Positions 1 to 64,000 of a DNA stretch of 64,000 nt are shown here, one piece after another. Location of the stretch: positions 25,839 to 89,838 of the IMG/VR virus record IMGVR_UViG_3300032313_000664, one strand, 5' to 3'. The notes below the pieces were generated by a model, which saw only the letters and a program-made list of their open reading frames with translations, was not told where the DNA came from and did no database searches. Position 1 is the stretch's first letter. Every line of letters begins with the position of its first letter. The stretch is from a virus. The translations under genes were made by a program, and so were the position numbers.

Positions 1-66
1 AACGTAAGTGGTGCCTATATCAGATTAATCTATGTAGATGCAACAAGAGGATGGGTAAGAGCATAA
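1..66 (+). CDS. 3' end of a virion/fibre protein (partial)
   Basis: Open frame from base 1 (NVSGAYIRLIYVDATRGWVRA*) ending in a TAATG overlap with the next gene; the L/I-x-Y-V-D-A-T-R-G-W ending resembles phage fibre/baseplate repeat domains. Confidence 0.6.
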   Translation, partial: NVSGAYIRLIYVDATRGWVRA

Positions 67-443
67 TGGCAAATTTAAGCGAAGTTTTAGCAGAAACATC
101 AGTAAAGACAAACCTTGATCTACAGACGTATCGGACTGGAAGAAGAGATTTAGGAACAGTAAATGGTGCAGTTAACCTTGATCTGTCTCTTTCAAATGAC
201 TTTACCGCAACAGTAAATGCAAATACTACATTTACAATTACAAATTGCCCAACCACTGGAGTTGTAGGTTTTTCTTTACAGCTAATTGGCGGCGGAGCAT
301 ATACAATAACATTTGCAAATGGAAAATACCCATCCGCAACAGCACCAGCTTTAACATCAGGTGGAATTGATGTTATAACATTTATCACTTATGATAATGG
401 AGCAAACTGGCGTGGAACTCTAGCAATGAAGGACTCAAGATAA
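66..443 (+). CDS. Small virion/tail-fibre-associated beta protein
   Basis: Start placed at ATG 66 (TAATG coupling). G/T/N-rich beta sequence; paralogous to 9217..9654 (GGAYTITF vs GGSYTITW; TYDNGANW vs TKDGGTTV). Confidence 0.6.
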   Translation: MANLSEVLAETSVKTNLDLQTYRTGRRDLGTVNGAVNLDLSLSNDFTATVNANTTFTITNCPTTGVVGFSLQLIGGGAYTITFANGKYPSATAPALTSGGIDVITFITYDNGANWRGTLAMKDSR

Positions 444-943
444 TGTACGCACAAGTTATAGACGAAGAAATTGTAAGAATCATTGATGAGCAGTCTTTAA
501 GAGAGATGTACTCATCTACACATTTCCCAGCAACAATAACTCAGGCATCCTTAGAAGGATTTGATAACTGGTACGTTGTAGAAGATTCTTCAGAGTTTCC
601 AGAATACAACAAGGCATCTGAAAAGTTAGAGTTTACAAGAGTATTTAATGGCACATCAGTTGTAGGTCAATACGTAGTTGTTGATCTTTCAAATGCAGAA
701 AAGGCGGCAGCAAAAGAAGCAAGAACTAGCGAAGTTAGATACCACAGAGATAATACATTAAACTCAACAGACTATCTAATGACATCAGATATATTTAATT
801 CTTTTTCTGCAGCAGATCAGCAAAAGATCATTAATTACAGACAAGCACTAAGAGATTTGACAGATCAGGCAGACCCATTTAATATCACATGGCCAGTCCT
901 TGGAATAGAGTCAATTAATTTAAAGTATAAAGTAGAGATCTAA
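443..943 (+). CDS. Tail fibre assembly chaperone-like protein
   Basis: C-terminal R-x-x-R-D-x-x-L-x-x-T-D ... YRQALRDL...ITWP motif typical of phage tail-fibre assembly proteins. Confidence 0.75.
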   Translation: MYAQVIDEEIVRIIDEQSLREMYSSTHFPATITQASLEGFDNWYVVEDSSEFPEYNKASEKLEFTRVFNGTSVVGQYVVVDLSNAEKAAAKEARTSEVRYHRDNTLNSTDYLMTSDIFNSFSAADQQKIINYRQALRDLTDQADPFNITWPVLGIESINLKYKVEI

Positions 944-1858
944 ATGCCATTTCCACCAGCCAGATACTCAACAGCTTCAGGAGTAAAATCTTTCTTTTTA
1001 AGACAGGTTATTACAAAGGGCTACGTTCTTGCTGGTTATAGAAACGGTCAGCCATGGACAAGCGTTAATGAAGTAACACACTCAACTGATACAACAATTG
1101 ATTTGGGCGGTCCATTAAATAACTCTACTTCTTATCCAGGCGGGATGTGCGATGACACATTTGCATATGTTCTTAAGGCAAATAATACAGTTGGTGGAAA
1201 CAGCAGCCAAACAAACAAATATAATATGAGAACAAATGTATCAGTAATTGGCCCATCTGCCCCATACAATGTGGGAAATGCTGGAACAATTATGCATAAA
1301 GAGCAAACAACTGCATGGGGTAAGCCTGCTGATGGAAATGCAGCACTTATGAGATTTAATTTTGCAACACAATCGTGGCTAAGTTCAATTGGCGCAGCCT
1401 ATGGAAATAACGGCGAAACAATGTCAGCTTTTTATCATGAAACAAAAGGATATCACTACGGCGATAACAATGGGCTTAAGCTTACTTTTGCAACAGAAAC
1501 TCAAGCATCTTCACCAATGAATGGTGCTCATGGACAACAAAAAGCAATTTCTTCAAAGTTATCACACCTGTATGCAGGAAATGAAGGTAGCTACAATGGA
1601 GGCTACAACCTTAGAAGATTTAGTGTTGCTACAGAAACAAATGTAGGAAACGTAGCAAAGCCAATTGGAAACTGTGGAGAAGAAGATTTTGATATGGGGC
1701 AAAACTGGCAGTATATGCTAGGTAATTATAATGGTGAGCAAAACAATAGATCTTGGAGATTTAACTATGCTACAGACTCTGGCTATGAAGGCGGAGGAAC
1801 AATGCAATCTAAGGGAGTTCCAGGCAGAAGTTCTGCCTACTCAGCACAACGTTCTTAA
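944..1858 (+). CDS. Kelch-like beta-propeller protein
   Basis: About 6 repeats of roughly 45 aa with G-Y-x-x-x-G starts and F-A-T-[ED]-[TS]-like motifs (RFNFATQS, KLTFATET, RFSVATET, RFNYATDS). Confidence 0.6.
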   Translation: MPFPPARYSTASGVKSFFLRQVITKGYVLAGYRNGQPWTSVNEVTHSTDTTIDLGGPLNNSTSYPGGMCDDTFAYVLKANNTVGGNSSQTNKYNMRTNVSVIGPSAPYNVGNAGTIMHKEQTTAWGKPADGNAALMRFNFATQSWLSSIGAAYGNNGETMSAFYHETKGYHYGDNNGLKLTFATETQASSPMNGAHGQQKAISSKLSHLYAGNEGSYNGGYNLRRFSVATETNVGNVAKPIGNCGEEDFDMGQNWQYMLGNYNGEQNNRSWRFNYATDSGYEGGGTMQSKGVPGRSSAYSAQRS

Positions 1859-1873
1859 CAGATAGGCAATAAA

Positions 1874-2602
1874 ATGAGATATATAAACGACCTAACATCG
1901 GATGTTTCTGGCTACACAAAATCACAAAAAGACATCCTTCTTTATGCTACCAATAGACATTGGGGTGTTCCAACATTTAAAATAGATAATTTTGTTGGTG
2001 GGGCTCAATTTACACCATTTGGAAAGTTAAGACAACTCTTGCTAGAACTTGGCGCAAGAGAAAACATGATTGTTGAGCAAGAGCTGAAGATTGAGAGAAC
2101 CAAACTAGAGATTGAGCTAGAGAAAGAAAGAATAACTTTAACTAACTCTCCAACTGAAATAAAGATTCATGAGCTTAATATTAAAGAAAAAGAAAGAACT
2201 CTTTTAAATCAAAAAAATGGAGTTAGCTCAGTCTATGAAGAGCGAGATAAGTACATGGTGCTTATAGACAAGTTTAATAATTCAGAAGAAGGCAAGTTGC
2301 CAGATGGAAGATTTATTATGGATATAATCGGCAACTACGAAGAAGAAGAAAGACTAGAAGCAGAGCTTTGGGGAATTAGACTAGGTGCTCAAGCAGCCTA
2401 CGATTTAATGTTTTATGGCAGAGTCAATGGCGGAAATATGGAAGCTATTGATCAGCTACCAAAAGAAGTTAGAGAAATAGCTCTTGAAACTGCAGTAGCC
2501 AAAGCAATAGAGACAAACAAGCACCTAGACGCTCTTCAAATTGAAACAAGAAAAAGACTAGAGCTGTCTGACTCAGAGCAAGGACTTTGGGAAGAAGTTT
2601 AA
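1874..2602 (+). CDS. Coiled-coil hypothetical protein
   Basis: 242-aa ORF with an E/K/L-rich heptad segment; TAATG-coupled to the next gene. Confidence 0.75.
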   Translation: MRYINDLTSDVSGYTKSQKDILLYATNRHWGVPTFKIDNFVGGAQFTPFGKLRQLLLELGARENMIVEQELKIERTKLEIELEKERITLTNSPTEIKIHELNIKEKERTLLNQKNGVSSVYEERDKYMVLIDKFNNSEEGKLPDGRFIMDIIGNYEEEERLEAELWGIRLGAQAAYDLMFYGRVNGGNMEAIDQLPKEVREIALETAVAKAIETNKHLDALQIETRKRLELSDSEQGLWEEV

Positions 2603-3159
2603 TGATATATTTTTTGTTTGACCCCGTAGATAAAACGGAGAAAAATAATTACATCCAGCATATTGGTGAATGGAACAATTTGTTCATAGGGGCAGTAGAT
2701 GAAAGCCAGATGCTGTATATGAACCTTCCAAGAATGACGGTGGTAACAAAAGAAGTTGCTCTTGCGTATAAGTTTGTTGGAAAGTATAAAGGCTATATAA
2801 AGCTTAGACCAAATACTTTGCATCTATCACAATTAGAGGGCAAGCCATTTGAGCAGGTAGAGGGTAAGTTTAAGTATACCTTGACTGAAGAAGATAAACA
2901 AAATGCATGCCTTTTCCAAAAAGCTGCAATGATATTTATGCTAGAAAAATACTATTCAAATAAACTTTTGTTATTAAAATCTACACCAGAGTTTTTAAAA
3001 CAGGACGACTTTCAATGTGAAAAGTTTCATTTAAATAAAAAGAATGAAATCTATCAAAAAATTATCTCTTGCCAAGATTGGGTAGAAGCTGGTATACTAT
3101 TAAATAATCATTTTGGCGTTCATTATGATGCGGATACTTTATCAAAAATAGATTTGTAG
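2602..3159 (+). CDS. Hypothetical protein
   Basis: Start placed at ATG 2602 (TAATG overlap) instead of the track's TTG 2587; 185 aa; no motif recognised. Confidence 0.7.
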   Translation: MIYFLFDPVDKTEKNNYIQHIGEWNNLFIGAVDESQMLYMNLPRMTVVTKEVALAYKFVGKYKGYIKLRPNTLHLSQLEGKPFEQVEGKFKYTLTEEDKQNACLFQKAAMIFMLEKYYSNKLLLLKSTPEFLKQDDFQCEKFHLNKKNEIYQKIISCQDWVEAGILLNNHFGVHYDADTLSKIDL

Positions 3160-3164
3160 GATAA

Positions 3165-4811
3165 ATGTTTAGCGTACCATTAAACCCAAAGCTAAATGAG
3201 AATCAGATAAATGAATTTATTTCTTTCTTAAAAGACTATAAAGACTACATATATGATTTTTATTTTACCTGTAGGGTTGCCCCATTTAATCAAGACGCCA
3301 TGGGCGATATTTTTCAGGGTGGAAAAGAAGACCATGACTATTTAATTGATCTTGCATTACATATTCAGCAAGAGACAGGTGTGCTTGCCTCCGCCGTATT
3401 TAACAACACAGAAGTTAGACCAGATCAACAAAACCTAGATCTATTTATTAAAAACTTTTTGCCAGTGTATGAAATGGGAATTAGGTCTGCTACGATACCC
3501 CATACTCATTGGATGGCAACGGGCCAAATTAAAAAAGCATTCCCAGAGCTATTTGTAAAGAATACTATCCTTAGAAATGTTTCAGAACCAAGGGATATAG
3601 AAAAGCTAGCCAAAGCTGGATTTGACTATGTCAACCTTGATCGTGACCTAATGCGTGATCATGCAAAGCTAAAGCTTTTTAAAAAGGCAAAGACGCAGTT
3701 TGGTGTAAAATTATCACTGCTTGCTAATGAGGGTTGCTACGGCGGATGCATAATGATGGATGAACATTATCAGTTTAATAATACCCGCACAGATGGACCT
3801 CAGTATTTTAATGACCCAATAAGCAGGGTTTCCTGCCCAAAGTGGGATCATGAAGATTTTGCGGTATCTTTAAAAACAGCTAATTTCCCACCATGGCGTG
3901 AGGATTGGCAGGAGTTCCTAGATGATCTTGGTATTGATGTTATTAAGATGCACGGTAGAGAGTCGCATACAAGACTTAAAGAGACTATGGATATAATCAG
4001 GAGGTATGCCAATAATGAAGAAATTCTATTTGACAGCTTTAATGATTTTATTGAGGAAACTAATATGGTTGACAAACCAATTACCATCTGGCGCAATAAG
4101 ATCAAAAATTGTAAATTTGATTGCTGGGATTGTGGTTATTGTGACAAGATAATGGCTGCCAAATATGGCAACCATATAAATCCAAAGGTTTCCTTTGTGG
4201 CACAGGAATTAGTTAATTCTGTCAATGATCCAATTGAGATTAATATTCCAGGACTAACATCTACTAGAGTCCAGTCATTAATAAATGGTTTAGCAAAGAA
4301 CTCTTCTAAGTACCTTGAGATTGGTTCTTATCAGGGCGCTACAGCCTCTGCCGCCTTGATGGGCAATAGACTAGATGCATACTTTGTGGACATGTGGCAG
4401 GAGGCCCCACAAGCCGTTAGAGAAGGTTGGGATATTCCAACTACAAATACCCTTGAGGAATTTAAAAACAATATAGCTCCTTATAAAGGTAATAATAAAA
4501 TATTTATATCTAACTCAGATATGTTCAAGGTTAATTTGTCAAAAATGTCAGATATTGATTTATTCTTTTATGACGGTCCTCATGATTTTGAATCAACAAA
4601 GAATGCCGTAAAATACTACTCTCCAGTATTTGCAGATCAAGCAATTTTAATATTTGATGACGCAAACTGGACGGAAGTTGTAAAAGGTGCTCATAAAGGA
4701 ATAATTGAATCTGGATTAAAAATATTGTATAGTAAGAAGATATTAAATTCATTAGAGTCTGATGCAGACTGGTGGAACGGCTTATACATAGTTGTTGTAA
4801 GCAAAGAATAG
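3165..4811 (+). CDS. U32 'peptidase'-family (Fe-S hydroxylase-like) domain fused to a class I SAM methyltransferase (Methyltransf_24-like)
   Basis: N-terminal: VNLDRDL, LANEGCYGGC, SRVSCPKW, VIKMHGRE, CKFDCWDCGYC. C-terminal: YLEIGSYQG, VDMW, DLFFYDGPH, LIFDD. Confidence 0.75.
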   Translation: MFSVPLNPKLNENQINEFISFLKDYKDYIYDFYFTCRVAPFNQDAMGDIFQGGKEDHDYLIDLALHIQQETGVLASAVFNNTEVRPDQQNLDLFIKNFLPVYEMGIRSATIPHTHWMATGQIKKAFPELFVKNTILRNVSEPRDIEKLAKAGFDYVNLDRDLMRDHAKLKLFKKAKTQFGVKLSLLANEGCYGGCIMMDEHYQFNNTRTDGPQYFNDPISRVSCPKWDHEDFAVSLKTANFPPWREDWQEFLDDLGIDVIKMHGRESHTRLKETMDIIRRYANNEEILFDSFNDFIEETNMVDKPITIWRNKIKNCKFDCWDCGYCDKIMAAKYGNHINPKVSFVAQELVNSVNDPIEINIPGLTSTRVQSLINGLAKNSSKYLEIGSYQGATASAALMGNRLDAYFVDMWQEAPQAVREGWDIPTTNTLEEFKNNIAPYKGNNKIFISNSDMFKVNLSKMSDIDLFFYDGPHDFESTKNAVKYYSPVFADQAILIFDDANWTEVVKGAHKGIIESGLKILYSKKILNSLESDADWWNGLYIVVVSKE

Positions 4812-4812
4812 A

Positions 4813-4985
4813 TTTTGTATCATATACGGATTCGAGCATATAAAAGACCGTATTTTGCTACAAAGGCACACGTGCCTATTATATTTGTACGTCTTAATGA
4901 CACGAATTAAGACCTCAAAGATGCTAGCGCTTGTGTTTATATAGGTATCTAAATTAGATTCTATAAATACTGAAAGGTTATAAAG
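4813..4985 (+). ncRNA. Candidate structured cis-regulatory RNA leader
   Basis: Four consecutive hairpins fill an unusually long intergenic gap directly upstream of a transporter gene; no Rfam family recognised. Confidence 0.35.
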
Positions 4986-5936
4986 ATGGAAATTACACCC
5001 TCTTTGTTTTTAAATAATCAGCAGTTCTTAATACTGCTAGCGTCAGTAATGGCATTGGCCTTTGCTGCAAAGAAAACCCAGGTGTTCCTGCCCTTTTACA
5101 GCTGGATTGCCAAAAATGTTAAATCTAAAAGAGCAGTAGTTGCTCTTATTTCTCTGTTCTCTGGCGTACTGCCGATTTCAGGTCGTGTCGCTGTTTCGGC
5201 TGGTGCACTAGATACAATTGCCCCAGAAGATCAAAAGAAGCGTAAAAATTACGGAATCATTGATTACCTTTCTACGCATCATTTCTACTTTTGGTCACCA
5301 CTAGAAGCAACAGTTCTTCTCCCAATGGCGGCACTAAGTATTAGTTACTGGGAGTTGATGAGCAGAGTTTGGCCACTTATTGCTACAGCATTAATAGTAA
5401 TCCTTTTCTATATATTTAAGATTTTAAAGGAAGATGATATTGAAATTAATATCCCAGACAAGCCTTTAAAGAAAAGAGATAAGCAGCCATGGCAACTTGA
5501 GGCAGATGCAAAGCGTGATCGAAAGCAACTGCTTGATTATGCAAGAGTAATTCTATTTACTGGAATTGTTATTATCCTGAGCAATATTGTAAAGGCTAAT
5601 TTTGATACAATAAATGCATGGGTAGAAAATGCCCATAAAAATAATCTATTAATCTTAGTTGCTTTTGCTGGATTCTTGGCAAGTTTTGCCTTGGGAAGTT
5701 CTAGCAAGTTTGCTGGATTTGTCGTCCTCTCAGTAGGAGTATTTGGCATAGAAACTTTGCCACTATTCTTTGCAGTCGACTACGCAGGATATATGCTGTC
5801 TCCAGCACATAAGTGTTTAGTTGTAGGTAAGAGCTACTTTAGAACCCCTCTCAAGGATTACTATAAGGCAATTTTTGCTTTGGTGATTCCAGTGGTTCTA
5901 ATGGGTATAACTTTGTACTACGGCGGGACCCTCTAA
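4986..5936 (+). CDS. DUF401-like multi-pass membrane protein (IT-superfamily-type transporter)
   Basis: Many hydrophobic helices; SGVLPISGRVAVSA, DYLSTHHFYFWSPL and YAGYMLSPAHKCL resemble the DUF401 motifs GLLP..GG...SA, NYWFRH..E...PL and GxxLSPxHxC. Confidence 0.6.
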   Translation: MEITPSLFLNNQQFLILLASVMALAFAAKKTQVFLPFYSWIAKNVKSKRAVVALISLFSGVLPISGRVAVSAGALDTIAPEDQKKRKNYGIIDYLSTHHFYFWSPLEATVLLPMAALSISYWELMSRVWPLIATALIVILFYIFKILKEDDIEINIPDKPLKKRDKQPWQLEADAKRDRKQLLDYARVILFTGIVIILSNIVKANFDTINAWVENAHKNNLLILVAFAGFLASFALGSSSKFAGFVVLSVGVFGIETLPLFFAVDYAGYMLSPAHKCLVVGKSYFRTPLKDYYKAIFALVIPVVLMGITLYYGGTL

Positions 5937-5947
5937 AAACCTATTGT

Positions 5948-6014
5948 CCCCACTGGCTTCTAGAAGGCCAGTGGGGTATAATAAGTTAGGCAAAGGTAGA
6001 TAATACTACCTTTG
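5948..6014 (+). terminator. Two strong hairpins after the transporter gene
   Basis: CCCCACTGGCTTC..GAAGGCCAGTGGGG (5948-5976) and CAAAGGTAG-ATAATA-CTACCTTTG (5991-6014); no long U tract. Confidence 0.5.
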
Positions 6015-6028
6015 ATAATAAATATTTA

Positions 6029-6037
6029 TGATATACT
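6029..6037 (+). promoter_or_regulatory. Extended -10 promoter
   Basis: TGATATACT upstream of AGGAG and ATG 6059. Confidence 0.5.
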
Positions 6038-6058
6038 TTTAGGTATAGGAGATACAAC

Positions 6059-6391
6059 ATGCCAGATTATGCAAGTTTAACAGCCCAAGTAGAATTATTC
6101 AAGACCAAGGTGGGAGCCCTCAGCGGATCAACACTTGGAGCACAAGAATTGGTTTATCTAGCCAAAGCTATTGAATCAATGGGAAATCTTTTGGGAGTCA
6201 ACGACGTTTTGGCAGCTACAAATACAAAGCTAAATGATATCTCAACTGCAGTAACAGGTGCCGTAACAACTGTTTCAAGCGCAGGAAGCACACAAGTAGC
6301 AGCAGTAGCTGCAGCAGGAGCAACACAGGTAGCAGCTGTTGCGAATGAATTAAATAACTTTACAATCTATCAGAATATGGGAGTAATATAA
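6059..6391 (+). CDS. Ala-rich putative virion protein
   Basis: AGGAG RBS; repeated AGxTQVAAV; located in the fibre region. Confidence 0.65.
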   Translation: MPDYASLTAQVELFKTKVGALSGSTLGAQELVYLAKAIESMGNLLGVNDVLAATNTKLNDISTAVTGAVTTVSSAGSTQVAAVAAAGATQVAAVANELNNFTIYQNMGVI

Positions 6392-6392
6392 A

Positions 6393-6713
6393 ATGCCAAC
6401 AACAGTCAGTTTACCAGCACGTTTTTACGCAGGAACACTTACAAACAACGAAACAGGAGTTTGGACAGTACCAGCAGCAGAAACAGATGTTATCACATCA
6501 ATCACAGTTCAAAACATTACACTTGCAGCACAAACATTTAACGTAAAAATGGCAGGAACATTCTTGGCCTATCAGCTAAGCCTTCCACCACAAACTTTTA
6601 TGACATTAGATATTAAGCAAGTTCTTAACACAGCAGAAAGCATTCTCGTAACAGCGTCAAATAATAACGCAGTCACAATGTTTATCTCTGGCGTAAAAAT
6701 AACATCATCATAA
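6393..6713 (+). CDS. Small beta-sandwich virion protein
   Basis: Resembles the N-terminal domain of 10849..13248 (P-x-R-F start, L-N-x-x-E-S-I, ISGV). Confidence 0.65.
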   Translation: MPTTVSLPARFYAGTLTNNETGVWTVPAAETDVITSITVQNITLAAQTFNVKMAGTFLAYQLSLPPQTFMTLDIKQVLNTAESILVTASNNNAVTMFISGVKITSS

Positions 6714-6729
6714 TTTAAAGGAGTAAAAA

Positions 6730-7725
6730 ATGTCACAAGTTTCCAACACTACAAGTTCCATTTATTTGCCAGGACTAACTACAACAATTAATGCTGCCGT
6801 AACACAGGGATTGCAAACTGGTATTACAGCACAAGCTATTGCAGCAGGTGGAGTAAGCTCAATGTACATGCCTCTTGAAGAAAGAATTTATTCATCAGGC
6901 ACATGGACAAGACCAGCAAATTCAGGACCAGTTATTAAAATGATTCTTGTTGGCGGAGGAGGTTCAGGCGGAGTTGGAGTTTCATGGTCCCACAGCGGAG
7001 CAGGTGGTGGTGGCGCAGGACAACTTGTTGAAAGATGGCTAGACATTTCTTCAGTACCAATTGGATCAACTATTTCAGTAACTATCGGAGCAGGTGGCGC
7101 AGCAGTAGGTGGAAATGCAAACGGAAATAATGGAGGAAACTCTTCATTCGGTGTTAACGGACAACCATTTTATTTAATTGCATACGGCGGTGGCGGTGGC
7201 GGTTACCCAGATGGTACAGGTAACAATGGCAACAGCGGAAGCATGGGTCCAGGATACAATAATCAAAATGGTGGAGGATCTGGTGGCGGTGGCGGATCTA
7301 ACTACAACTGGCAATACGGCGCAGGCGGAGGCGGAGGCGGATCATCTAGCGCAGGAATGCCAGCAAGAAATACAACATCAAGCAATGGAACTGGAAGCGC
7401 AGGGCGACCAGGAGGATTTGGTTGGGGTCCTGGAGCATCAGGCGGAGCAACTGGAACTAACCACAGCTGGACATCATGGATTGGAATGGGCGGAGGCGGC
7501 GGTAATGGTCAATACGGAATTGCAGGCGGCGGAGGCGGAGGCGGAGGAGTAGGCGGAGGAGGATCTTGTGGTGGTGGCGCAGGAGGATCCCCAGTAACAG
7601 ATAACAATGGTGGATCAGGAATGGACGGAACAGGTTCAGGTGGTGGTGGAAATTCACACACAGGTGGTGTCGGTCAAAAAGGAGGTTCTGGCGTAGCTAT
7701 TATTACATACTACGTTAAGGCATAA
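6730..7725 (+). CDS. Glycine-rich virion protein (paralog 1)
   Basis: SSGTWTRP..LVGGGGSGG..GGSGVAII..Y glycine-rich phage domain architecture; AGGAG RBS. Confidence 0.75.
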   Translation: MSQVSNTTSSIYLPGLTTTINAAVTQGLQTGITAQAIAAGGVSSMYMPLEERIYSSGTWTRPANSGPVIKMILVGGGGSGGVGVSWSHSGAGGGGAGQLVERWLDISSVPIGSTISVTIGAGGAAVGGNANGNNGGNSSFGVNGQPFYLIAYGGGGGGYPDGTGNNGNSGSMGPGYNNQNGGGSGGGGGSNYNWQYGAGGGGGGSSSAGMPARNTTSSNGTGSAGRPGGFGWGPGASGGATGTNHSWTSWIGMGGGGGNGQYGIAGGGGGGGGVGGGGSCGGGAGGSPVTDNNGGSGMDGTGSGGGGNSHTGGVGQKGGSGVAIITYYVKA

Positions 7726-7727
7726 TT

Positions 7728-8009
7728 ATGAGAGACTACGTATTTATTAATGAAGATGGTACAGTAAAAAACATACTGAACCTAGTTGGACCAGAAGCAA
7801 TTGAAGCAAATGATGATTTAAAAGATTTGCTTTGGTTTGATTACACTGACTGGGACTATGACGATAAGCCAGGTCCACAATGGACATACAACAAAGAAAC
7901 AGAAGTGTGGACTAAATATGTTCCATTTAATTCTGCACCAATCCCAGAAGATATTATTGAAGCAATTGCAGCATCAGTTGAAGCTGAACCAATAGAGGGT
8001 GATATCTAA
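7728..8009 (+). CDS. Small acidic protein (fibre chaperone-like)
   Basis: Acidic; P-G-x-x-W motif shared with 8009..8254. Confidence 0.65.
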   Translation: MRDYVFINEDGTVKNILNLVGPEAIEANDDLKDLLWFDYTDWDYDDKPGPQWTYNKETEVWTKYVPFNSAPIPEDIIEAIAASVEAEPIEGDI

Positions 8010-8254
8010 TGTCAAGAATATGGGCACTATTAGTAGATAATGTTATTGGAAATGTAATCATTGCAGAAGAAGATTTTATTGAATCTCATCCAGATTTTTC
8101 AGGATTGGGTCGGATTGACATTACAGACTATGATCCACAACCAGGAATTATGTGGATACTAGAGGATAATAAATTTAAAGCACCAGAATCAGTAAGACCA
8201 AAACCAGAACACGTAGTACCAGAAAATAATCTTGAAATCGAGGTAAAGGCATAA
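8009..8254 (+). CDS. Small acidic protein (paralog of 7728..8009)
   Basis: TAATG-coupled at both ends; DITDYDPQPGIMW. Confidence 0.65.
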   Translation: MSRIWALLVDNVIGNVIIAEEDFIESHPDFSGLGRIDITDYDPQPGIMWILEDNKFKAPESVRPKPEHVVPENNLEIEVKA

Positions 8255-9189
8255 TGGCAACATATGGAACAATTAATCAAATATACGTACCAGGACTAGA
8301 TACTCAAATTTTAGCATCAACAACAGCTCTTTCAACATCTATTGCTATTCCATTAATTGCAGCAAACCTTTCAGGTTTTTATAATGCGTATGAAGTTAGT
8401 ATTTTAAGCGGTGGGTCATGGACACGTCCAGCAAACAGCGCACCACAAATTAACGTAACGCTTGTTGGCGGAGGCGGAGGCGGTGGATGCACCAACTATA
8501 GCGCAAACCACGGCGGTGGTGGAGCAGGACAACTATTAAGAAGAACTCTTGATATTTCATCAGTTCCAATAGGATCAGGAATTTCAATCGGTATTGCTAA
8601 TGGCGGAACATGTAATGCACAAGGAGGAAACTCAACATTTGGAACTTCAGGACAGCCATTCTATATGATTGCATACGGTGGAGGTTCAACACAGGGTAAT
8701 GGACAATCAGGTTCAAATGGACCAGGGGCTAACAATAGAACTGGAATCGGATCTGGCGGTGGCGGACAAGGAGAATGGATTAACTCATGGGGCGCTGGCG
8801 GTGGCGGTGGTGGAGCAGGCGGAGCAGGCATGCAAGGCAACGTTCACTTTACAAGCTCTGGAGGATACTCTGGATACTTTGGAGGATCAAGAAACTCATC
8901 AGAAGGTTCATCAGGCGGAGGACCAGGTTCTTCCAATGGAAATGACTCTGGTAACAGAAGCCAAGGAGGACAGGGCGGTAATGGTCTATACGGACTAGCA
9001 GGTGGCGGAGGAGGCGCAGCAAGAGGCGTTGGTGGCGGAGGATCTTGTGGCGGAGGTCAAGGACACGGAGACCACATTGGAACTCCAAGAGCAGACGCTA
9101 TGCCAAACTCAGGATCTGGCGGTGGCGGTGGTGGAGCAAACACTGGTGGTTCAGGAATCTGCAAGATTATCTATTGGGTAAAAGCTTAA
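8254..9189 (+). CDS. Glycine-rich virion protein (paralog 2)
   Basis: Shares IYxPGL, WTRPANS, LDISSVPIGS, GQPFYxIAYGGG, GGGSCGGG and a [YW]VKA C-terminus with 6730..7725. Confidence 0.75.
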   Translation: MATYGTINQIYVPGLDTQILASTTALSTSIAIPLIAANLSGFYNAYEVSILSGGSWTRPANSAPQINVTLVGGGGGGGCTNYSANHGGGGAGQLLRRTLDISSVPIGSGISIGIANGGTCNAQGGNSTFGTSGQPFYMIAYGGGSTQGNGQSGSNGPGANNRTGIGSGGGGQGEWINSWGAGGGGGGAGGAGMQGNVHFTSSGGYSGYFGGSRNSSEGSSGGGPGSSNGNDSGNRSQGGQGGNGLYGLAGGGGGAARGVGGGGSCGGGQGHGDHIGTPRADAMPNSGSGGGGGGANTGGSGICKIIYWVKA

Positions 9190-9216
9190 TAATTAAAGAA
9201 ATAAAAGGAGAATAAA

Positions 9217-9654
9217 ATGCCAGTATCAATGACCCCACAAGCTGTTACACCATCTTTGTGGACATACACATACCTTCAGGCCCCAATTAATGGCCAAGGG
9301 TTTACATACTTTAACATTCCAGTTGAATTTTCTGATAAAGGAACAATCAATGCTGGAGGAACAGCATCATGCGATTTAGCTGCAGCTGGTGTATTTAAGA
9401 TGATTGCAAACGGTAACATGACAGTAGCTTTCACAAACTATCCAGGAACAGCAAAGGCTGCTTTTTGGCAAGTTGAGATTAAAGCTGGCGGATCATATAC
9501 AATTACATGGCCAGGAGTTGTTAAGTGGGATGGTGGCGGAGCTGCAAACGTAGCACCACTCCTATCAACAAATACAACACTCTTGAACTTCTACACAAAA
9601 GACGGTGGAACAACTGTCTACGGCGGATACGCATTCGCTGATTTATACGTATAA
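9217..9654 (+). CDS. Virion/tail-fibre-associated protein
   Basis: GGSYTITWP..VKW..P.LS..FYTKDGGTT.YG motif; paralog of 66..443. Confidence 0.65.
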   Translation: MPVSMTPQAVTPSLWTYTYLQAPINGQGFTYFNIPVEFSDKGTINAGGTASCDLAAAGVFKMIANGNMTVAFTNYPGTAKAAFWQVEIKAGGSYTITWPGVVKWDGGGAANVAPLLSTNTTLLNFYTKDGGTTVYGGYAFADLYV

Positions 9655-9672
9655 TAATTAAAAGGGGGATCC

Positions 9673-10116
9673 ATGTACGCAATAGTTACAAATAATGAAG
9701 TTACAAATATTGGTGAAATAACAGTATTGTTTCCAAATACTTCATTCCCATCTAATGGCGACTACGGAGACTTCCTAGAAGAAAATAACGTATACCCAGT
9801 TATAACTGATTTGGAGTATGATTCCAACACTGAAAGATTAGTTCCATGCACACCATATGTTAGAGCTGGTAAGGTTTATAATGTAGAAGTACAGCCAATC
9901 TCTGAAGAAGATCAAAAAGATATTTTGCTGGCGCATATCGATTTTGAATTAATTTCTACAGAAGGTCTTGAAACCAAATCAGATTTGTCTGCTAAAGACA
10001 AGCAGGCTTGGGTTAAGTACAGAGAAAAGCTAAACTTATTAAAAGAATATTCAAATGTATCAGAGATTACTTGGCCAGAAAAGCCTGTAGTCTATGGTGG
10101 AACAGAGGAAAACTAA
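9673..10116 (+). CDS. Tail fibre assembly chaperone-like protein
   Basis: MYA..FP..FP N-terminus and AWVKYREKL..ITWPEKP C-terminus; paralog of 443..943. Confidence 0.7.
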   Translation: MYAIVTNNEVTNIGEITVLFPNTSFPSNGDYGDFLEENNVYPVITDLEYDSNTERLVPCTPYVRAGKVYNVEVQPISEEDQKDILLAHIDFELISTEGLETKSDLSAKDKQAWVKYREKLNLLKEYSNVSEITWPEKPVVYGGTEEN

Positions 10117-10833
10117 TTGCTACCTAATCAGCGTTCAAATTTTCGTAGAGCTAGATTTACAACAACAGGTCTACGTCTACATCTAGACGCAGCATTGCCT
10201 GGTACAGTAATTAGAGACGGATCTGATTTTGTTTCCGCTTGGAACGACAAGTCTGGTGCAGGTCGGCACATGGTTCAAGCAACACAGGCAAATAAGCCAC
10301 AATTTCTTGCTACTGGTCTAGGTGGACTAGGAGCCCTTCAGTTTGACGGAACAGATGACTTTATGACATTCTCAGATCAAACACTAGCATATATCGCTGG
10401 AAGATCTTTTACAGTTTTTTATGTGGCTTCAAAACCAGCAAATACTAATACCTGGATTTTTGGCGGAACTAATACTGGAACAAGAACAAATTTTTTTGCA
10501 GGTAACTTAACAGCAAATACACATAGATCAGGATTTTATAATGACGACCAAGGTTCTATAGTTACAGCCGCAGCATCGGGAACAACAGAGATTTACACAA
10601 TTGTTTATGATTCATCAAATAACCAAAGAACTATAAGAAGAAATAGAGTAGAAGTTTCACGTGCCGTAACAGGCGGATCAGTAGCTTCAATGACGGGACA
10701 AGCAATTGGCAGATATGTTTCATCCTATGGAAACTTTAAAATTGGAGAATTCTTAATTTACGATAGAGCTTTGCAGTTCTCAGAACAAGAAACTGTTGAA
10801 AAAGATCTAATATCTAAGTGGTCTATAGTCTAA
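10117..10833 (+). CDS. LamG/concanavalin-like lectin-fold protein
   Basis: LHLDA..W.DKSG.G..FDGTDD..IGEFLIYDRAL; TTG start. Confidence 0.7.
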   Translation: MLPNQRSNFRRARFTTTGLRLHLDAALPGTVIRDGSDFVSAWNDKSGAGRHMVQATQANKPQFLATGLGGLGALQFDGTDDFMTFSDQTLAYIAGRSFTVFYVASKPANTNTWIFGGTNTGTRTNFFAGNLTANTHRSGFYNDDQGSIVTAAASGTTEIYTIVYDSSNNQRTIRRNRVEVSRAVTGGSVASMTGQAIGRYVSSYGNFKIGEFLIYDRALQFSEQETVEKDLISKWSIV

Positions 10834-10848
10834 GGGAGGAAGTAAAGT

Positions 10849-13248
10849 ATGTCATATGCTCCAATTAGATTTGCAGGACCTTCATTAATTCCAGCATCTC
10901 CAGCCAAAATATACACGGCTGTATCTACAATAATTATTAAAGAATTTACTGTAACAAACTTCAGTGGTTCAACATTGCCATTTAGCATATTTTTGCTTGG
11001 AGAAAATGGCGATCAGGTTATTAACCTATACGGAGTAAATAGATCAAGCCTAGACCCATATACACTTTATGGAAATGTTAACGTAGCAAATAACACAACT
11101 CTTAAGCTAGAGCACTCATTAATTTTAAATGCTGGAGAATCAATTGCAGCAGTTACAACAACACCAAATTGCTACTCATTAACAATATCTGGAGTAGATC
11201 TTTCAGGAACACTCTCTGGCGGAGGATCAACAGGCGGAACCACAGGAGCTTCAGGGGCAGGGTATTCTGATGTAACATCAATAACAACAAACCCAGTAAC
11301 TACAGGCTCAAAAGTATTTTATGTAAACAATAGCGGTGCCTATACAGCGGGACAACGTGTTCGTGTAATTAATCCACTTGCACTAACAACATACGTTGAA
11401 GGAACTATTACGCAAGTTGTAAAGAATGTCAGCATTACAGTAGCTGTTGATGCAACAAATGGAACAGGAACATACTCTGAATGGGTATTTGCCGTTACTG
11501 GAAATCCAGGAACGTCTGGAACTTCAGGATCAAATGGTGCAACAGGTGCTACGGGTGCTACGGGAGTAGGTGCCACAGGCGCAACAGGAGCAACTGGCCC
11601 AACTGGAGCCAATGGAACATCTTTGACTTCGCAGGGAACAGTTCCAAATGTTGCTTCGCTACCAACAACAAATGTATTTGTAGGTGCAACATATTTAGTG
11701 ACAGATACTCAAGAAATGTATGTTTGGAATGGAACAGCGTTTTCAAATGCTGGTGTTTATAGGGGGCCTATCGGAGCAACTGGACCAGTAGGTGCCACAG
11801 GCGCAACAGGAGCAACTGGTCCAACTGGCGCAGCTGGAAGATCTATTAATATTAAAGGAACAAAAGCAAATATTGCTGCACTACCATCTTCAGGAAATAC
11901 GTCTGGAGATTCATGGATTGTATTAACTGATTTACATCTTTATGTTTGGGACGGAGCAACTTGGCTAGATGCTGGGCAGTTCCAAGGCCCAACAGGTGCA
12001 ACTGGACCAGCAACTATTTCAGTAGGTACAGTTTCTACAACTGGCCCAGCTGGGACACCTTCAGTAACAAATTCAGGAACATCATCGGTTGCAGTATTTG
12101 ATTTTATTTTACAGCAAGGCCCAACTGGAATTACTGGTCCAACTGGAACTTCTGGCTCTGTTCAAATAGGAACAGTTGGATCCACTGGACCAACTGGAAA
12201 TGCGTCTGTAACAAATTCAGGAACAGTAAATGCTGCAACGTTAGATTTTGTTTTAAAGCAGGGCCCAACAGGGCCTACAGGCCCAGCGGGACCTACAACA
12301 ATAACTATAGGTACAGTATCTGCAACTGGCCCAACAGGAGTTCCTACAATAACAAATGTTGGAACAACAACTGATTTAATTTTAAATTTTGCATTACAAC
12401 AAGGACCAGCAGGACTAACAGGTGCTACTGGCCCAACGGGTGCAGCAAGCACTGTAGTTGGACCAACAGGACCAACAGGTTCAACTGGCCCAACAGGAGC
12501 TAACGGACAAGCTGGAGCCGATGGAAGCTCAGTTAGAATTTTAGGATCATATCCAACCGAAGCAGCGCTAAACGCTGCTAAACCATCAGGAAACATTTTA
12601 GGAGATGGTTATCTAGTTGCTGGAAATCTATTTGTATGGACTGGAACAGTTTGGACAGATGCTGGAAACATTCAGGGTCCAACAGGACCAACAGGTGTAG
12701 CGGGCCCAACAGGTGCAACAGGTGCAACGGGTGCAGTAGGTCCAACAGGAGCTAACGGATCTAGCATTCAAGGCCCAACAGGTGCAACAGGTGCAACAGG
12801 TTCTACAGGCGCAACAGGCGCAACAGGTGCTACAGGAGTAGGATCCCCAGGTGCAGCAGGACCAACAGGACCAACAGGAGCAGACGGACCTGCAGGAGGA
12901 CCAACAGGACCAACGGGACCAGCAGGTATAAGTATCACTGCTAATTATATTGTCACAAGTCCAGCAGGCGGCAGTTATAGTATAGACGGAGCTTCAGGAA
13001 ATCCAACATTGACTTTATTAAGAGGACATACATATGTCTTTACGGTAAACGCCCAAGGACACCCATTCTGGTTTCAAACAACTAGCGGTGCATACAACTC
13101 AGCAAATACTTTTGCTACTGGTGTAACAAACGGGGGAGACGATGTAGGAGGAATTACATTTACTGTTCCACTTAGTGCGCCAAACAATTTGTATTACATT
13201 TGCCAATTCCATGCAAGTATGAACGGAATCATTAACATAATCGGTTAA
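10849..13248 (+). CDS. Collagen-like fibre protein with C-terminal cupredoxin-like domain
   Basis: Long G-A-T/G-P-T triplet blocks with YVWNG/YVWDG/FVWTG interruptions; C-terminal GHPFWF...YYICQFHASM. Confidence 0.8.
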   Translation: MSYAPIRFAGPSLIPASPAKIYTAVSTIIIKEFTVTNFSGSTLPFSIFLLGENGDQVINLYGVNRSSLDPYTLYGNVNVANNTTLKLEHSLILNAGESIAAVTTTPNCYSLTISGVDLSGTLSGGGSTGGTTGASGAGYSDVTSITTNPVTTGSKVFYVNNSGAYTAGQRVRVINPLALTTYVEGTITQVVKNVSITVAVDATNGTGTYSEWVFAVTGNPGTSGTSGSNGATGATGATGVGATGATGATGPTGANGTSLTSQGTVPNVASLPTTNVFVGATYLVTDTQEMYVWNGTAFSNAGVYRGPIGATGPVGATGATGATGPTGAAGRSINIKGTKANIAALPSSGNTSGDSWIVLTDLHLYVWDGATWLDAGQFQGPTGATGPATISVGTVSTTGPAGTPSVTNSGTSSVAVFDFILQQGPTGITGPTGTSGSVQIGTVGSTGPTGNASVTNSGTVNAATLDFVLKQGPTGPTGPAGPTTITIGTVSATGPTGVPTITNVGTTTDLILNFALQQGPAGLTGATGPTGAASTVVGPTGPTGSTGPTGANGQAGADGSSVRILGSYPTEAALNAAKPSGNILGDGYLVAGNLFVWTGTVWTDAGNIQGPTGPTGVAGPTGATGATGAVGPTGANGSSIQGPTGATGATGSTGATGATGATGVGSPGAAGPTGPTGADGPAGGPTGPTGPAGISITANYIVTSPAGGSYSIDGASGNPTLTLLRGHTYVFTVNAQGHPFWFQTTSGAYNSANTFATGVTNGGDDVGGITFTVPLSAPNNLYYICQFHASMNGIINIIG

Positions 13249-13274
13249 TGTTTATAGCTAAAGCAAGGAAATAA

Positions 13275-14336
13275 ATGAAAATAGCAGTATATACAATTGC
13301 TTTGAATGAAGAGCAATTTGTTAAGCGTTGGTACGAGTCTGCACAAGATGCAGATTATTTGTTGATTGCAGATACAGGGTCAACTGATAAAACAAAAGAA
13401 ATAGCATTAAATCTAGGCATAGAAGTTTATTCTATATCCGTGGCCCCCTGGCGATTTGATGATGCTAGAAATGCAGCTCTTGCACTAATACCGTCTGATA
13501 TAGATTACTGCATATCTTTAGACATGGATGAGGTGTTGTCAGAAGGATGGAGAGAAGAATTAGAAAAACTTCCTTCTTCGGTAACAAGGCCAATACATAG
13601 ACTAGTTACTTCATTTGATGAAGATGGGAAACCAGGTGTAGAATTTGATGCACTAAGAATTCATTCAAGACATGGTCATAGATGGAAATACCCAATACAT
13701 GAATCTGTTGCATTTTACGGAATAGATGAAGTAAGACAAAATGTTGATATTAAGATATACCACTACCCAGATAATAATAAATCAAGAGGGCAATATCTTC
13801 CGTTGTTAGCAATGGCGGCACAAGAAGATCCTACAAGCGACAGGTGTGCACATTATTATGCAAGAGAGCTTTTCTATTATGCCAGATATGAAGAAGCAGC
13901 AATTGAGTTTAAAAGGCATCTAGAATTACCTTCGGCTTTCTGGAAGCCAGAGAGATGTGAGTCTATGAGGTATATTGCAAGGTGTGAGCCAAACAACAAA
14001 GAGTACTGGCTCAGGCTGGCTATTGCAGAATGCCCAGAAAGAAGAGAGCCTTTTGTAGATCTTGCTCAATATTTTTATGAGCTTCAAGAATGGGATAGAG
14101 TAAAAGAATATTCAGAGCTTGCCTTAAATATAAAAGAAAAATTTCTAGGATATTTCTGCGAAGCAGATGCCTGGGGATGGAAGCCACACGACCTATTAGC
14201 GCTGGCTAACTTTAATTTAGGACTAGACGAAGAGGCACTACTTCATGGTAAAATTGCATTAGATCTTAATAATGATGACAGGCTAAAAAAGAATGTAGAG
14301 TTCTATCAGCTAGCTCTGTCAAATACTGGAGAATAA
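13275..14336 (+). CDS. GT2 glycosyltransferase with TPR repeats
   Basis: IALNEE, DTGSTD, FDDARN, LDMDE (DxD), IHE, then helical TPR-like repeats. Confidence 0.85.
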   Translation: MKIAVYTIALNEEQFVKRWYESAQDADYLLIADTGSTDKTKEIALNLGIEVYSISVAPWRFDDARNAALALIPSDIDYCISLDMDEVLSEGWREELEKLPSSVTRPIHRLVTSFDEDGKPGVEFDALRIHSRHGHRWKYPIHESVAFYGIDEVRQNVDIKIYHYPDNNKSRGQYLPLLAMAAQEDPTSDRCAHYYARELFYYARYEEAAIEFKRHLELPSAFWKPERCESMRYIARCEPNNKEYWLRLAIAECPERREPFVDLAQYFYELQEWDRVKEYSELALNIKEKFLGYFCEADAWGWKPHDLLALANFNLGLDEEALLHGKIALDLNNDDRLKKNVEFYQLALSNTGE

Positions 14337-16096
14337 TGTCATACAGATTAAAGGTAATAAAAGATAGCCCAATCGGGTTTTGGATGCTTGACGAATCTTC
14401 GAGTAGCTCAGTAGCCATGGACTATTCAGGCTGCAATAACAATGGTGCTTATACTGGATCTCCTGCTACAAATATTTTGCCACTTGTTCCAGGCGGGGGA
14501 TCAGGAACAAAGATTACAAACCTATCCTATATAACTTTCCCTATAACAAATAACTATTACACAACAACCTCCACTCCAGGAATGGCAACAAAGTATTCCT
14601 CAGATAACGACTTTACAGTAGAGTGCTGGATTAATCAATCAATTGAGTCTACTTCAAAAACAACATTATTTGCAGACGATACCAGCAAGATCGGTCTCTA
14701 CTGGGATAGAGGAGATATTGTATTTAGGGTTTCTCAGGATGATGAAATAAGATACCCAGTAACGTATTCAAAAAGATCAATGCACATAGTTGGAGTGTAT
14801 TCAATTTCTTCAATTTCCTTATATGTTGACGCAAGGCTCGTGGCAACAAAATCTTTATCCCCTGACTTTAAATTTACAAATACATTAATTGCATTTACAG
14901 CGGGGCCAACATCGAATGTATCAGACTCATTTATAATTGATGCTCCAGCAATATACAGATATTCTATTTCTCCACAATCAATACTAAGCCATTTCAATGC
15001 AGGAAGCGTTTCATCTTCTGCAATACAAATTGTTGCTCCAGATCAAGGTATATTGTTTTCAGGCACAGACGCATCTATTAGAGCTCAATTCCAATACTCA
15101 TATCCTATCAATAGAAGATGGACGGAATTCCTAGACGAAAATACATACTATGATGAAGCGGCAGGATATATTTCATTTTATAAGACCGATACCCCTGTAG
15201 CTAAAACATTTATCATAGAAGACTTCTTTATGGTTCCAAGCGGGATCCCGTATGTAACCTCAAAGGTTGAGTGGAGAAATGATTTAAATATATCTGTTGA
15301 GTCAAGCGTAGATGGATTGGCATGGCAAAATTGTACAAATGGAATGCCATTACCTCAATATACAAAAGATGGATTTAGCACAACAGGTCTAGTCTATTTA
15401 AAGATAACCATGACAACTTCAGATGCTAGTAAATATCTTCCAAGACTTGCATATTTTGCAGTAAGCTTTTATACAAATAAAGATGTATATGCAGATAACT
15501 TTGGATACAAGATATCATCTCCAGCTGAATACTATATTGGATCATTAAATTACCCAGTTCTTTCAAGACATTATGATAATGGAATAAGAACAAAGGCAGG
15601 GTCTGGATTTAACCTGTCCGCCTCCTCACCTGTTAACTCTACAGAAATGCTCTTCACGCCCTCTACAAGCGCCGCTAACACCCTAATCTATTTACCTGCG
15701 GCTGAAGGTGTGCCAGAAACAAAGTATGCCTGGAACGGCTCTGGGACGGTCTCAAAGGCAAACATCCTATCAATATTTATAAACGGAGTTGACAGAACAT
15801 CGGCAACGAACATAAGCTCGTTTTTAGTAGAAGAAGAACTTCATCATATAGTAATTAACTTTACTGCACCAATTTTAGGTGATATACAGTTTAACTATTT
15901 AGTATCTGGCGGGCCAACATCCCTATATAATAATATTGCCGTATACCCAAATAGCTTTACTCAGCAACTTGTAAACACCCACTACGGTTTATATATAGGA
16001 AAGGCTTCTGTATCTGTTTCAGATCCGTCCATATCTGTGACAGAAAAACCATTCAGGGCATACAATAACGACTGGATTGTGTTACAAAGTATATAA
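14336..16096 (+). CDS. LamG-domain virion protein
   Basis: PIGFWMLDE..DYSG..FTVECW..HIVGVY..LYVD..IDAPAIY. Confidence 0.7.
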   Translation: MSYRLKVIKDSPIGFWMLDESSSSSVAMDYSGCNNNGAYTGSPATNILPLVPGGGSGTKITNLSYITFPITNNYYTTTSTPGMATKYSSDNDFTVECWINQSIESTSKTTLFADDTSKIGLYWDRGDIVFRVSQDDEIRYPVTYSKRSMHIVGVYSISSISLYVDARLVATKSLSPDFKFTNTLIAFTAGPTSNVSDSFIIDAPAIYRYSISPQSILSHFNAGSVSSSAIQIVAPDQGILFSGTDASIRAQFQYSYPINRRWTEFLDENTYYDEAAGYISFYKTDTPVAKTFIIEDFFMVPSGIPYVTSKVEWRNDLNISVESSVDGLAWQNCTNGMPLPQYTKDGFSTTGLVYLKITMTTSDASKYLPRLAYFAVSFYTNKDVYADNFGYKISSPAEYYIGSLNYPVLSRHYDNGIRTKAGSGFNLSASSPVNSTEMLFTPSTSAANTLIYLPAAEGVPETKYAWNGSGTVSKANILSIFINGVDRTSATNISSFLVEEELHHIVINFTAPILGDIQFNYLVSGGPTSLYNNIAVYPNSFTQQLVNTHYGLYIGKASVSVSDPSISVTEKPFRAYNNDWIVLQSI

Positions 16097-16122
16097 TTCT
16101 GTCACAACAGTTGACAAAAAGC

Positions 16123-16151
16123 TGGACTTGAGTAGACAATAATGGTAAAAT
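16123..16151 (+). promoter_or_regulatory. Promoter of head operon (likely leaderless transcript)
   Basis: TGGACT-17 nt-TAAAAT with extended TG; -10 ends 8 nt before ATG 16160; no SD. Confidence 0.55.
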
Positions 16152-16159
16152 AAAGTCCT

Positions 16160-16501
16160 ATGGATATCAATAATACTAAATACAAGGTTCTTGATGAAGA
16201 GAGCACCCTAGGCATATATGTCTGGGAGATGCCTGACGGCAGATGGATTGGAGACGACGATGGGAATTTTCTTTCAGTCACGTCAAAAAAAGGCAATAGA
16301 TCCAGAATCGATGCTTTGGCTAGAGAAGTTCGCACATTCGGTATATATGAAGGCGGGCCTAAATTTCTTTCTGCAAGAAGAAAAATTGATGACGAAGAAT
16401 TTGAATACCAAAAACAAAGACTTAACTGGGGATTAATTCCAGACCCTATGGATATTGGTAACTATAAAGATGAAATGAAAAAGATGGGTGGCATGAAATG
16501 A
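16160..16501 (+). CDS. Hypothetical protein upstream of portal
   Basis: 113 aa, GIYVWEMPDG..DDDGNFL; ATGA overlap with the portal gene. Confidence 0.75.
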   Translation: MDINNTKYKVLDEESTLGIYVWEMPDGRWIGDDDGNFLSVTSKKGNRSRIDALAREVRTFGIYEGGPKFLSARRKIDDEEFEYQKQRLNWGLIPDPMDIGNYKDEMKKMGGMK

Positions 16502-18069
16502 TTGAGGTTCAAGAAGAAGACGGAAATACAATTGATATATCTAACACAGCCGACTGGTTTTCTTTTAAAAAAGAGCAGCCAACAAGTGACCCATTTGCAA
16601 TAAGCGGAGATGACCTAAAAAAAGTAAGAGGCTTAGGAACAGCATTTAAAAGAAAAATTAACCGAGAGTTTTCAAAAGCTTTTACAGGAATTGAAGGCGT
16701 AGGCACACAACAAAATCTTCTTGCACAGGCTATTAGTGGCTATGCAATGTTTGACCTTATTGAGCCACCATACAACCAAGAATATCTATCGAAAATTTAT
16801 GAAGTGTCAACATATAACTATGCAGCAATTAATGCAAAGGTTGCAAACATTGTTGGGCTAGGATACGATTTTGTTGAAACAAAAAAGACAAATGATGCAT
16901 TTGATTCAATAACAGATGAGAAGCAATTAGAAAGAGCCCGCAAAAAGCTTAACAGGTTGCGCCAAGACCTACACGAATGGTTGGATACAACAAATGAAGA
17001 AGATACCTTTACTCAAACATTAATTAAGGTGTACACAGATTTAGAGGCAACAGGAAATGGCTATATTGAAATAGGCAGAACTACAGGCGGAAACATCGGA
17101 TACATTGGGCATATTCCTGCAAAGACAATGCGTGTACGTAGACTAAGAGATGGCTTTGTTCAATTGCTTTACGGCAAGGCAGTCTTCTTTAATAATTTCG
17201 GAGACACAGAAACAGAGAATCCAATTGCTGGACAAGAAGATCGACCAAATGAAATTATACATTTAAAGAAGTACACACCAATGAACAACTACTACGGCAT
17301 ACCAGATATTGTGGCTGCTCAGGTTGCTCTAACTGGCAATGAATTTTCTGGAAGATATAACCTAGATTACTTTGAAAATAAGGCGGTCCCAAGATATATT
17401 ATTACAGTAAAGGGAGCAAAGCTTTCACCAGAGTCAGAAAGAAAGCTGCTTGAATTTTTCCAGGTGGGGTTAAAGGGCAAAAACCATAGATCTCTATATG
17501 TCCCACTTCCATCAGATACCCCTGACTCAAAAGTTGAATTTAAGATGGAGCCAATTGAAGCTGGAAACCAAGAAGGCTCATTTGAGAAATATCGTAAATC
17601 AAATAGAGATGAAATTTTGCTAGCCCACCGTGTTCCAATTAATAAAATAGGAACACCAGAGGGAGTTAATTTGGCTGTTGCTCGTGACGCAGATAAGACA
17701 TTTAAAGAGCAAGTCTGTAGACCCGCCCAGATGATTCTGGAAAAGAAAATTAATAATATATTCGGCGAGAAGACAGACGCATTGCTTTTAAAGTTTAATG
17801 AATTAACATTGACTGACGAAGATACCCAGTCTAAAATTGACGAAAGATATTTAAGAATGCAGGTCATTACCCCTAATGAAGTTAGAATTAGAAAAGGCAT
17901 GATTCCAATTGATGGCGGAGATAAGGTCGTAGACCTTCAAGCCCAAGCAGCAGAAATTAGAGCCCAAGCTGGGAACACCAGACAAAGGTCTCAAGATCGC
18001 CAAGCAAATTCCCCAGATGTTTCTGGAGAAGGAAGAAATGCTAAAGGCGACGGCAGACAAGTTGACTAA
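16498..18069 (+). CDS. Portal protein
   Basis: DLEATGNGYIE, EIIHLK..NNYYGIPD, YFENKAVP, ITPNEVR; position before protease and capsid. Confidence 0.9.
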   Translation: MIEVQEEDGNTIDISNTADWFSFKKEQPTSDPFAISGDDLKKVRGLGTAFKRKINREFSKAFTGIEGVGTQQNLLAQAISGYAMFDLIEPPYNQEYLSKIYEVSTYNYAAINAKVANIVGLGYDFVETKKTNDAFDSITDEKQLERARKKLNRLRQDLHEWLDTTNEEDTFTQTLIKVYTDLEATGNGYIEIGRTTGGNIGYIGHIPAKTMRVRRLRDGFVQLLYGKAVFFNNFGDTETENPIAGQEDRPNEIIHLKKYTPMNNYYGIPDIVAAQVALTGNEFSGRYNLDYFENKAVPRYIITVKGAKLSPESERKLLEFFQVGLKGKNHRSLYVPLPSDTPDSKVEFKMEPIEAGNQEGSFEKYRKSNRDEILLAHRVPINKIGTPEGVNLAVARDADKTFKEQVCRPAQMILEKKINNIFGEKTDALLLKFNELTLTDEDTQSKIDERYLRMQVITPNEVRIRKGMIPIDGGDKVVDLQAQAAEIRAQAGNTRQRSQDRQANSPDVSGEGRNAKGDGRQVD

Positions 18070-18086
18070 CCCCACTCAACTGTTAT

Positions 18087-18115
18087 TTGCCTTTTTATCT
18101 ATAAGTCGCTAAAAT
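18087..18115 (+). promoter_or_regulatory. Promoter (likely leaderless) for prohead protease
   Basis: TTGCCT-17-TAAAAT ending 7 nt before ATG 18123; no SD. Confidence 0.55.
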
Positions 18116-18122
18116 TAAGCAT

Positions 18123-19463
18123 ATGAATATTGAAAAGTCTTTGTGGTCCAGTCATGGCGACAACATCAGTCTATCGGTTCCCTTTACAAAGGTTAACCGT
18201 GAAAAAAGAACGGTGTCAGGATTCGCTACATTAGATAATGTTGATCAGACAGGCGACGTTGTCACAGCAGAAGCAAGCCTAAAAGCTTTTGAAGGCTTTA
18301 GAGGAAATCTTCGTGAGATGCATAACTCAACAGCAGTTGGCAAGGTTGTTTCATTTAAGCCAGAAACATACTACGATCCAAAATCAAAAGAATTTTATAA
18401 CGGTGTATATGTAGATGCATATATCTCAAAAGGCGCACAGGACACTTGGGAAAAAGTTTTAGACGGAACCCTATCTGGATTCTCAATCGGCGGTAAGATT
18501 AATGAGTCAGACAATGAAGTCAATAAGGCAAATGGCAAGACAGTAAGATTTATTAAGGATTACGATTTGATTGAATTGTCAATTGTAGATTCTCCAGCAA
18601 ATGAACTTTGCAATGTTCTGTCTATTCAAAAGGTAAACGGCCAATTGATATTTAAAGGAATTGCAACTGAAGTAGTAACAGAAAATATTTTTTATTGTGA
18701 AGAAAGCAATTCTGTTTTTATCTCAACAGAAAAAACATATGACTCTCCAGTATCTGGAAAGCCAGCACAACTAATTGGTTGGGTTGAGAGCTCAGATGTT
18801 AACAAGTCAAAAGAGATTGATAAGATTCTTGATGCATATAAGCATTCAAGATTTACGTTGCCTGATACACAAATAGCAAAACAGGCAAACGCAGAAGGAG
18901 GTAATGAAGTGTCAGAAAATACAGAAAACGTAGTTGTTGAAGATGCAGCTGTTGAAGCAGCACCAGAAGCAACCGTAGAAGAGACAACAGAAGTTGCAGC
19001 AGATGCAGCACCTGCAGTCGAAGATGCTCCTGCAGAAGATGCAGTAGCGGAAGACACAGCTGCCGAGACTCTGGAAAAAGTAGCCGACGTATCAGAAGAT
19101 AAGGTTGAAGAACCTGATTTTGCAAAGATGTTAGGCGACCTAAAGGGCTTTTTCTCAGAAACTCTAAATAAGGCATCAGAAGTTAATGCAGCACAAGTAA
19201 CAACAATCCAAGAGACTGTTGAAGCTTTCAGCAAGAGCGTAGACGCTAGAATTTCAGAGTTGGCAGAACAACACACAGTGCTATCAAGTGCTGTAAAAGA
19301 TATCAAGAGCACGATTGATGGTGTACAAAAGCGTGTCGATGCAGTAGAGTCCGAGACTGCAATTAAGAAGTCTTCTGATCTTGGCCGATCAGAGGAAGTA
19401 ACAATCAAGAAATCTAAATGGAACGGTTCTTTCCTCGGTTCCGTGAACGAAATATTTAACTAA
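18123..19463 (+). CDS. Prohead protease with C-terminal scaffold region
   Basis: VSGFAT.D..D..GD.V, REMH, GFSIGG, ELSIVDSPAN; acidic Ala-rich and coiled-coil C-terminus. Confidence 0.85.
   Translation: MNIEKSLWSSHGDNISLSVPFTKVNREKRTVSGFATLDNVDQTGDVVTAEASLKAFEGFRGNLREMHNSTAVGKVVSFKPETYYDPKSKEFYNGVYVDAYISKGAQDTWEKVLDGTLSGFSIGGKINESDNEVNKANGKTVRFIKDYDLIELSIVDSPANELCNVLSIQKVNGQLIFKGIATEVVTENIFYCEESNSVFISTEKTYDSPVSGKPAQLIGWVESSDVNKSKEIDKILDAYKHSRFTLPDTQIAKQANAEGGNEVSENTENVVVEDAAVEAAPEATVEETTEVAADAAPAVEDAPAEDAVAEDTAAETLEKVADVSEDKVEEPDFAKMLGDLKGFFSETLNKASEVNAAQVTTIQETVEAFSKSVDARISELAEQHTVLSSAVKDIKSTIDGVQKRVDAVESETAIKKSSDLGRSEEVTIKKSKWNGSFLGSVNEIFN
18909..19463 (+). CDS. Probable nested scaffolding protein (internal in-frame start)
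   Basis: GGAGGT at 18897-18902, 6 nt before in-frame GTG 18909. Confidence 0.55.
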   Translation: MSENTENVVVEDAAVEAAPEATVEETTEVAADAAPAVEDAPAEDAVAEDTAAETLEKVADVSEDKVEEPDFAKMLGDLKGFFSETLNKASEVNAAQVTTIQETVEAFSKSVDARISELAEQHTVLSSAVKDIKSTIDGVQKRVDAVESETAIKKSSDLGRSEEVTIKKSKWNGSFLGSVNEIFN

Positions 19464-19478
19464 GGTAGGTATAATAAT

Positions 19479-20528
19479 ATGAGCAATGAACTATTAGAAA
19501 AAGCAGCCGCAGCTGGTGCAACAGTATCAACTGGATTTGGCTCAACAACTGGTGGAACAGGAGTACACAGAGCTTCCGAAAACGGAAACGGTGGACTACT
19601 TAACCCAGAACAATCTGCTCGCTTCCTAGACTATATGTTCGACGCAACCGTAATCGGTAAGGTTGCCCGCACAGTTAGACTTAAGGCAGACACAGCAGAG
19701 ATTGACCGTATGTCAATCGGCGAGAAGCTTATGCGTCTCGCATCAGAAGGAGAAAACACTGGAGAAAACAGTGCAGTAACTTTCTCAAAGATCTCTTTGA
19801 CAACAAAGAAGCTTCGTATGGACTGGGAGCTTTCAACAGAGTCTCTAGAAGACAACATTGAAGGTGCAGACCTAGAAGATCACATTGCCCGCTTGATGGC
19901 AACACAAGCAGGAAATGACATCGAAGATGTTATCCTTAACGGAAACACATCACTTTCTTCAGACGCACTTTACAAGTCATTTGATGGCGTTGTAAAGAAG
20001 GCAAAGACACACGGACGTGTTGTCGATGCAAACGGCGCTGGAGTTTCTCGTGAAGTATTCAACAAGGCACTTAAGGCTATGCCACGTAAGTACAAGCAAC
20101 GTCGTGGAGACCTTCGCTTCCTTGCTGGATCAAACTTGATTCAGGACTTCCTATATGCTAACAGCATTGGAACAAACCAAACAATTCCACAAGATATCGC
20201 TTCAAGCGTTATCCGTGGTGGAGTTGCACCACTAGGTGGACCTGCAGGATATGTGGCACCATTCGCATTCGGTATTCCGATTGTTGAAGTTCCACTTCTT
20301 CCAGAGACACAAGCTGGAGATTACTCAGGACAAACTGGTTCACACGGAGATATCCACTTGACATTCCCAAATAACGTAGTTATTGGTATCAAGCGTGATG
20401 TAACTGTTTACCGTTTCTTCTGGCCACGTAAGGACTCAATCGAGTACACAATGTACACACGTGTTGGCGTCCAAATCGAACAAGCTGACGCTTGGGTAGT
20501 CGTAAAGAACGTTAAGGTTGCTTCTTAA
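19479..20528 (+). CDS. Major capsid protein (HK97 fold)
   Basis: GGLLNPEQ..F, ELSTESLEDNIEG, DIEDVILNG, GIPIVEVP; follows protease; followed by a terminator. Confidence 0.9.
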   Translation: MSNELLEKAAAAGATVSTGFGSTTGGTGVHRASENGNGGLLNPEQSARFLDYMFDATVIGKVARTVRLKADTAEIDRMSIGEKLMRLASEGENTGENSAVTFSKISLTTKKLRMDWELSTESLEDNIEGADLEDHIARLMATQAGNDIEDVILNGNTSLSSDALYKSFDGVVKKAKTHGRVVDANGAGVSREVFNKALKAMPRKYKQRRGDLRFLAGSNLIQDFLYANSIGTNQTIPQDIASSVIRGGVAPLGGPAGYVAPFAFGIPIVEVPLLPETQAGDYSGQTGSHGDIHLTFPNNVVIGIKRDVTVYRFFWPRKDSIEYTMYTRVGVQIEQADAWVVVKNVKVAS

Positions 20529-20543
20529 TTAGAATTAACCCAA

Positions 20544-20580
20544 GAAAGGCCCCCAATTAATTTTGGGGGCTTTTCATTTT
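20544..20580 (+). terminator. Intrinsic terminator after capsid gene
   Basis: GAAAGGCCCCCAA-TTAATT-TTGGGGGCTTTTC plus T-rich tail. Confidence 0.8.
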
Positions 20581-20590
20581 AATTTAACAA

Positions 20591-20599
20591 TGCTATAAT
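20591..20599 (+). promoter_or_regulatory. Extended -10 promoter
   Basis: TGCTATAAT upstream of AGGAG and ATG 20625. Confidence 0.55.
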
Positions 20600-20624
20600 T
20601 GAAGAACCTAACAAAGGAGAATAT

Positions 20625-21032
20625 ATGTCATTTGAGACATTAAAAGTTGCAGAACTCAGAAAGATTGCAGAAGACTTTGCAGTCGATACTGATGGAATTA
20701 AAAATAAGGCAGACATTATTGCCACTCTTGCCGAAGAGGGCGTTACCTGGTCTGTATACCAAAAGACAATTAAAGATGTTGAAGAAGCGGCTGAAGAGTT
20801 TGCTGAGACAGAAGAAATTCTTCCTCGATTTGATCCAAAGTCGGATAAGCCAGAAGATACAGTTCTAGTTAGAATGACTAGAGAGAATTACAGATACGAT
20901 ATAGTTGGTTATACGTTTACAAAAGAGCACCCTTTTGTTGCAATGACAGAAGAAGATGCTCAGAAAATTTTTGACAAGGAGGAAGGTTTCCGCATAGCAA
21001 CCCCTAAAGAAGTTCAGGATTACTACGCTTAA
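20625..21032 (+). CDS. Protein with N-terminal Rho-N/HeH-like motif
   Basis: LKVAELRKIAE..KNKADII. Confidence 0.65.
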   Translation: MSFETLKVAELRKIAEDFAVDTDGIKNKADIIATLAEEGVTWSVYQKTIKDVEEAAEEFAETEEILPRFDPKSDKPEDTVLVRMTRENYRYDIVGYTFTKEHPFVAMTEEDAQKIFDKEEGFRIATPKEVQDYYA

Positions 21033-21042
21033 CCTTTATTAA

Positions 21043-22023
21043 ATGGAGATATTAGTAGGTACAAACTCGCCAGTAAAGCACAAGGTTTATTGGAAAGGCT
21101 CTCCAAAAGATGCTGATGCCCTTCCTGTTGTTCGGGTATATGACATAACAGAGGACCCAGCAATAACTCCTGCTATTAACCCAGGTACACTTATTACAAC
21201 ACTTACTCCAACAAAGTTGGAAACAGACATAGGTGTTTACGAAGTGTACCCTCCACACTCATTAACAAATAGAAATAAACAACTTAATCTTGTATGGCAA
21301 TATTCAGTCGAAGGAACTGCTATTACAAAAGAGCATAAGCTTTTTGTAGTTACTCCGTATGTTGATATTACACAAGCAGGAGACGTTTTGAAATTAGGCT
21401 CTGACCCGTCTGATCCAAACTATAAGTCTTATTTTGAAATTGCTGAAGCTGAAAGATATGCCAGAAAGATAATTGAAAACTACACTGGCCAAGTATTTAG
21501 CTTGTATGACGATGTGCATACTGTGTACGGGGCAGGAGCAGATGTTTTGCCGCTACCATTTAAACTAGCAGACATACACGAATTGTATGAGAATGACATA
21601 CTACTTTTAGATAACATTAATAATATAAATAACTGGAACTATGACACCATCATATCCGAGAGTGGATTTGGAATAAGAGTTAACAAGGCTACCATGCTAG
21701 ACAATACTGTTTATGTAGCAAATGGAATGGTTCCCCCATCAATTAATTACTCTACAGGTGGAGCATTTGGAAAAGACTCAGTATACAGAGTTGCTGGTAG
21801 ATATGGATGGGAACGTGTTCCTGACGAAGTAGAGCTTGCAGCAATTGAACTCATGAAGGATTATTTCTCAAAAGACAAGGTCTGGAGAGACAAGTACATG
21901 AAGAGCATATCAACATTTGACTGGAAGTTTGAATACAATGCAGAGACCTACAGAGGGACTGGCAATGTATATGTCGATCAAATTCTGCTACCTTATATCA
22001 TTAATCAGATGGTAGTAATATAA
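21043..22023 (+). CDS. Head-to-tail adaptor
   Basis: ARKIIENYTGQ.F and YGWERVPDEVELAAIEL; position after capsid. Confidence 0.7.
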   Translation: MEILVGTNSPVKHKVYWKGSPKDADALPVVRVYDITEDPAITPAINPGTLITTLTPTKLETDIGVYEVYPPHSLTNRNKQLNLVWQYSVEGTAITKEHKLFVVTPYVDITQAGDVLKLGSDPSDPNYKSYFEIAEAERYARKIIENYTGQVFSLYDDVHTVYGAGADVLPLPFKLADIHELYENDILLLDNINNINNWNYDTIISESGFGIRVNKATMLDNTVYVANGMVPPSINYSTGGAFGKDSVYRVAGRYGWERVPDEVELAAIELMKDYFSKDKVWRDKYMKSISTFDWKFEYNAETYRGTGNVYVDQILLPYIINQMVVI

Positions 22024-22451
22024 TGTTTAACATCATAGATTCAGTTTTGACTATGAAGATGGATGTCTACAAGCAAGTTGATTACCAAGATCCAGACACT
22101 GGTGCGCTTAAAAGAGAATGGCAATATGACAGAACAATGTCTTGTCATGCTAAAGGAGTTATATCAAACTCTGCATCTACTAGAACAGGTGATAAGCAAG
22201 TTATTTCAAATAGGTACACCAATGATCAAATTTTACAATTAAGAACAACCGACAAGGTTTCATTGCGTGAAAAGATTACAAATATATCTGATTCATCGGG
22301 CAAAACTATCTGGGTGGAAGCAAATTTTCCAACAGACACCGCAACTGTTTTTGAAGTAATGGGGTCAACACCAATGACAGACCCATTTGGAACAGTGGTA
22401 GGATATAACACATCTGTAAAGAGATCGGAGAACCAGACGATTGGATACTAG
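22023..22451 (+). CDS. Head closure/stopper protein
   Basis: Size and position in the neck module. Confidence 0.55.
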   Translation: MFNIIDSVLTMKMDVYKQVDYQDPDTGALKREWQYDRTMSCHAKGVISNSASTRTGDKQVISNRYTNDQILQLRTTDKVSLREKITNISDSSGKTIWVEANFPTDTATVFEVMGSTPMTDPFGTVVGYNTSVKRSENQTIGY

Positions 22452-23235
22452 TGCCGTATTAGTTAAAGCAGCCAGTGGGTTACAAAAAAACATGGGCGGA
22501 ACTAAAGGCGCAGTTTTGCAGGATAGCACAGTTGCTCAAATATCAGCAGCTATATATTATCAGGCATCAGTTATCTCAAAGGTTACAACTAATAAACAAT
22601 TTCAATCAAAATTTCAAAGCATACTATTTAATCAAATAAAAAAAGACTTTGGAAATTATGTAGACTCTCAGTCCAGAACAAACCCTAAAACATTACACCA
22701 TGTTTATGAATGGAAAAAGGTTGGAACCCCTTCAGCAAGACTGTTTGATTTAAAAGTAGTAGGAACTGACGGTCTTTCTTTTAAGATCTCTTCTGAATTT
22801 AAACCTTCTAAATCTATGGTCCCAACAAATTTTGGTAAGGCAAGGCATGTGTTTACAAACAAAGCTTCCGTCATGGAGGCGGGAATGCCATTAGTAATAA
22901 GACCTAAGAATGCAGAAAGACTTGTGTTCGAGATGGATGGGGTCGTTATTAGAATGCCTAAAGGTATGCCTGTAACAGTTAAAAAGCCAGGAGGCGGCAA
23001 GGCAACTGGCAGGTACAAGATAGCCTATGCTCAATTCTTTACTGGCAACCTAGTAAACCTATCAATTAAGAATTCAAAATTTCAACAAATATTTAATTCA
23101 TCTATTACCAAAGCAATGAAATTACCAGTAGATGTTAAAAAAGTTAAATACTCTTTTTCACCAAATACATTAAATATGCAGGCTGGCTCAGCACTAGCAG
23201 CAGCTTTTGGAGGTTCAGATGCCAACGGATTATAA
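22441..23235 (+). CDS. Neck/tail completion protein (basic)
   Basis: Lys-rich; LHHVYEW; position between stopper and tail terminator. Confidence 0.55.
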   Translation: MDTSAVLVKAASGLQKNMGGTKGAVLQDSTVAQISAAIYYQASVISKVTTNKQFQSKFQSILFNQIKKDFGNYVDSQSRTNPKTLHHVYEWKKVGTPSARLFDLKVVGTDGLSFKISSEFKPSKSMVPTNFGKARHVFTNKASVMEAGMPLVIRPKNAERLVFEMDGVVIRMPKGMPVTVKKPGGGKATGRYKIAYAQFFTGNLVNLSIKNSKFQQIFNSSITKAMKLPVDVKKVKYSFSPNTLNMQAGSALAAAFGGSDANGL

Positions 23236-23731
23236 TTATGATGTAATGCTTGATCTACGCAAGCACATATGGAGCCAATTAAAGTCTAATAGTTTATTTG
23301 AGGCTTCAGATTATTACAGTGATAATTTAGGAGAAGAGCTAATTCCTATTATCCCAGTACAGCAACAACCAGAAATGAATCAATTTTTGAGCGGTAAGAA
23401 GCATATAGTATATGACAAGATAGGAATGTCTTACGAGGATAACTGGGTAATATGCTGTGAGCAAATCCTATTTACAATATACTCAACAGACGTATCTGAG
23501 ATTAATCAAATAAGAAATTTAATGATGGATTTATATAGAAGAATGGATGAGTCAGCAAGGGATGCAAACCTGTATTCGGGCATATCTCAGAAGTTTAAGT
23601 TCTATAGCATATTTGTTGCAGACATATCCCCTACAGCCCCTTCAGAGGAGCTAGCAGGCTTCCTGTCAACCGATGTAGTGCTTGAGGTAAAATACGCAAG
23701 GCACGTGGATTCAAACGGCAGATTCCTCTAG
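23219..23731 (+). CDS. Tail terminator-like protein
   Basis: Start placed at ATG 23219 after GGAGG; acidic; last gene before the tail tube. Confidence 0.6.
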   Translation: MPTDYNYDVMLDLRKHIWSQLKSNSLFEASDYYSDNLGEELIPIIPVQQQPEMNQFLSGKKHIVYDKIGMSYEDNWVICCEQILFTIYSTDVSEINQIRNLMMDLYRRMDESARDANLYSGISQKFKFYSIFVADISPTAPSEELAGFLSTDVVLEVKYARHVDSNGRFL

Positions 23732-23732
23732 T

Positions 23733-23761
23733 TTGCCTTTTAGGGCATTATACACTAAAAT
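23733..23761 (+). promoter_or_regulatory. Promoter for major tail gene
   Basis: TTGCCT-17-TAAAAT, same hexamers as 18087-18115. Confidence 0.55.
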
Positions 23762-23847
23762 TAGATTTAGAGGAAAGGCCTAGCCAGCCAAGATTTCAAA
23801 AAAGTTTAACAATATATATATATTTTTAAAACAGGAGGTAAGACACA

Positions 23848-24534
23848 ATGGCATTTAACTCAGCCAAAAATATTCTTGTGGGAGCTTCACCGCTTTACAT
23901 CTCGAATTCAGATTCAACTGTAACAGGTTATGTTGAAAACCAAGAGCCAGGAGTTGCAAAGACTGCAACAGCTGGAAAGAAGGACGGTGTTCCAGCATTT
24001 AACGCTGCAACATCATACCGTACAACTCTTGACGCAGCACAAGCTGTAACAGACAATGCTTACCGTAACGTAGGGTTTACAAACAATGGTCTTCAGATCA
24101 CTTACAACCCAACTTACGATTCAGTAACTGTTGACCAGTTACTTGATACAGCAAAGCTTTTCAAGTCTGCGATGGAAGTTATGATCGCAACAGAAATGGC
24201 AGAAGGAACACTAGAGAACGTTCTAGTGGTTTTCGGACAAGGACAAGGAACTCTTACAAACGCAGGTAAGACACTTGGACTAGAAGCAGGTTCTCTTGGT
24301 ATTGCACCAACAGAGCGCCAGCTAGTAGCAATTGGACAAGCTCCAACTGACACTTCAGCCACAACAGAGCGTATTTACTATGCACGTCGTGTATTGTCTG
24401 TACAACAGTCACAATTCTCACTTGCACGTAATACACCAACATCATTCCCAGTAACATTCCGTTTGCTTCCAGACGCAGGTTACACAGGTTCAGAATACGG
24501 TAAGATTATTGACCGTACTTGGACACCAGCTTAA
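23848..24534 (+). CDS. Major tail tube protein
   Basis: NILVGA, VGFTNNGLQITY.P..V.VDQL, FPVTFRLLPD; AGGAGGT RBS; followed by terminator and chaperone. Confidence 0.85.
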   Translation: MAFNSAKNILVGASPLYISNSDSTVTGYVENQEPGVAKTATAGKKDGVPAFNAATSYRTTLDAAQAVTDNAYRNVGFTNNGLQITYNPTYDSVTVDQLLDTAKLFKSAMEVMIATEMAEGTLENVLVVFGQGQGTLTNAGKTLGLEAGSLGIAPTERQLVAIGQAPTDTSATTERIYYARRVLSVQQSQFSLARNTPTSFPVTFRLLPDAGYTGSEYGKIIDRTWTPA

Positions 24535-24548
24535 TTAAAATTAAGTAG

Positions 24549-24580
24549 ATAAAGCCCCCATTTATGGGGGCTTTATTGTT
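24549..24580 (+). terminator. Intrinsic terminator after tail tube gene
   Basis: ATAAAGCCCCCA-TTTA-TGGGGGCTTTAT. Confidence 0.8.
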
Positions 24581-24634
24581 GTGCTGGTAAATGCTTTATG
24601 TTATAATAATTAAGACGATCCTAGGAGGATTAAA

Positions 24635-24967
24635 TTGGCAAATACAGTATATAGTGTAGAAGAGATTACACTGCAAGACGGCTCAACAGTTAAGCTAAAG
24701 CCACTAAGCATCAAAGAGCTTAGAGATTTTATGAAGGCTCTACAGGGTGCGGCAGACTCAACATCAGAAACCGAAACACTAAATGTTTTGATTGATGCAG
24801 TAGCAGTAGCACTAAAAAAGCAACTACCAGATTTGGTAGCAGATAGAGATGCATTAGAAGATGCACTTGATGTACCCACAATAAATCGCATCCTTGAAGT
24901 ATGCGGTGGGATTAAGATGGATGACCCAAACCTACTAGCGGCAGCGGTTCTGGCTGGTCAGAACTAG
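24635..24967 (+). CDS. Tail assembly chaperone (G-like)
   Basis: AGGAGG RBS, TTG start; lies between tail tube and tape measure; TGTTATAAT promoter at 24599. Confidence 0.8.
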   Translation: MANTVYSVEEITLQDGSTVKLKPLSIKELRDFMKALQGAADSTSETETLNVLIDAVAVALKKQLPDLVADRDALEDALDVPTINRILEVCGGIKMDDPNLLAAAVLAGQN

Positions 24968-25305
24968 ATCTAGCCGCTTTAGAGGGTGAAGTATTTCTTC
25001 TGGGAAACTGGAAGAATTATGAAGAACTAGAAGAAAGTCTTTCAATGCCAGAGCTAATACAAACATTGAAATCCTTTAAGAAGCAAAAAGCAGAAGATAG
25101 AAAATTTGCAGCAGGACTTAAAGGCATAGAAATAAATATTGATGAAGACGAAGAAGAAGTTCAAGAAGGAAAAACCTTTGAAGATATTCAAAGAAAAGCA
25201 TTAGGTATTAATGCATCAGGTGATGATATACTTTCATTACAAGGTCCATTAGCAGCAAGTGCAGGATTTGGAATCGGAGCTGGTTTAGGTTATTCAAAGG
25301 AGTAA
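24925..25305 (+). CDS. Tail assembly chaperone -1 frameshift extension (GT-like)
   Basis: Slippery heptamer C CCA AAC at 24925-24931; the -1 frame is open from there through SGWSELDLAALEGEVFLLGNWKNYEELEESLS into the 25045..25305 ORF. Confidence 0.8.
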   Translation, partial: PKPTSGSGSGWSELDLAALEGEVFLLGNWKNYEELEESLSMPELIQTLKSFKKQKAEDRKFAAGLKGIEINIDEDEEEVQEGKTFEDIQRKALGINASGDDILSLQGPLAASAGFGIGAGLGYSKE

Positions 25306-25316
25306 TGTATAGATAA

Positions 25317-28300
25317 ATGGCTGATGAAAATATTGTAACTAATATAGTTGCCAATGCTGATTTTTCAGGTCTTATTGCAGATGTCAATAAGGTCACAGCC
25401 TCACTATCTAAACTACAAGCTCAGTTAATTGCTTCAGACGCAAAGCTTGCAAATCAAGTTGCGGTAATGAACAGATCCTTCTCAGAAAATTTGAGAAGAA
25501 CTGGGCAGTTTTCTACACACTTTGTTACACTAACTTCAGATACTGAAAAGTTTGGTAAGAGTCTTGATGGCGGAAAGCTTAAGCTACGAGACTACTTTAG
25601 AACGTTTCAAGAACATACAAAAACTTCAGGCGGAATCGTTAGAGATCTTGCTAAGCAACAAGTAGCACTACAAAATGCCATCATACAACCCTTGGGTAAA
25701 AACGCCCAAGGGCTTATGCAGTTTAACGTACAGGTTCCACAAGGTCTAGATAATATAAAAAACAAAACAGCCATAGCAAGACAAGAGCTTCAGATATTAA
25801 ATAAGGTTGTTCAAGATGGCGGAGTTCAGCTTATTAACTGGGGTAAGAACACTCAGTGGGCAGGACGTCAGCTAACAGTAGGATTAACAGTACCACTAGC
25901 GGCATTTGGTAAAGCAGCAGCAGATGCATTTAGAATGGCAGACGCAGAGTTGGTAAGACTTACAAAGGTTTATGGCGGAGTAGCAGCAACATCCTCAGCA
26001 GAATTATCTAAAATAAGAACTGAAGTTTCAGCAACCGCTAAAGAAATTTCAAAAGCTTATGGAGTTTCATTTAAAGATACAATTACACTTGCAGCAGATA
26101 TAGCAGCAACAGGTAAACAAGGCGATGAGCTTTTGTCTTCAGTCAAAGAAACAAGCAGACTTGCAGTTCTTGGTGAAGTAGATAGACAAGAAGCCATGAA
26201 GGCCACACTGGCAATTCAAACAACATTTAAACAAAACACTGATCAACTTTCTGAGTCGATTAACTTCCTTAACTCAGTTGAAAACCAAACATCAACAACT
26301 CTTAATGACTTAGTAGAAGCAATTCCAAAAGCTGGTCCAGTTATTCAAGGATTAGGCGGAAGCGTACAAGACTTAGCGTTGTATTTAACTGCAATGAAGG
26401 AAGGTGGAATTAATGCTTCAGAAGGAGCCAACGCTCTTAAATCAGCACTAGCATCTTTAATTAATCCTACAAAAGTAGCAAAAGAAAAGTTTTTTGAAAT
26501 GGGAATTGATCTCGGTGGAATTGTAACAAAAAATGCTGGAAATTTAACAGGAACAATAATGGCTCTTCAGGCCGCACTAGATAGCCTAGACCCACTACAA
26601 AAGCAACAGGCAATTGAGCAGTTGTTTGGTAAGTTCCAGTTCTCTAGACTTAATGCTTTGTTTGCAAACTTAGGCAAGCAAGGAAGCCAGACTCTTCAGG
26701 TAATGGATTTAATGAAAGCAAGTTCTCAAGAGCTAGCCCAAGTTGCTGACCGAGAATTATCAATGGTAACAGAATCTGCTTCTGGAAAGTACAGAAGAGC
26801 AATAGAGGGATTAAAGGCAGACCTAGCTGGAATAGGAGAAGAGTTCCTTAAGGTACAAACATTCTTTATCAATGTTGTAGACGGAATTATTGATTTTACA
26901 ACCAAACTTCCAAAGCCTATTAAGCAGATCTTAACTTTTGCTGGTGGATTAACCGCAGTAATCGGTCCAGTTATTATGTTGACTGGTGTTCTCGCTAACT
27001 TCTTTGGCTACGTTATAAAAGGAGTTTCTCACTTTAAAGCCTTGTTTAAAGGTGGAGAAGGCTGGAAGATGCTTACTCCAGAAATTCTTGCTGCACAAAA
27101 AGCAGGAAGCCTTGTTGAAAAAACATTTTACAGTGATGCACAAGCGGCAACAGTATTAAAAACAGCAATTGAAGGCTTAGTAGCAGAGTTTACTGTATTG
27201 CAATCTAAGGCTCAGTCAGGGGCAATATCAGTTGCTCCAGCATTAAATAATTTTGTAAGCGGGGTTACTGGAAGAGTAGTTAATCCAAACCATCCAATGC
27301 TAAGCCCAACAGACACAAGATCAATGTCTCACATGAATCCAGTTGGTGGGATGACGGCAGATCAAAAGACTGGCCAAACAATATTTGGAGTAGTACCTGG
27401 AGCACCAAGAGTTAATCAGACAATAGGTAATAACCCACAGATTTATGCAAATGCAGATTTACCAGAAGTACAGGGTCTTACAAGAATTGGAAAAGCTTCA
27501 ACTGGAGTAGTTGCAGCCGAAGCTGCTAAGTGGCATGCAATGACAGGCGCATTAGCAATGCAATCAGAAACAGAAATAAAAGCATTGAAAACAGAAGTTT
27601 CCAGAACAGGATTAATTACACACGAGCTTTCTGCTTCGTATCAAGCTTTGTTGCCAGAAATGACAAAGCTAACACAACGAGCAGCCCTTGAGTCAGCAGA
27701 AATTGTTGCTCAATTACAAGCAAGTAAAATAACAATAGATCAAGCAAGAGCAAAAATTATTGCATTGAATGCACAAATTGAAGCTGCTATGGGAGCTGCT
27801 GCTACAGATATTGCAGGACAGCAAGGAAGATCTATTGCCTTAACGTCTGTTCCTTTGCTAAGTCAACCAGTGGTAGACAGAGCTGGTAAATCAAATATGA
27901 AAGAGCTTGCTCGTCCAGGAAGAACAAGAGGTCTTCTTAATAAAATTGCAGGAGGCCTCGGAGTTAAAACTTTTGGCGCACCGTATAGCATTGAAACAAC
28001 AATGCCAAAGAAGTTTCATACGGGAGGCACAGTCAGTGGTCCAGGAACTGGAACATCTGATTCAATTCCTGCAATGGTTTCTAATGGAGAGTTTATTGTT
28101 AAAGCGGGATCAGTAAATGCAGAAACCCTTCCAATTCTTCAAGCAATAAATGATAACCCAGACAATACAAGACCATTCCTATCTGCCTTTATGACACATC
28201 AAGGAACTGAAATAAATCAAGGTCTTGAAGGTAAAGCAAAAGGAAAAGTGGTACCAACTGGAATATCGATTGCAAATGATATGCAGAACCTTCATTCTCG

Positions 28301-31300
28301 TGGCCTGCACCCAATGGGCGTTTTTTATGATCAAGGAACAAGATTAGGTTACGATAAGAATGAATTAAAAATTGCACTTAACGGTGCACACGAAGAACTG
28401 CAAAGAACTTTTTCTGCAAAAGGATCTGCTACAATTAATAAGCTATATTACGACAAAGTGGCTTCATCTACTATACTTAAATACTTAAAAGATGTTAAAA
28501 GATTAAGTCCAGCAATAGGCAGACAAGTTTCTATGGCAGAAGAACTTATGTTCTTAGGTCATCAAAGACTATCTTCAGGTAAAGGTTTTGAAAAAGGAAC
28601 AATGCGTCAAGTTGGATTTGATGGCGTCAAGCTACCCAGAGAAATTATCGGCACTGGAAGTGGATTCTCTAAAGATTCAAATCAAAGACATTTTAATTTA
28701 ATACAAGACCTATACGACGAAGAACCTTCAAATAAGTATACAGGTAAGTTAGGTAAGGGCAATACTATATCTCAAGTATTTAAAACTCAAAAAGGTCATA
28801 TGGGTGTGGCACGACCAATTTCAAAAATGAATTTCTTAATGAGCATGGTAAAAAACAAACTAAGTCGTGCACCACTTGCGCCAGACCCAAGATCAATTGC
28901 TTTGAATCAAAAATGGAGAAGAGGATACAAAGACGGCGGATTAGTTGGATACAAGAACGGCGGTATGGTTGGAGGAATGGATATCCCACGCTTTCATGAT
29001 GGCGGCTTTGTTTCTGGATTTCAATCTCAAGCTAGCAAGGGGTTTGTTGGACAAGGAATGCTAAAGCGCCCTGAAGGCGGCGGAATGGGCATCGGTGCTC
29101 AAATGGGAATGATGATGGGCGGATCAATGCTAGGACAATCTATAGGCGGCAACGTTGGCACTGGAATAACAATGGCTGCAAATATTCTCCCATGGCTTCC
29201 CCTACAAAAAATTATGCCATTAATTGGCAAGCTAATGACAAACCTAAGAACACTTTCTGGAATAGCAAATATTGCTGGTAAAGCAATGGGTCTATTATTT
29301 AGAGTTGGTCCAGTTGGTGCAGTTGTTACTGCAGTTGGACTTGCTGTATTTGCTTATAAGAAGTGGCGCAAAGAAGTAGAAGAAACTCAAAGAGAACATG
29401 TAATGCTAAACGGCATTACTGAAAAGGGTGCTAAAGAAGCAGGAATTAGCTACAAGAATGTAGCAAACTCAATTAAGGATGTAAGAGAGCAGTTTAAGCT
29501 TCAACAACAACAAGGTATATCCGCATACGAATCAATGACTGGTTCTGGAGTACAAGGGCTTACATTAACAATTGCACAACTAAAAGAATTAAAGAAAACT
29601 GCAAAAGATACTATGCCAGAGTTAGTCGGAACTTTTAATAGCATAGATACAAGCAAGGTAAATGATCTTGCTGCAAACCTAAAGGCACAATTTGTATCTG
29701 CAGGTATGTCTGCACAAGATGCAACAAATAAAATTTATGCAATCATAGAAGCATCAAATAAGGCTGGCGCAGGACTTGGTGCTATAACTAGCACAGGATT
29801 TACTGCAATAACAGACAAGGGAAGCGCTGCTTCTGCTATCGTTAAAAATTTAATTGATAGTCTTGCAGATATTGAAAATGTTGATCCAAAAGCATTTGCA
29901 TCAAATATTGATACCGTTATATCAAGCCTAGATGCAGCAACTGCTGCACTTGTAGGAACAAAAGATGCACAAGGAAATACAATTGATGAATCTATGGCAA
30001 TGACAATGCAATGGGAAAAGCTTGTCAAACTTGGTGCCGACTATACTCAATTAGGAGAAAAAGCTCTTGCTAACCTAAAGAAAGAAAGACCTGAACTTGC
30101 TGCAATATTAAAGAGCACAGATACTGTTGCAGGAATGTATGCCAAGTGGAGAGTACTTTTGGCTGGAGTTAATATTGATCTTAAGAATATAACATCTCAA
30201 CAAGCAATGGGAATTGCAGCTTATCAGCAAGCACTTTCTATGGCAGCATCTGCTTCAACATCAAATGAAAACACAAAAGGCGCATTGGGCACAGCTAATA
30301 AAGCAACAAAAGATTTAACAGATAGCATTAAAAAAGGCGAGAATGCAATAAAGAAGTATTCAAATACTGAAGCTGGATTAAGCAAGGCCAGAATAAAAGC
30401 ATATCAGGATGAAATTAAAGCTATCCGTGATCGTGCTGATGCAAAGAAGAAAGCCCTAAGAGACACTGTAGAAACTGAAAACACTGAGCTTGAGCTACAA
30501 AAGCTTAAGTTAGAAGCCCAAGCCGCACTAGCACGTGGAGACAGAGATGCTTATGAAGCTGCAAACATTGCAATTGCTCAGCTTACGAAAGAAACTCAGT
30601 TAAAGAAGGCTGAAGATAAAATTGATGCTAATGCTAAAAAAGAAGAAGCAAAAATTCAAGCCATTCTTGATGCAGATCAAGCAAAGAAAGATGCAGCAGC
30701 AGATGCAGTTACTAAGGCACAAAATACAGGCGCTTCAGCGACACAAACACTTGGAGAAATAAATAGCATTAAGTCGTTGCTTGCCCAGCTGGCAATAGAT
30801 CAAATTGAAAACGATAAGCTTAAAGACCCAACTAAAAAAGCAGATGGTCAAAAAGCTCTAGACGGAAGACTTCAAACTATAATTGGATCACTTGAAAAAG
30901 CTTCAGATGCTGTTCAAAAAGCATTCCCAGAATATGTTGATGCAAAAACAAATAAAGGAATTCCTACAAAAATTTATGGAATGCCTGGAGGTGAAGGTGC
31001 TCGAACTGGAGCTGGTGGAGCATTTGATAAGCTTGTTGCAGAAGTTGCAACAGGCGCAGAAAAGAATTTTAATAAATTATCTTCAGAAATTAGAGGCGGG
31101 GCATCACTTGGAGATGTTGTTAAAGCAATGGGCGGGACAGTAAGCAAGAGTAAAAAAATTGAGCAAGCAGATGTTACTGCTGCAATAAAAGCACAGCCTG
31201 GAGGTAGCAGTTCAGGATACCTTAAAGATCAAACAAAGGATGACGGTTCTCTTGAAGAGGGAGTGAGAAACGCTATCATACAAAAGTATGGGTTTAAAGA

Positions 31301-31736
31301 TGGAGATTCATTTGAATTCCAGGGCAAGACATATAATGTAAAGAAGAAGGCCTGGTACAACGGTAAAGGCAACGAAGCTGTTCTTGTAAAGAAGTGGGGC
31401 GGCGGTGCCGTAGTTGCTGGACAAACCTACGGTGTAAATGATAGAATTAACTCATTGGGAGTACAGCAAGAAGGCTTTATGCCGTTTACTCCAAAGGTAA
31501 GCGGAATAATTTATCCAAATGTTGATACTATGCCAAAGTATAATATCCATAGCGGAGAAGTAACTGGAATGCGTGGCGGAGTAAACAGTTCTTACAATAA
31601 CAATTCATACTCAATTAACATTGCGCTTAATGGAACCAACGTGACAGCAGACGATGTAATGAGAAGATTTAAGACAGAGATGGCTTTGGTTCATGCAAAA
31701 GAAGGAAGATCTAGATCAGTTGGGGGACAAGTTTAA
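25317..31736 (+). CDS. Tape measure protein
   Basis: 2139 aa, helical and Ala-rich; NWGKNTQWAGRQLTVGLTVPL; GPGTGTSDSIPAMVSNGEFIV; central hydrophobic segments. Confidence 0.92.
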   Translation: MADENIVTNIVANADFSGLIADVNKVTASLSKLQAQLIASDAKLANQVAVMNRSFSENLRRTGQFSTHFVTLTSDTEKFGKSLDGGKLKLRDYFRTFQEHTKTSGGIVRDLAKQQVALQNAIIQPLGKNAQGLMQFNVQVPQGLDNIKNKTAIARQELQILNKVVQDGGVQLINWGKNTQWAGRQLTVGLTVPLAAFGKAAADAFRMADAELVRLTKVYGGVAATSSAELSKIRTEVSATAKEISKAYGVSFKDTITLAADIAATGKQGDELLSSVKETSRLAVLGEVDRQEAMKATLAIQTTFKQNTDQLSESINFLNSVENQTSTTLNDLVEAIPKAGPVIQGLGGSVQDLALYLTAMKEGGINASEGANALKSALASLINPTKVAKEKFFEMGIDLGGIVTKNAGNLTGTIMALQAALDSLDPLQKQQAIEQLFGKFQFSRLNALFANLGKQGSQTLQVMDLMKASSQELAQVADRELSMVTESASGKYRRAIEGLKADLAGIGEEFLKVQTFFINVVDGIIDFTTKLPKPIKQILTFAGGLTAVIGPVIMLTGVLANFFGYVIKGVSHFKALFKGGEGWKMLTPEILAAQKAGSLVEKTFYSDAQAATVLKTAIEGLVAEFTVLQSKAQSGAISVAPALNNFVSGVTGRVVNPNHPMLSPTDTRSMSHMNPVGGMTADQKTGQTIFGVVPGAPRVNQTIGNNPQIYANADLPEVQGLTRIGKASTGVVAAEAAKWHAMTGALAMQSETEIKALKTEVSRTGLITHELSASYQALLPEMTKLTQRAALESAEIVAQLQASKITIDQARAKIIALNAQIEAAMGAAATDIAGQQGRSIALTSVPLLSQPVVDRAGKSNMKELARPGRTRGLLNKIAGGLGVKTFGAPYSIETTMPKKFHTGGTVSGPGTGTSDSIPAMVSNGEFIVKAGSVNAETLPILQAINDNPDNTRPFLSAFMTHQGTEINQGLEGKAKGKVVPTGISIANDMQNLHSRGLHPMGVFYDQGTRLGYDKNELKIALNGAHEELQRTFSAKGSATINKLYYDKVASSTILKYLKDVKRLSPAIGRQVSMAEELMFLGHQRLSSGKGFEKGTMRQVGFDGVKLPREIIGTGSGFSKDSNQRHFNLIQDLYDEEPSNKYTGKLGKGNTISQVFKTQKGHMGVARPISKMNFLMSMVKNKLSRAPLAPDPRSIALNQKWRRGYKDGGLVGYKNGGMVGGMDIPRFHDGGFVSGFQSQASKGFVGQGMLKRPEGGGMGIGAQMGMMMGGSMLGQSIGGNVGTGITMAANILPWLPLQKIMPLIGKLMTNLRTLSGIANIAGKAMGLLFRVGPVGAVVTAVGLAVFAYKKWRKEVEETQREHVMLNGITEKGAKEAGISYKNVANSIKDVREQFKLQQQQGISAYESMTGSGVQGLTLTIAQLKELKKTAKDTMPELVGTFNSIDTSKVNDLAANLKAQFVSAGMSAQDATNKIYAIIEASNKAGAGLGAITSTGFTAITDKGSAASAIVKNLIDSLADIENVDPKAFASNIDTVISSLDAATAALVGTKDAQGNTIDESMAMTMQWEKLVKLGADYTQLGEKALANLKKERPELAAILKSTDTVAGMYAKWRVLLAGVNIDLKNITSQQAMGIAAYQQALSMAASASTSNENTKGALGTANKATKDLTDSIKKGENAIKKYSNTEAGLSKARIKAYQDEIKAIRDRADAKKKALRDTVETENTELELQKLKLEAQAALARGDRDAYEAANIAIAQLTKETQLKKAEDKIDANAKKEEAKIQAILDADQAKKDAAADAVTKAQNTGASATQTLGEINSIKSLLAQLAIDQIENDKLKDPTKKADGQKALDGRLQTIIGSLEKASDAVQKAFPEYVDAKTNKGIPTKIYGMPGGEGARTGAGGAFDKLVAEVATGAEKNFNKLSSEIRGGASLGDVVKAMGGTVSKSKKIEQADVTAAIKAQPGGSSSGYLKDQTKDDGSLEEGVRNAIIQKYGFKDGDSFEFQGKTYNVKKKAWYNGKGNEAVLVKKWGGGAVVAGQTYGVNDRINSLGVQQEGFMPFTPKVSGIIYPNVDTMPKYNIHSGEVTGMRGGVNSSYNNNSYSINIALNGTNVTADDVMRRFKTEMALVHAKEGRSRSVGGQV

Positions 31737-32206
31737 TGCCATTAACATTACCAAGAGGTTCAATCTTTAGCATAGAGGCTAAGGATCTTTTAGCAACTCC
31801 CGCAGGAACTGTAAATCAATTTAATAAGGTTACTGAGCATAACCGTACAGACTTTAGCATTAATGTTGAAAGAATTGAAAAAGTAGTAAGAACATCAAAC
31901 GGAACTTTAAGAAAGAATTTTATTAAAGATAAGCGCAAGTTCTCAACATCCTGGGACATGCTTCCATCATATAGAACTCTAACCGTGGACGGTGCATGGG
32001 GAGCAGAAGACTTAAGATCATTCTACCTAGGAGAACAAGGACAGGGTAGTTTTAAAATTAGATTAAACATAGCAAAAAATGGAGTCTCACAAGAGTCATC
32101 TGGATATGAAGAGTATACGGTTGTTATTACAGACTGCAGCTTTGCAATTGCCAAAAGAGGCTTACAGCCCCACTGGAACGTATCCCTGAGCATGGATGAA
32201 GTCTAA
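31736..32206 (+). CDS. Distal tail (Dit-like) protein
   Basis: First gene after tape measure; RTSNGTLR..W..LP. Confidence 0.6.
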   Translation: MPLTLPRGSIFSIEAKDLLATPAGTVNQFNKVTEHNRTDFSINVERIEKVVRTSNGTLRKNFIKDKRKFSTSWDMLPSYRTLTVDGAWGAEDLRSFYLGEQGQGSFKIRLNIAKNGVSQESSGYEEYTVVITDCSFAIAKRGLQPHWNVSLSMDEV

Positions 32207-34074
32207 TGCCAGTATATGCAAGCCCTGCAGCCAAAACAAAGCTTGAGCAAAGCACAAACCTAAATTTAAATATAGGTTGTACTATTGAGTACAACATGAA
32301 TAGACTTGTAGATAACATTGTTGTTACTGGTGCAGATATTGTTAAGCCAGACGGAAGTAAGCCTTTTAAAAAGTTATTCCCCGTAGATTCAATCATCAAG
32401 GCTAACCGACCAATTGGAGCGGGAGTTAAATATGGAATCACAGGAGATATTGGGTCTGGAACATATAGAGATCCAAGAGCTAGTACATACCCGTTAGACT
32501 ATAGAACATACTACCCAGGAGCAGACACATATTACAAGTACTGGCTAAGCGCAGTTAGCACGGGTGTAGATTTAACCATTACATATCCAAAAGCAGTATT
32601 AACAAATAAAGTAGTTGCAAGATTTGAGATATCACATTCAACTCCAGGAACCTGGAACATACTTTTAAATGGATCATCTGTTGCACAAGGAACAAGTTCA
32701 CAGATAAAAGCATTCGGTGCTGGAACATATGATGCTGGAACTTTGACTATTTATTATAATGGAACTGCATGGGTAACTACAGAGCCAGCAGTGCTAGGTG
32801 CTCCAGTAAGCATAACCACATTAAAGATAACCACTGCAGGAGTTGCAGGTAAGTACATTGGTGTTATTGAGCTTTGTCCTAAATGGGTAGTTGATATATC
32901 AGATGCCATTACAGATATGTCTATCTCAAAAGAGTCATCTACAAGCTCAGAAGATATCCTACCAATCGGAAAGGTTTCAGCAAACTCTTTATCTTTAGGT
33001 CTTGTATCCTACGAAACCACACGTAAAATAATTTCCTTTGATAAAACATTTACTTTTGATGCCTCTAAGATTTATCTATACAAGCAGATTGAATTAAACC
33101 CATACTACAAGTTATATAATTCTGACCAAACTTATGAAAAAATTAATCAAGGTGTGTTCTATCTAGACAACTGGTCTTCCTCAGAATATGGAGAGATATC
33201 TTTAACGGCACTTGATGGAGCAAAAATTTTGCAAGAAGTAATTGCACCAAGTATTATTTGTGAAGGATATTCAACAACTGCAATATTAAGAAGACTGCTT
33301 GATACGGTAGGTTTTACAAACTATAAATTTAATATGTCTGCAACAGACACTTCAATATTTACTCCAAAGTTCTGGTGGACAGATGACAGTAAGCCAGTGT
33401 GGAATGCCATACAAGAGCTTTGCCGAGACTCTCAAATGACAGCTATCTTTGATGAAAATAATGTGCTTCAATTTTACACAAGAGACTACATGTTCTCTTC
33501 AGCAAAATCCGTAGACTGGTCATTTAGATATAATGCAGATGGATCAAATCTGCCTAACATAATTTCTTTTTCTAAAAACGAGTTAGCAAGTGCAAATCAG
33601 GTTAAGGTCTTATGGAATAGCGTAACTACTTCAGAGTTTACTGGAAACTCTCAGCCACTGTGGAAGTCTGGCAACACTTCAATGGGAGCCCTATCACTTG
33701 ATCAAGATCTCCCAGCGTCTATTGGGGAAGGCGGATATATCAATCTTTCTCCAATTACAGTAAATAGCTACGAAAGCAAAAGAGTTCTATACGAGTATAA
33801 CGGATACCTTGTAATTGATTCAGAAATTATAGAGTATGATGCAATTCAATATGAATATGTTTATAATGGTGTCAAGACGCAAGTGTGGATAACAACTGAA
33901 TCAGATGTATTAAAATATTTAGGTCTGTCAAATGTTGGTTCTGCAAACTATCAGCCTACAGGAAAATATAGAATTAAAACAAGAGGTGCATTTAATACAA
34001 CCGTTGCAAATCATTATGCTGCGGCGTCTACTATATTAAATTCATGGAGTGGATATGAGGTGAAGTGGGTATAA
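32206..34074 (+). CDS. Minor tail/baseplate hub protein
   Basis: GVFYLDNW, LTALDG, W.AIQEL..AIFDENN.LQF hub-like motifs. Confidence 0.7.
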   Translation: MPVYASPAAKTKLEQSTNLNLNIGCTIEYNMNRLVDNIVVTGADIVKPDGSKPFKKLFPVDSIIKANRPIGAGVKYGITGDIGSGTYRDPRASTYPLDYRTYYPGADTYYKYWLSAVSTGVDLTITYPKAVLTNKVVARFEISHSTPGTWNILLNGSSVAQGTSSQIKAFGAGTYDAGTLTIYYNGTAWVTTEPAVLGAPVSITTLKITTAGVAGKYIGVIELCPKWVVDISDAITDMSISKESSTSSEDILPIGKVSANSLSLGLVSYETTRKIISFDKTFTFDASKIYLYKQIELNPYYKLYNSDQTYEKINQGVFYLDNWSSSEYGEISLTALDGAKILQEVIAPSIICEGYSTTAILRRLLDTVGFTNYKFNMSATDTSIFTPKFWWTDDSKPVWNAIQELCRDSQMTAIFDENNVLQFYTRDYMFSSAKSVDWSFRYNADGSNLPNIISFSKNELASANQVKVLWNSVTTSEFTGNSQPLWKSGNTSMGALSLDQDLPASIGEGGYINLSPITVNSYESKRVLYEYNGYLVIDSEIIEYDAIQYEYVYNGVKTQVWITTESDVLKYLGLSNVGSANYQPTGKYRIKTRGAFNTTVANHYAAASTILNSWSGYEVKWV

Positions 34075-35885
34075 TGGCAGGCGCATACGATTACTGGAGT
34101 AGTTCATTTTTACCAATACCAACCCCAGCACCAGGGACTCTAGTCATACCTTGGATCTCAATTCAGACAACATCTACAACAAGAGCAGTTATAACTTTAG
34201 GTACTCCAACGCAAACTCCAGGAAGCTACGCTGGGTCAGCAGCAAGCACTGGTAATTTTAATGATCCAGATTTTACATTTACAACATCAAGCGGAGTTCA
34301 TGTCCGTGAAAATTTAACTCCAGGTGCAAAATATACAGTTAGAGCACGTGCATACACAGGAGCAAATGCTACTGGAACAGCAGGTCCTTATATTACTGAA
34401 AGTTTTACTATGCCTTCATCATATAACCCCCTTACTGGAATTGTTTCAACAGCTACGCCAGTTACAACACCGCCAGTGTCAACTGGGTCAAAAGTTAATA
34501 CAACAACGCTTTCGGGCATTGCTGCAGCAAGTGGAACTAATGTAGCTCTAGACAGCACCGCAGCAGCAGATACTGGATCAGATGAAGTCGCTGGACCAGT
34601 ACAATACGTAACAGGATCCTCATCGGCAACTAGCGGAAATAGACAAGTTGAAAAATCTTTATTTAGAGTTACAAATAATTCAAAAGATCCTGCTGAATTT
34701 TCAATAGCAGCAAAGAATTTTGAAATTTCAACATCTTATTCGCACTATACCTTTGGAACAGGGATGTTTTTTCAAAGCAGTATTTCTGATGTAAACGCAT
34801 CGGGTGGTATGGGATTTTTTACAGATTTATTAGGAATGTCAGGATATTACGTTCTTATGCAAACAACTTCTAACATGAATAAAACTGATGATAAAGAAGT
34901 AAAAATTATAAAAGTAGTTAATGGTAGAGTTAAAAAGCTTAATGACAGTCAAAAGGGTATTTCAAAAACCCTTACTGGAATCTTAGGCGCAACATCTTAT
35001 AAAGTAGACATAAAGGTAAAATGCGACACTGGGGTAAGAGTAATTGATGTTTATATTAACAACTTTAAAATAACAGCAACAGATGTTACATCTGCTACAA
35101 GTACAGACCCTTTAGATAAGGTTCTTCCTATAACACCCAATGTATCTATGTGTGCCACTACAGGATCAGCATATTATGATTATGTTTATGCTATGCCTCT
35201 TGAGGAAGCTCAATATAACTCAGGAGTGTTGCAAAATGTATATAATGGTCAATTTAATGATACGATGCTAAGCTTTTTATACGGAGAAAAGGTTTTAAAT
35301 AATTTTAATAAAACAAATCTTACAAATGGAAAGCTAGAAGAGTTTGGCACAGTTGCTAGAGAACTTAGAAAAGTTAGTATTAAGTATGAGTCTAGGCCAG
35401 GATATCCCCTCTACCCAAGCTTAGGAATAAATAAATTTGTCAACGTACTAGGGTCCAGACTTACGTCGTTTGGTGCGGAGGTTTACCTAGTAAATAACGC
35501 TGGAACCTGGGTACCTTTAGATGACTCATCACTGCACTCATTTAGTGTTATTGGTAACTACGTAGTTACATCTGGTCAACATGAGTATACAGACAAAACT
35601 GTAAATGAGTATTCAAACCCAGAACCAGTAATATTTCAGTCCTCTTGGATACAAAAAGAAGATGATGCCAAAGCAGTGTCTAACTGGATTAAGACGTTAT
35701 GGTCAAAGCAGCAGTCTGTTATAAATATGCAGGTATTCGGAAACCCGCTTGTCTCAGTTGGAGACATTATAACAATTAATTATCCTTCAAATGGGCTTGA
35801 CGGAACGCAGAAATTTGTTGTTATGAATGTAAGTAATTCATTTATGGATGGATTGGAGACATCAATTACAGCTAGGACATTGTAG
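34074..35885 (+). CDS. Minor tail protein (FN3-like N-terminus, hub-like C-terminus)
   Basis: Start placed at 34074 (TAATG); LTPGAKYTVRARAY; C-terminal GNPLVSVGDII. Confidence 0.7.
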   Translation: MAGAYDYWSSSFLPIPTPAPGTLVIPWISIQTTSTTRAVITLGTPTQTPGSYAGSAASTGNFNDPDFTFTTSSGVHVRENLTPGAKYTVRARAYTGANATGTAGPYITESFTMPSSYNPLTGIVSTATPVTTPPVSTGSKVNTTTLSGIAAASGTNVALDSTAAADTGSDEVAGPVQYVTGSSSATSGNRQVEKSLFRVTNNSKDPAEFSIAAKNFEISTSYSHYTFGTGMFFQSSISDVNASGGMGFFTDLLGMSGYYVLMQTTSNMNKTDDKEVKIIKVVNGRVKKLNDSQKGISKTLTGILGATSYKVDIKVKCDTGVRVIDVYINNFKITATDVTSATSTDPLDKVLPITPNVSMCATTGSAYYDYVYAMPLEEAQYNSGVLQNVYNGQFNDTMLSFLYGEKVLNNFNKTNLTNGKLEEFGTVARELRKVSIKYESRPGYPLYPSLGINKFVNVLGSRLTSFGAEVYLVNNAGTWVPLDDSSLHSFSVIGNYVVTSGQHEYTDKTVNEYSNPEPVIFQSSWIQKEDDAKAVSNWIKTLWSKQQSVINMQVFGNPLVSVGDIITINYPSNGLDGTQKFVVMNVSNSFMDGLETSITARTL

Positions 35886-35893
35886 TCTGTAAA

Positions 35894-35902
35894 TGGTATA
35901 AT
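35894..35902 (+). promoter_or_regulatory. Extended -10 promoter (likely leaderless)
   Basis: TGGTATAAT ending 6 nt before ATG 35909; no SD. Confidence 0.55.
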
Positions 35903-35908
35903 AAAAAT

Positions 35909-36307
35909 ATGGTAACTAAAAGAGTATCTACAACCAGCGTCACGGCAGACGCACCCATTGCTCTATACTCAAACTCTCCAGAAAACAGTGATTTGGGGCC
36001 AAACTATAAAAAAGTAATACCTGGTAATACAATTGGAGCAATGTATCTTTCTTCAGGAGATATTAATTATAACGAAGTAGATGGCACCACAGTTGTTGTA
36101 GAGGAAGCAGCCGCAGCTGCAGCCGCAGCAGATGGAACAAAACCTACAGAGGCTCCAGGGGCTCCATCTCTTTCAGACATACAGGTTGTATCAAAAGAAG
36201 TTGTATATGATGCAGCAGGTAATCCATCAGTTCAGGTGGTATTTAAAATTAAAAATTCAAGTGGTCAAAAGCTAAAGGCCATCAATTCAAGAGTGGAGCT
36301 ATTATGA
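35909..36307 (+). CDS. Hypothetical tail-region protein
   Basis: 132 aa; ATGA overlap with the next gene. Confidence 0.65.
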   Translation: MVTKRVSTTSVTADAPIALYSNSPENSDLGPNYKKVIPGNTIGAMYLSSGDINYNEVDGTTVVVEEAAAAAAAADGTKPTEAPGAPSLSDIQVVSKEVVYDAAGNPSVQVVFKIKNSSGQKLKAINSRVELL

Positions 36308-37389
36308 TAACAAAGTTTGGAAAAAGATTTTTAACAAGCCACCTAGCAGGTTTAGTTGATTTTACAACAAAAGACCTAGCACTAGGAATAGGAAGCTCTG
36401 CTGTAAATCAATTTGGAAATGATACCAGACTAGAATTTGAGTTTTATAGACTGCCAGCAACATTGAGCAGCATTGATATTAGGTCTGCAGACATAACAGG
36501 TCTTTCCTCTACAGGATCAGCTGTAACTTATACTGCACAAAATAATTTCAGCCCAGGACAGACAGTTAAAATAACAGGAGTCGTTCCCACACAATATAAT
36601 GTTTCATCAGCAGTAGTTACATCTGCATCAAATTCCCAATTTACAATTGCATCTTCTTCAACTGGGAATTACACATCTGGCGGATACGCTTCTTCTTATT
36701 CAGCAATATTTTCTGCAACTATACCGCAGGATATCTCAGGTGTAATATCTGAAATTGGTTTGTATCCAGGAGCAAGAAAATCTACTAATAGTTTTGATAG
36801 TCAATTTATAACTTCATTTGATAATAATTTAAATTGGACAGACGGGTCATTTAATCCTGAAACAACTTTTAATTCAGAATCATTTCAATCTAAAATCGGA
36901 GAGAATATGATTGGCATTAGGGCGTTTGCAAGTGAATCAAAAGAGTACACCAATTCACAAACATTCTATGACATATCGGGATATAGCGTAAATGATAGTA
37001 TAGCAATTGCATACAAGAAAATGGATACAAACTTATCAAAAATTAGAGTAAAGTTTTATAGCTCTGATTCCTCATATTGTTGGGTTGATTTTACCCCAGA
37101 GTCTGGAACTGGAGATAAGATAACATCATTAACCTTAAATAATTTATTTAGCAACACAACGGCAACTCCACCAGATCTTACTTCTATTGTTAAGGTTGGA
37201 GTAGAAGTCACGGCAGGATCTGGCGGAAATACAATTGTATACTTAGACAGCATTAGAATTAATGACGAAGACACCTTTGACCCATACTTTGGCTTAATTA
37301 GTAGATCAGTTCTAACTGGAGCAGACATCTTAACAAAAGTTTCTGGAAGACAAGTAGATATAGAATATAAGCTAGCGCTGGAGTTTTAA
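36304..37389 (+). CDS. Minor tail protein
   Basis: MITKFGKRFL..LALGIG..LEFEFYR..ISEIGLY..IEYKL, typical of fibre/baseplate-attachment N-terminal domains. Confidence 0.65.
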   Translation: MITKFGKRFLTSHLAGLVDFTTKDLALGIGSSAVNQFGNDTRLEFEFYRLPATLSSIDIRSADITGLSSTGSAVTYTAQNNFSPGQTVKITGVVPTQYNVSSAVVTSASNSQFTIASSSTGNYTSGGYASSYSAIFSATIPQDISGVISEIGLYPGARKSTNSFDSQFITSFDNNLNWTDGSFNPETTFNSESFQSKIGENMIGIRAFASESKEYTNSQTFYDISGYSVNDSIAIAYKKMDTNLSKIRVKFYSSDSSYCWVDFTPESGTGDKITSLTLNNLFSNTTATPPDLTSIVKVGVEVTAGSGGNTIVYLDSIRINDEDTFDPYFGLISRSVLTGADILTKVSGRQVDIEYKLALEF

Positions 37390-40215
37390 ATGTCAGATGC
37401 ATTAAAAGACCTAGCCATTGTTCCAGTAACTAGTAGTGATACTAATTACTTTCTTCGTAAAGTAACTGGATTAAAAATTGACAAGACTTATTCATTTAAG
37501 TTTCAGTGGGTTTTTGAAGATGATACTAAAAGCGATTGGTCTCCAGGGTATCAAATAAATACACCAACAGAAAACGTGCCTGGGGCACCTTCAGTAACGG
37601 TACCTGCAACAGCAATAGGAAACATACCAGTAACACTTTCTGTTTTCCCACCAAATACAAAGCGTGTAGATATATATATTATAGGCGGAGTGTACGGTAC
37701 GGGCAAAGTAGCAGATAGTTTTCTGAGCGCTGGAACAAAAAATATTTCAGTAGCAGCAGGAGTTTATCAGGTAAGCTTAATAGCAGTAACCCCTTCTGGA
37801 ATTAATGGAGATCCAACTAATACATTTACAATTACCATATCTAATGTTGTAACGGAGGACACGGTTGCACCAGATCCAATTTCTGCAGGAGTTGTAACTG
37901 GAGGAGTTCATCCACAAGATTCTAGCGGTCAATTAGGATATTTAAACGTTGCTGTAACTAATGCAACGATACCCGCAGACTTTGCTGGATATATCGTAAA
38001 GATAGTCAGCAGCACAAATACTTGGACTCAAACATTTAATAGCTCAACAGCGTTATCTAATTTATATATAACTGGTGGGCTATTTGTTGGTCAATCATAT
38101 ACATTATCTGTAGCCACAACTGACGGTAAAAATATATCTAGCTATGTTAACTGCACACCAGCACCATTTACAATTACTGATACTAGAACTAATACAAGCA
38201 CAGTAACTGGAAATCTTTCTTTTTCTGCCACAGATTCTATATTGACAGTATCTTGGGTGGCATCTACGGATCCGTATGTAGACTCATATAGAGTTCAAAT
38301 AACATCTGATACTGACACAGCATTTACCTCACCAATTCAAACAGTAGAAAGCAAAGGGACCACTGCAACATTTGGCGGACTGGTATCAAATACAACCTAT
38401 AGAGTAAGGGTTACATCAAGATACAGCGGAGCTTCAGCAGCATTAAGTACGGTTCATACTACGGGCACATTTACGTTAAATGCTTCAGGAGCAATTAGCG
38501 ATGGTATCGCCCCAACAACAAATCCTGCACTAACATCTGCTATGGTTAAATCTTTATTTGGAGCATTTGCAATCACATTTCCTTCGGTAGCAAACTCTGA
38601 TGCAGTTACATATGAAGTATTTATTAAAGCAGATAGCCCAACTGGTATTGTAAGTAATACCTATAAAGTATTAGAAGTGGGCGGAACATTTGCTGTAGTT
38701 AAATCTTTAGCAGATAAAACTACTGCTCTTACCTACGGAGCAGATTATTATATTGCTATACGTGCTAAAGATAATGACGGAGTTTCAACTGGAACAGTAA
38801 CAGCGGTAGGGCCAGTCAAAACACTTCAAGTCTCCAATGCAGATCTTGCAGCAGACTCTGTTTATGCAAACAATATTTTAGCTGGAGTAATTGATGCTAC
38901 TAAATTAACCGCAGATACCATACTAGCTAATCAAAAAATAACTGTTGGCTCTAATGCTGCACTCGATAGAATCAGATTAGACGCAACTGATGCAACAATT
39001 AGCGGACAAGCTGTAAGCTCAAGAATTTATATTGGAGGCGGAAATTATTATGATACCGCAAGCTCTTTTTATGCAGACAACTTAGGCCGCCTAAGCATTG
39101 GGCAAAAGTTAAAATTTGAAAGTGGCGAATTAACAATAAATGGAAAAGGAACTTTTACAGGAACTGTTACTGCTGGCTCTGGATTAAACTCAGTATCTCT
39201 TGGCAACGATGTAAGTGGCACAAATGATGGCATCTACATTGGCGCAACTGGAGACTACATATATTCAGATGGAACACTAAGGTTGGGTAATGGAAACATT
39301 ACATATTCAAACGGAACTCTGGCGGTTCAGGGAAACATTACAGCAAATTCTATAGCAGCAAATACAAGTCTTTCTGGACTAAGTATTACTGGAACTACTG
39401 GAACATTTGGCGGAGTTACAATAAATTCATCTGGTATTAGCTCAACTAATTTTAGCGTAACATCCACTGGAATTTTATCCGCAGCAGCAGGAACAATCGG
39501 TGGGTGGGATATAAATGGTACCCAGCTAAGAAGTACAGGCACAAACTCTATTACATTAAATCCAAATACACCTAAAATTGCATTGCTTCAGTCAGGCGTT
39601 GAAAAAATTACAATAGATCCAGTTGAGGGCATTAAAGACGGAGCTGGTAATTTTTCATTAACCCCAGCGGGAATACTTACTATAAAGGGATCTATTACTT
39701 CAGGATCAACAATTAATGGTGCAACAATCACTGTTAGTAATACATTTAGCTCAAGCGGTTTGACAACAGCATCTGATACAGGCTTAACGGAATCTACAGA
39801 CTCATCTTCTGGAGGAACACAATCAACTTCGGGCTCCACTTCCTTTACTCCAACTCTTACCATAGCTAATGGAAAGATGTCTTCAGATAGCATATTAAGA
39901 ATTGAAGGCTCAAGCTATACCGAGATACTATCTGGAGGAACTCAATCTGCGATATTTGATTCAAGCAAGTCCTCATTAGTATTTACTACTGGATTATATT
40001 TAGGAAACCCAGCCACATCTTCAACGGCTGAAATACAAAATCACTCTACTCCTTATATTACTGTAGACGCAAGAATGCGATTAAGAAGAGGTTCACCGCT
40101 TACCTATCCAAACGGAAGCACGGGAGCCTACATAAGAAACATTTATATTAAAAGTACAACTAGCACCCCATCATCTACAACAGGTCATGTCGGCGACATT
40201 ATGATTACGTATTAG
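37390..40215 (+). CDS. Large tail fibre/host-recognition protein with FN3-like repeats
   Basis: FN3-like segments (LTVSW..YRVQ..GLVSNTTYRVRV); beta-strand-rich spike region (GTIGGWDI). Confidence 0.7.
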   Translation: MSDALKDLAIVPVTSSDTNYFLRKVTGLKIDKTYSFKFQWVFEDDTKSDWSPGYQINTPTENVPGAPSVTVPATAIGNIPVTLSVFPPNTKRVDIYIIGGVYGTGKVADSFLSAGTKNISVAAGVYQVSLIAVTPSGINGDPTNTFTITISNVVTEDTVAPDPISAGVVTGGVHPQDSSGQLGYLNVAVTNATIPADFAGYIVKIVSSTNTWTQTFNSSTALSNLYITGGLFVGQSYTLSVATTDGKNISSYVNCTPAPFTITDTRTNTSTVTGNLSFSATDSILTVSWVASTDPYVDSYRVQITSDTDTAFTSPIQTVESKGTTATFGGLVSNTTYRVRVTSRYSGASAALSTVHTTGTFTLNASGAISDGIAPTTNPALTSAMVKSLFGAFAITFPSVANSDAVTYEVFIKADSPTGIVSNTYKVLEVGGTFAVVKSLADKTTALTYGADYYIAIRAKDNDGVSTGTVTAVGPVKTLQVSNADLAADSVYANNILAGVIDATKLTADTILANQKITVGSNAALDRIRLDATDATISGQAVSSRIYIGGGNYYDTASSFYADNLGRLSIGQKLKFESGELTINGKGTFTGTVTAGSGLNSVSLGNDVSGTNDGIYIGATGDYIYSDGTLRLGNGNITYSNGTLAVQGNITANSIAANTSLSGLSITGTTGTFGGVTINSSGISSTNFSVTSTGILSAAAGTIGGWDINGTQLRSTGTNSITLNPNTPKIALLQSGVEKITIDPVEGIKDGAGNFSLTPAGILTIKGSITSGSTINGATITVSNTFSSSGLTTASDTGLTESTDSSSGGTQSTSGSTSFTPTLTIANGKMSSDSILRIEGSSYTEILSGGTQSAIFDSSKSSLVFTTGLYLGNPATSSTAEIQNHSTPYITVDARMRLRRGSPLTYPNGSTGAYIRNIYIKSTTSTPSSTTGHVGDIMITY

Positions 40216-40223
40216 GAAAATAA

Positions 40224-43091
40224 ATGGGTATTCTTTCTAAAGTTGCTAATACTGGTTCTTCAACAGACTGGAGAACTACAAAAAAGGTTTGGGTCAAGGT
40301 TTCAAGTACACTTTGGAAATCAGCAACTGCACTATACGGGAAAACAGTAAATGGCTGGGTAAAGATGTGGCCAGGAAATGCCCCTTCAGTAAGACCATCA
40401 GATCCAATTAATATAAGATTGGGCGGATATAATGGGACTGTAGCATCTAGCGTAGAGTTATTTTGTAGCACAAATGTTGGAACAGCGGGAACATTTTTAA
40501 AATTGTGGGGAAATGATGGATCATTTGATGGAGTAACCCCTATTACTATTTCCAATAGAAGAATGTTATGTTCAGACAATATTGACGGACAGGTAGAAAG
40601 ATTTAGCTTAAGTGGAAATGACACTATAGATTTTGCAACAACGACTCAAGCAACCAGAGATCTTGCTGAAGGATACTATATATTTTATCAACTAAAAGCT
40701 GAAAACGTAGATGGAATTTTAGACGCATATTCTCCAGCAGTTAAAGTAATTAAAAGGAAACCAGCTTTAGTAAGCTATGCTATTCTTTCTGAATCAGGAG
40801 GACTTTTGCAAGGCGATAGTGGATTTTCTCCTTTTGACGTTGTATCATTAAGCGCTCAAGTACGTTACGGTTGGTGGATAAAGCCAGGAGGCTACTTAGG
40901 AGGAACTCCAGTTTTAAAATGGTGGAAAAATTCAACGGGATCAACAGGTGGAACCCTATTAAAAGAAATTAATATTGAAACAGGATACAACTATGTTGCG
41001 GGGTCATACGATTCGTCCTATACATACAATACAAATACTTCAAACGTTTTAACTATATCTAGCAGCTATAACGTAGGAAGTACACCACTTCAAGTAGGAG
41101 AGTACCTAGTTGCTGAACTTTATTTAGAAAACTCTTATACAGCACATTATGCTTCTCCAGCAAGCTACTGGGCTGCTACTGCCGTTGCAACAGTTCCCCC
41201 TCCAACATTTCTTACAGCAACAACAGATAGAGACGACGGTGTTGATTTAACATTTGGCGGATCATCTGCTGCAGTAAGTTATGATATTTTTTGGAATACA
41301 GGAGATGTTGCTCCTACAGATACAGTAACTCCAGATTTTTCTGGAAAATCTTCTCCATTCTTAGATACCACAATGGGTTTTGGCGTAACTAGATGGTACT
41401 GGGTTAGAGCAGTTAATTCAAGCGGCCTTAAATCTACTTGGTATCCTGCCGTAAACGGAGTAATTGGAACAAGGGTTAATGAGATATTTTATAACGTTAA
41501 TTGGCTTGGAAATGGAGGGTCTTCATTTAATCAAGGTTCTCCATGGTCGTTTAAGAAAAACGGTACCGTCACAGTCCCTTCTGCAACTAGAATAGGATAC
41601 ACATTTCTTTTTTGGGCAAATACCGCATCAGGAGCATATACATACAGCACATCTAACGTCGGTGGAACTTGGTCTCCTCCTGCTCAAAACATTACTATGT
41701 ATGCAAGGTGGCAGGAAAATATTTGTACAATACCCGATGTAATTGGCATGACAGAAATTAATGCAACAAATGCTGTTAACACTGCTGGATTTTTATACGA
41801 GTATACTGATTATATTGACACTACTAATGCTTCAATAGTTGGAACAGTTGCTGCAATAGATCCAGCAGTAGGGTCACAACCAGGCTGCGGTACAAACATA
41901 ACTTTAACTTTATATAGGCTTCCACCTGCTACTGCCCCAAGCGGACTATCTGTAACACTCACTCCAACAGGAACACAGATGGCTGGAACGGAGCTCACGG
42001 CATCAGTTTCTACAACTGCTGGTAGTACGCCAATTACATATACGATTCAGATATTTAAAAGAACGGGTGCAGACCCAACAAATGCAAACACTCAAGTTGC
42101 AAGTGGAACAACATCTGCTACACACACTATTACAGCAAGTGAGGCTGCAGGAACACCAGACCGATTTATTGCATACGCAACTGCAAGCAACTCAGCTGGA
42201 ACAGTAACTGGTTATTCTAGTGTTGTTACATCTACTCCTGCTGTAGCTACAGTTGTAGCGCCATCTGGGGGAACTGCTACAGTAAGCCCAACAACAGGAA
42301 CTGCGGGAACAACAACATATACAGGATCTACTTCAGGATGGGCGGGATCAACAGCAACGTACACCTACTCATGGCAATATTTTAGCTCTAGTTCTTTTTC
42401 TTATGTAGAATATACATCGGGAACTTCATTTTCTCCGCCAGCAAATATTAATTCGCTATACCCAAACTATGGCTGGAGGCTTAGAGTTGCTGCAACTAAT
42501 ACAGCAGGAACTGCTTATGCAGATGCAAGTGTAACAATAAGTTCGCCAGCAGCAGCTATAGCTCCAAGCGGTGGTGAAGTTACCCTTACGCCAAGCGGAA
42601 CCCAACAAGCTGGAACACAGATATGTGCAAATGTAACTGCTATGTCAGGAACCGCTACAATAAGCTATATAACTAATATTCGCAAAGCAACGGGTAGCAG
42701 TCCAACGGGAACAGCAACTTCCGTTGCTTCTGGATCTGGAACAGGTAATAGCGTATGTTGTCATACAATTACTGCAAGTGAAGCAGCAGGAACTCCAGAT
42801 CAATTTAAAGCATATACGGTTGGAAGTAACTCTGCTGGGGACCATACTATTGGATCTAATACAGTTATATCCACCCCAGCCGTAGTGGTATTTCATGCGC
42901 CATATCACGAGCCAACTGTATTTCATGCGCCATATCACGAGCCAGCTGTATTTCATGCGCCATATCATGCGCCTACCCCAAGTTGTGGCTCTCCTTACTC
43001 GTTTAATTACCCAGACGCTAATTGTGGAGGCGATGGCGGATACGCTGGTATTTACAATAGTTGCGGAGTATTTGTGGGATGTAATGACTAG
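40224..43091 (+). CDS. Mosaic tail/receptor-binding protein (FN3-like, InlB B-repeat-like, PASTA, Ig-like repeats, His-Pro repeat, Cys tip)
   Basis: GYTFLFW..ITMYARW; IPDVIGMT..GTV..DP..G (PASTA); duplicated Ig-like unit; (VFHAPYHEP)x3. Confidence 0.7.
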   Translation: MGILSKVANTGSSTDWRTTKKVWVKVSSTLWKSATALYGKTVNGWVKMWPGNAPSVRPSDPINIRLGGYNGTVASSVELFCSTNVGTAGTFLKLWGNDGSFDGVTPITISNRRMLCSDNIDGQVERFSLSGNDTIDFATTTQATRDLAEGYYIFYQLKAENVDGILDAYSPAVKVIKRKPALVSYAILSESGGLLQGDSGFSPFDVVSLSAQVRYGWWIKPGGYLGGTPVLKWWKNSTGSTGGTLLKEINIETGYNYVAGSYDSSYTYNTNTSNVLTISSSYNVGSTPLQVGEYLVAELYLENSYTAHYASPASYWAATAVATVPPPTFLTATTDRDDGVDLTFGGSSAAVSYDIFWNTGDVAPTDTVTPDFSGKSSPFLDTTMGFGVTRWYWVRAVNSSGLKSTWYPAVNGVIGTRVNEIFYNVNWLGNGGSSFNQGSPWSFKKNGTVTVPSATRIGYTFLFWANTASGAYTYSTSNVGGTWSPPAQNITMYARWQENICTIPDVIGMTEINATNAVNTAGFLYEYTDYIDTTNASIVGTVAAIDPAVGSQPGCGTNITLTLYRLPPATAPSGLSVTLTPTGTQMAGTELTASVSTTAGSTPITYTIQIFKRTGADPTNANTQVASGTTSATHTITASEAAGTPDRFIAYATASNSAGTVTGYSSVVTSTPAVATVVAPSGGTATVSPTTGTAGTTTYTGSTSGWAGSTATYTYSWQYFSSSSFSYVEYTSGTSFSPPANINSLYPNYGWRLRVAATNTAGTAYADASVTISSPAAAIAPSGGEVTLTPSGTQQAGTQICANVTAMSGTATISYITNIRKATGSSPTGTATSVASGSGTGNSVCCHTITASEAAGTPDQFKAYTVGSNSAGDHTIGSNTVISTPAVVVFHAPYHEPTVFHAPYHEPAVFHAPYHAPTPSCGSPYSFNYPDANCGGDGGYAGIYNSCGVFVGCND
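42888..42973 (+). repeat. 30-bp in-frame tandem repeat (about 2.8 copies)
   Basis: GTATTTCATGCGCCATATCACGAGCCA[A/G]CT starting at 42888 and 42918, with a third partial copy at 42948. Confidence 0.95.
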
Positions 43092-43113
43092 ATATACTAT
43101 ATCTAAATTAGGG

Positions 43114-43142
43114 TTGTCTATATTAACATTCCCTGCTATAAT
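43114..43142 (+). promoter_or_regulatory. Promoter
   Basis: TTGTCT-17-TATAAT with extended TG; palindrome TAGATATA-C-TATATCTA just upstream (43089-43105). Confidence 0.55.
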
Positions 43143-43159
43143 ATGGAAGGAGGTAAAAA

Positions 43160-43384
43160 ATGACAATTGAACTAACAAATGAAGAAAAATTAAGTATTGT
43201 TGAGCAGCATATTAAGTCTATTGACTACGGTATTTACGGAGTGCAATTAGATATAATTGAAATAAATGCTATATCAAATCCAGATGCCTCTCAACTTTCA
43301 AACTTAAATACAAGACTTGCTGCTCTAAATTCAAAGAGAACAGCTCTCGTCACTGAAAAAGATTCATTGACCCCAACAGCTTAG
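43160..43384 (+). CDS. Small coiled-coil protein
   Basis: AGGAGGT RBS; 74 aa. Confidence 0.75.
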   Translation: MTIELTNEEKLSIVEQHIKSIDYGIYGVQLDIIEINAISNPDASQLSNLNTRLAALNSKRTALVTEKDSLTPTA

Positions 43385-43394
43385 GAATATAAAA

Positions 43395-43568
43395 ATGGCA
43401 GATAAAACTGAATTAGTTGTAATGGCCTTACAGCAAAGAATTGGTGAGATTGTTTCAAATTATGAAACACAAATTGCTATTCTACGTGCAGAGCTTACAC
43501 AGTTATCTCAAGATAAAGAAGACAAAGAAAAAGCAATAAAGGATTATGAAGATTCTTTACAAGCATAA
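43395..43568 (+). CDS. Small coiled-coil protein (not in ORF track)
   Basis: 57 aa, MADKTELVVMALQQRIGEIVSNYETQIAILRAELTQ...; AGGA RBS; fills the gap. Confidence 0.75.
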   Translation: MADKTELVVMALQQRIGEIVSNYETQIAILRAELTQLSQDKEDKEKAIKDYEDSLQA

Positions 43569-43580
43569 GGAGAAAATGTA

Positions 43581-44000
43581 ATGGCGTTTAATGATGGAGA
43601 GCCAATTGATGCGGCCAAGCTTGGAGCATTAGAAACATCTCTTGCAGAGATAAAGGCAAAGGTTCCTCAATTTGGATCCTCTACTACAAATATTGCAATT
43701 GACAATTCGACTATTGGAACTGTGGTTGTCCCACAAATATTTGGTGGGATTTCAGGAACAGTTCCATTAAATCCAGGTAAAACCTCTACCTTTACAATTA
43801 ATTACAGTGGAGCTAAGTTGACCTCGGCACCCAAGTCTATTACTTTAACCCCAGTTCGTGAACCTGGAGTATCTCACAACGAAGCCCATGTTGTAAAAAG
43901 CTCAGTGAGTAGCACGACAGCAATGTGCAAGGTCTTTCAGCCAACTGGCTACACCGCTGGAAGTACTCAGTTTTATTTCTTAGTTATTCAGCACTCTTAG
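43581..44000 (+). CDS. Small tail-associated protein
   Basis: F.DGEPIDA.KL N-terminus and beta-rich C-terminus; last gene of the structural block. Confidence 0.6.
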   Translation: MAFNDGEPIDAAKLGALETSLAEIKAKVPQFGSSTTNIAIDNSTIGTVVVPQIFGGISGTVPLNPGKTSTFTINYSGAKLTSAPKSITLTPVREPGVSHNEAHVVKSSVSSTTAMCKVFQPTGYTAGSTQFYFLVIQHS

Positions 44001-44002
44001 TA

Positions 44003-44067
44003 TTGACAATCTAGGCCTATATGTTACAATTACTGTAACATCAAAGTCACGCACCCGTGACTTTTTT
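44003..44067 (+). promoter_or_regulatory. Promoter, overlapping palindrome and terminator-like hairpin
   Basis: TTGACA-16-TACAAT; ATGTTACA-N5-TGTAACAT; AAAGTCACG-CACC-CGTGACTTTTTT. Confidence 0.6.
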
Positions 44068-44084
44068 ACATATTAAGGTAGAAA

Positions 44085-44885
44085 ATGAGCAACGATTTAA
44101 AGTGGATGCTATCATCCGATCAGCAATTCCCGTATCAAGATGACAAGATGATTGCCTTATGGTTTAAGGTCATGAAATGGTTTAAGCCAGATGTAGTTGA
44201 TTACTTGGGAGATACTGATGACCAAGCATGTTATAGCAAATACAATGAAGGATTGTCTTCAGAATTTCTTGCCTTGCATAAGACAGATAGCAAAGATCTT
44301 ATTGTTCCAATGATGCGTCATGAAGCAAAGGGGGCAAGAGATTTTTATGCAAAGACTAGAGATATGTTACCTGACGCTCAGCTTTTTTCTGCTTTAGGAA
44401 ACCACGACATTAGAATTTTTAACTACATGGATGCCAAGCTTCCAGATTATTTAAAAGAAGTGACACCAGAAACTCTTTGGAACCTAGACTCTTTGGGCTA
44501 TGAATATATCTACTATGACTCTTTACCTAAACGTCGATTTGGCGATGTGCACGTACATCACGGAATTTCTATATCAGCAACTGGATCAGTCAGAAAAGAC
44601 ATGGAGGATTTACAGGTATCTTTAATTAGAGGACACTCACACAGAATTGCTTCACATATGGTAACATATGAATTAAGAAATAATGGCGAAGGAGAGACCC
44701 TCCGTGGATACGAGATTGGTCACATGTGCGATGAAAAGGGGCCAGGTATGAAGTATACACAGCATCACGACTGGCAAAAAGGTTTTGCTATTGCACACAT
44801 TGTAAATGATTATCCTCATATTCAAATGATTCATGTTTCCCCAGACTACTCTTGCGTGGTGGACGGAAAGGTATTTACTTTATAA
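44085..44885 (+). CDS. Calcineurin-like metallophosphoesterase
   Basis: SDQQ, GDTDD, GNHD, HHG, GHSH motifs. Confidence 0.85.
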   Translation: MSNDLKWMLSSDQQFPYQDDKMIALWFKVMKWFKPDVVDYLGDTDDQACYSKYNEGLSSEFLALHKTDSKDLIVPMMRHEAKGARDFYAKTRDMLPDAQLFSALGNHDIRIFNYMDAKLPDYLKEVTPETLWNLDSLGYEYIYYDSLPKRRFGDVHVHHGISISATGSVRKDMEDLQVSLIRGHSHRIASHMVTYELRNNGEGETLRGYEIGHMCDEKGPGMKYTQHHDWQKGFAIAHIVNDYPHIQMIHVSPDYSCVVDGKVFTL

Positions 44886-45070
44886 TGTGGTGCGGCAAAT
44901 GCGGAGGCAGAGTTTTTGTAGATAGAGTTTTTTCTCAAAAGCTACATATAGAATTATTTTGTATTATGTGTGGTAAAAGAAATATGGTTAACAAAGAAAT
45001 GAGTGCTTTTGGAAAATGGCTAGACGCAAAAGAAACGGCAACCTTAAAGAACTACGGTATTTCTTCTTAA
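44885..45070 (+). CDS. Zinc-ribbon protein
   Basis: Start placed at ATG 44885 (TAATG); CGKCGG...CIMCG. Confidence 0.7.
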   Translation: MWCGKCGGRVFVDRVFSQKLHIELFCIMCGKRNMVNKEMSAFGKWLDAKETATLKNYGISS

Positions 45071-45498
45071 ACGATAAGGTGCATAAGGTAATAAGATCAT
45101 CCAGATCAAAGGACGAACTTATTGCCTGGTGCTATCCAGATCATAAGAGAGTGCTATATTCTTACTCTCAGGTATATAAACATTTAGGTAAAGCTTACAG
45201 CATAAAGCAGGTAGGATTACTTTTAAATAAACATAGTGTAACTATCCATGACTATATACTTGAGGGTAAAATAAAGACGCCATCTAAGATCTATCCAATT
45301 AGTAATCCTACAAATGAAAATTGGTCTAAGTATTTATTTAGCGAATCGGACATTTTAGACATTCACCAGTTTATCTTAGATGCTGGACACTCAAACAGTA
45401 TGCCATCTCGTGCTGAATTATTGGGGCTTCTCAAACACAACATTATATTGTATACTAAGACAGACAGCGGGTTCATACCAGTTTGGAAGGCGGAATAA
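45016..45498 (+). CDS. HTH (MerR/excisionase-like) DNA-binding protein
   Basis: YSIKQVGLLLNKHSVTIHDYILEGKI. Confidence 0.65.
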   Translation: MARRKRNGNLKELRYFFLNDKVHKVIRSSRSKDELIAWCYPDHKRVLYSYSQVYKHLGKAYSIKQVGLLLNKHSVTIHDYILEGKIKTPSKIYPISNPTNENWSKYLFSESDILDIHQFILDAGHSNSMPSRAELLGLLKHNIILYTKTDSGFIPVWKAE

Positions 45499-45608
45499 TG
45501 GCAAGCAGCAGGATTGTAATTTGCCCAGTTTGTAATAAAGAATTAGAAGTCAGATCAGATTTTGCCCATATGACATTATCTAACCATACAAATAAGGAGC
45601 ACAAGTGA
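45498..45608 (+). CDS. 36-aa C2H2-type zinc-finger miniprotein (not in ORF track)
   Basis: MASSRIVICPVCNKELEVRSDFAHMTLSNHTNKEHK; TAATG and GTGA overlaps with both neighbours. Confidence 0.65.
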   Translation: MASSRIVICPVCNKELEVRSDFAHMTLSNHTNKEHK

Positions 45609-45808
45609 CAACGAGAGTTAAGGTGGACCTTTCGTTCACACGCAATTTAGGTAATTACGAAAGCATTAAAATTGGTGTTGGTGTTGAAGATGATCTCCGA
45701 GCTGGAGAGAATGTAGATACAGCCACAGAGAGAGTCTATAAGTTTGTTGAAGATAAGCTTATTGAAAAGACTCGTGAGGTAGAAGAAGAGCTAAAGCGTG
45801 GCAAATGA
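45605..45808 (+). CDS. Hypothetical protein
   Basis: AAGGAG RBS, GTG start; FTRNLGNYESIKI. Confidence 0.75.
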   Translation: MTTRVKVDLSFTRNLGNYESIKIGVGVEDDLRAGENVDTATERVYKFVEDKLIEKTREVEEELKRGK

Positions 45809-46115
45809 AAAGCAGCCTTATATTCTTATAAGCCTATATCTATCCTTGTATAAGGAAAGATACAACAAGTCTTTAACTATAAATAAGTTTAGAGAAAAGT
45901 GGGCTATGCAAGATGTAATAGATAGTGTAGGATATGATCGTTCAGTTGAGCTTTTAAAGTATTATTTTAAGACCAACAAATCTGGTCACCCATTGAACTT
46001 TTTTTATAACAACTTTGATAGGATTGACCAGTTAGAAAAAGATATTAAAAAGGATAAGGCAGTCCGCAGTGTCCTTCTAGGAGAAACTAAAAAGATGGTA
46101 GAAGGCGAAGAATGA
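45798..46115 (+). CDS. Hypothetical protein upstream of helicase
   Basis: 105 aa; overlaps both neighbours. Confidence 0.7.
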   Translation: MANEKQPYILISLYLSLYKERYNKSLTINKFREKWAMQDVIDSVGYDRSVELLKYYFKTNKSGHPLNFFYNNFDRIDQLEKDIKKDKAVRSVLLGETKKMVEGEE

Positions 46116-47356
46116 ATACAGAAGCAACTTTAATTTCTGCCGTATGTAAGAATAAAGATATTAGCACACTGCTTGCAGACAATGTTGACGACCTATTTAC
46201 TTCCCATAGAGATATCTGGGAAAGCTTAAAGTCGTACTACTATAAGTTTAAAGCCGTGCCAGAGGCTGGCGTTCTTATGGAACGACATAAAGACTTTGAG
46301 CCAGTTGAAGCAAAGGCAGAGACTGGATACTACCTAGACATATTAAAGAACGAGTTTATTTCAAACAAACTCAAGACAATCATTTTACGTGGAGGATCTG
46401 CTCTTAAAGAAGATGCAGCATCTAGAGTTCTTGCACAAATGCAAAGCGACCTTGCTGGACTAAGTCGATATACAAATAATGTAAGAGACTTAGACATTGT
46501 TGATGTTGAAAATGCAGCACGACATTATCAAGCAGTTAAAGAGCGCTCATCTGTAATGGGTGGAGCACCAGGAATCCTAACTGGATTTGATGCTATTGAT
46601 AAAGCATATCCAACAGGAATGGCACCAGGACATTTAATTGTTGCCATTGGTTGGCCAGGAAAAGGAAAGACGTGGTTTACTTCGTACCTTGCTTGCAAGG
46701 CTTGGGAGCAAGGCTTTAAGCCAATGATTGTTTCTCTTGAAATGTCTCCAGAGAATATGCGTGACCGTATCTTTACAATGCTTGGGTCTGGTATATTCCG
46801 TGCAAGCGATTTGTCAAAGGGTGACATTAACATTGATGACTTCCGTAACTGGGGAAACAAAAAGTTTGAGGGCAAAAATAGTTTTGTTTTGATCTCAAAT
46901 GAGGGTGCATCAGAAGTTACTCCTGCAACCATTCAGGGCAAGATAGATCAGCACAAGCCAGACTTAGTTATTCTAGATTACCACCAGCTGTTTAACGATA
47001 ACAAGCGTTCAAATTCTGAAGTAGAAAGAAACAGAAACGTTTCTCGTGAATTTAAAATGCTTGCTGTATCTAATAACATTCCTATCATTGATATTACTGC
47101 TGCAACAGCAGACGATATATCTGATCAGGAAAATCCGCCAATGATGTCTCAGGTTGCTTGGTCTAAAGCAATTGAGTACGATGCCGATATGGCTCTTGCG
47201 GTACACAGGTACCCACAGACCAATATGATTGAGATTGTGTCTAGAAAGAATAGACACGGTCATGACTTTAATTTCTATTTGGACTGGGATATTAACCGTG
47301 GTATCGTCAAAGAAATTTACGAGAACCCATTCCAAAATGACGCACAAAAGAATTAA
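46112..47356 (+). CDS. dnaB: DnaB-like replicative helicase
   Basis: Walker A GWPGKGKT, SLEM, ILDY, IEYDAD, KNRHG. Confidence 0.92.
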   Translation: MNTEATLISAVCKNKDISTLLADNVDDLFTSHRDIWESLKSYYYKFKAVPEAGVLMERHKDFEPVEAKAETGYYLDILKNEFISNKLKTIILRGGSALKEDAASRVLAQMQSDLAGLSRYTNNVRDLDIVDVENAARHYQAVKERSSVMGGAPGILTGFDAIDKAYPTGMAPGHLIVAIGWPGKGKTWFTSYLACKAWEQGFKPMIVSLEMSPENMRDRIFTMLGSGIFRASDLSKGDINIDDFRNWGNKKFEGKNSFVLISNEGASEVTPATIQGKIDQHKPDLVILDYHQLFNDNKRSNSEVERNRNVSREFKMLAVSNNIPIIDITAATADDISDQENPPMMSQVAWSKAIEYDADMALAVHRYPQTNMIEIVSRKNRHGHDFNFYLDWDINRGIVKEIYENPFQNDAQKN

Positions 47357-47636
47357 AAGATTTCAAATTGATGTACAGTTTCATGATAACATTCAGCTTA
47401 TTAGTCTTAAGCCGCAATATGAAAACTTACTTACTCACGATATGAGATCAAAAGGATATGTGAGAGTGCTTGACATAGACACAGCATTTTCGGTAGAATT
47501 TACAGGCGAAACATGGAAGTTCTTAATGACACTCCATGGTGTATACGTAGGAAAGAAGCAGGCATGGCTATCAGAGGGTATAACGCAAGGAAAATTGATT
47601 CCACGCAATATGCGCCCAACCATATCAAGTCAATAG
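47337..47636 (+). CDS. Hypothetical protein
   Basis: Start placed at ATG 47337 (MTHKRIKRF); GYVRVLDID. Confidence 0.6.
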   Translation: MTHKRIKRFQIDVQFHDNIQLISLKPQYENLLTHDMRSKGYVRVLDIDTAFSVEFTGETWKFLMTLHGVYVGKKQAWLSEGITQGKLIPRNMRPTISSQ

Positions 47637-48562
47637 TAAAAGCTCTTGGCTTAGACGTAGTTGCGGAACCAGGTAATGAGGTTATGTTTTACTGCCCATT
47701 TCATTCTAATAGACACACAGCTTCCTGCTGCATAAACAAGTCTTCAGGTGCCTGGCTATGCTTTAACCCTTCATGTGGAGAGTCTGGAACATTAACAGAG
47801 TTAGTTAGAAGAGTTTTACACAAAAATGATTTTGAGGCAATTAGATTTATTGCTGCACAGGAAAAAGAAGCATTAAATAATTTTGATGAAGTTATGGCTA
47901 GCATCTTTGAAGACAAGCCAGACTTCGAAGAGTTTTCACAAGAGACCTTAGATAAATTATATGCAGATCTATCTACAAGCAAAGAGGCTCAAGACTATTT
48001 ACTATCCCGTGGGATTAATAAGTCGTCAATTGATTATTTTAAATTAGGGTATTCCTCTAATATGAATATGGTTATCACTCCAGTCCATAGTCCAGACGGA
48101 ACGCCTATAGGTTTAGTGGGAAGATCAATTGAGGGCAAGTCATTTAAAAATAGCACTAACTTGCCTAAGAGCAAAACTTTATTTAACGTTCACCGTGCCA
48201 AGAAGATTGGCGAACATGTTATTGTAGTTGAGTCTAACTTTGATGCAATTAGAATACATCAGGCGGGATTCCCAAACGTAGTAGCAGTCCTAGGTGGAAT
48301 ATTATCCACAGAGCAGCATAAACTTTTAAATAGATACTTTAATAAAATAACTGTAATGACAGACTCAGATTTGGCTGGCAGAGAGCTAGGCTTGAGCATA
48401 GCCAATAGATTAAAGAACAAAGACCTCTTGTGGGCTTCCCATGAATATGGTAAGATATATCCACATGATGCAAAAGATGCTGGCGACATGACTGATGAAG
48501 AAATTAAAATCTGTATTAAAAATGCAGTATCAGACATAGAGTACAGGTCTTGGACCCCATAA
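47564..48562 (+). CDS. dnaG: DNA primase (CHC2 zinc finger + TOPRIM)
   Basis: CPFH..CFNPSC, VVESNFDA, TDSDLAG, KDAGD; start position uncertain. Confidence 0.9.
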   Translation: MAIRGYNARKIDSTQYAPNHIKSIVKALGLDVVAEPGNEVMFYCPFHSNRHTASCCINKSSGAWLCFNPSCGESGTLTELVRRVLHKNDFEAIRFIAAQEKEALNNFDEVMASIFEDKPDFEEFSQETLDKLYADLSTSKEAQDYLLSRGINKSSIDYFKLGYSSNMNMVITPVHSPDGTPIGLVGRSIEGKSFKNSTNLPKSKTLFNVHRAKKIGEHVIVVESNFDAIRIHQAGFPNVVAVLGGILSTEQHKLLNRYFNKITVMTDSDLAGRELGLSIANRLKNKDLLWASHEYGKIYPHDAKDAGDMTDEEIKICIKNAVSDIEYRSWTP

Positions 48563-48614
48563 TAAAACAAACTAAAGATGGATATATACCATCAACTATA
48601 TGAAACGAGGAAGC

Positions 48615-49280
48615 ATGGGAATAGTAAAAGGGTTGAAAGACCTTAACAAAGTGATGGACAAGCCGCAGTCTTCAGGTGGAGACGGTACAAAGGCTCGTTG
48701 GGTTAAGTTAGAGGATGCAGAAAGCGTTAAAGTTCGTTTTCTTCAAGAACTTGATCCAGACTCACCTACCTACAATGAAAAGCTGGGCCTTGGATTTATT
48801 GCAGTAGAACACACAAATCCAAAAGACTATCGTCGCAAGGCTCTATGCACAATGGATGACCAAGGTAAGTGCTACGGTTGCGAACAACACCGCAAGGACT
48901 ACAAGGCAGGATGGAAGGGCCGTTCACGACTCTACATTAATGTTCTTGTAGATGACGGCAAGGAAGATCCTTATGTAGGAATCTTGTCTCAGGGTTCAAG
49001 TGGAAAAACAATTACACCAACACTTATCGAGTACGCTGGAGAAATGGGAAGCATTACTAACCTAATGTGGCGCATTAAGCGTACTGGCACAAAGACAGAT
49101 ACAAGTTACACAATTATCCCACTTGCAAAAGATGAAACACCATTTGATGGTTCATCACTTGAGCTTTATCAGCTTGAGGATACAGCAGTGCGTGACATGC
49201 CATACACAGAGCAAGAAGCATTTTTTGCTGGTGAAGCAAATGGCGAAGAGTCTACTTCTTCAAGTAGCGTAGACTGGTAA
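48615..49280 (+). CDS. Single-stranded DNA-binding protein (gp32-like)
   Basis: Start placed at ATG 48615 after GAGG; H/C..CYGC possible Zn site; acidic tail ending in DW; lies between primase and polymerase. Confidence 0.7.
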   Translation: MGIVKGLKDLNKVMDKPQSSGGDGTKARWVKLEDAESVKVRFLQELDPDSPTYNEKLGLGFIAVEHTNPKDYRRKALCTMDDQGKCYGCEQHRKDYKAGWKGRSRLYINVLVDDGKEDPYVGILSQGSSGKTITPTLIEYAGEMGSITNLMWRIKRTGTKTDTSYTIIPLAKDETPFDGSSLELYQLEDTAVRDMPYTEQEAFFAGEANGEESTSSSSVDW

Positions 49281-49303
49281 TAGGTTAAGAGGCGGAGAGT
49301 TAA

Positions 49304-52300
49304 ATGAAATTTACACACTTACATGTGCATTCCTACTATTCTTTAATGGATGGACTTAACTCTCCCCTCGAACTTGTTCAGGCTGCGAAGGCAGCGGGAC
49401 AAACAGCAATAGCAATAACAGATCACGGAACCTTGTCTTCACATAGAGAAATGCAGATTGCCTGTAAAGAAGAGGGCATAAAGCCAATCCTTGGAGTTGA
49501 AGCCTACATATCTCCAACAGACAGATTTGATAAATCTTCAAAGACAGATAAATCTATTCAGGCATATAACCACATTATCCTTTTAGCAAAAAATAAAAAA
49601 GGATTAGAAAACATTAATATTCTCCAAGAGATTGCTTGGAACGAAGGCTTTTATCATAAGCCTAGAATTGATAGAGAGGTTCTTAAGGAATATGCAGAAG
49701 GTGTTATTGTTCTTAGCGGATGCCTTAATGGGCTTATTAGTAAGTGCATCGAAAAGGGCGAATTTTCAGAAGCAAAGATTATACTCAAAGATTTTAAGCA
49801 AACTTTTCAAGAAGATTTTTATGTGGAGGTTCAGTCTCATAATCCGAAAGAGATAAATTCTAAATTACTGGAGCTTGCTGACGAACTTAATATTAAGGCG
49901 GTGGCGACTGGAGATGCTCACTTTGCTAAAGAAGAAGATAGAGTATTAGAAGAGGCAATGCTTATATTATCAACATCCCCTAAGATGGATAAGGATGCTG
50001 ACTTTGAAATGTCTAGACAGATTAAAGATATTAATGAAAGATTAAACTATCTATACCCAGACCGTAGAATATCATTTCAGGATTACAATTTATTTATCCA
50101 ATCACGATCTGAAATTGAAGCTGACTTTAATAAGGCTGGAATTACTCGTACAGATATATATGATAATACTATTGAAATTACTAATAAAATTAAGGAATAC
50201 GACTTTAACAGTGGTTTAGACTTGCTCCCAGTACCCAAGACAGATGCCGACGAGAAACTGGCTCAGATGGCCTCTGAAGGCCTTAAACGCCTAGGTCTGA
50301 CAGAGTCTCAAGTCTACATTGATAGGCTTGATGAAGAGTTATCTGTAATTAAAGATAAGTCATTTGCATCCTATTTCTTAGTTGTTGCCGATATGATTAA
50401 CTGGGCAAAGAGTAACGATATCAAGGTTGGCCCAGGCCGAGGTTCGGCAGCAGGCTCACTGGTTTGCTATGCCCTTGGTATTACAGATGTAGATCCAATC
50501 AAGTATGATTTGCTATTCTTCCGATTCATTAACCCAGAACGTAATGACTTTCCAGATATTGATACAGACTTTGAAGATCGCCGTCGTAAAGAGGTTAAAG
50601 ATTATTTAAAGAAAAAGTTTAAGCACGTTGCATCTATTTCTACATATACTTATTTTAAAGATAAGGGTGTAATTAGAGATGCTGCTCGTGTGTTTATGGT
50701 CCCGCTTTCAGATGTTAATCGTGCCATGAAATCTATTGATACGTTTGAAGATTTTATTGACTCCCCAAATACTAAAGAGTTTAGAACTAAGTACCCAGAG
50801 GTTGTTTGGCTTGCAGACAGACTGCGTGGAAGAATTAGATCCGTAGGTGTTCACGCAGCAGGTGTTGTTGTAGCAAAGGATGATCTTAGAAAATATGCAC
50901 CAGTAGAATCAAGAGCTGATGCAAGTGATTTAGTTTCAGGAAGAATTCCAGTCGTCGCATACGATATGGATACGGTTGCAGATATAGGTCTTATTAAGCT
51001 AGATGCACTAGGTCTTAAGACTTTATCTGTGATCTCTGACACCCTTGCTTCAATTAAAAAGCGTTCAGGTAAAGATATAAATCTATCTAAGTTAACACTT
51101 GATGACCCAGATGTTTACAAGGTTTTGAGCGAAGGCTATACAAAGGGTGTATTCCAAGCAGAAGCAACCCCTTATACCAATTTGCTAATTAAAATGGGTG
51201 TAGATAAGTTTGAAGATCTTGCTGCATCAAACGCATTGGTTCGTCCAGGAGCTATGAATACGGTAGGTGCTTCTTATATTAAGCGTAAGCATGGTGATGA
51301 AGCAGTACAGTTTATTCATCCAATCATGAAGCCATTTACAGAAAATACATACGGAGTTATTATTTATCAAGAACAGGTCATGCAGGCTTGTGTGCACCTC
51401 GGAGGAATGACTTGGTCAGAAGCTGACAAAGTTCGTAAAATTATTGGAAAGAAGAAAGATGCAAAAGAGTTCGACCAGTTCAAGGATCGCTTTATTGATG
51501 GCGCTTCAAAACACATTTCTAAGAAGCAAGCCGAAACGCTATGGCATACTTTCGAGGCTCATGCTGGGTATTCTTTTAACCGTTCCCATGCTGTTGCTTA
51601 CTCTATGCTCTCTTACTATACTGCTTGGCTCAAGACTTATTATCCTTTGGAATTTATGTTCTCGATTCTTAAAAACGAAAATGACAAAGACGCCAGAACA
51701 GAATATTTAATTGAAGCAAAAAGATTAAATCTGAGCATTAAGCTTCCACACATTAATGAATCAGACGTGTTCTTTTCATTAAAGGGAGACTCAATTAGAT
51801 TCGGCTTGGGTGAAGTAAAGTTTATTTCAGATAGTATTGCAAATAAAATTATTGATCAGAGACCATTTAAATCTTATTCTGAATTTATTGAAAAGGCTTC
51901 TAAGAAGGGCAGCGGAATCAATAGCCGTGCAATATCTGCACTGAATGCAATTGGTGCTGCGGCATTTGAAGACAATCCAAGAAGCGGAAATGAAAAGGAT
52001 AGCTACTACGAGTATCTAGGCATACCTACATTTAACCTAGAAGGAATTCCACCACGTATTAAATCACAGGCAAGACCGATTGAAGAGTTTGAAGACCTAG
52101 GGTCATTTGTTATGTTTGGAATGGTTAAATCAATTAAGCGTGGTAACGGTTGGGCACGTATTGAATTGGTAGATGAGACTGGGTCAATTGGACTATTCCA
52201 TACTGAGCAAACACAAATAGAGACTGGGCAGATGTACTTTATCCTTGTTGGAGATAACAGAATTGCTCGCTATGTAAAGGTAAGTGATATTGATCCTACG

Positions 52301-52573
52301 GGCTCTAATTCATTTGTAGATTATCTTTATAAAAAGCGTTATGATCTTGACGAAGACGAGTATGTTGTAGTAGACTTTACTCCGTATGTAACAAAAGCTG
52401 GGAAGACAATGAGCCACATAGTTCTTTCCAATTCAGAGAAAGAATTAACTAGAGTAATTGCTTTCCCAACAATGTATAAGATGTCCCTAGCTAAAATGCG
52501 TGAGGGAATGAAGTGTAAGGTTGTTCTATCTACTTTAGATGATGGAACTTTAATGGTAAAGGAAATAAAATGA
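49304..52573 (+). CDS. dnaE: DNA polymerase III alpha subunit
   Basis: PHP HLHVHSYYSLMDG, TDHG, GRGSAAGS, PDIDTDF, KLDALGL, YSFNRSHA. Confidence 0.95.
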   Translation: MKFTHLHVHSYYSLMDGLNSPLELVQAAKAAGQTAIAITDHGTLSSHREMQIACKEEGIKPILGVEAYISPTDRFDKSSKTDKSIQAYNHIILLAKNKKGLENINILQEIAWNEGFYHKPRIDREVLKEYAEGVIVLSGCLNGLISKCIEKGEFSEAKIILKDFKQTFQEDFYVEVQSHNPKEINSKLLELADELNIKAVATGDAHFAKEEDRVLEEAMLILSTSPKMDKDADFEMSRQIKDINERLNYLYPDRRISFQDYNLFIQSRSEIEADFNKAGITRTDIYDNTIEITNKIKEYDFNSGLDLLPVPKTDADEKLAQMASEGLKRLGLTESQVYIDRLDEELSVIKDKSFASYFLVVADMINWAKSNDIKVGPGRGSAAGSLVCYALGITDVDPIKYDLLFFRFINPERNDFPDIDTDFEDRRRKEVKDYLKKKFKHVASISTYTYFKDKGVIRDAARVFMVPLSDVNRAMKSIDTFEDFIDSPNTKEFRTKYPEVVWLADRLRGRIRSVGVHAAGVVVAKDDLRKYAPVESRADASDLVSGRIPVVAYDMDTVADIGLIKLDALGLKTLSVISDTLASIKKRSGKDINLSKLTLDDPDVYKVLSEGYTKGVFQAEATPYTNLLIKMGVDKFEDLAASNALVRPGAMNTVGASYIKRKHGDEAVQFIHPIMKPFTENTYGVIIYQEQVMQACVHLGGMTWSEADKVRKIIGKKKDAKEFDQFKDRFIDGASKHISKKQAETLWHTFEAHAGYSFNRSHAVAYSMLSYYTAWLKTYYPLEFMFSILKNENDKDARTEYLIEAKRLNLSIKLPHINESDVFFSLKGDSIRFGLGEVKFISDSIANKIIDQRPFKSYSEFIEKASKKGSGINSRAISALNAIGAAAFEDNPRSGNEKDSYYEYLGIPTFNLEGIPPRIKSQARPIEEFEDLGSFVMFGMVKSIKRGNGWARIELVDETGSIGLFHTEQTQIETGQMYFILVGDNRIARYVKVSDIDPTGSNSFVDYLYKKRYDLDEDEYVVVDFTPYVTKAGKTMSHIVLSNSEKELTRVIAFPTMYKMSLAKMREGMKCKVVLSTLDDGTLMVKEIK

Positions 52574-52860
52574 CAGAAGAATATGATGTAAATGAAGTGC
52601 AGGCATCGCTAACAGCAAGCAAGGTTCTTGTTGCTATTTTGGAAACACTAGGTAGCGTAAGAGTTGAAACAAAAACTTTAGTTGAAGCAACTAATAAAGA
52701 CAAGCAGCTTGTCGTAGACTATGATGAAACTGGACCAGCTTTTATCTTTAGACTGCCATCCGATAGCGAATTTGAATTCAATGGTGTGCTAGCTGAAGGA
52801 GAAATTAAAGAGGCGGAATTAATTAATGACGAAGCGGAATTAATTAATGACTTCGAATAG
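52570..52860 (+). CDS. Acidic hypothetical protein
   Basis: 96 aa; C-terminal duplicated EAELIND. Confidence 0.7.
   Translation: MTEEYDVNEVQASLTASKVLVAILETLGSVRVETKTLVEATNKDKQLVVDYDETGPAFIFRLPSDSEFEFNGVLAEGEIKEAELINDEAELINDFE
52810..52851 (+). repeat. 21-bp tandem duplication
   Basis: GA[G/A]GCGGAATTAATTAATGAC x2. Confidence 0.9.
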
Positions 52861-53194
52861 CATAGTAACAGAGTACGGCCTAGATGCTCTATCAGCAGTT
52901 TTACATGAGACTGCAATTGAAAAGGGTTTCTGGGAAGGCACAATCAGTTACGACAAGGTTGGAAACAAGCTAGCGCTTGTGCATTCTGAAGTAACAGAAG
53001 TGCTTGAAGCAATTAGAAAAAATAAAGGGTCAGAAGAAGTTGTTGAAGAAATGGCAGATGTAATTATTAGATTGCTAGACATTTATGCAGCAATGAGAAA
53101 TTCAGGAGATTTAATTCATAGCCTAGATGACGTTCTAGATAAAAAAATTAATATAAATAAAGAAAGACCAAAGCTTCACGGCAATTTATTTTAA
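52847..53194 (+). CDS. MazG-like NTP pyrophosphohydrolase
   Basis: LVHSEVTEVLEA..EEMADVIIR. Confidence 0.8.
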   Translation: MTSNSIVTEYGLDALSAVLHETAIEKGFWEGTISYDKVGNKLALVHSEVTEVLEAIRKNKGSEEVVEEMADVIIRLLDIYAAMRNSGDLIHSLDDVLDKKININKERPKLHGNLF

Positions 53195-53203
53195 TGCTAT
53201 ACT
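53195..53203 (+). promoter_or_regulatory. Extended -10 promoter for recA
   Basis: TGCTATACT. Confidence 0.5.
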
Positions 53204-53223
53204 AAGGGAAAGAAAAGGTTCAC

Positions 53224-54228
53224 ATGAGTATATTAATAGACGATGTATTAGCAAAGCTAGATCCTAAAACAAGAGCAAGAGTTCAGTCTGCACAGGATGT
53301 TCAAGTTGAAAAACAACTCACACCCAGCATTGGATTAAATTTTGCTTTGCGTGGAGGGCTAGGATACGGAAGACAGGTTTTAGTATGGGGCAATAAGTCT
53401 GCAGGAAAGTCTTCTTTCTGTTTGCAGATGATAGCTTTGGCACAAAAAGAAGGAAAGACTTGTGCTTGGATAGATGCAGAAGCATCATACGATCAATCAT
53501 GGGCTGAAAGTTTAGGAGTAGATTCATCTTCCCTTATCTATTCTCCAGCAAAAACAGTTAATGATATGGTTGACGTAGCAACAAAGCTAATGGATGCTGG
53601 GGTTGACATGATAGTTGTTGATTCAATTTCTGCCCTACTGCCTGCAATTTATTTTGAAAAAGATGGAAATGAAATGAAAGATTTGCAAGATACTAAGCAA
53701 ATCGGCGCTGAAGCAAAGGATATGACCCACGCAGTCAAGATGTTAAACTATGCAAACAAAAACACACTACTTGTTCTCATCTCACAACAACGAAATCAGT
53801 TTGGATCTATGCATGCTTCGCACATCCCCACGGGTGGAATGGCAGTCAAGTTCTTTTCTTCAACCGTCATTAAGCTCTGGTCGTCAGAAGCTGAGGCTAA
53901 TGCTATTAAAGCTGGCGTTAAAGTTGGCGACAAAATTATCGAACAAAGAGTCGGAAGACCAGTTAACTGGATTATTGATTACAACAAACTCGGCCCCCCA
54001 AATTTATCGGGACAGTACGACTTTTATTACCAAGGGGACACTCTCGGTGTAGACCGTGTCGGTGAAACTCTTGATGTTGCAGAAATGTGCGGTATCGTAG
54101 AAAAAGGTGGAGCATGGTACACAGTAAATGGAGAACGTTTTCAAGGACGTGCAAAGGCTGTAGCATATTTAAAGGAAAATCCAGATGTTGTAGACAGCTT
54201 AGAAGAAGAGATAAATGCCAAATCTTAA
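53224..54228 (+). CDS. recA: RecA/UvsX-like recombinase
   Basis: GNKSAGKS, WIDAE, IVVDS, TGGMAVKF, GGAWY. Confidence 0.92.
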   Translation: MSILIDDVLAKLDPKTRARVQSAQDVQVEKQLTPSIGLNFALRGGLGYGRQVLVWGNKSAGKSSFCLQMIALAQKEGKTCAWIDAEASYDQSWAESLGVDSSSLIYSPAKTVNDMVDVATKLMDAGVDMIVVDSISALLPAIYFEKDGNEMKDLQDTKQIGAEAKDMTHAVKMLNYANKNTLLVLISQQRNQFGSMHASHIPTGGMAVKFFSSTVIKLWSSEAEANAIKAGVKVGDKIIEQRVGRPVNWIIDYNKLGPPNLSGQYDFYYQGDTLGVDRVGETLDVAEMCGIVEKGGAWYTVNGERFQGRAKAVAYLKENPDVVDSLEEEINAKS

Positions 54229-54403
54229 TGAGTTTCTTAATAAAAAAATTGAGCAAAAAGAATATAGCCTAGAAAAGCTTCCAGGTCTTAGGGCATGCAA
54301 TACATGCGATGAAGATGTTAATGGAGCAATGTGGGATCCAATTGAATTAGTAATGTCTTGGAGATGCTCTAAGGGCCATGAAACAACTTTTAAGGTTCAG
54401 TAA
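54215..54403 (+). CDS. Small Zn-binding protein
   Basis: CNTC...CSKGH. Confidence 0.65.
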   Translation: MPNLNEFLNKKIEQKEYSLEKLPGLRACNTCDEDVNGAMWDPIELVMSWRCSKGHETTFKVQ

Positions 54404-54714
54404 TGTCAGAAAGAGCAGAAGTAAAAAGAGATGGGGCTAAGGCTCAAAAAAATAGTGGCCGTGGCGACTATCAAAAAGGTGATGCAAAGTGGAACCAGTT
54501 CCTTGTGGACTACAAAGAAGCAAAAGCATCCTTTAATTTAAATAAAGATGTATGGGCTAAGATTTGTACAGATACCTTTAAGGTAAGTAGAGATATGCAC
54601 CCTGCACTTAAAATTATTATTGGTGAAGATTCTAAGGTCCGTCTTGGAATTATTGAATGGTCTGTATTAGAGGAACTGATACAATTTTGGGAGGACAACA
54701 ATGACAGAAGATAA
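54403..54714 (+). CDS. PD-(D/E)XK resolvase-like nuclease
   Basis: NSGRG..KGD..LVDYK. Confidence 0.65.
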   Translation: MSERAEVKRDGAKAQKNSGRGDYQKGDAKWNQFLVDYKEAKASFNLNKDVWAKICTDTFKVSRDMHPALKIIIGEDSKVRLGIIEWSVLEELIQFWEDNNDRR

Positions 54715-55039
54715 GAATACTCTTGAGCTAATTAGCAATATTACTGAGTTTAATGATTTACATGAGTTCATGAAAGATGAGCATCTAGATAAAGCATTGG
54801 CAATCGTAGTAAAGCTATTGATGAACCCAGATGTTCCTTCAGCAAAAGCACCTCATCTAATTATGGAGCTGCAGGCAATGTCAACTAAGTTTGCTGTACT
54901 TGCATCCGTGTATTCAACAATTGCAAAAGACAAAGCTGGAACCGCTAACAACAATAAGAAAAACATTTACTATTCAGTAAAGGAGTCCATAGACAAACTT
55001 GTAGATGCACTTAAGTATGTCGTTAGGTACAACTCATAA
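54701..55039 (+). CDS. Hypothetical helical protein
   Basis: GGAGG RBS; 112 aa. Confidence 0.7.
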   Translation: MTEDKNTLELISNITEFNDLHEFMKDEHLDKALAIVVKLLMNPDVPSAKAPHLIMELQAMSTKFAVLASVYSTIAKDKAGTANNNKKNIYYSVKESIDKLVDALKYVVRYNS

Positions 55040-55831
55040 ATGGCTAGAGATATTGTAAAGAACCTTAAGTTTAAAAAGCACACTGGAAAGTTCTTTGACC
55101 CAGAAAAGTTTGCAGATCTTCTAGACGAGGCTTACAGAAATACAAAACGTGCTGATGGGTCTATGACCAAGAAATCATTTAGTCCAAGCGCCCTTGGCTA
55201 TGGTCACGGCAAGTGTCCTAGATATTGGTACATGGCATTTTCTGGAGCAGTTTTTATTGATGACAACGATGCAGTTGCCGTTGCTAATATGGCACAAGGA
55301 ACTCAGGCGCATGAGCGATTACAGAAGCTTATTTCTACTATGCCAGAGTGGAGAGCGGAAGAAGAAGAGATTATTAATGAGTATCCACCGATCAGAGGAT
55401 TTATAGATCTTATTATGGAGTACGATGGCGAGACAGTAATTGGTGAAATTAAAACGGCAAAGCAAGAGGTTTGGGATACCAGACAATCAGAGATGAAGCC
55501 CACAGATAACCACATGCTACAACTTCTTACCTACATGAAGTTAAAGAATGCTAAAGAGGGATTTTTCTTATATGAGAATAAGAATACCCAAGAGATTTTG
55601 GTTATTCCAATTTCTATGAATGAAAAGAATACAAGGATTATCGAGGAGACCTTTGCTTGGATGTGCGAAGTCTGGGATAACTTTAAGGATGGAGATCTTC
55701 CTAAGAGACCAGAAGGTGCAACTAAATCCAAAATGCCTTGTACTTATTGCCCAGTTAAGAAAGAGTGCTACGAAAAGGGTGGTCCAGTAGGCACTGTTGA
55801 AATTGATTTGTTTTCGGTATCTAATTTATGA
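55040..55831 (+). CDS. Cas4-like (RecB-family) exonuclease with Fe-S cysteines
   Basis: SPS..CPR, GTQAH, GFID, EIKT, QLLTY, CTYCPVKKEC. Confidence 0.85.
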   Translation: MARDIVKNLKFKKHTGKFFDPEKFADLLDEAYRNTKRADGSMTKKSFSPSALGYGHGKCPRYWYMAFSGAVFIDDNDAVAVANMAQGTQAHERLQKLISTMPEWRAEEEEIINEYPPIRGFIDLIMEYDGETVIGEIKTAKQEVWDTRQSEMKPTDNHMLQLLTYMKLKNAKEGFFLYENKNTQEILVIPISMNEKNTRIIEETFAWMCEVWDNFKDGDLPKRPEGATKSKMPCTYCPVKKECYEKGGPVGTVEIDLFSVSNL

Positions 55832-56106
55832 TATGTGCAAATAAAGAGTGTGCTAAAGATTTTGAGCCAAAGACTCATAATCAAAAGTATTGCACAGATG
55901 AGTGCTGTAGAGTTGCAACAAACCGTAGGATCATGGAGAAGTATTATGAAAAGAAAGCTATTAGAAATGGTGCTGTTCGTCCATGCAAAAAATGTAAGAT
56001 ACAATTAAGTAGGTATAATAAAACAGAACACTGCGCCACATGTGCAAAGAATATTGATCTGGCTACAAAAGGCAAAGTAAAAAGGATGCTAGATGACATT
56101 GGCTAG
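55828..56106 (+). CDS. Cys-rich zinc-binding protein
   Basis: CANKEC, YCTDECC, CKKC, CATC. Confidence 0.7.
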   Translation: MICANKECAKDFEPKTHNQKYCTDECCRVATNRRIMEKYYEKKAIRNGAVRPCKKCKIQLSRYNKTEHCATCAKNIDLATKGKVKRMLDDIG

Positions 56107-56659
56107 TCTTGCAAAGACAAAAGCAAATAGGGTTTTGGGAATAGACGCCTCAACAAACTCTATTGCTTTCTGCTTAATGGAAGGTGATAAGCCATTAAAG
56201 TGGGGCAAGGTTGATCTTAATGGTCTTGATATATATGAAAAAATTCACGACGCAAAAAATAAAATGCATTCAATGCTTGAAGAATTAAAATCAGATTACA
56301 TTGTTGTCGAAGGTGCTGTGTTTGTTAAGTCAGCAGATGCTGTAATTAAACTATCATATGTTTATGGGGTTGTTATAGCAGAACTAATGTCGACGGGGGC
56401 AAAGGTTATAACAATAGCACCTTCATCCTGGCAATCCTACATAGGAAACAAGAACCCTACTAAAGATGAGAAGCAAGCAATAAGACTACTTAACCCAGGA
56501 TACGCAGACTCATGGTATCAAAACAAACTTAGAAATATGAGAAAGCAGAGAACTGCTGACTATTTTAATAGAAAGTATAATTTAAATGTGGTGGATTTTG
56601 ACGTTGCAGATAGCTTTGGTATTGCACATTATGCTAACAAGGTACTGACAGAACGATGA
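56093..56659 (+). CDS. ruvC: RuvC-like Holliday junction resolvase
   Basis: VLGIDAST, IVVEG, DVADSFGIA. Confidence 0.8.
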   Translation: MTLASLAKTKANRVLGIDASTNSIAFCLMEGDKPLKWGKVDLNGLDIYEKIHDAKNKMHSMLEELKSDYIVVEGAVFVKSADAVIKLSYVYGVVIAELMSTGAKVITIAPSSWQSYIGNKNPTKDEKQAIRLLNPGYADSWYQNKLRNMRKQRTADYFNRKYNLNVVDFDVADSFGIAHYANKVLTER

Positions 56660-56802
56660 AGTTGTATCAAAATAAAGACTGGCTATTCAGAAGGTATTCT
56701 GTTCAAAAGAAAACCATTATTGAAATAGCTGAAGAGTGTAAAGTTTCTGCTATGACTATACAGAGATACCTAGAAAAGTTTGGATTGACTAAAAAAAGAT
56801 GA
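56656..56802 (+). CDS. Small HTH protein (not in ORF track)
   Basis: 48 aa, MKLYQNKDWLFRRY..KTIIEIAEECKVSAMTIQRYLEKFGL; ATGA overlaps at both ends. Confidence 0.75.
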   Translation: MKLYQNKDWLFRRYSVQKKTIIEIAEECKVSAMTIQRYLEKFGLTKKR

Positions 56803-57350
56803 GTAAAGATGTGTGGCTAAATGCCAATCAAGAAACAGCAGGAGATCTTATCCTTACAGGTTATCATGGCCTCCTAAGAGATATGCCTGTTTACGATGAG
56901 GTAAGATCATTATTCGGACACGGATCAACAGCCCTAGACTTTGGGTGCGGAGTAGGAAGAAACTCTGTAGCCCTATCTGACACATATAATAAAGTTATTT
57001 CTTTTGATTTGCCCAGCATGATTGGCCTAGTCCCAGAAGATAACAAGCTAAGCAATATAACATATACAACCGACTGGGAGTATGTAAAATCTTTTAAGTT
57101 TGATACTGTATTAGCAAGCCTTGTGTTTCAGCATATAGAAGATTCAGAATTGAATTCATATTTAACCGACCTGTCTCAAATAGCGGACAGATTAGTTCTT
57201 CACAGCAGAACCTGGATTGATCATTCAGCTTCACAGGTATTGCCAATTGTAGAGAAATACTTTATAATTGATACTATTGAGTATTCAAGAGATCCCAATA
57301 ATCCTATTGAGGATCATTTTATTGCAACATTAAACAAGAGGGCGGAATAA
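56799..57350 (+). CDS. Class I SAM-dependent methyltransferase
   Basis: ALDFGCGVGRN, FDTVLASLVFQH. Confidence 0.85.
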   Translation: MSKDVWLNANQETAGDLILTGYHGLLRDMPVYDEVRSLFGHGSTALDFGCGVGRNSVALSDTYNKVISFDLPSMIGLVPEDNKLSNITYTTDWEYVKSFKFDTVLASLVFQHIEDSELNSYLTDLSQIADRLVLHSRTWIDHSASQVLPIVEKYFIIDTIEYSRDPNNPIEDHFIATLNKRAE

Positions 57351-57679
57351 TGTTAAAACCAGTATATGAAGATGTATCTCAGTTTCATTGTAATGATTTG
57401 TATTTAAGATCAGTAGGTGCTCCAGCAGGCAATAAGATCTGGGAAACATGCCATGAAATTGCACACATGTTAATTGAAAAGAATATATCATATGGCAACT
57501 CGGCTTTAGAACCTGCAAGAATATTTTCAACGGCGGACTCAACAGAACAATTAAAGGTCCGTATTGATGATAAGTTAAACAGAGTAAAGAACAATCAAGG
57601 CTTTGCAGGAGATAATGATATTGATGATTTGATTGGCTATTTAGTATTATATAAGATTGCAAAGGCTAATTCTAATTGA
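57350..57679 (+). CDS. DUF1599/nucleotide-modification-associated helical protein
   Basis: KNISYGNS..RIDDKLNR..DLIGY. Confidence 0.65.
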   Translation: MLKPVYEDVSQFHCNDLYLRSVGAPAGNKIWETCHEIAHMLIEKNISYGNSALEPARIFSTADSTEQLKVRIDDKLNRVKNNQGFAGDNDIDDLIGYLVLYKIAKANSN

Positions 57680-57704
57680 CATTTTAGTCAACTGAAAGTA
57701 TAAT
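57676..57704 (+). promoter_or_regulatory. Consensus promoter for terminase genes (likely leaderless)
   Basis: TTGACA-17-TATAAT ending 6 nt before ATG 57711; inverted repeat TTGAC-N6-GTCAA over the -35. Confidence 0.7.
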
Positions 57705-57710
57705 AGGTTA

Positions 57711-58247
57711 ATGAGCGAAATAGAATTAGCCCAACATTTTGACAGAATGAACAGGGTTGTAGAAGAACTTCTCAAAGGCAACACGCCAACACAGATTGCT
57801 ACCCTAACGGGATTTCAAAGAAAAGAAGTCCTTGAGTTTATTGACGAGTGGAAGACTGTAGTCCATAGCGATAGCGGAATCAGAGACAGAGCAAGAGAAG
57901 CCATCTCAGGGGCAGACCAGCACTATGCAATGCTTATCAAAGAAGCCTGGAAAACAGTTGAAGACGCAGATCAGGCGGGACAGCTGGCGGTTAAGTCAGG
58001 TGCACTAAAACTAATTGCAGACATAGAGACAAAGCGAATAGCAATGTTGCAGTCTGTTGGCGTACTTGAAAATAATGAAATTGCATCTCAAATTGTTGAG
58101 ACAGAACGTAAGCAAGAAGTACTAATAAGAATATTAAAAGAAGTTACAGCACCATGCCCTAAATGCAAAATGGAAGTTGCAAAAAGATTATCTCAAATTA
58201 CTGGAGTAATCGAATCCGTCCCAGTAGAGGAAGCAGATGTCGTTTGA
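57711..58247 (+). CDS. Probable terminase small subunit
   Basis: N-terminal HTH (LLKGNTPTQIATLTG); directly upstream of the large subunit. Confidence 0.6.
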   Translation: MSEIELAQHFDRMNRVVEELLKGNTPTQIATLTGFQRKEVLEFIDEWKTVVHSDSGIRDRAREAISGADQHYAMLIKEAWKTVEDADQAGQLAVKSGALKLIADIETKRIAMLQSVGVLENNEIASQIVETERKQEVLIRILKEVTAPCPKCKMEVAKRLSQITGVIESVPVEEADVV

Positions 58248-60039
58248 TTATGCCGACCTTATTGATATGCTTGACGGCGAAGAGTTTGACGAAAAGCCAG
58301 TCGATCTAAAAACATTTGCTACCCATCCAGAGTACCTAGGACTTCCACCTCTTTCAGAGTACCAGTATACATTAATTGAAAAAAGTTCTCAGATATATAA
58401 AGAGTCAACTCTAATTAAATTGTTTGGCGAAGAAGAAGGAAAGATAAGGTTTAAGCAAACTGCTAATGAAGTTGTTGCTCAGCTAGGTAAGGGAAGCGGA
58501 AAAGATTACTGCTCAACTATTGCTGTATCATATATAGTTTATTTGTTGTTGTGTTTAAAAGACCCAGCAACATATTATGGTAAGCCTCCAGGAGATAGCA
58601 TTGATATTATTAATATTGCTATTAACTCACAACAAGCAAGCAACGTTTTCTTTAAAGGATTTAAAACACGCATTGAAAAGTCTCCGTGGTTTGCGGGCAA
58701 GTACAGCGACAAGGCTGCTGAAATTAAATTTGATAAAGCAATAACAGTACATTCTGGTCACTCTGAGCGTGAAGCTTGGGAAGGGTATAACGTTATTGTT
58801 GTTATTCTTGATGAGATTTCAGGCTTTGCAATTGAAAATACTACGGGTCATGATCAGGCTAAGACTGGTGGCGCTATATATGATATGTATAGAGCATCAG
58901 TAGATTCTCGTTTTCCTGATTTTGGTAAAGTTATTTTGCTTTCCTTCCCAAGATATAAGAATGATTATATACAGCAAAGATACGATGCTGTTGTGGCTCA
59001 GAAGGAAACTATAGTTAGAGAACATAAATTTAAAATGGATACAGATCTTCCAGATGGTACAGAGGGAAATGAATTTGAAGTACAATGGGAAGAAGACCAC
59101 ATCTTATCTTACAAGATACCAAAGGTGTATGCTCTAAAACGCCCCACATGGGAAGTTAATCCAGTAAGAACCATTGATGATTTTAAAGTTGCATTTTTTA
59201 CAAACCCAACAGATGCTCTTTCTAGATTTGCATGCATGCCGCCAGAAGCAGTCGACGCATTCTTTAAGTCAAGAGAAAAAGTTGAAAAGGCGTTTAATAA
59301 AGGCCACTTAGCAGTAGACACATTTGGAAGACTAGAAGAATGGTTTATACCAGATCCAGATAAAAAATATTTCTTGCACGTAGACTTAGCTCAAAAGCAT
59401 GACCATTGTGCAGTTGCAATGGGGCATGTAAATAGATGGGTTAATGTTAAAGTAACCGACACATACTCTCAACCAGCACCGATTGTTGAGATAGACGCAG
59501 TAAGATACTGGACACCAACAGCAGATAAGTCTGTTGATTTTACAGAAGTTAAAGATTATATTTTATCACTTAGAACAAGAGGCTTTAACATAAGCGTTTG
59601 TACCTTTGACAGATGGAATTCTCATGATATGATGCAACAACTAAAACAATACGGCATCAATACAGAAATTCTATCTGTCGCTAAAAAACATTACGATGAC
59701 ATGGCGATGGTTGTGCTAGAAGAAAGACTGACTGGCCCACACATTCAATTATTAATTGATGAACTACTTCAGTTAAGAATTATGAGGGACAAAGTTGATC
59801 ACCCTAGAAAGGGATCAAAAGACTTGGCGGATGCTGTATGCGGTGCTATTTATAATGCTATAAGTAGAACTAGATTTGACTCTAATCAAGAAGTAAACGT
59901 TCACACATATGAATCAATGACTTTTGATAATGATTTTGGTGTAGAGCCTGACGGAGAAACGTCTACATTTAATATGATAAGGGCACCACGTATGCCAGAA
60001 AACTTAAAAGACGCAATGGACAGGATGATGATAATATGA
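58237..60039 (+). CDS. terL: Terminase large subunit
   Basis: GKGSGKD, VVILDE, nuclease motifs HVDLA, FDRW, DHP..SKDLADA. Confidence 0.9.
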   Translation: MSFDYADLIDMLDGEEFDEKPVDLKTFATHPEYLGLPPLSEYQYTLIEKSSQIYKESTLIKLFGEEEGKIRFKQTANEVVAQLGKGSGKDYCSTIAVSYIVYLLLCLKDPATYYGKPPGDSIDIINIAINSQQASNVFFKGFKTRIEKSPWFAGKYSDKAAEIKFDKAITVHSGHSEREAWEGYNVIVVILDEISGFAIENTTGHDQAKTGGAIYDMYRASVDSRFPDFGKVILLSFPRYKNDYIQQRYDAVVAQKETIVREHKFKMDTDLPDGTEGNEFEVQWEEDHILSYKIPKVYALKRPTWEVNPVRTIDDFKVAFFTNPTDALSRFACMPPEAVDAFFKSREKVEKAFNKGHLAVDTFGRLEEWFIPDPDKKYFLHVDLAQKHDHCAVAMGHVNRWVNVKVTDTYSQPAPIVEIDAVRYWTPTADKSVDFTEVKDYILSLRTRGFNISVCTFDRWNSHDMMQQLKQYGINTEILSVAKKHYDDMAMVVLEERLTGPHIQLLIDELLQLRIMRDKVDHPRKGSKDLADAVCGAIYNAISRTRFDSNQEVNVHTYESMTFDNDFGVEPDGETSTFNMIRAPRMPENLKDAMDRMMII

Positions 60040-60284
60040 GTACGTATCAAGAAAAAGCAAAAGAATGTAAGTGTTGCGGAAAGCATGTTCCGCTTCCTAC
60101 TGTATTAAAAGAATATAATGAAATAGTTTTATGTCCAACAACATTTTCTAATGTAGTTGAATATAAAAGAATATGGATAGCCTCTGGGAAAAGACCAATG
60201 GGAAATATTCGTAAACATTTTTCAGAATATGTACAGCAAATAGTTGAAGCAACTATTGACAAAAATGAAGACGGCACGTTATAA
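60036..60284 (+). CDS. Hypothetical protein
   Basis: CKCCG..LCPT; 82 aa. Confidence 0.6.
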   Translation: MSTYQEKAKECKCCGKHVPLPTVLKEYNEIVLCPTTFSNVVEYKRIWIASGKRPMGNIRKHFSEYVQQIVEATIDKNEDGTL

Positions 60285-60285
60285 T
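60256..60285 (+). promoter_or_regulatory. Promoter for tRNA cluster
   Basis: TTGACA-18-TATAAT, 10 nt upstream of the first tRNA. Confidence 0.65.
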
Positions 60286-60295
60286 AGACTTCTAA

Positions 60296-60369
60296 GCAAC
60301 AATAGCTTAGTTGGTTAAAGCCCCGAACTCATAATTCGGTAATCGTAGGTTCAAGTCCTACTTGTTGCA
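60296..60369 (+). tRNA. tRNA with CAT anticodon (elongator Met or Ile2)
   Basis: Cloverleaf: GCAACAA/TTGTTGC acceptor, CCGAA-CTCATAA-TTCGG anticodon arm, TTCAAGT T-loop; lacks initiator features. Confidence 0.9.
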
Positions 60370-60381
60370 CGAAAGGTTAAT

Positions 60382-60690
60382 ATGGATAACGAAGATAAAA
60401 TGGAATACTATCTTTCAATAGGTGCCATAGAGTTATCTGGAATGGACGAGGATGGCGAATTCATATTTAACATAACAGACAGAGCAAAAAAGCTTGCACC
60501 AGAACTTTGGCGGGCACACGAAGAGCATGTTAATGAGTCATTAGTTTCTCTATATAATAAAGGATTAATTAATGTAACATACAATGATAATCTTGAAGCA
60601 ATAATTGAGATGTCTGATGAGGGAAAAAAAGTAGCAAAAGAGATGGGCTTAGTTGAAATGGATATGGACATAGATATTCCAAATGATTAA
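60382..60690 (+). CDS. Acidic hypothetical protein
   Basis: 102 aa between tRNAs; AAAGGT RBS. Confidence 0.7.
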   Translation: MDNEDKMEYYLSIGAIELSGMDEDGEFIFNITDRAKKLAPELWRAHEEHVNESLVSLYNKGLINVTYNDNLEAIIEMSDEGKKVAKEMGLVEMDMDIDIPND

Positions 60691-60695
60691 GACAA

Positions 60696-60768
60696 GCCTT
60701 CGTAGCTCAGGGGATAGAGCGAGACTCTTCTAAGGTCTGCGTCGCAGGTTCGATCCCTGCCGAGGGCA
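60696..60768 (+). tRNA. tRNA-Arg(TCT)
   Basis: GCCTTCG/CGAGGGC acceptor; AGACT-CTTCTAA-GGTCT; TTCGATC T-loop. Confidence 0.92.
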
Positions 60769-60772
60769 CAAT

Positions 60773-60843
60773 GCGGATGTTGCATATTGGTAGTGCCTCT
60801 GCCTTCCAAGCAGAAGGGGTGAGTTCGATTCTCATCATCCGCT
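60773..60843 (+). tRNA. tRNA-Gly(TCC)
   Basis: GCGGATG/CATCCGC acceptor; TCTGC-CTTCCAA-GCAGA; U discriminator. Confidence 0.92.
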
Positions 60844-60847
60844 CTCT

Positions 60848-60918
60848 TTCTCACTCGTCCAACGGCAGGACATCGCCCTTTGGAGGCGAGAATCGTGGTT
60901 CGAATCCATGGTGAGAAG
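60848..60918 (+). tRNA. tRNA-Gln(TTG)
   Basis: TTCTCAC/GTGAGAA acceptor; TCGCC-CTTTGGA-GGCGA; G discriminator. Confidence 0.9.
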
Positions 60919-60971
60919 CTAAAAAAAATGATATACTAATCATAAGCAGTACAAAAACAAGGAGAAATAAA

Positions 60972-61184
60972 ATGAGCGTTTTAAAAAAGATTAAAGATTT
61001 TCTTGGAGTTAAAGAAGATACTTATAACGTAAAGATGGATGAAGTTTTAGCACCAGCAAAGAAAGCACCAGCAAAGAAGGTTGCCAAGAAGGCTCCCGCA
61101 AAGAAAGTAACTAAGAAAGCACCAGCCAAGAAGGTTGCTAAAAAAGCGCCAACTAAGAAGTCTGCAATTAAGAAGCCAATGTAA
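60972..61184 (+). CDS. Histone H1-like Lys/Ala/Pro repeat protein
   Basis: (PAKK/VAKK)n; AAGGAG RBS; TGATATACT promoter at 60929. Confidence 0.75.
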   Translation: MSVLKKIKDFLGVKEDTYNVKMDEVLAPAKKAPAKKVAKKAPAKKVTKKAPAKKVAKKAPTKKSAIKKPM

Positions 61185-61591
61185 TGTACGAATACTACGT
61201 TAAAAAAGTAGAAGCTGTAGTCGACGGGGACACAATTGATGTTCTCATTGACTTAGGTTTTGATATATTGTTTGCATCAAGAGTAAGACTGGCTGGAATT
61301 GATACTCCAGAATCCAGAACAAAGGACCTAGCAGAAAAGAAGCTTGGACTTGAAGCAAAGGAATACCTTAAGTCTAAATTAAAAGACGCCAAGGACGTAA
61401 GAATCAAAACAGAAAAGATGGACTCATCTGAAAAGTATGGAAGAATCCTAGGATGGATTTTTGTTGACGATCAAAAAGTTTCGATTAACGAGCAGATGAT
61501 TACAGATGGACATGCGTGGGGATACCTAGGAGATACCAAAGTTAAAGACTTCCAGGCTTTAGCAAAGGCAAGAGCAAAGTCTGGTAAATAA
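61184..61591 (+). CDS. Thermonuclease (SNase-like)
   Basis: VVDGDTI, RVRLAGIDTPE, KYGRILG. Confidence 0.88.
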   Translation: MYEYYVKKVEAVVDGDTIDVLIDLGFDILFASRVRLAGIDTPESRTKDLAEKKLGLEAKEYLKSKLKDAKDVRIKTEKMDSSEKYGRILGWIFVDDQKVSINEQMITDGHAWGYLGDTKVKDFQALAKARAKSGK

Positions 61592-61601
61592 ATATCAGTT
61601 A

Positions 61602-61665
61602 TGCTATAATTATTTTACATCCGCCTTATGGGGATGCTAAACTAACTCGCTTAAAAGGAGCAAAA
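61602..61665 (+). promoter_or_regulatory. hsp20 promoter and ROSE-like RNA-thermometer leader
   Basis: TGCTATAAT; CATCC..GGATG hairpin; CTCGCT (61646-51) can pair with AGGAG (61656-60). Confidence 0.5.
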
Positions 61666-62085
61666 ATGGTAAATACACTCATGGGATCTATCTTCACAGA
61701 TCCTTTTTTTATTGGCTTTAATCGTGAAATGGAAAGAATGGCACATGTCCATCAGGCTGCAACACGCCAGACATATCCACCATATGATGTTTTAAAGCTA
61801 GACGAAGATACATATCAGGTATCAATTGCAGTAGCAGGATTCACAAAAGATGATATTGATGTTTCAGTAGACAACGGAACACTTATTATTAAGGGTGAAA
61901 TCACAGAGGTTACAGACGGCGAATATCTACATAAAGGTATTGCTGCACGTAAATTCACAAGAACATTTGGGCTTGGCGAATATATGGAGGTAACTGGAGC
62001 TTCAATCGAAGACGGAATGTTAAACATTAATGTAGACAGAATCATTCCAGAAGAAAAGAAGCCAAAGGTCATTAAGATCAAATAG
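61666..62085 (+). CDS. hsp20: Small heat-shock protein Hsp20/IbpA family
   Basis: YPPYDV, AVAGF, YLHKGIAARKFTRTF.L, GML.I, PEEKKP. Confidence 0.92.
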   Translation: MVNTLMGSIFTDPFFIGFNREMERMAHVHQAATRQTYPPYDVLKLDEDTYQVSIAVAGFTKDDIDVSVDNGTLIIKGEITEVTDGEYLHKGIAARKFTRTFGLGEYMEVTGASIEDGMLNINVDRIIPEEKKPKVIKIK

Positions 62086-62154
62086 TCTTTGGTTCGCTAC
62101 CGAAGGAGACCTGAGCAAGTCATGAAAAGGCTCATTTAACTTAAAGGATATGTA

Positions 62155-62343
62155 ATGCCAGTATACGAATACAAGTGCTCATATGATGATGCACACCCAA
62201 CAATGTCAGTACATAGATCTATTGTTGATAATGATCCAGGCTACACATGTGTTGAATGTGAGTCAGAAATGACTAGACACTTTACTCCATTTGGTATACA
62301 GTTTAAAGGTAATGGCTTTTATAAAACAGATAATCCTAAATAG
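62155..62343 (+). CDS. FmdB-family zinc-ribbon protein
   Basis: MPVYEYKC...CVEC...FKGNGFYKTD. Confidence 0.85.
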   Translation: MPVYEYKCSYDDAHPTMSVHRSIVDNDPGYTCVECESEMTRHFTPFGIQFKGNGFYKTDNPK

Positions 62344-62400
62344 TTAAGTGGTATAATTATTAAGTAAGCAAAGATATTGCATTACTTAGGAGATACCTAG

Positions 62401-64000
62401 TTGACTAGAAAGTTACAGTATTTTTTAACCAGCCTTTTTATAATCGGCTGGCTTTTCCTTTTTAGCCCTAACTTTGCTAATGCTAATGAGCCACCAGCCC
62501 CCTCAGAGCAAGTTGTTGTAAGCCCAGCACAGCAAGCGGTCAATACAGCAATCGCAACTGCAACGACAGAAGTTGCACAAGCCGCAGCTGCATCGGATAC
62601 AGCAACAGTAACAATAGCAACTGCGGTCCAAGCAGTAACAGCATCTAATACAGCCGTAGCTGCAGCAAATACTGCGGTTACTGCGGCAACTACTGCAGTA
62701 GCAGAAGTTTCAAATGTATCAACAGTTGTAGAAACTGCAACGGCAGTTGTTCAAGCAATTACTTCAACAGTAGCATCAGTTACACAAGCCGTAGCCGCAA
62801 TACCAGTAACAGCCACAACTCAAACACCAGAGGTTGCTACGGCGCAAGAAGTTGTTACAGTGGCAGCCACAGTTGTTGAATCTGCAACTACATCATTAAC
62901 ACAAGCAGTTGCCACGGCAGCAACTCCAGTAGGATCCCCTGTTCCGTCTGTTACTGTAGAGCAAGTTTCTACAGCAATTGCAACAGAGGTTGCTCAATCA
63001 GAAACAGCAACAGTTTTAGTTCAATCAGCACAGACAGCAATAGATACGGCTACTACAACAGTTGCTACAGCAACTACGGCAGTAGCAGCAGTAACACCTG
63101 CACGGACAGAGGCTCAAACACAATTAACTCAAGCAAATGTAGCAATTAATAACGCACAGGATGCAGTTAATGCTCTTGCAGCAACTATTGGCACTACAAC
63201 AAATGTTTTAGCAAACACAGATGATGCGGGTGTACGCATGAATCTACCATTTAATTTACAAATGGGCGGGGTAACATATAACAATGTTTATGTTGGATCA
63301 AATGCAACTATTACTTTTGGAGTAAACGAAGGTGGAACTTATCATACTACTCCCAATGCACCTTCTATATCTATAGCAGGATACGACTGGACTACTTGGA
63401 GTAATGGATCTGGAATTACATACTCAACAACTACTAATACACTTAGTGTTGCTTGGGACCTTAGAGTATTTCCACTAACTACCGCCGAGACACAAATGAC
63501 TCAAGTTAGATTTAATGCGGATGTTAATCCTTCAGATGGTGCATGGCAAGCAGACGTTAGCGTAACTGGTCCTATTCCAAATGGGGCTAGGTTTAATGTA
63601 AGAGAGGCTACTGGAGGTACATTAACTCCTATTGTTAATACAAGCACTACAACAGGGTTTACTGGAACAATTAGTCAAGGATCTCCATTTACTCCCACTC
63701 CTGATCCAGACAATGCGACAGTCTTGGCAGCAATTGATACAGCAAATGCACAAATTGCTACATTAAACTCAGCAGTTACAGCTATTGTTGCAACAAATAC
63801 AGCAAATACAAATACAGTTATTGCACCAATTGCAACTGTTTCACAAAATACTGTAACGGCACTAGCAGCAGCAAGCACAACATTAACTGAAAAGGTGGCA
63901 GACCTTGCAATTGTTTCTACAGCCGTAGAAAAAGTAACTACCGCACCTACAATAGTAGCAGCAGCACAAACAGTAATTGATGCAGTTCCTGCACCTGCAC
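62401..64000 (+). CDS. Secreted/surface Ala-Thr-Val-rich protein with NIDO-like domain (partial, runs off the window; not in ORF track)
   Basis: TGGTATAAT at 62349, AGGAG RBS, TTG start; signal peptide MTRKLQYFLTSLFIIGWLFLFSPNFANA; DDAGVRMNLPFNLQMGGVTYNNVYVGSNATITF; no stop before the edge. Confidence 0.75.
   Translation, partial: MTRKLQYFLTSLFIIGWLFLFSPNFANANEPPAPSEQVVVSPAQQAVNTAIATATTEVAQAAAASDTATVTIATAVQAVTASNTAVAAANTAVTAATTAVAEVSNVSTVVETATAVVQAITSTVASVTQAVAAIPVTATTQTPEVATAQEVVTVAATVVESATTSLTQAVATAATPVGSPVPSVTVEQVSTAIATEVAQSETATVLVQSAQTAIDTATTTVATATTAVAAVTPARTEAQTQLTQANVAINNAQDAVNALAATIGTTTNVLANTDDAGVRMNLPFNLQMGGVTYNNVYVGSNATITFGVNEGGTYHTTPNAPSISIAGYDWTTWSNGSGITYSTTTNTLSVAWDLRVFPLTTAETQMTQVRFNADVNPSDGAWQADVSVTGPIPNGARFNVREATGGTLTPIVNTSTTTGFTGTISQGSPFTPTPDPDNATVLAAIDTANAQIATLNSAVTAIVATNTANTNTVIAPIATVSQNTVTALAAASTTLTEKVADLAIVSTAVEKVTTAPTIVAAAQTVIDAVPAPA

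Follow-up and report, generated by a model that had tools for sequence, protein, structure and literature searches.

A lake phage carries, among its tail-fibre genes, a cassette of five plus-strand ORFs whose first four genes form the core of a gene module that is conserved, co-inherited and mobile and sits in phage fibre loci. The core consists of one to three propellers, one protein each of phrog_1604-like and phrog_1409 type, and a barrel enzyme. Our best overall explanation, to which we give an even chance, is that this conserved fibre-locus module is a hydroxylate-then-methylate system. A literature search found no paper on the cassette, in agreement with the first-pass annotation of this DNA, which knew of no described phage pathway of such composition. 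Features are numbered from the first letter of the window, the whole 64,000-nt stretch of DNA that was analysed:

51-443, plus strand: small fibre-type protein (context), 130 aa; phrog_9017 tail fiber protein, E = 4.9e-14
443-943, plus strand: tail-fibre assembly chaperone (context); PF16778 Phage_tail_APC, E = 3.5e-11
944-1858, plus strand: predicted propeller gene, 304 aa; phrog_1417 family
1874-2602, plus strand: phrog_1409 gene, 242 aa
2587/2602-3159, plus strand: phrog_1604-like gene, 190/185 aa; ATG at 2602
3165-4811, plus strand: fusion gene, barrel plus methyltransferase, 548 aa
3165-4178, plus strand: N-terminal U32-like (beta/alpha)8 barrel, fusion residues 1-338; seven invariant Cys
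4213-4811, plus strand: C-terminal class I SAM methyltransferase domain, Methyltransf_24
4812-4985, plus strand: lineage-specific spacer of 174 nt, earlier called a structured RNA; not conserved with the cassette
4986-5936, plus strand: DUF401-like permease gene, 316 aa; phrog_14035
5948-6014, plus strand: two closing hairpins, likely terminators; stems 5948-5976 and 5991-6014

The five genes are real and co-oriented, and the first four nearly abut, as the first-pass annotation had described: 15 nt separate the 944 and 1874 genes, the 1874 and 2602 genes overlap by 1 nt, 5 nt separate the 2602 and 3165 genes, and 174 nt lie between the 3165 and 4986 genes. The tail-fibre surroundings and strong closing hairpins that it reported were likewise recovered. 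Upstream, the chaperone ORF, which also matches phrog_8716 and phrog_4912, abuts gene 944 at 943/944, and a gene of the 51-443 type precedes the cassette in 23 of 86 related loci; downstream come Gly_rich_2 proteins and a gene for a collagen-like fibre. The hairpins have a G+C-rich stem of 12 bp and a stem of 9 bp, respectively, and the region 5937-6058 folds with an MFE of -45.1 kcal/mol (z = -6.28), as stable a fold being found in none of 200 shuffles. In 15 of the 86 loci, the first hairpin again follows the permease gene. The module would be co-transcribed with the fibre genes, with the transcript ending at these hairpins.

Conservation of the cassette in phage fibre loci

The fusion was found by tblastn in 126 of 50,697 GenBank phage records (77 Synechococcus, 38 Cyanophage, 8 Prochlorococcus and 3 Ralstonia). 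We compared 86 related loci, 80 from IMG/VR and 6 from GenBank; the IMG/VR loci were the nearest relatives (59-97% identity) among 542 confirmed matches and so cannot count as independent samples. Across all 86, the genes share one strand and always run propeller(s), 1409/1604-like, enzyme, permease. Together, the first four genes recur in T4-like cyanophages, in the Ralstonia jumbo phages RP12 and RP31 and in the 80 IMG/VR loci. The fibre loci that hold the cassette belong to three unrelated phage groups; fibre or chaperone genes flank it in the present phage and in the cyanophages. The synteny search proposed in the first-pass annotation thus returned a shared neighbourhood, and the co-inheritance of the genes speaks against the independent, scattered occurrence that would have refuted a cassette.

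The direct homologues of the four core genes in cyanophages are labelled T4-GC 351-354 (P-HM2 gp098-101, P-SSM4 gp032-035), lie beside tail-fibre genes and carry no annotation beyond "hypothetical" or "sericin 1 precursor-like". In P-HM2, S-CAM4 and S-RIM12 the order is phrog_1417, phrog_1604, phrog_1409, phrog_1458, such that the second and third genes are reversed relative to the present cassette, and no permease gene is adjacent. The cyanophage propellers also have an N-terminal extension of ~100-160 aa that is absent from the 944 product. The phiKZ-like Ralstonia phage RP12 has, in sequence, a 292-aa protein, ORF141, phrog_1409, a lone barrel (346 aa, 38% identity, E = 7e-69) and a DUF401-like gene that shares 8 nt with the barrel gene. 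The 292-aa protein, equated with ORF142 by length only, resembles the propeller model (TMq 0.71, rmsd 3.8). RefSeq lists the neighbouring ORF136 as a virion structural protein and the cassette ORFs as hypothetical.

Propeller and partner proteins

The gene 944 product is predicted to be a six-bladed Kelch-type beta-propeller, as the first-pass annotation had proposed for the first gene: its AF2 model (pLDDT 85.2) best matches the Kelch domain 6hrl_B (Z 27.8, rmsd 2.6, 270 residues). It matches phrog_1417 (E = 6.8e-47) and P-HM2 gp098 (27% identity, E = 4e-19), and propeller genes occur in 79 of the 86 loci in one to three tandem copies. Six-bladed Kelch propellers of the jumbo phages PhiPA3, Noxifer, Phabio and CBB are annotated as virion structural proteins; their similarity to the 944 propeller is at fold level only (TMq 0.49-0.59).

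The 1874 product matches phrog_1409 (E = 7.7e-28) and RP12 ORF140 (29% identity, E = 1e-16), and its gene is a near-constant partner of the enzyme (82/86 loci); invariant columns in the family are F40, Q54, E58, W166, R169, Q173, G182, G187 and N188. Used singly, the 2602 product had no match in Pfam, PHROG or NCBIfam, and it had been called an unknown. It is no orphan, as an HMM built from its relatives matches 80 of the 86 loci and reaches the phrog_1604 genes of P-HM2 (5.4e-16), S-RIM12 (1.1e-14) and S-H25 (3.1e-13); at the level of sequence profiles, it is a distant member of this cyanophage family. None of the propeller, 1604-like and 1409 proteins is enzyme-like by Pfam or NCBIfam. Among close relatives, identity is 47-80% for the propeller, 54-92% for the 1409 protein, 35-95% for the 1604-like protein and 80-91% for the enzyme.

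The permease and the preceding spacer

By its sequence matches, the 4986 product is a shortened DUF401-like membrane permease, as first annotated (PF04165, 39.7 bits against a cut-off of 24, E = 5.2e-10; phrog_14035, E = 4.3e-76); it has six hydrophobic segments and matches TIGR00529 (E = 1e-12) far under the family cut-off. Its gene is present in 65 of the 86 loci and absent from 14 in which the sequence extends 3 kb or more downstream, and in S-CAM4 it lies 58 kb from the cassette. All 12 permease-bearing GenBank phage records, from four lineages, also contain the barrel gene. Within the proposed five-gene set, the permease is genetically tied to the barrel enzyme and is a frequent accessory rather than a fixed member of the cassette.

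The first-pass annotation had also included a structured RNA and placed the transporter under RNA control. At E <= 1, Rfam has nothing that matches the spacer, 4812-4985, which folds with a modest excess of stability (-38.5 kcal/mol, z = -2.71) and contains a terminator-like hairpin (4864-4877) and promoter-like hexamers. It is single-copy within the whole viral record and occurs in only 2 of the 86 loci (L015 and L016, 99% identical). We rejected it as a cassette member on these grounds, and RNA control of the transporter fails because the spacer is lineage-specific and absent from most relatives, in which the fusion and permease genes abut or overlap.

A U32-like barrel fused to a methyltransferase

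Among solved structures, the AF2 model of the N-terminal barrel (pLDDT 91.8) is most like Mk0906 (5d88), a minimal U32 protein from Methanopyrus kandleri: Z is 17.1 and the rmsd 3.1 across 223 of 247 residues, with a Foldseek TMt of 0.69. The second-best entry and the best unrelated barrel reach Z 13.0-13.6. Sequence identity to Mk0906 is 9%, and the phage domain has ~70 extra C-terminal residues bearing a four-Cys motif. Seven cysteines are invariant in 51 sequences, C191, C195 and C224 as C-X3-C-X28-C within the barrel and C316, C320, C323 and C326 as C-X3-C-X2-C-X2-C in a C-terminal helical cap; the polar residues D159, R160, R164, E189, E200, H201, K261 and R265 are near-invariant. PF01136 is found on 20% of members of the closest ESM Atlas clusters (0.97). 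The fusion protein itself had no PF01136 match at E <= 10, a six-frame search of the whole record gave none, and 72 relatives yielded a single sub-threshold match (E = 0.033). Comparing its profile with those of E. coli UbiU and UbiV gave no significant match (E = 0.15 and 0.19), and the U32 motif CX6CX15CX3/4C given in 10.1101/587956 is absent from the barrel, in which the Cys spacing differs. Because of the missing PF01136 match and the different spacing, the barrel can be called U32-like only by its fold and by distant kinship, and fold similarity by itself is no demonstration of function.

The C-terminal domain matches Methyltransf_24 (PF13578; fusion residues 384-499, E = 4.6e-11), as do 17 of 19 fusion homologues; Methyltransf_3 matches one of the 19 (E = 0.051). 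Y469, D470, G471, D498, D499 and N501 are near-invariant, as are Y383, G387, G391 and D409 of the SAM-fold core. Sequence and profile searches returned no solved methyltransferase resembling this domain, and JGI annotates some homologues as "predicted O-methyltransferase YrrM". The claim of a U32-methyltransferase fusion is thus upheld in its fold and its Methyltransf_24 domain, but not in U32 membership by sequence. In one relative (P0125), the methyltransferase is replaced by DUF7483 (E = 1.3e-51), a C-terminal domain of fibre type. As RP12 and bacterial forms of the barrel lack the methyltransferase altogether, methylation is dispensable for what the barrel does.

Four Syntrophaceae contigs encode a stand-alone barrel (41% identity, E = 1e-87) next to a small paralogue. 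Its neighbours are a Sulfotransfer_3 enzyme, two GNATs, an ATP-grasp protein and a TauE/SafE permease, with CysD-like and CysN/APS-kinase genes for PAPS supply, and a 1253-aa GLUG-motif protein adjoins the cluster. No homologue of the cassette's propeller, 1409 or permease genes was detected around the bacterial barrel homologues. The combination of barrel and sulfotransferase/PAPS set is consistent with a logic of making a hydroxyl and then capping it; equally well, the product of the cluster could be a small molecule.

Proposed function of the module

According to 10.1101/587956, UbiU-UbiV are Fe-S U32 proteins on which ring hydroxylation without O2 depends, and an O-methylation follows each of these hydroxylations; in E. 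coli, with UbiG, both steps act on the same ring (10.1101/587956, PMC10990095). PMC10990095 gives prephenate as the oxygen donor, its authors proposing the same chemistry for U32 proteins generally, and describes direct hydroxylase activity of TrhP and RlhA as still undemonstrated. The TrhP/TrmR route converts tRNA U34 to ho5U and then mo5U.

The phage enzyme is like UbiU-UbiV in having a U32-type TIM barrel with invariant Cys, and a UbiU/UbiV-like paralogous barrel pair is adjacent in the Syntrophaceae loci. Unlike UbiU/UbiV, it gives no PF01136 or significant profile match, is phage-encoded in fibre loci and fused to a methyltransferase, and has the Cys spacings described above rather than CX6CX16CX38C or CXnCX12CX3C; no Pfam family was found in any partner, SCP2 having had no separate search. 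With TrhP (YegQ; B. subtilis YrrN/YrrO) and TrmR (YrrM) it shares the coupling of a U32-type protein to a SAM O-methyltransferase, which by analogy suggests hydroxylation followed by methylation. It differs from them in being one polypeptide, in carrying Methyltransf_24 rather than Methyltransf_3, and in having a predicted Kelch propeller and two uncharacterised proteins as partners.

In the mechanism that we propose, the barrel would bind Fe-S, or Fe-S plus Zn, and would hydroxylate an aromatic or heteroaromatic ring without O2, as characterised U32 proteins do, and the fused methyltransferase would cap the new hydroxyl to give a methoxy group. Reasoning from these analogies, we consider this chemistry possible, at slightly less than an even chance. 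That its target is the co-inherited propeller/fibre-tip protein or a ligand held by it, and not tRNA, rRNA or DNA, is a tentative and doubtful proposal. Just as tentatively, the permease might move a small anionic substrate, cofactor or by-product. Of the self-contained modification system first suggested, the conserved cassette and the U32-like/SAM enzyme remain, without RNA control or the permease as a fixed member.

The enzyme might instead modify an aromatic compound, either soluble or lipid (a quinone, aromatic acid or cofactor), the permease importing the substrate or exporting the product and the propeller binding the compound or being just a neighbouring fibre gene. The tie between permease and barrel (12/12 records, and the 8-nt overlap in RP12) favours this view, as do the resemblance of the Syntrophaceae cluster, with its ATP-grasp, GNAT, sulfotransferase, PAPS and TauE genes, to a metabolite-tailoring set and the lipid ring that is the UbiU-UbiV substrate (10.1101/587956). 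Yet the permease is absent from the 14 loci noted above, the constant partners are not enzyme-like and the position in fibre loci recurs in three unrelated phage groups, and we regard a small-molecule pathway as unlikely. Modification of nucleic acid, in which 5-hydroxy and then 5-methoxy pyrimidine would be formed in host or phage tRNA, rRNA or DNA and the fibre position would be incidental, appears improbable. Its precedents are the pairing of a U32 protein with an O-methyltransferase in the B. subtilis trmR-trhP operon and the "YrrM" label on some homologues; two characterised U32 subfamilies act on RNA pyrimidines (PMC10990095, PMC6599085). Against these stand the strict co-inheritance with a propeller and two non-enzymatic partners in fibre loci, a fusion protein without recognisable RNA-binding or PF01136 features, the fibre-type domain of P0125 and the sulfotransferase partner in Syntrophaceae. 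Sulfotransferases are not known to act on nucleobases.

Assembly of the fibre provides a further explanation, in which the barrel, 1409 and 1604-like proteins would be chaperones or scaffolds that fold the propeller or attach it to the fibre, the Cys groups binding a structural metal and the methyltransferase fold being a degenerate binding module. A fibre assembly chaperone gene directly precedes the cassette, the propeller and its two partners diverge relative to the enzyme as is known for receptor-binding proteins and their helpers, and the C-terminal four-Cys motif, modelled in short helices, may be zinc-knuckle-like. We nevertheless rate it quite unlikely, as the bacterial homologues of the barrel have enzymes for neighbours and no detected counterpart of the propeller, 1409 or permease genes, the near-invariant polar residues of the barrel are active-site-like, and the core of the SAM fold, including D470, D498, D499 and N501, is itself near-invariant.

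A five-gene cassette within a fibre locus

Five co-oriented genes, the first four near-abutting, had been described by the first-pass annotation, and our ORF listing agreed, placing all of them on the plus strand; we name each gene by its start coordinate. The upstream ORF at 443-943 abuts gene 944, and the following junctions consist of a 15-nt gap (944/1874), a 1-nt overlap (1874/2602) and a 5-nt gap (2602/3165), leaving the 174 nt between genes 3165 and 4986 as the sole wide junction of the cassette. The setting of the cassette is a fibre locus.

Genes of the cassette and of its surroundings
51-443: tail-fibre protein (PHROG tail-fibre matches)
443-943: tail-fibre assembly chaperone (PF16778, E 3.5e-11)
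944-1858, +: gene 944, propeller, 304 aa
1874-2602, +: gene 1874, phrog_1409 protein, 242 aa
2602-3159, +: gene 2602, phrog_1604-like protein, 185 aa from ATG (190 aa if the TTG at 2587 is used)
3165-4811, +: gene 3165, barrel-methyltransferase fusion, 548 aa
4986-5936, +: gene 4986, permease, 316 aa
6730-7725 and 8254-9189: two Gly_rich_2 proteins, downstream of the cassette
10849-13248: collagen-like fibre gene, downstream of the cassette

The hairpins said to close the cassette are present 3' of gene 4986 as stems at 5948-5976 and 5991-6014, and the pair folds with -45.1 kcal/mol (z -6.28). The first hairpin is found again 3' of the gene 4986 homologue in 15 of the 86 related loci (80 from IMG/VR and 6 GenBank regions), and a terminator role fits. 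The source record spans 89.8 kb at an estimated completeness of 83%, and a megablast of window positions 900-6100 against GenBank phages returned zero matches. The sequencing runs checked for expression (n = 20) were DNA runs labelled freshwater, lake-water, subsurface or plain metagenome, with no RNA run listed.

The cassette recurs in three phage groups

Using tblastn, we found the fusion in 126 of 50,697 GenBank phage records, namely 123 cyanomyoviruses and 3 Ralstonia jumbo-phage records (RP12, RP31); the carriers include well-studied Prochlorococcus and Synechococcus phages, and P-HM2, P-SSM4, Syn19 and S-RIM2 are cultured cyanophages with the cassette. In P-HM2, S-CAM4 and S-RIM12, phrog_1417, 1604, 1409 and 1458 are consecutive behind a tail-fibre gene, and depositors number these four cyanophage genes T4-GC 351-354. 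The phiKZ-like phage RP12 encodes a stand-alone barrel (346 aa, 38% identity, E 7e-69) between a phrog_1409 gene (29% identity, E 1e-16) on the upstream side and a DUF401-like gene downstream, the latter overlapping the barrel gene by 8 nt. A 292-aa protein is encoded two genes upstream, and an RP12 protein of that length in BFVD resembles our propeller model (TMq 0.71); the two are equated by length only. BLASTP comparison of gene 944 with RP12 ORF142, and of gene 2602 with ORF141, was not significant, and the propeller HMM (alignment A3) had no RP12 match at E<=1. The link between the RP12 and window propellers is a fold-level match only. The main text of the RP31 paper (PMC5468394) does not list the homologues ORF135-139.

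A pattern scan of IMG/VR gave 542 confirmed matches, which place the gene on hundreds of contigs of uncultured aquatic phages, and the best 80 of these (59-97% identity) together with the 6 GenBank loci were searched by phmmer with the window proteins. Homologues of phrog_1409 were present in 82 of the 86 loci, propellers in 79, often as a tandem of two or three, the permease in 65 and gene 2602 in 50, the last count rising to 80 with an HMM built from gene 2602 relatives. The order of the cassette genes on one strand was constant across the 86 loci. As the 80 IMG/VR loci are close relatives rather than independent samples, it is the comparison with cyanophages and Ralstonia phages that carries the cross-group case. 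The conserved synteny proposed earlier as a check was thus found in cyanophages, Ralstonia jumbo phages and IMG/VR loci, ruling out a chance neighbourhood of five genes; the anatomy first given for the cassette was largely right, except for its RNA element. The fusion gene was annotated as hypothetical in every record inspected, and the literature searched, including by P-SSM4 and P-HM2 locus tags, held no publication on the cassette. The enzyme cassette is real, occurs widely and is uncharacterised.

Among the closest relatives, identity to the window was 80-91% for the enzyme (3165), 47-80% for the propeller (944), 54-92% for the phrog_1409 protein (1874), 35-95% for the 1604-like protein (2602) and 42-98% for the permease (4986). 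The combinations varied by locus, a mosaic pattern, with the identities of the propeller and the phrog_1409 protein varying in step. Since their genes are adjacent, this covariation may reflect shared recombination blocks rather than co-evolution.

The propeller and the products of genes 1874 and 2602

The gene 944 protein belongs to phrog_1417 (E 6.8e-47) and is 27% identical to P-HM2 gp098, which is annotated as 'sericin 1 precursor-like'. Its AlphaFold2 model, built from a 33-sequence alignment (pLDDT 85.2, approximately 24 strands), is a six-bladed propeller that VIA-align superposed on Kelch domains: 6hrl_B (Z 27.8, rmsd 2.6 over 270 residues), then 2vpj_A (Z 27.0) and 6fmp_A (Z 26.8), all three spanning 266-270 residues. 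The protein matched neither the Kelch repeat profile nor any Pfam family at E<=10, and the relation to Kelch is therefore one of fold only, the level at which the original beta-propeller call was borne out. G294, S296 and S297, forming a G-x-S-S motif, are kept in all 33 propellers of alignment A3, approximately 10-23 residues from the C-terminus and directly before the last, ring-closing strand. A fibre-like segment at the N-terminus distinguishes longer propeller homologues from the window protein, which lacks it.

The gene 1874 protein, a putative coiled coil in the first-pass annotation, is a phrog_1409 member (E 7.7e-28) with conserved motifs in its N-terminal third and near residues 166-188; an ESM Atlas query with it gave no usable match. 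Co-folding of barrel residues 1-338 of the fusion (alignment A1) with the phrog_1409 protein (alignment A5) scored 0.00 twice and, run without controls, is evidence neither for nor against a complex.

By itself the gene 2602 protein had no match in any library searched. The HMM from its relatives, however, matched the phrog_1604 genes of P-HM2 (5.4e-16), S-RIM12 (1.1e-14) and S-H25 (3.1e-13), and those of S-CAM4 and MbCM1 at approximately 1e-6 each. The gene 2602 family, listed earlier as unknown, is therefore phrog_1604, the second gene of the cyanophage cluster. Genes 2 and 3 have switched places in the window lineage relative to that cluster.

The fusion protein joins a U32-like barrel to a methyltransferase

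The first 350 residues of the gene 3165 protein matched no Pfam family even at E<=10, and PF01136 (cut-off 22.4 bits) had no match in the N-domain (residues 1-338) at the same threshold. A six-frame search of the whole record with PF01136 also found nothing, while the same search was positive in 10 of 14 control genomes. A HMMER scan of 1.84 billion representatives recovered 286 relatives at E<=1e-3, many being stand-alone proteins of 330-380 aa; PF01136 appeared in one of the 72 relatives scanned at E<=1, below threshold (13.9 bits). PDB searches by sequence and profile, using the fusion, the N-domain profile, the methyltransferase domain and a whole-fusion profile, found nothing significant.

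The AF2 model of the N-domain (pLDDT 91.8, pTM 0.90) is an eight-stranded beta/alpha barrel of the type seen in Mk0906, the U32 protein of Methanopyrus kandleri (PDB 5d88). Mk0906 ranked first in three structure searches (Foldseek, a complete VIA-align run over 48,161 chains, and a re-examination of Foldseek's top 1000), with Z 17.1 and rmsd 3.1 over 223 of 247 residues; the next-best folds, methylenetetrahydrofolate reductases and other barrels, reached Z 13.0-13.6, i.e. 3.5-4 Z units lower. ESM Atlas neighbours of the barrel (0.97) were clusters with PF01136 on 20% of their members.

A 51-sequence alignment contains seven invariant cysteines spaced C191-X3-C195-X28-C224 and C316-X3-C320-X2-C323-X2-C326, the last four held in a helical C-terminal cap in the model. 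Its invariant or near-invariant polar residues include D159, R160, R164, E189, E200, H201, K261 and R265. In U32 proteins the 4Fe-4S ligands are four conserved cysteines in a CX6CX15CX3/4C-like motif, as given in 10.1101/587956; that motif is absent from the barrel, where the cysteine spacing is different. Aligned by hhalign against the single E. coli UbiU and UbiV sequences, the 51-sequence profile gave non-significant E-values (0.15 and 0.19, respectively). The original 'U32' label thus held at the level of fold and distant kinship; at the sequence level, PF01136 and the published cysteine motif are absent, and alignment to UbiU/UbiV fell short of significance. We rejected a radical SAM enzyme, as the CX3CX2C string (C316-C323) sits in the helical cap after the full barrel and there was no Radical_SAM match at E<=10.

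The large scan also returned barrel relatives with other architectures. One of these, P0125 (553 aa), carries DUF7483 (E 1.3e-51) instead of the methyltransferase, a domain with further matches at the C-terminal ends of PHROG families named 'tail fiber' and 'virion structural'; this fibre-type C-domain had no counterpart in the window or the fetched loci. Three others, P0131 (579 aa), P0218 and P0259, have N-terminal extensions of 200-235 aa, cysteine-rich in P0131. The 230-aa extension of P0131 is unrelated to genes 1874 or 2602, and a Rosetta-stone fusion was accordingly discarded.

Methyltransf_24 (PF13578) is the only Pfam match in gene 3165 (residues 384-499, E 4.6e-11, 44 bits against a cut-off of 26.3 bits), placing the C-domain among class I SAM methyltransferases. 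The family was found in 17 of 19 fusion homologues, Methyltransf_3 (PF01596) in one of 19 (E 0.051), and the domain had no PDB match by sequence or profile. D470, D498, D499 and N501 are near-invariant. The cation-dependent O-methyltransferases of the COMT, CCoAOMT and TrmR type, of which the C-domain is at most a candidate member, have an Asp/Asp/Asn metal triad.

The permease is linked yet optional, and the spacer before it is rare

The gene 4986 protein scored 39.7 bits against PF04165 (cut-off 24; best stretch, profile positions 54-186 of 393) and 48.1 bits against TIGR00529 (cut-off 378.4), and matched phrog_14035 at E 4.3e-76. With six hydrophobic segments in 316 aa, it is by these profile matches probably a shortened DUF401 relative. 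All 12 GenBank phage records with the permease also have the barrel gene; these records represent four lineages (S-H25, MbCM1, RP12/RP31 and S-CAM4/ACG-2014j), and three of the four keep the two genes at most approximately 1 kb apart. The permease was absent from 14 of the 86 loci with at least 3 kb of downstream sequence, 7 further loci being too short to judge, and is thus a linked yet optional cassette member. The distance between enzyme and permease is 1.2-1.9 kb in nine fetched loci (L057, L060, L061, L065, L072, L074, L079, L080 and L084) and approximately 5 kb in L062 and L069; further genes have therefore been inserted there.

The spacer between genes 3165 and 4986 (4812-4985) had been proposed as a structured RNA controlling the transporter. 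It had no Rfam match at E<=1 and folded with only a modest excess over shuffles (z -2.71), and it holds a terminator-like hairpin and promoter-like hexamers. It was present in just two of the 86 loci, each 99% identical to the window there, while most of the remaining close relatives have abutting or overlapping ORFs for enzyme and permease. These results removed the RNA from the cassette and gave no support to RNA control. The spacer is best read as a recent insert; a repeat element was ruled out by its single copy in the whole record.

In Syntrophaceae the barrel is paired with a sulfotransferase

We scanned prokaryotes, with a single genome for each species, and found seven loci with the barrel, two of them short marine contigs that bear a cassette of the phage type and probably derive from phages. 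Four Syntrophaceae/Smithella contigs (L093-L096), counted as one lineage, have a gene for a stand-alone barrel that is 41% identical along its full length (E 1e-87), then one for a 259-aa paralogue that keeps C-X3-C (hhalign probability 68.6%, E 4.6e-5). The pair clusters with Sulfotransfer_3, ATP-grasp, two GNATs, a TauE/SafE permease, a CysD-like protein and a CysN/APS-kinase fusion, the last two of which jointly supply PAPS, and the cluster (L093:161-14252) has the gene for a 1253-aa GLUG-motif protein as its neighbour. The set may serve for hydroxylation plus sulfation. In the remaining locus, a Victivallales contig, the barrel lies between a pilin-like gene before it and a glycyl-radical enzyme after it. 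The bacterial loci had no propeller, phrog_1409 or DUF401-like match.

Sulfotransferases and methyltransferases each require an acceptor such as a hydroxyl. The barrel is paired with one or the other, with a permease nearby each time, which fits a scheme of making a hydroxyl and then capping it.

Proposed chemistry and candidate targets

UbiU-UbiV are heterodimeric 4Fe-4S U32 proteins; ring hydroxylations that use no O2 and precede O-methylation depend on them (10.1101/587956). Prephenate is the oxygen donor, and PMC10990095 proposes the same chemistry for U32 proteins at large, while stating that direct hydroxylase activity of TrhP or RlhA is still undemonstrated. By analogy, the phage barrel would oxidise and hydroxylate an aromatic ring, and the fused domain would then methylate the hydroxylated product. 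We hold this hydroxylate-then-methylate chemistry tentatively, at slightly less than an even chance; a U32-type hydroxylase with a capping transferase is a plausible but unproven function for the cassette.

For the substrate, we favour a virion protein or its ligand, itself a doubtful assignment, because the cassette sits in the fibre loci of three phage groups, because it is strictly co-inherited with propellers behaving like receptor-binding proteins, and because a DUF7483 fibre-type domain replaces the methyltransferase in one relative. The pairing of barrel and transferase is equally compatible with a protein and with a small-molecule target, and a small molecule handled by the permease is an unlikely but competing substrate. 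We consider it rather improbable that the cassette proteins serve in assembly, and modification of a nucleic acid very unlikely.

A fuller version of the virion-protein reading, which we regard as a long shot, is that Kelch fibre-tip propellers of many aquatic phages would be tailored before assembly: O2-independent, U32-type Fe-S hydroxylation of an aromatic side chain would be followed by a methyl cap from the fused domain, the methoxylated residues tuning receptor binding, and anaerobic bacteria would decorate their own surface adhesins via the same barrel and a sulfotransferase. If true, fibre-tip tailoring would add a new class of post-translational modification of proteins, and U32-type chemistry would gain its first protein substrate. 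Should the enzyme work as its fold suggests, the newly recognised prephenate-type O2-independent hydroxylation would extend to viruses, possibly with a protein substrate, and the diversification of host recognition by fibre loci would become accessible to study. For the substrate search, the bacterial relatives linked to a sulfotransferase are a second, independent system.

Other features of the fibre region

Two neighbouring ORFs of approximately 950 aa each (37390-40215 and 40224-43091) lie 3' of the tail genes and had no PHROG match at E<=1e-8. Within 6059-9189, the two Gly_rich_2 genes are paralogues, each behind small ORFs. In relatives, a set of genes like those at 6059, 51 and 443 flanks the cassette on either side, resembling a duplication of fibre modules around it. 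Immediately 3' of the collagen-like tail-fibre gene is a beta-1,4-glycosyltransferase-type gene (13275-14336; phrog_13126, E 2.3e-114), a possible second fibre-tailoring enzyme.
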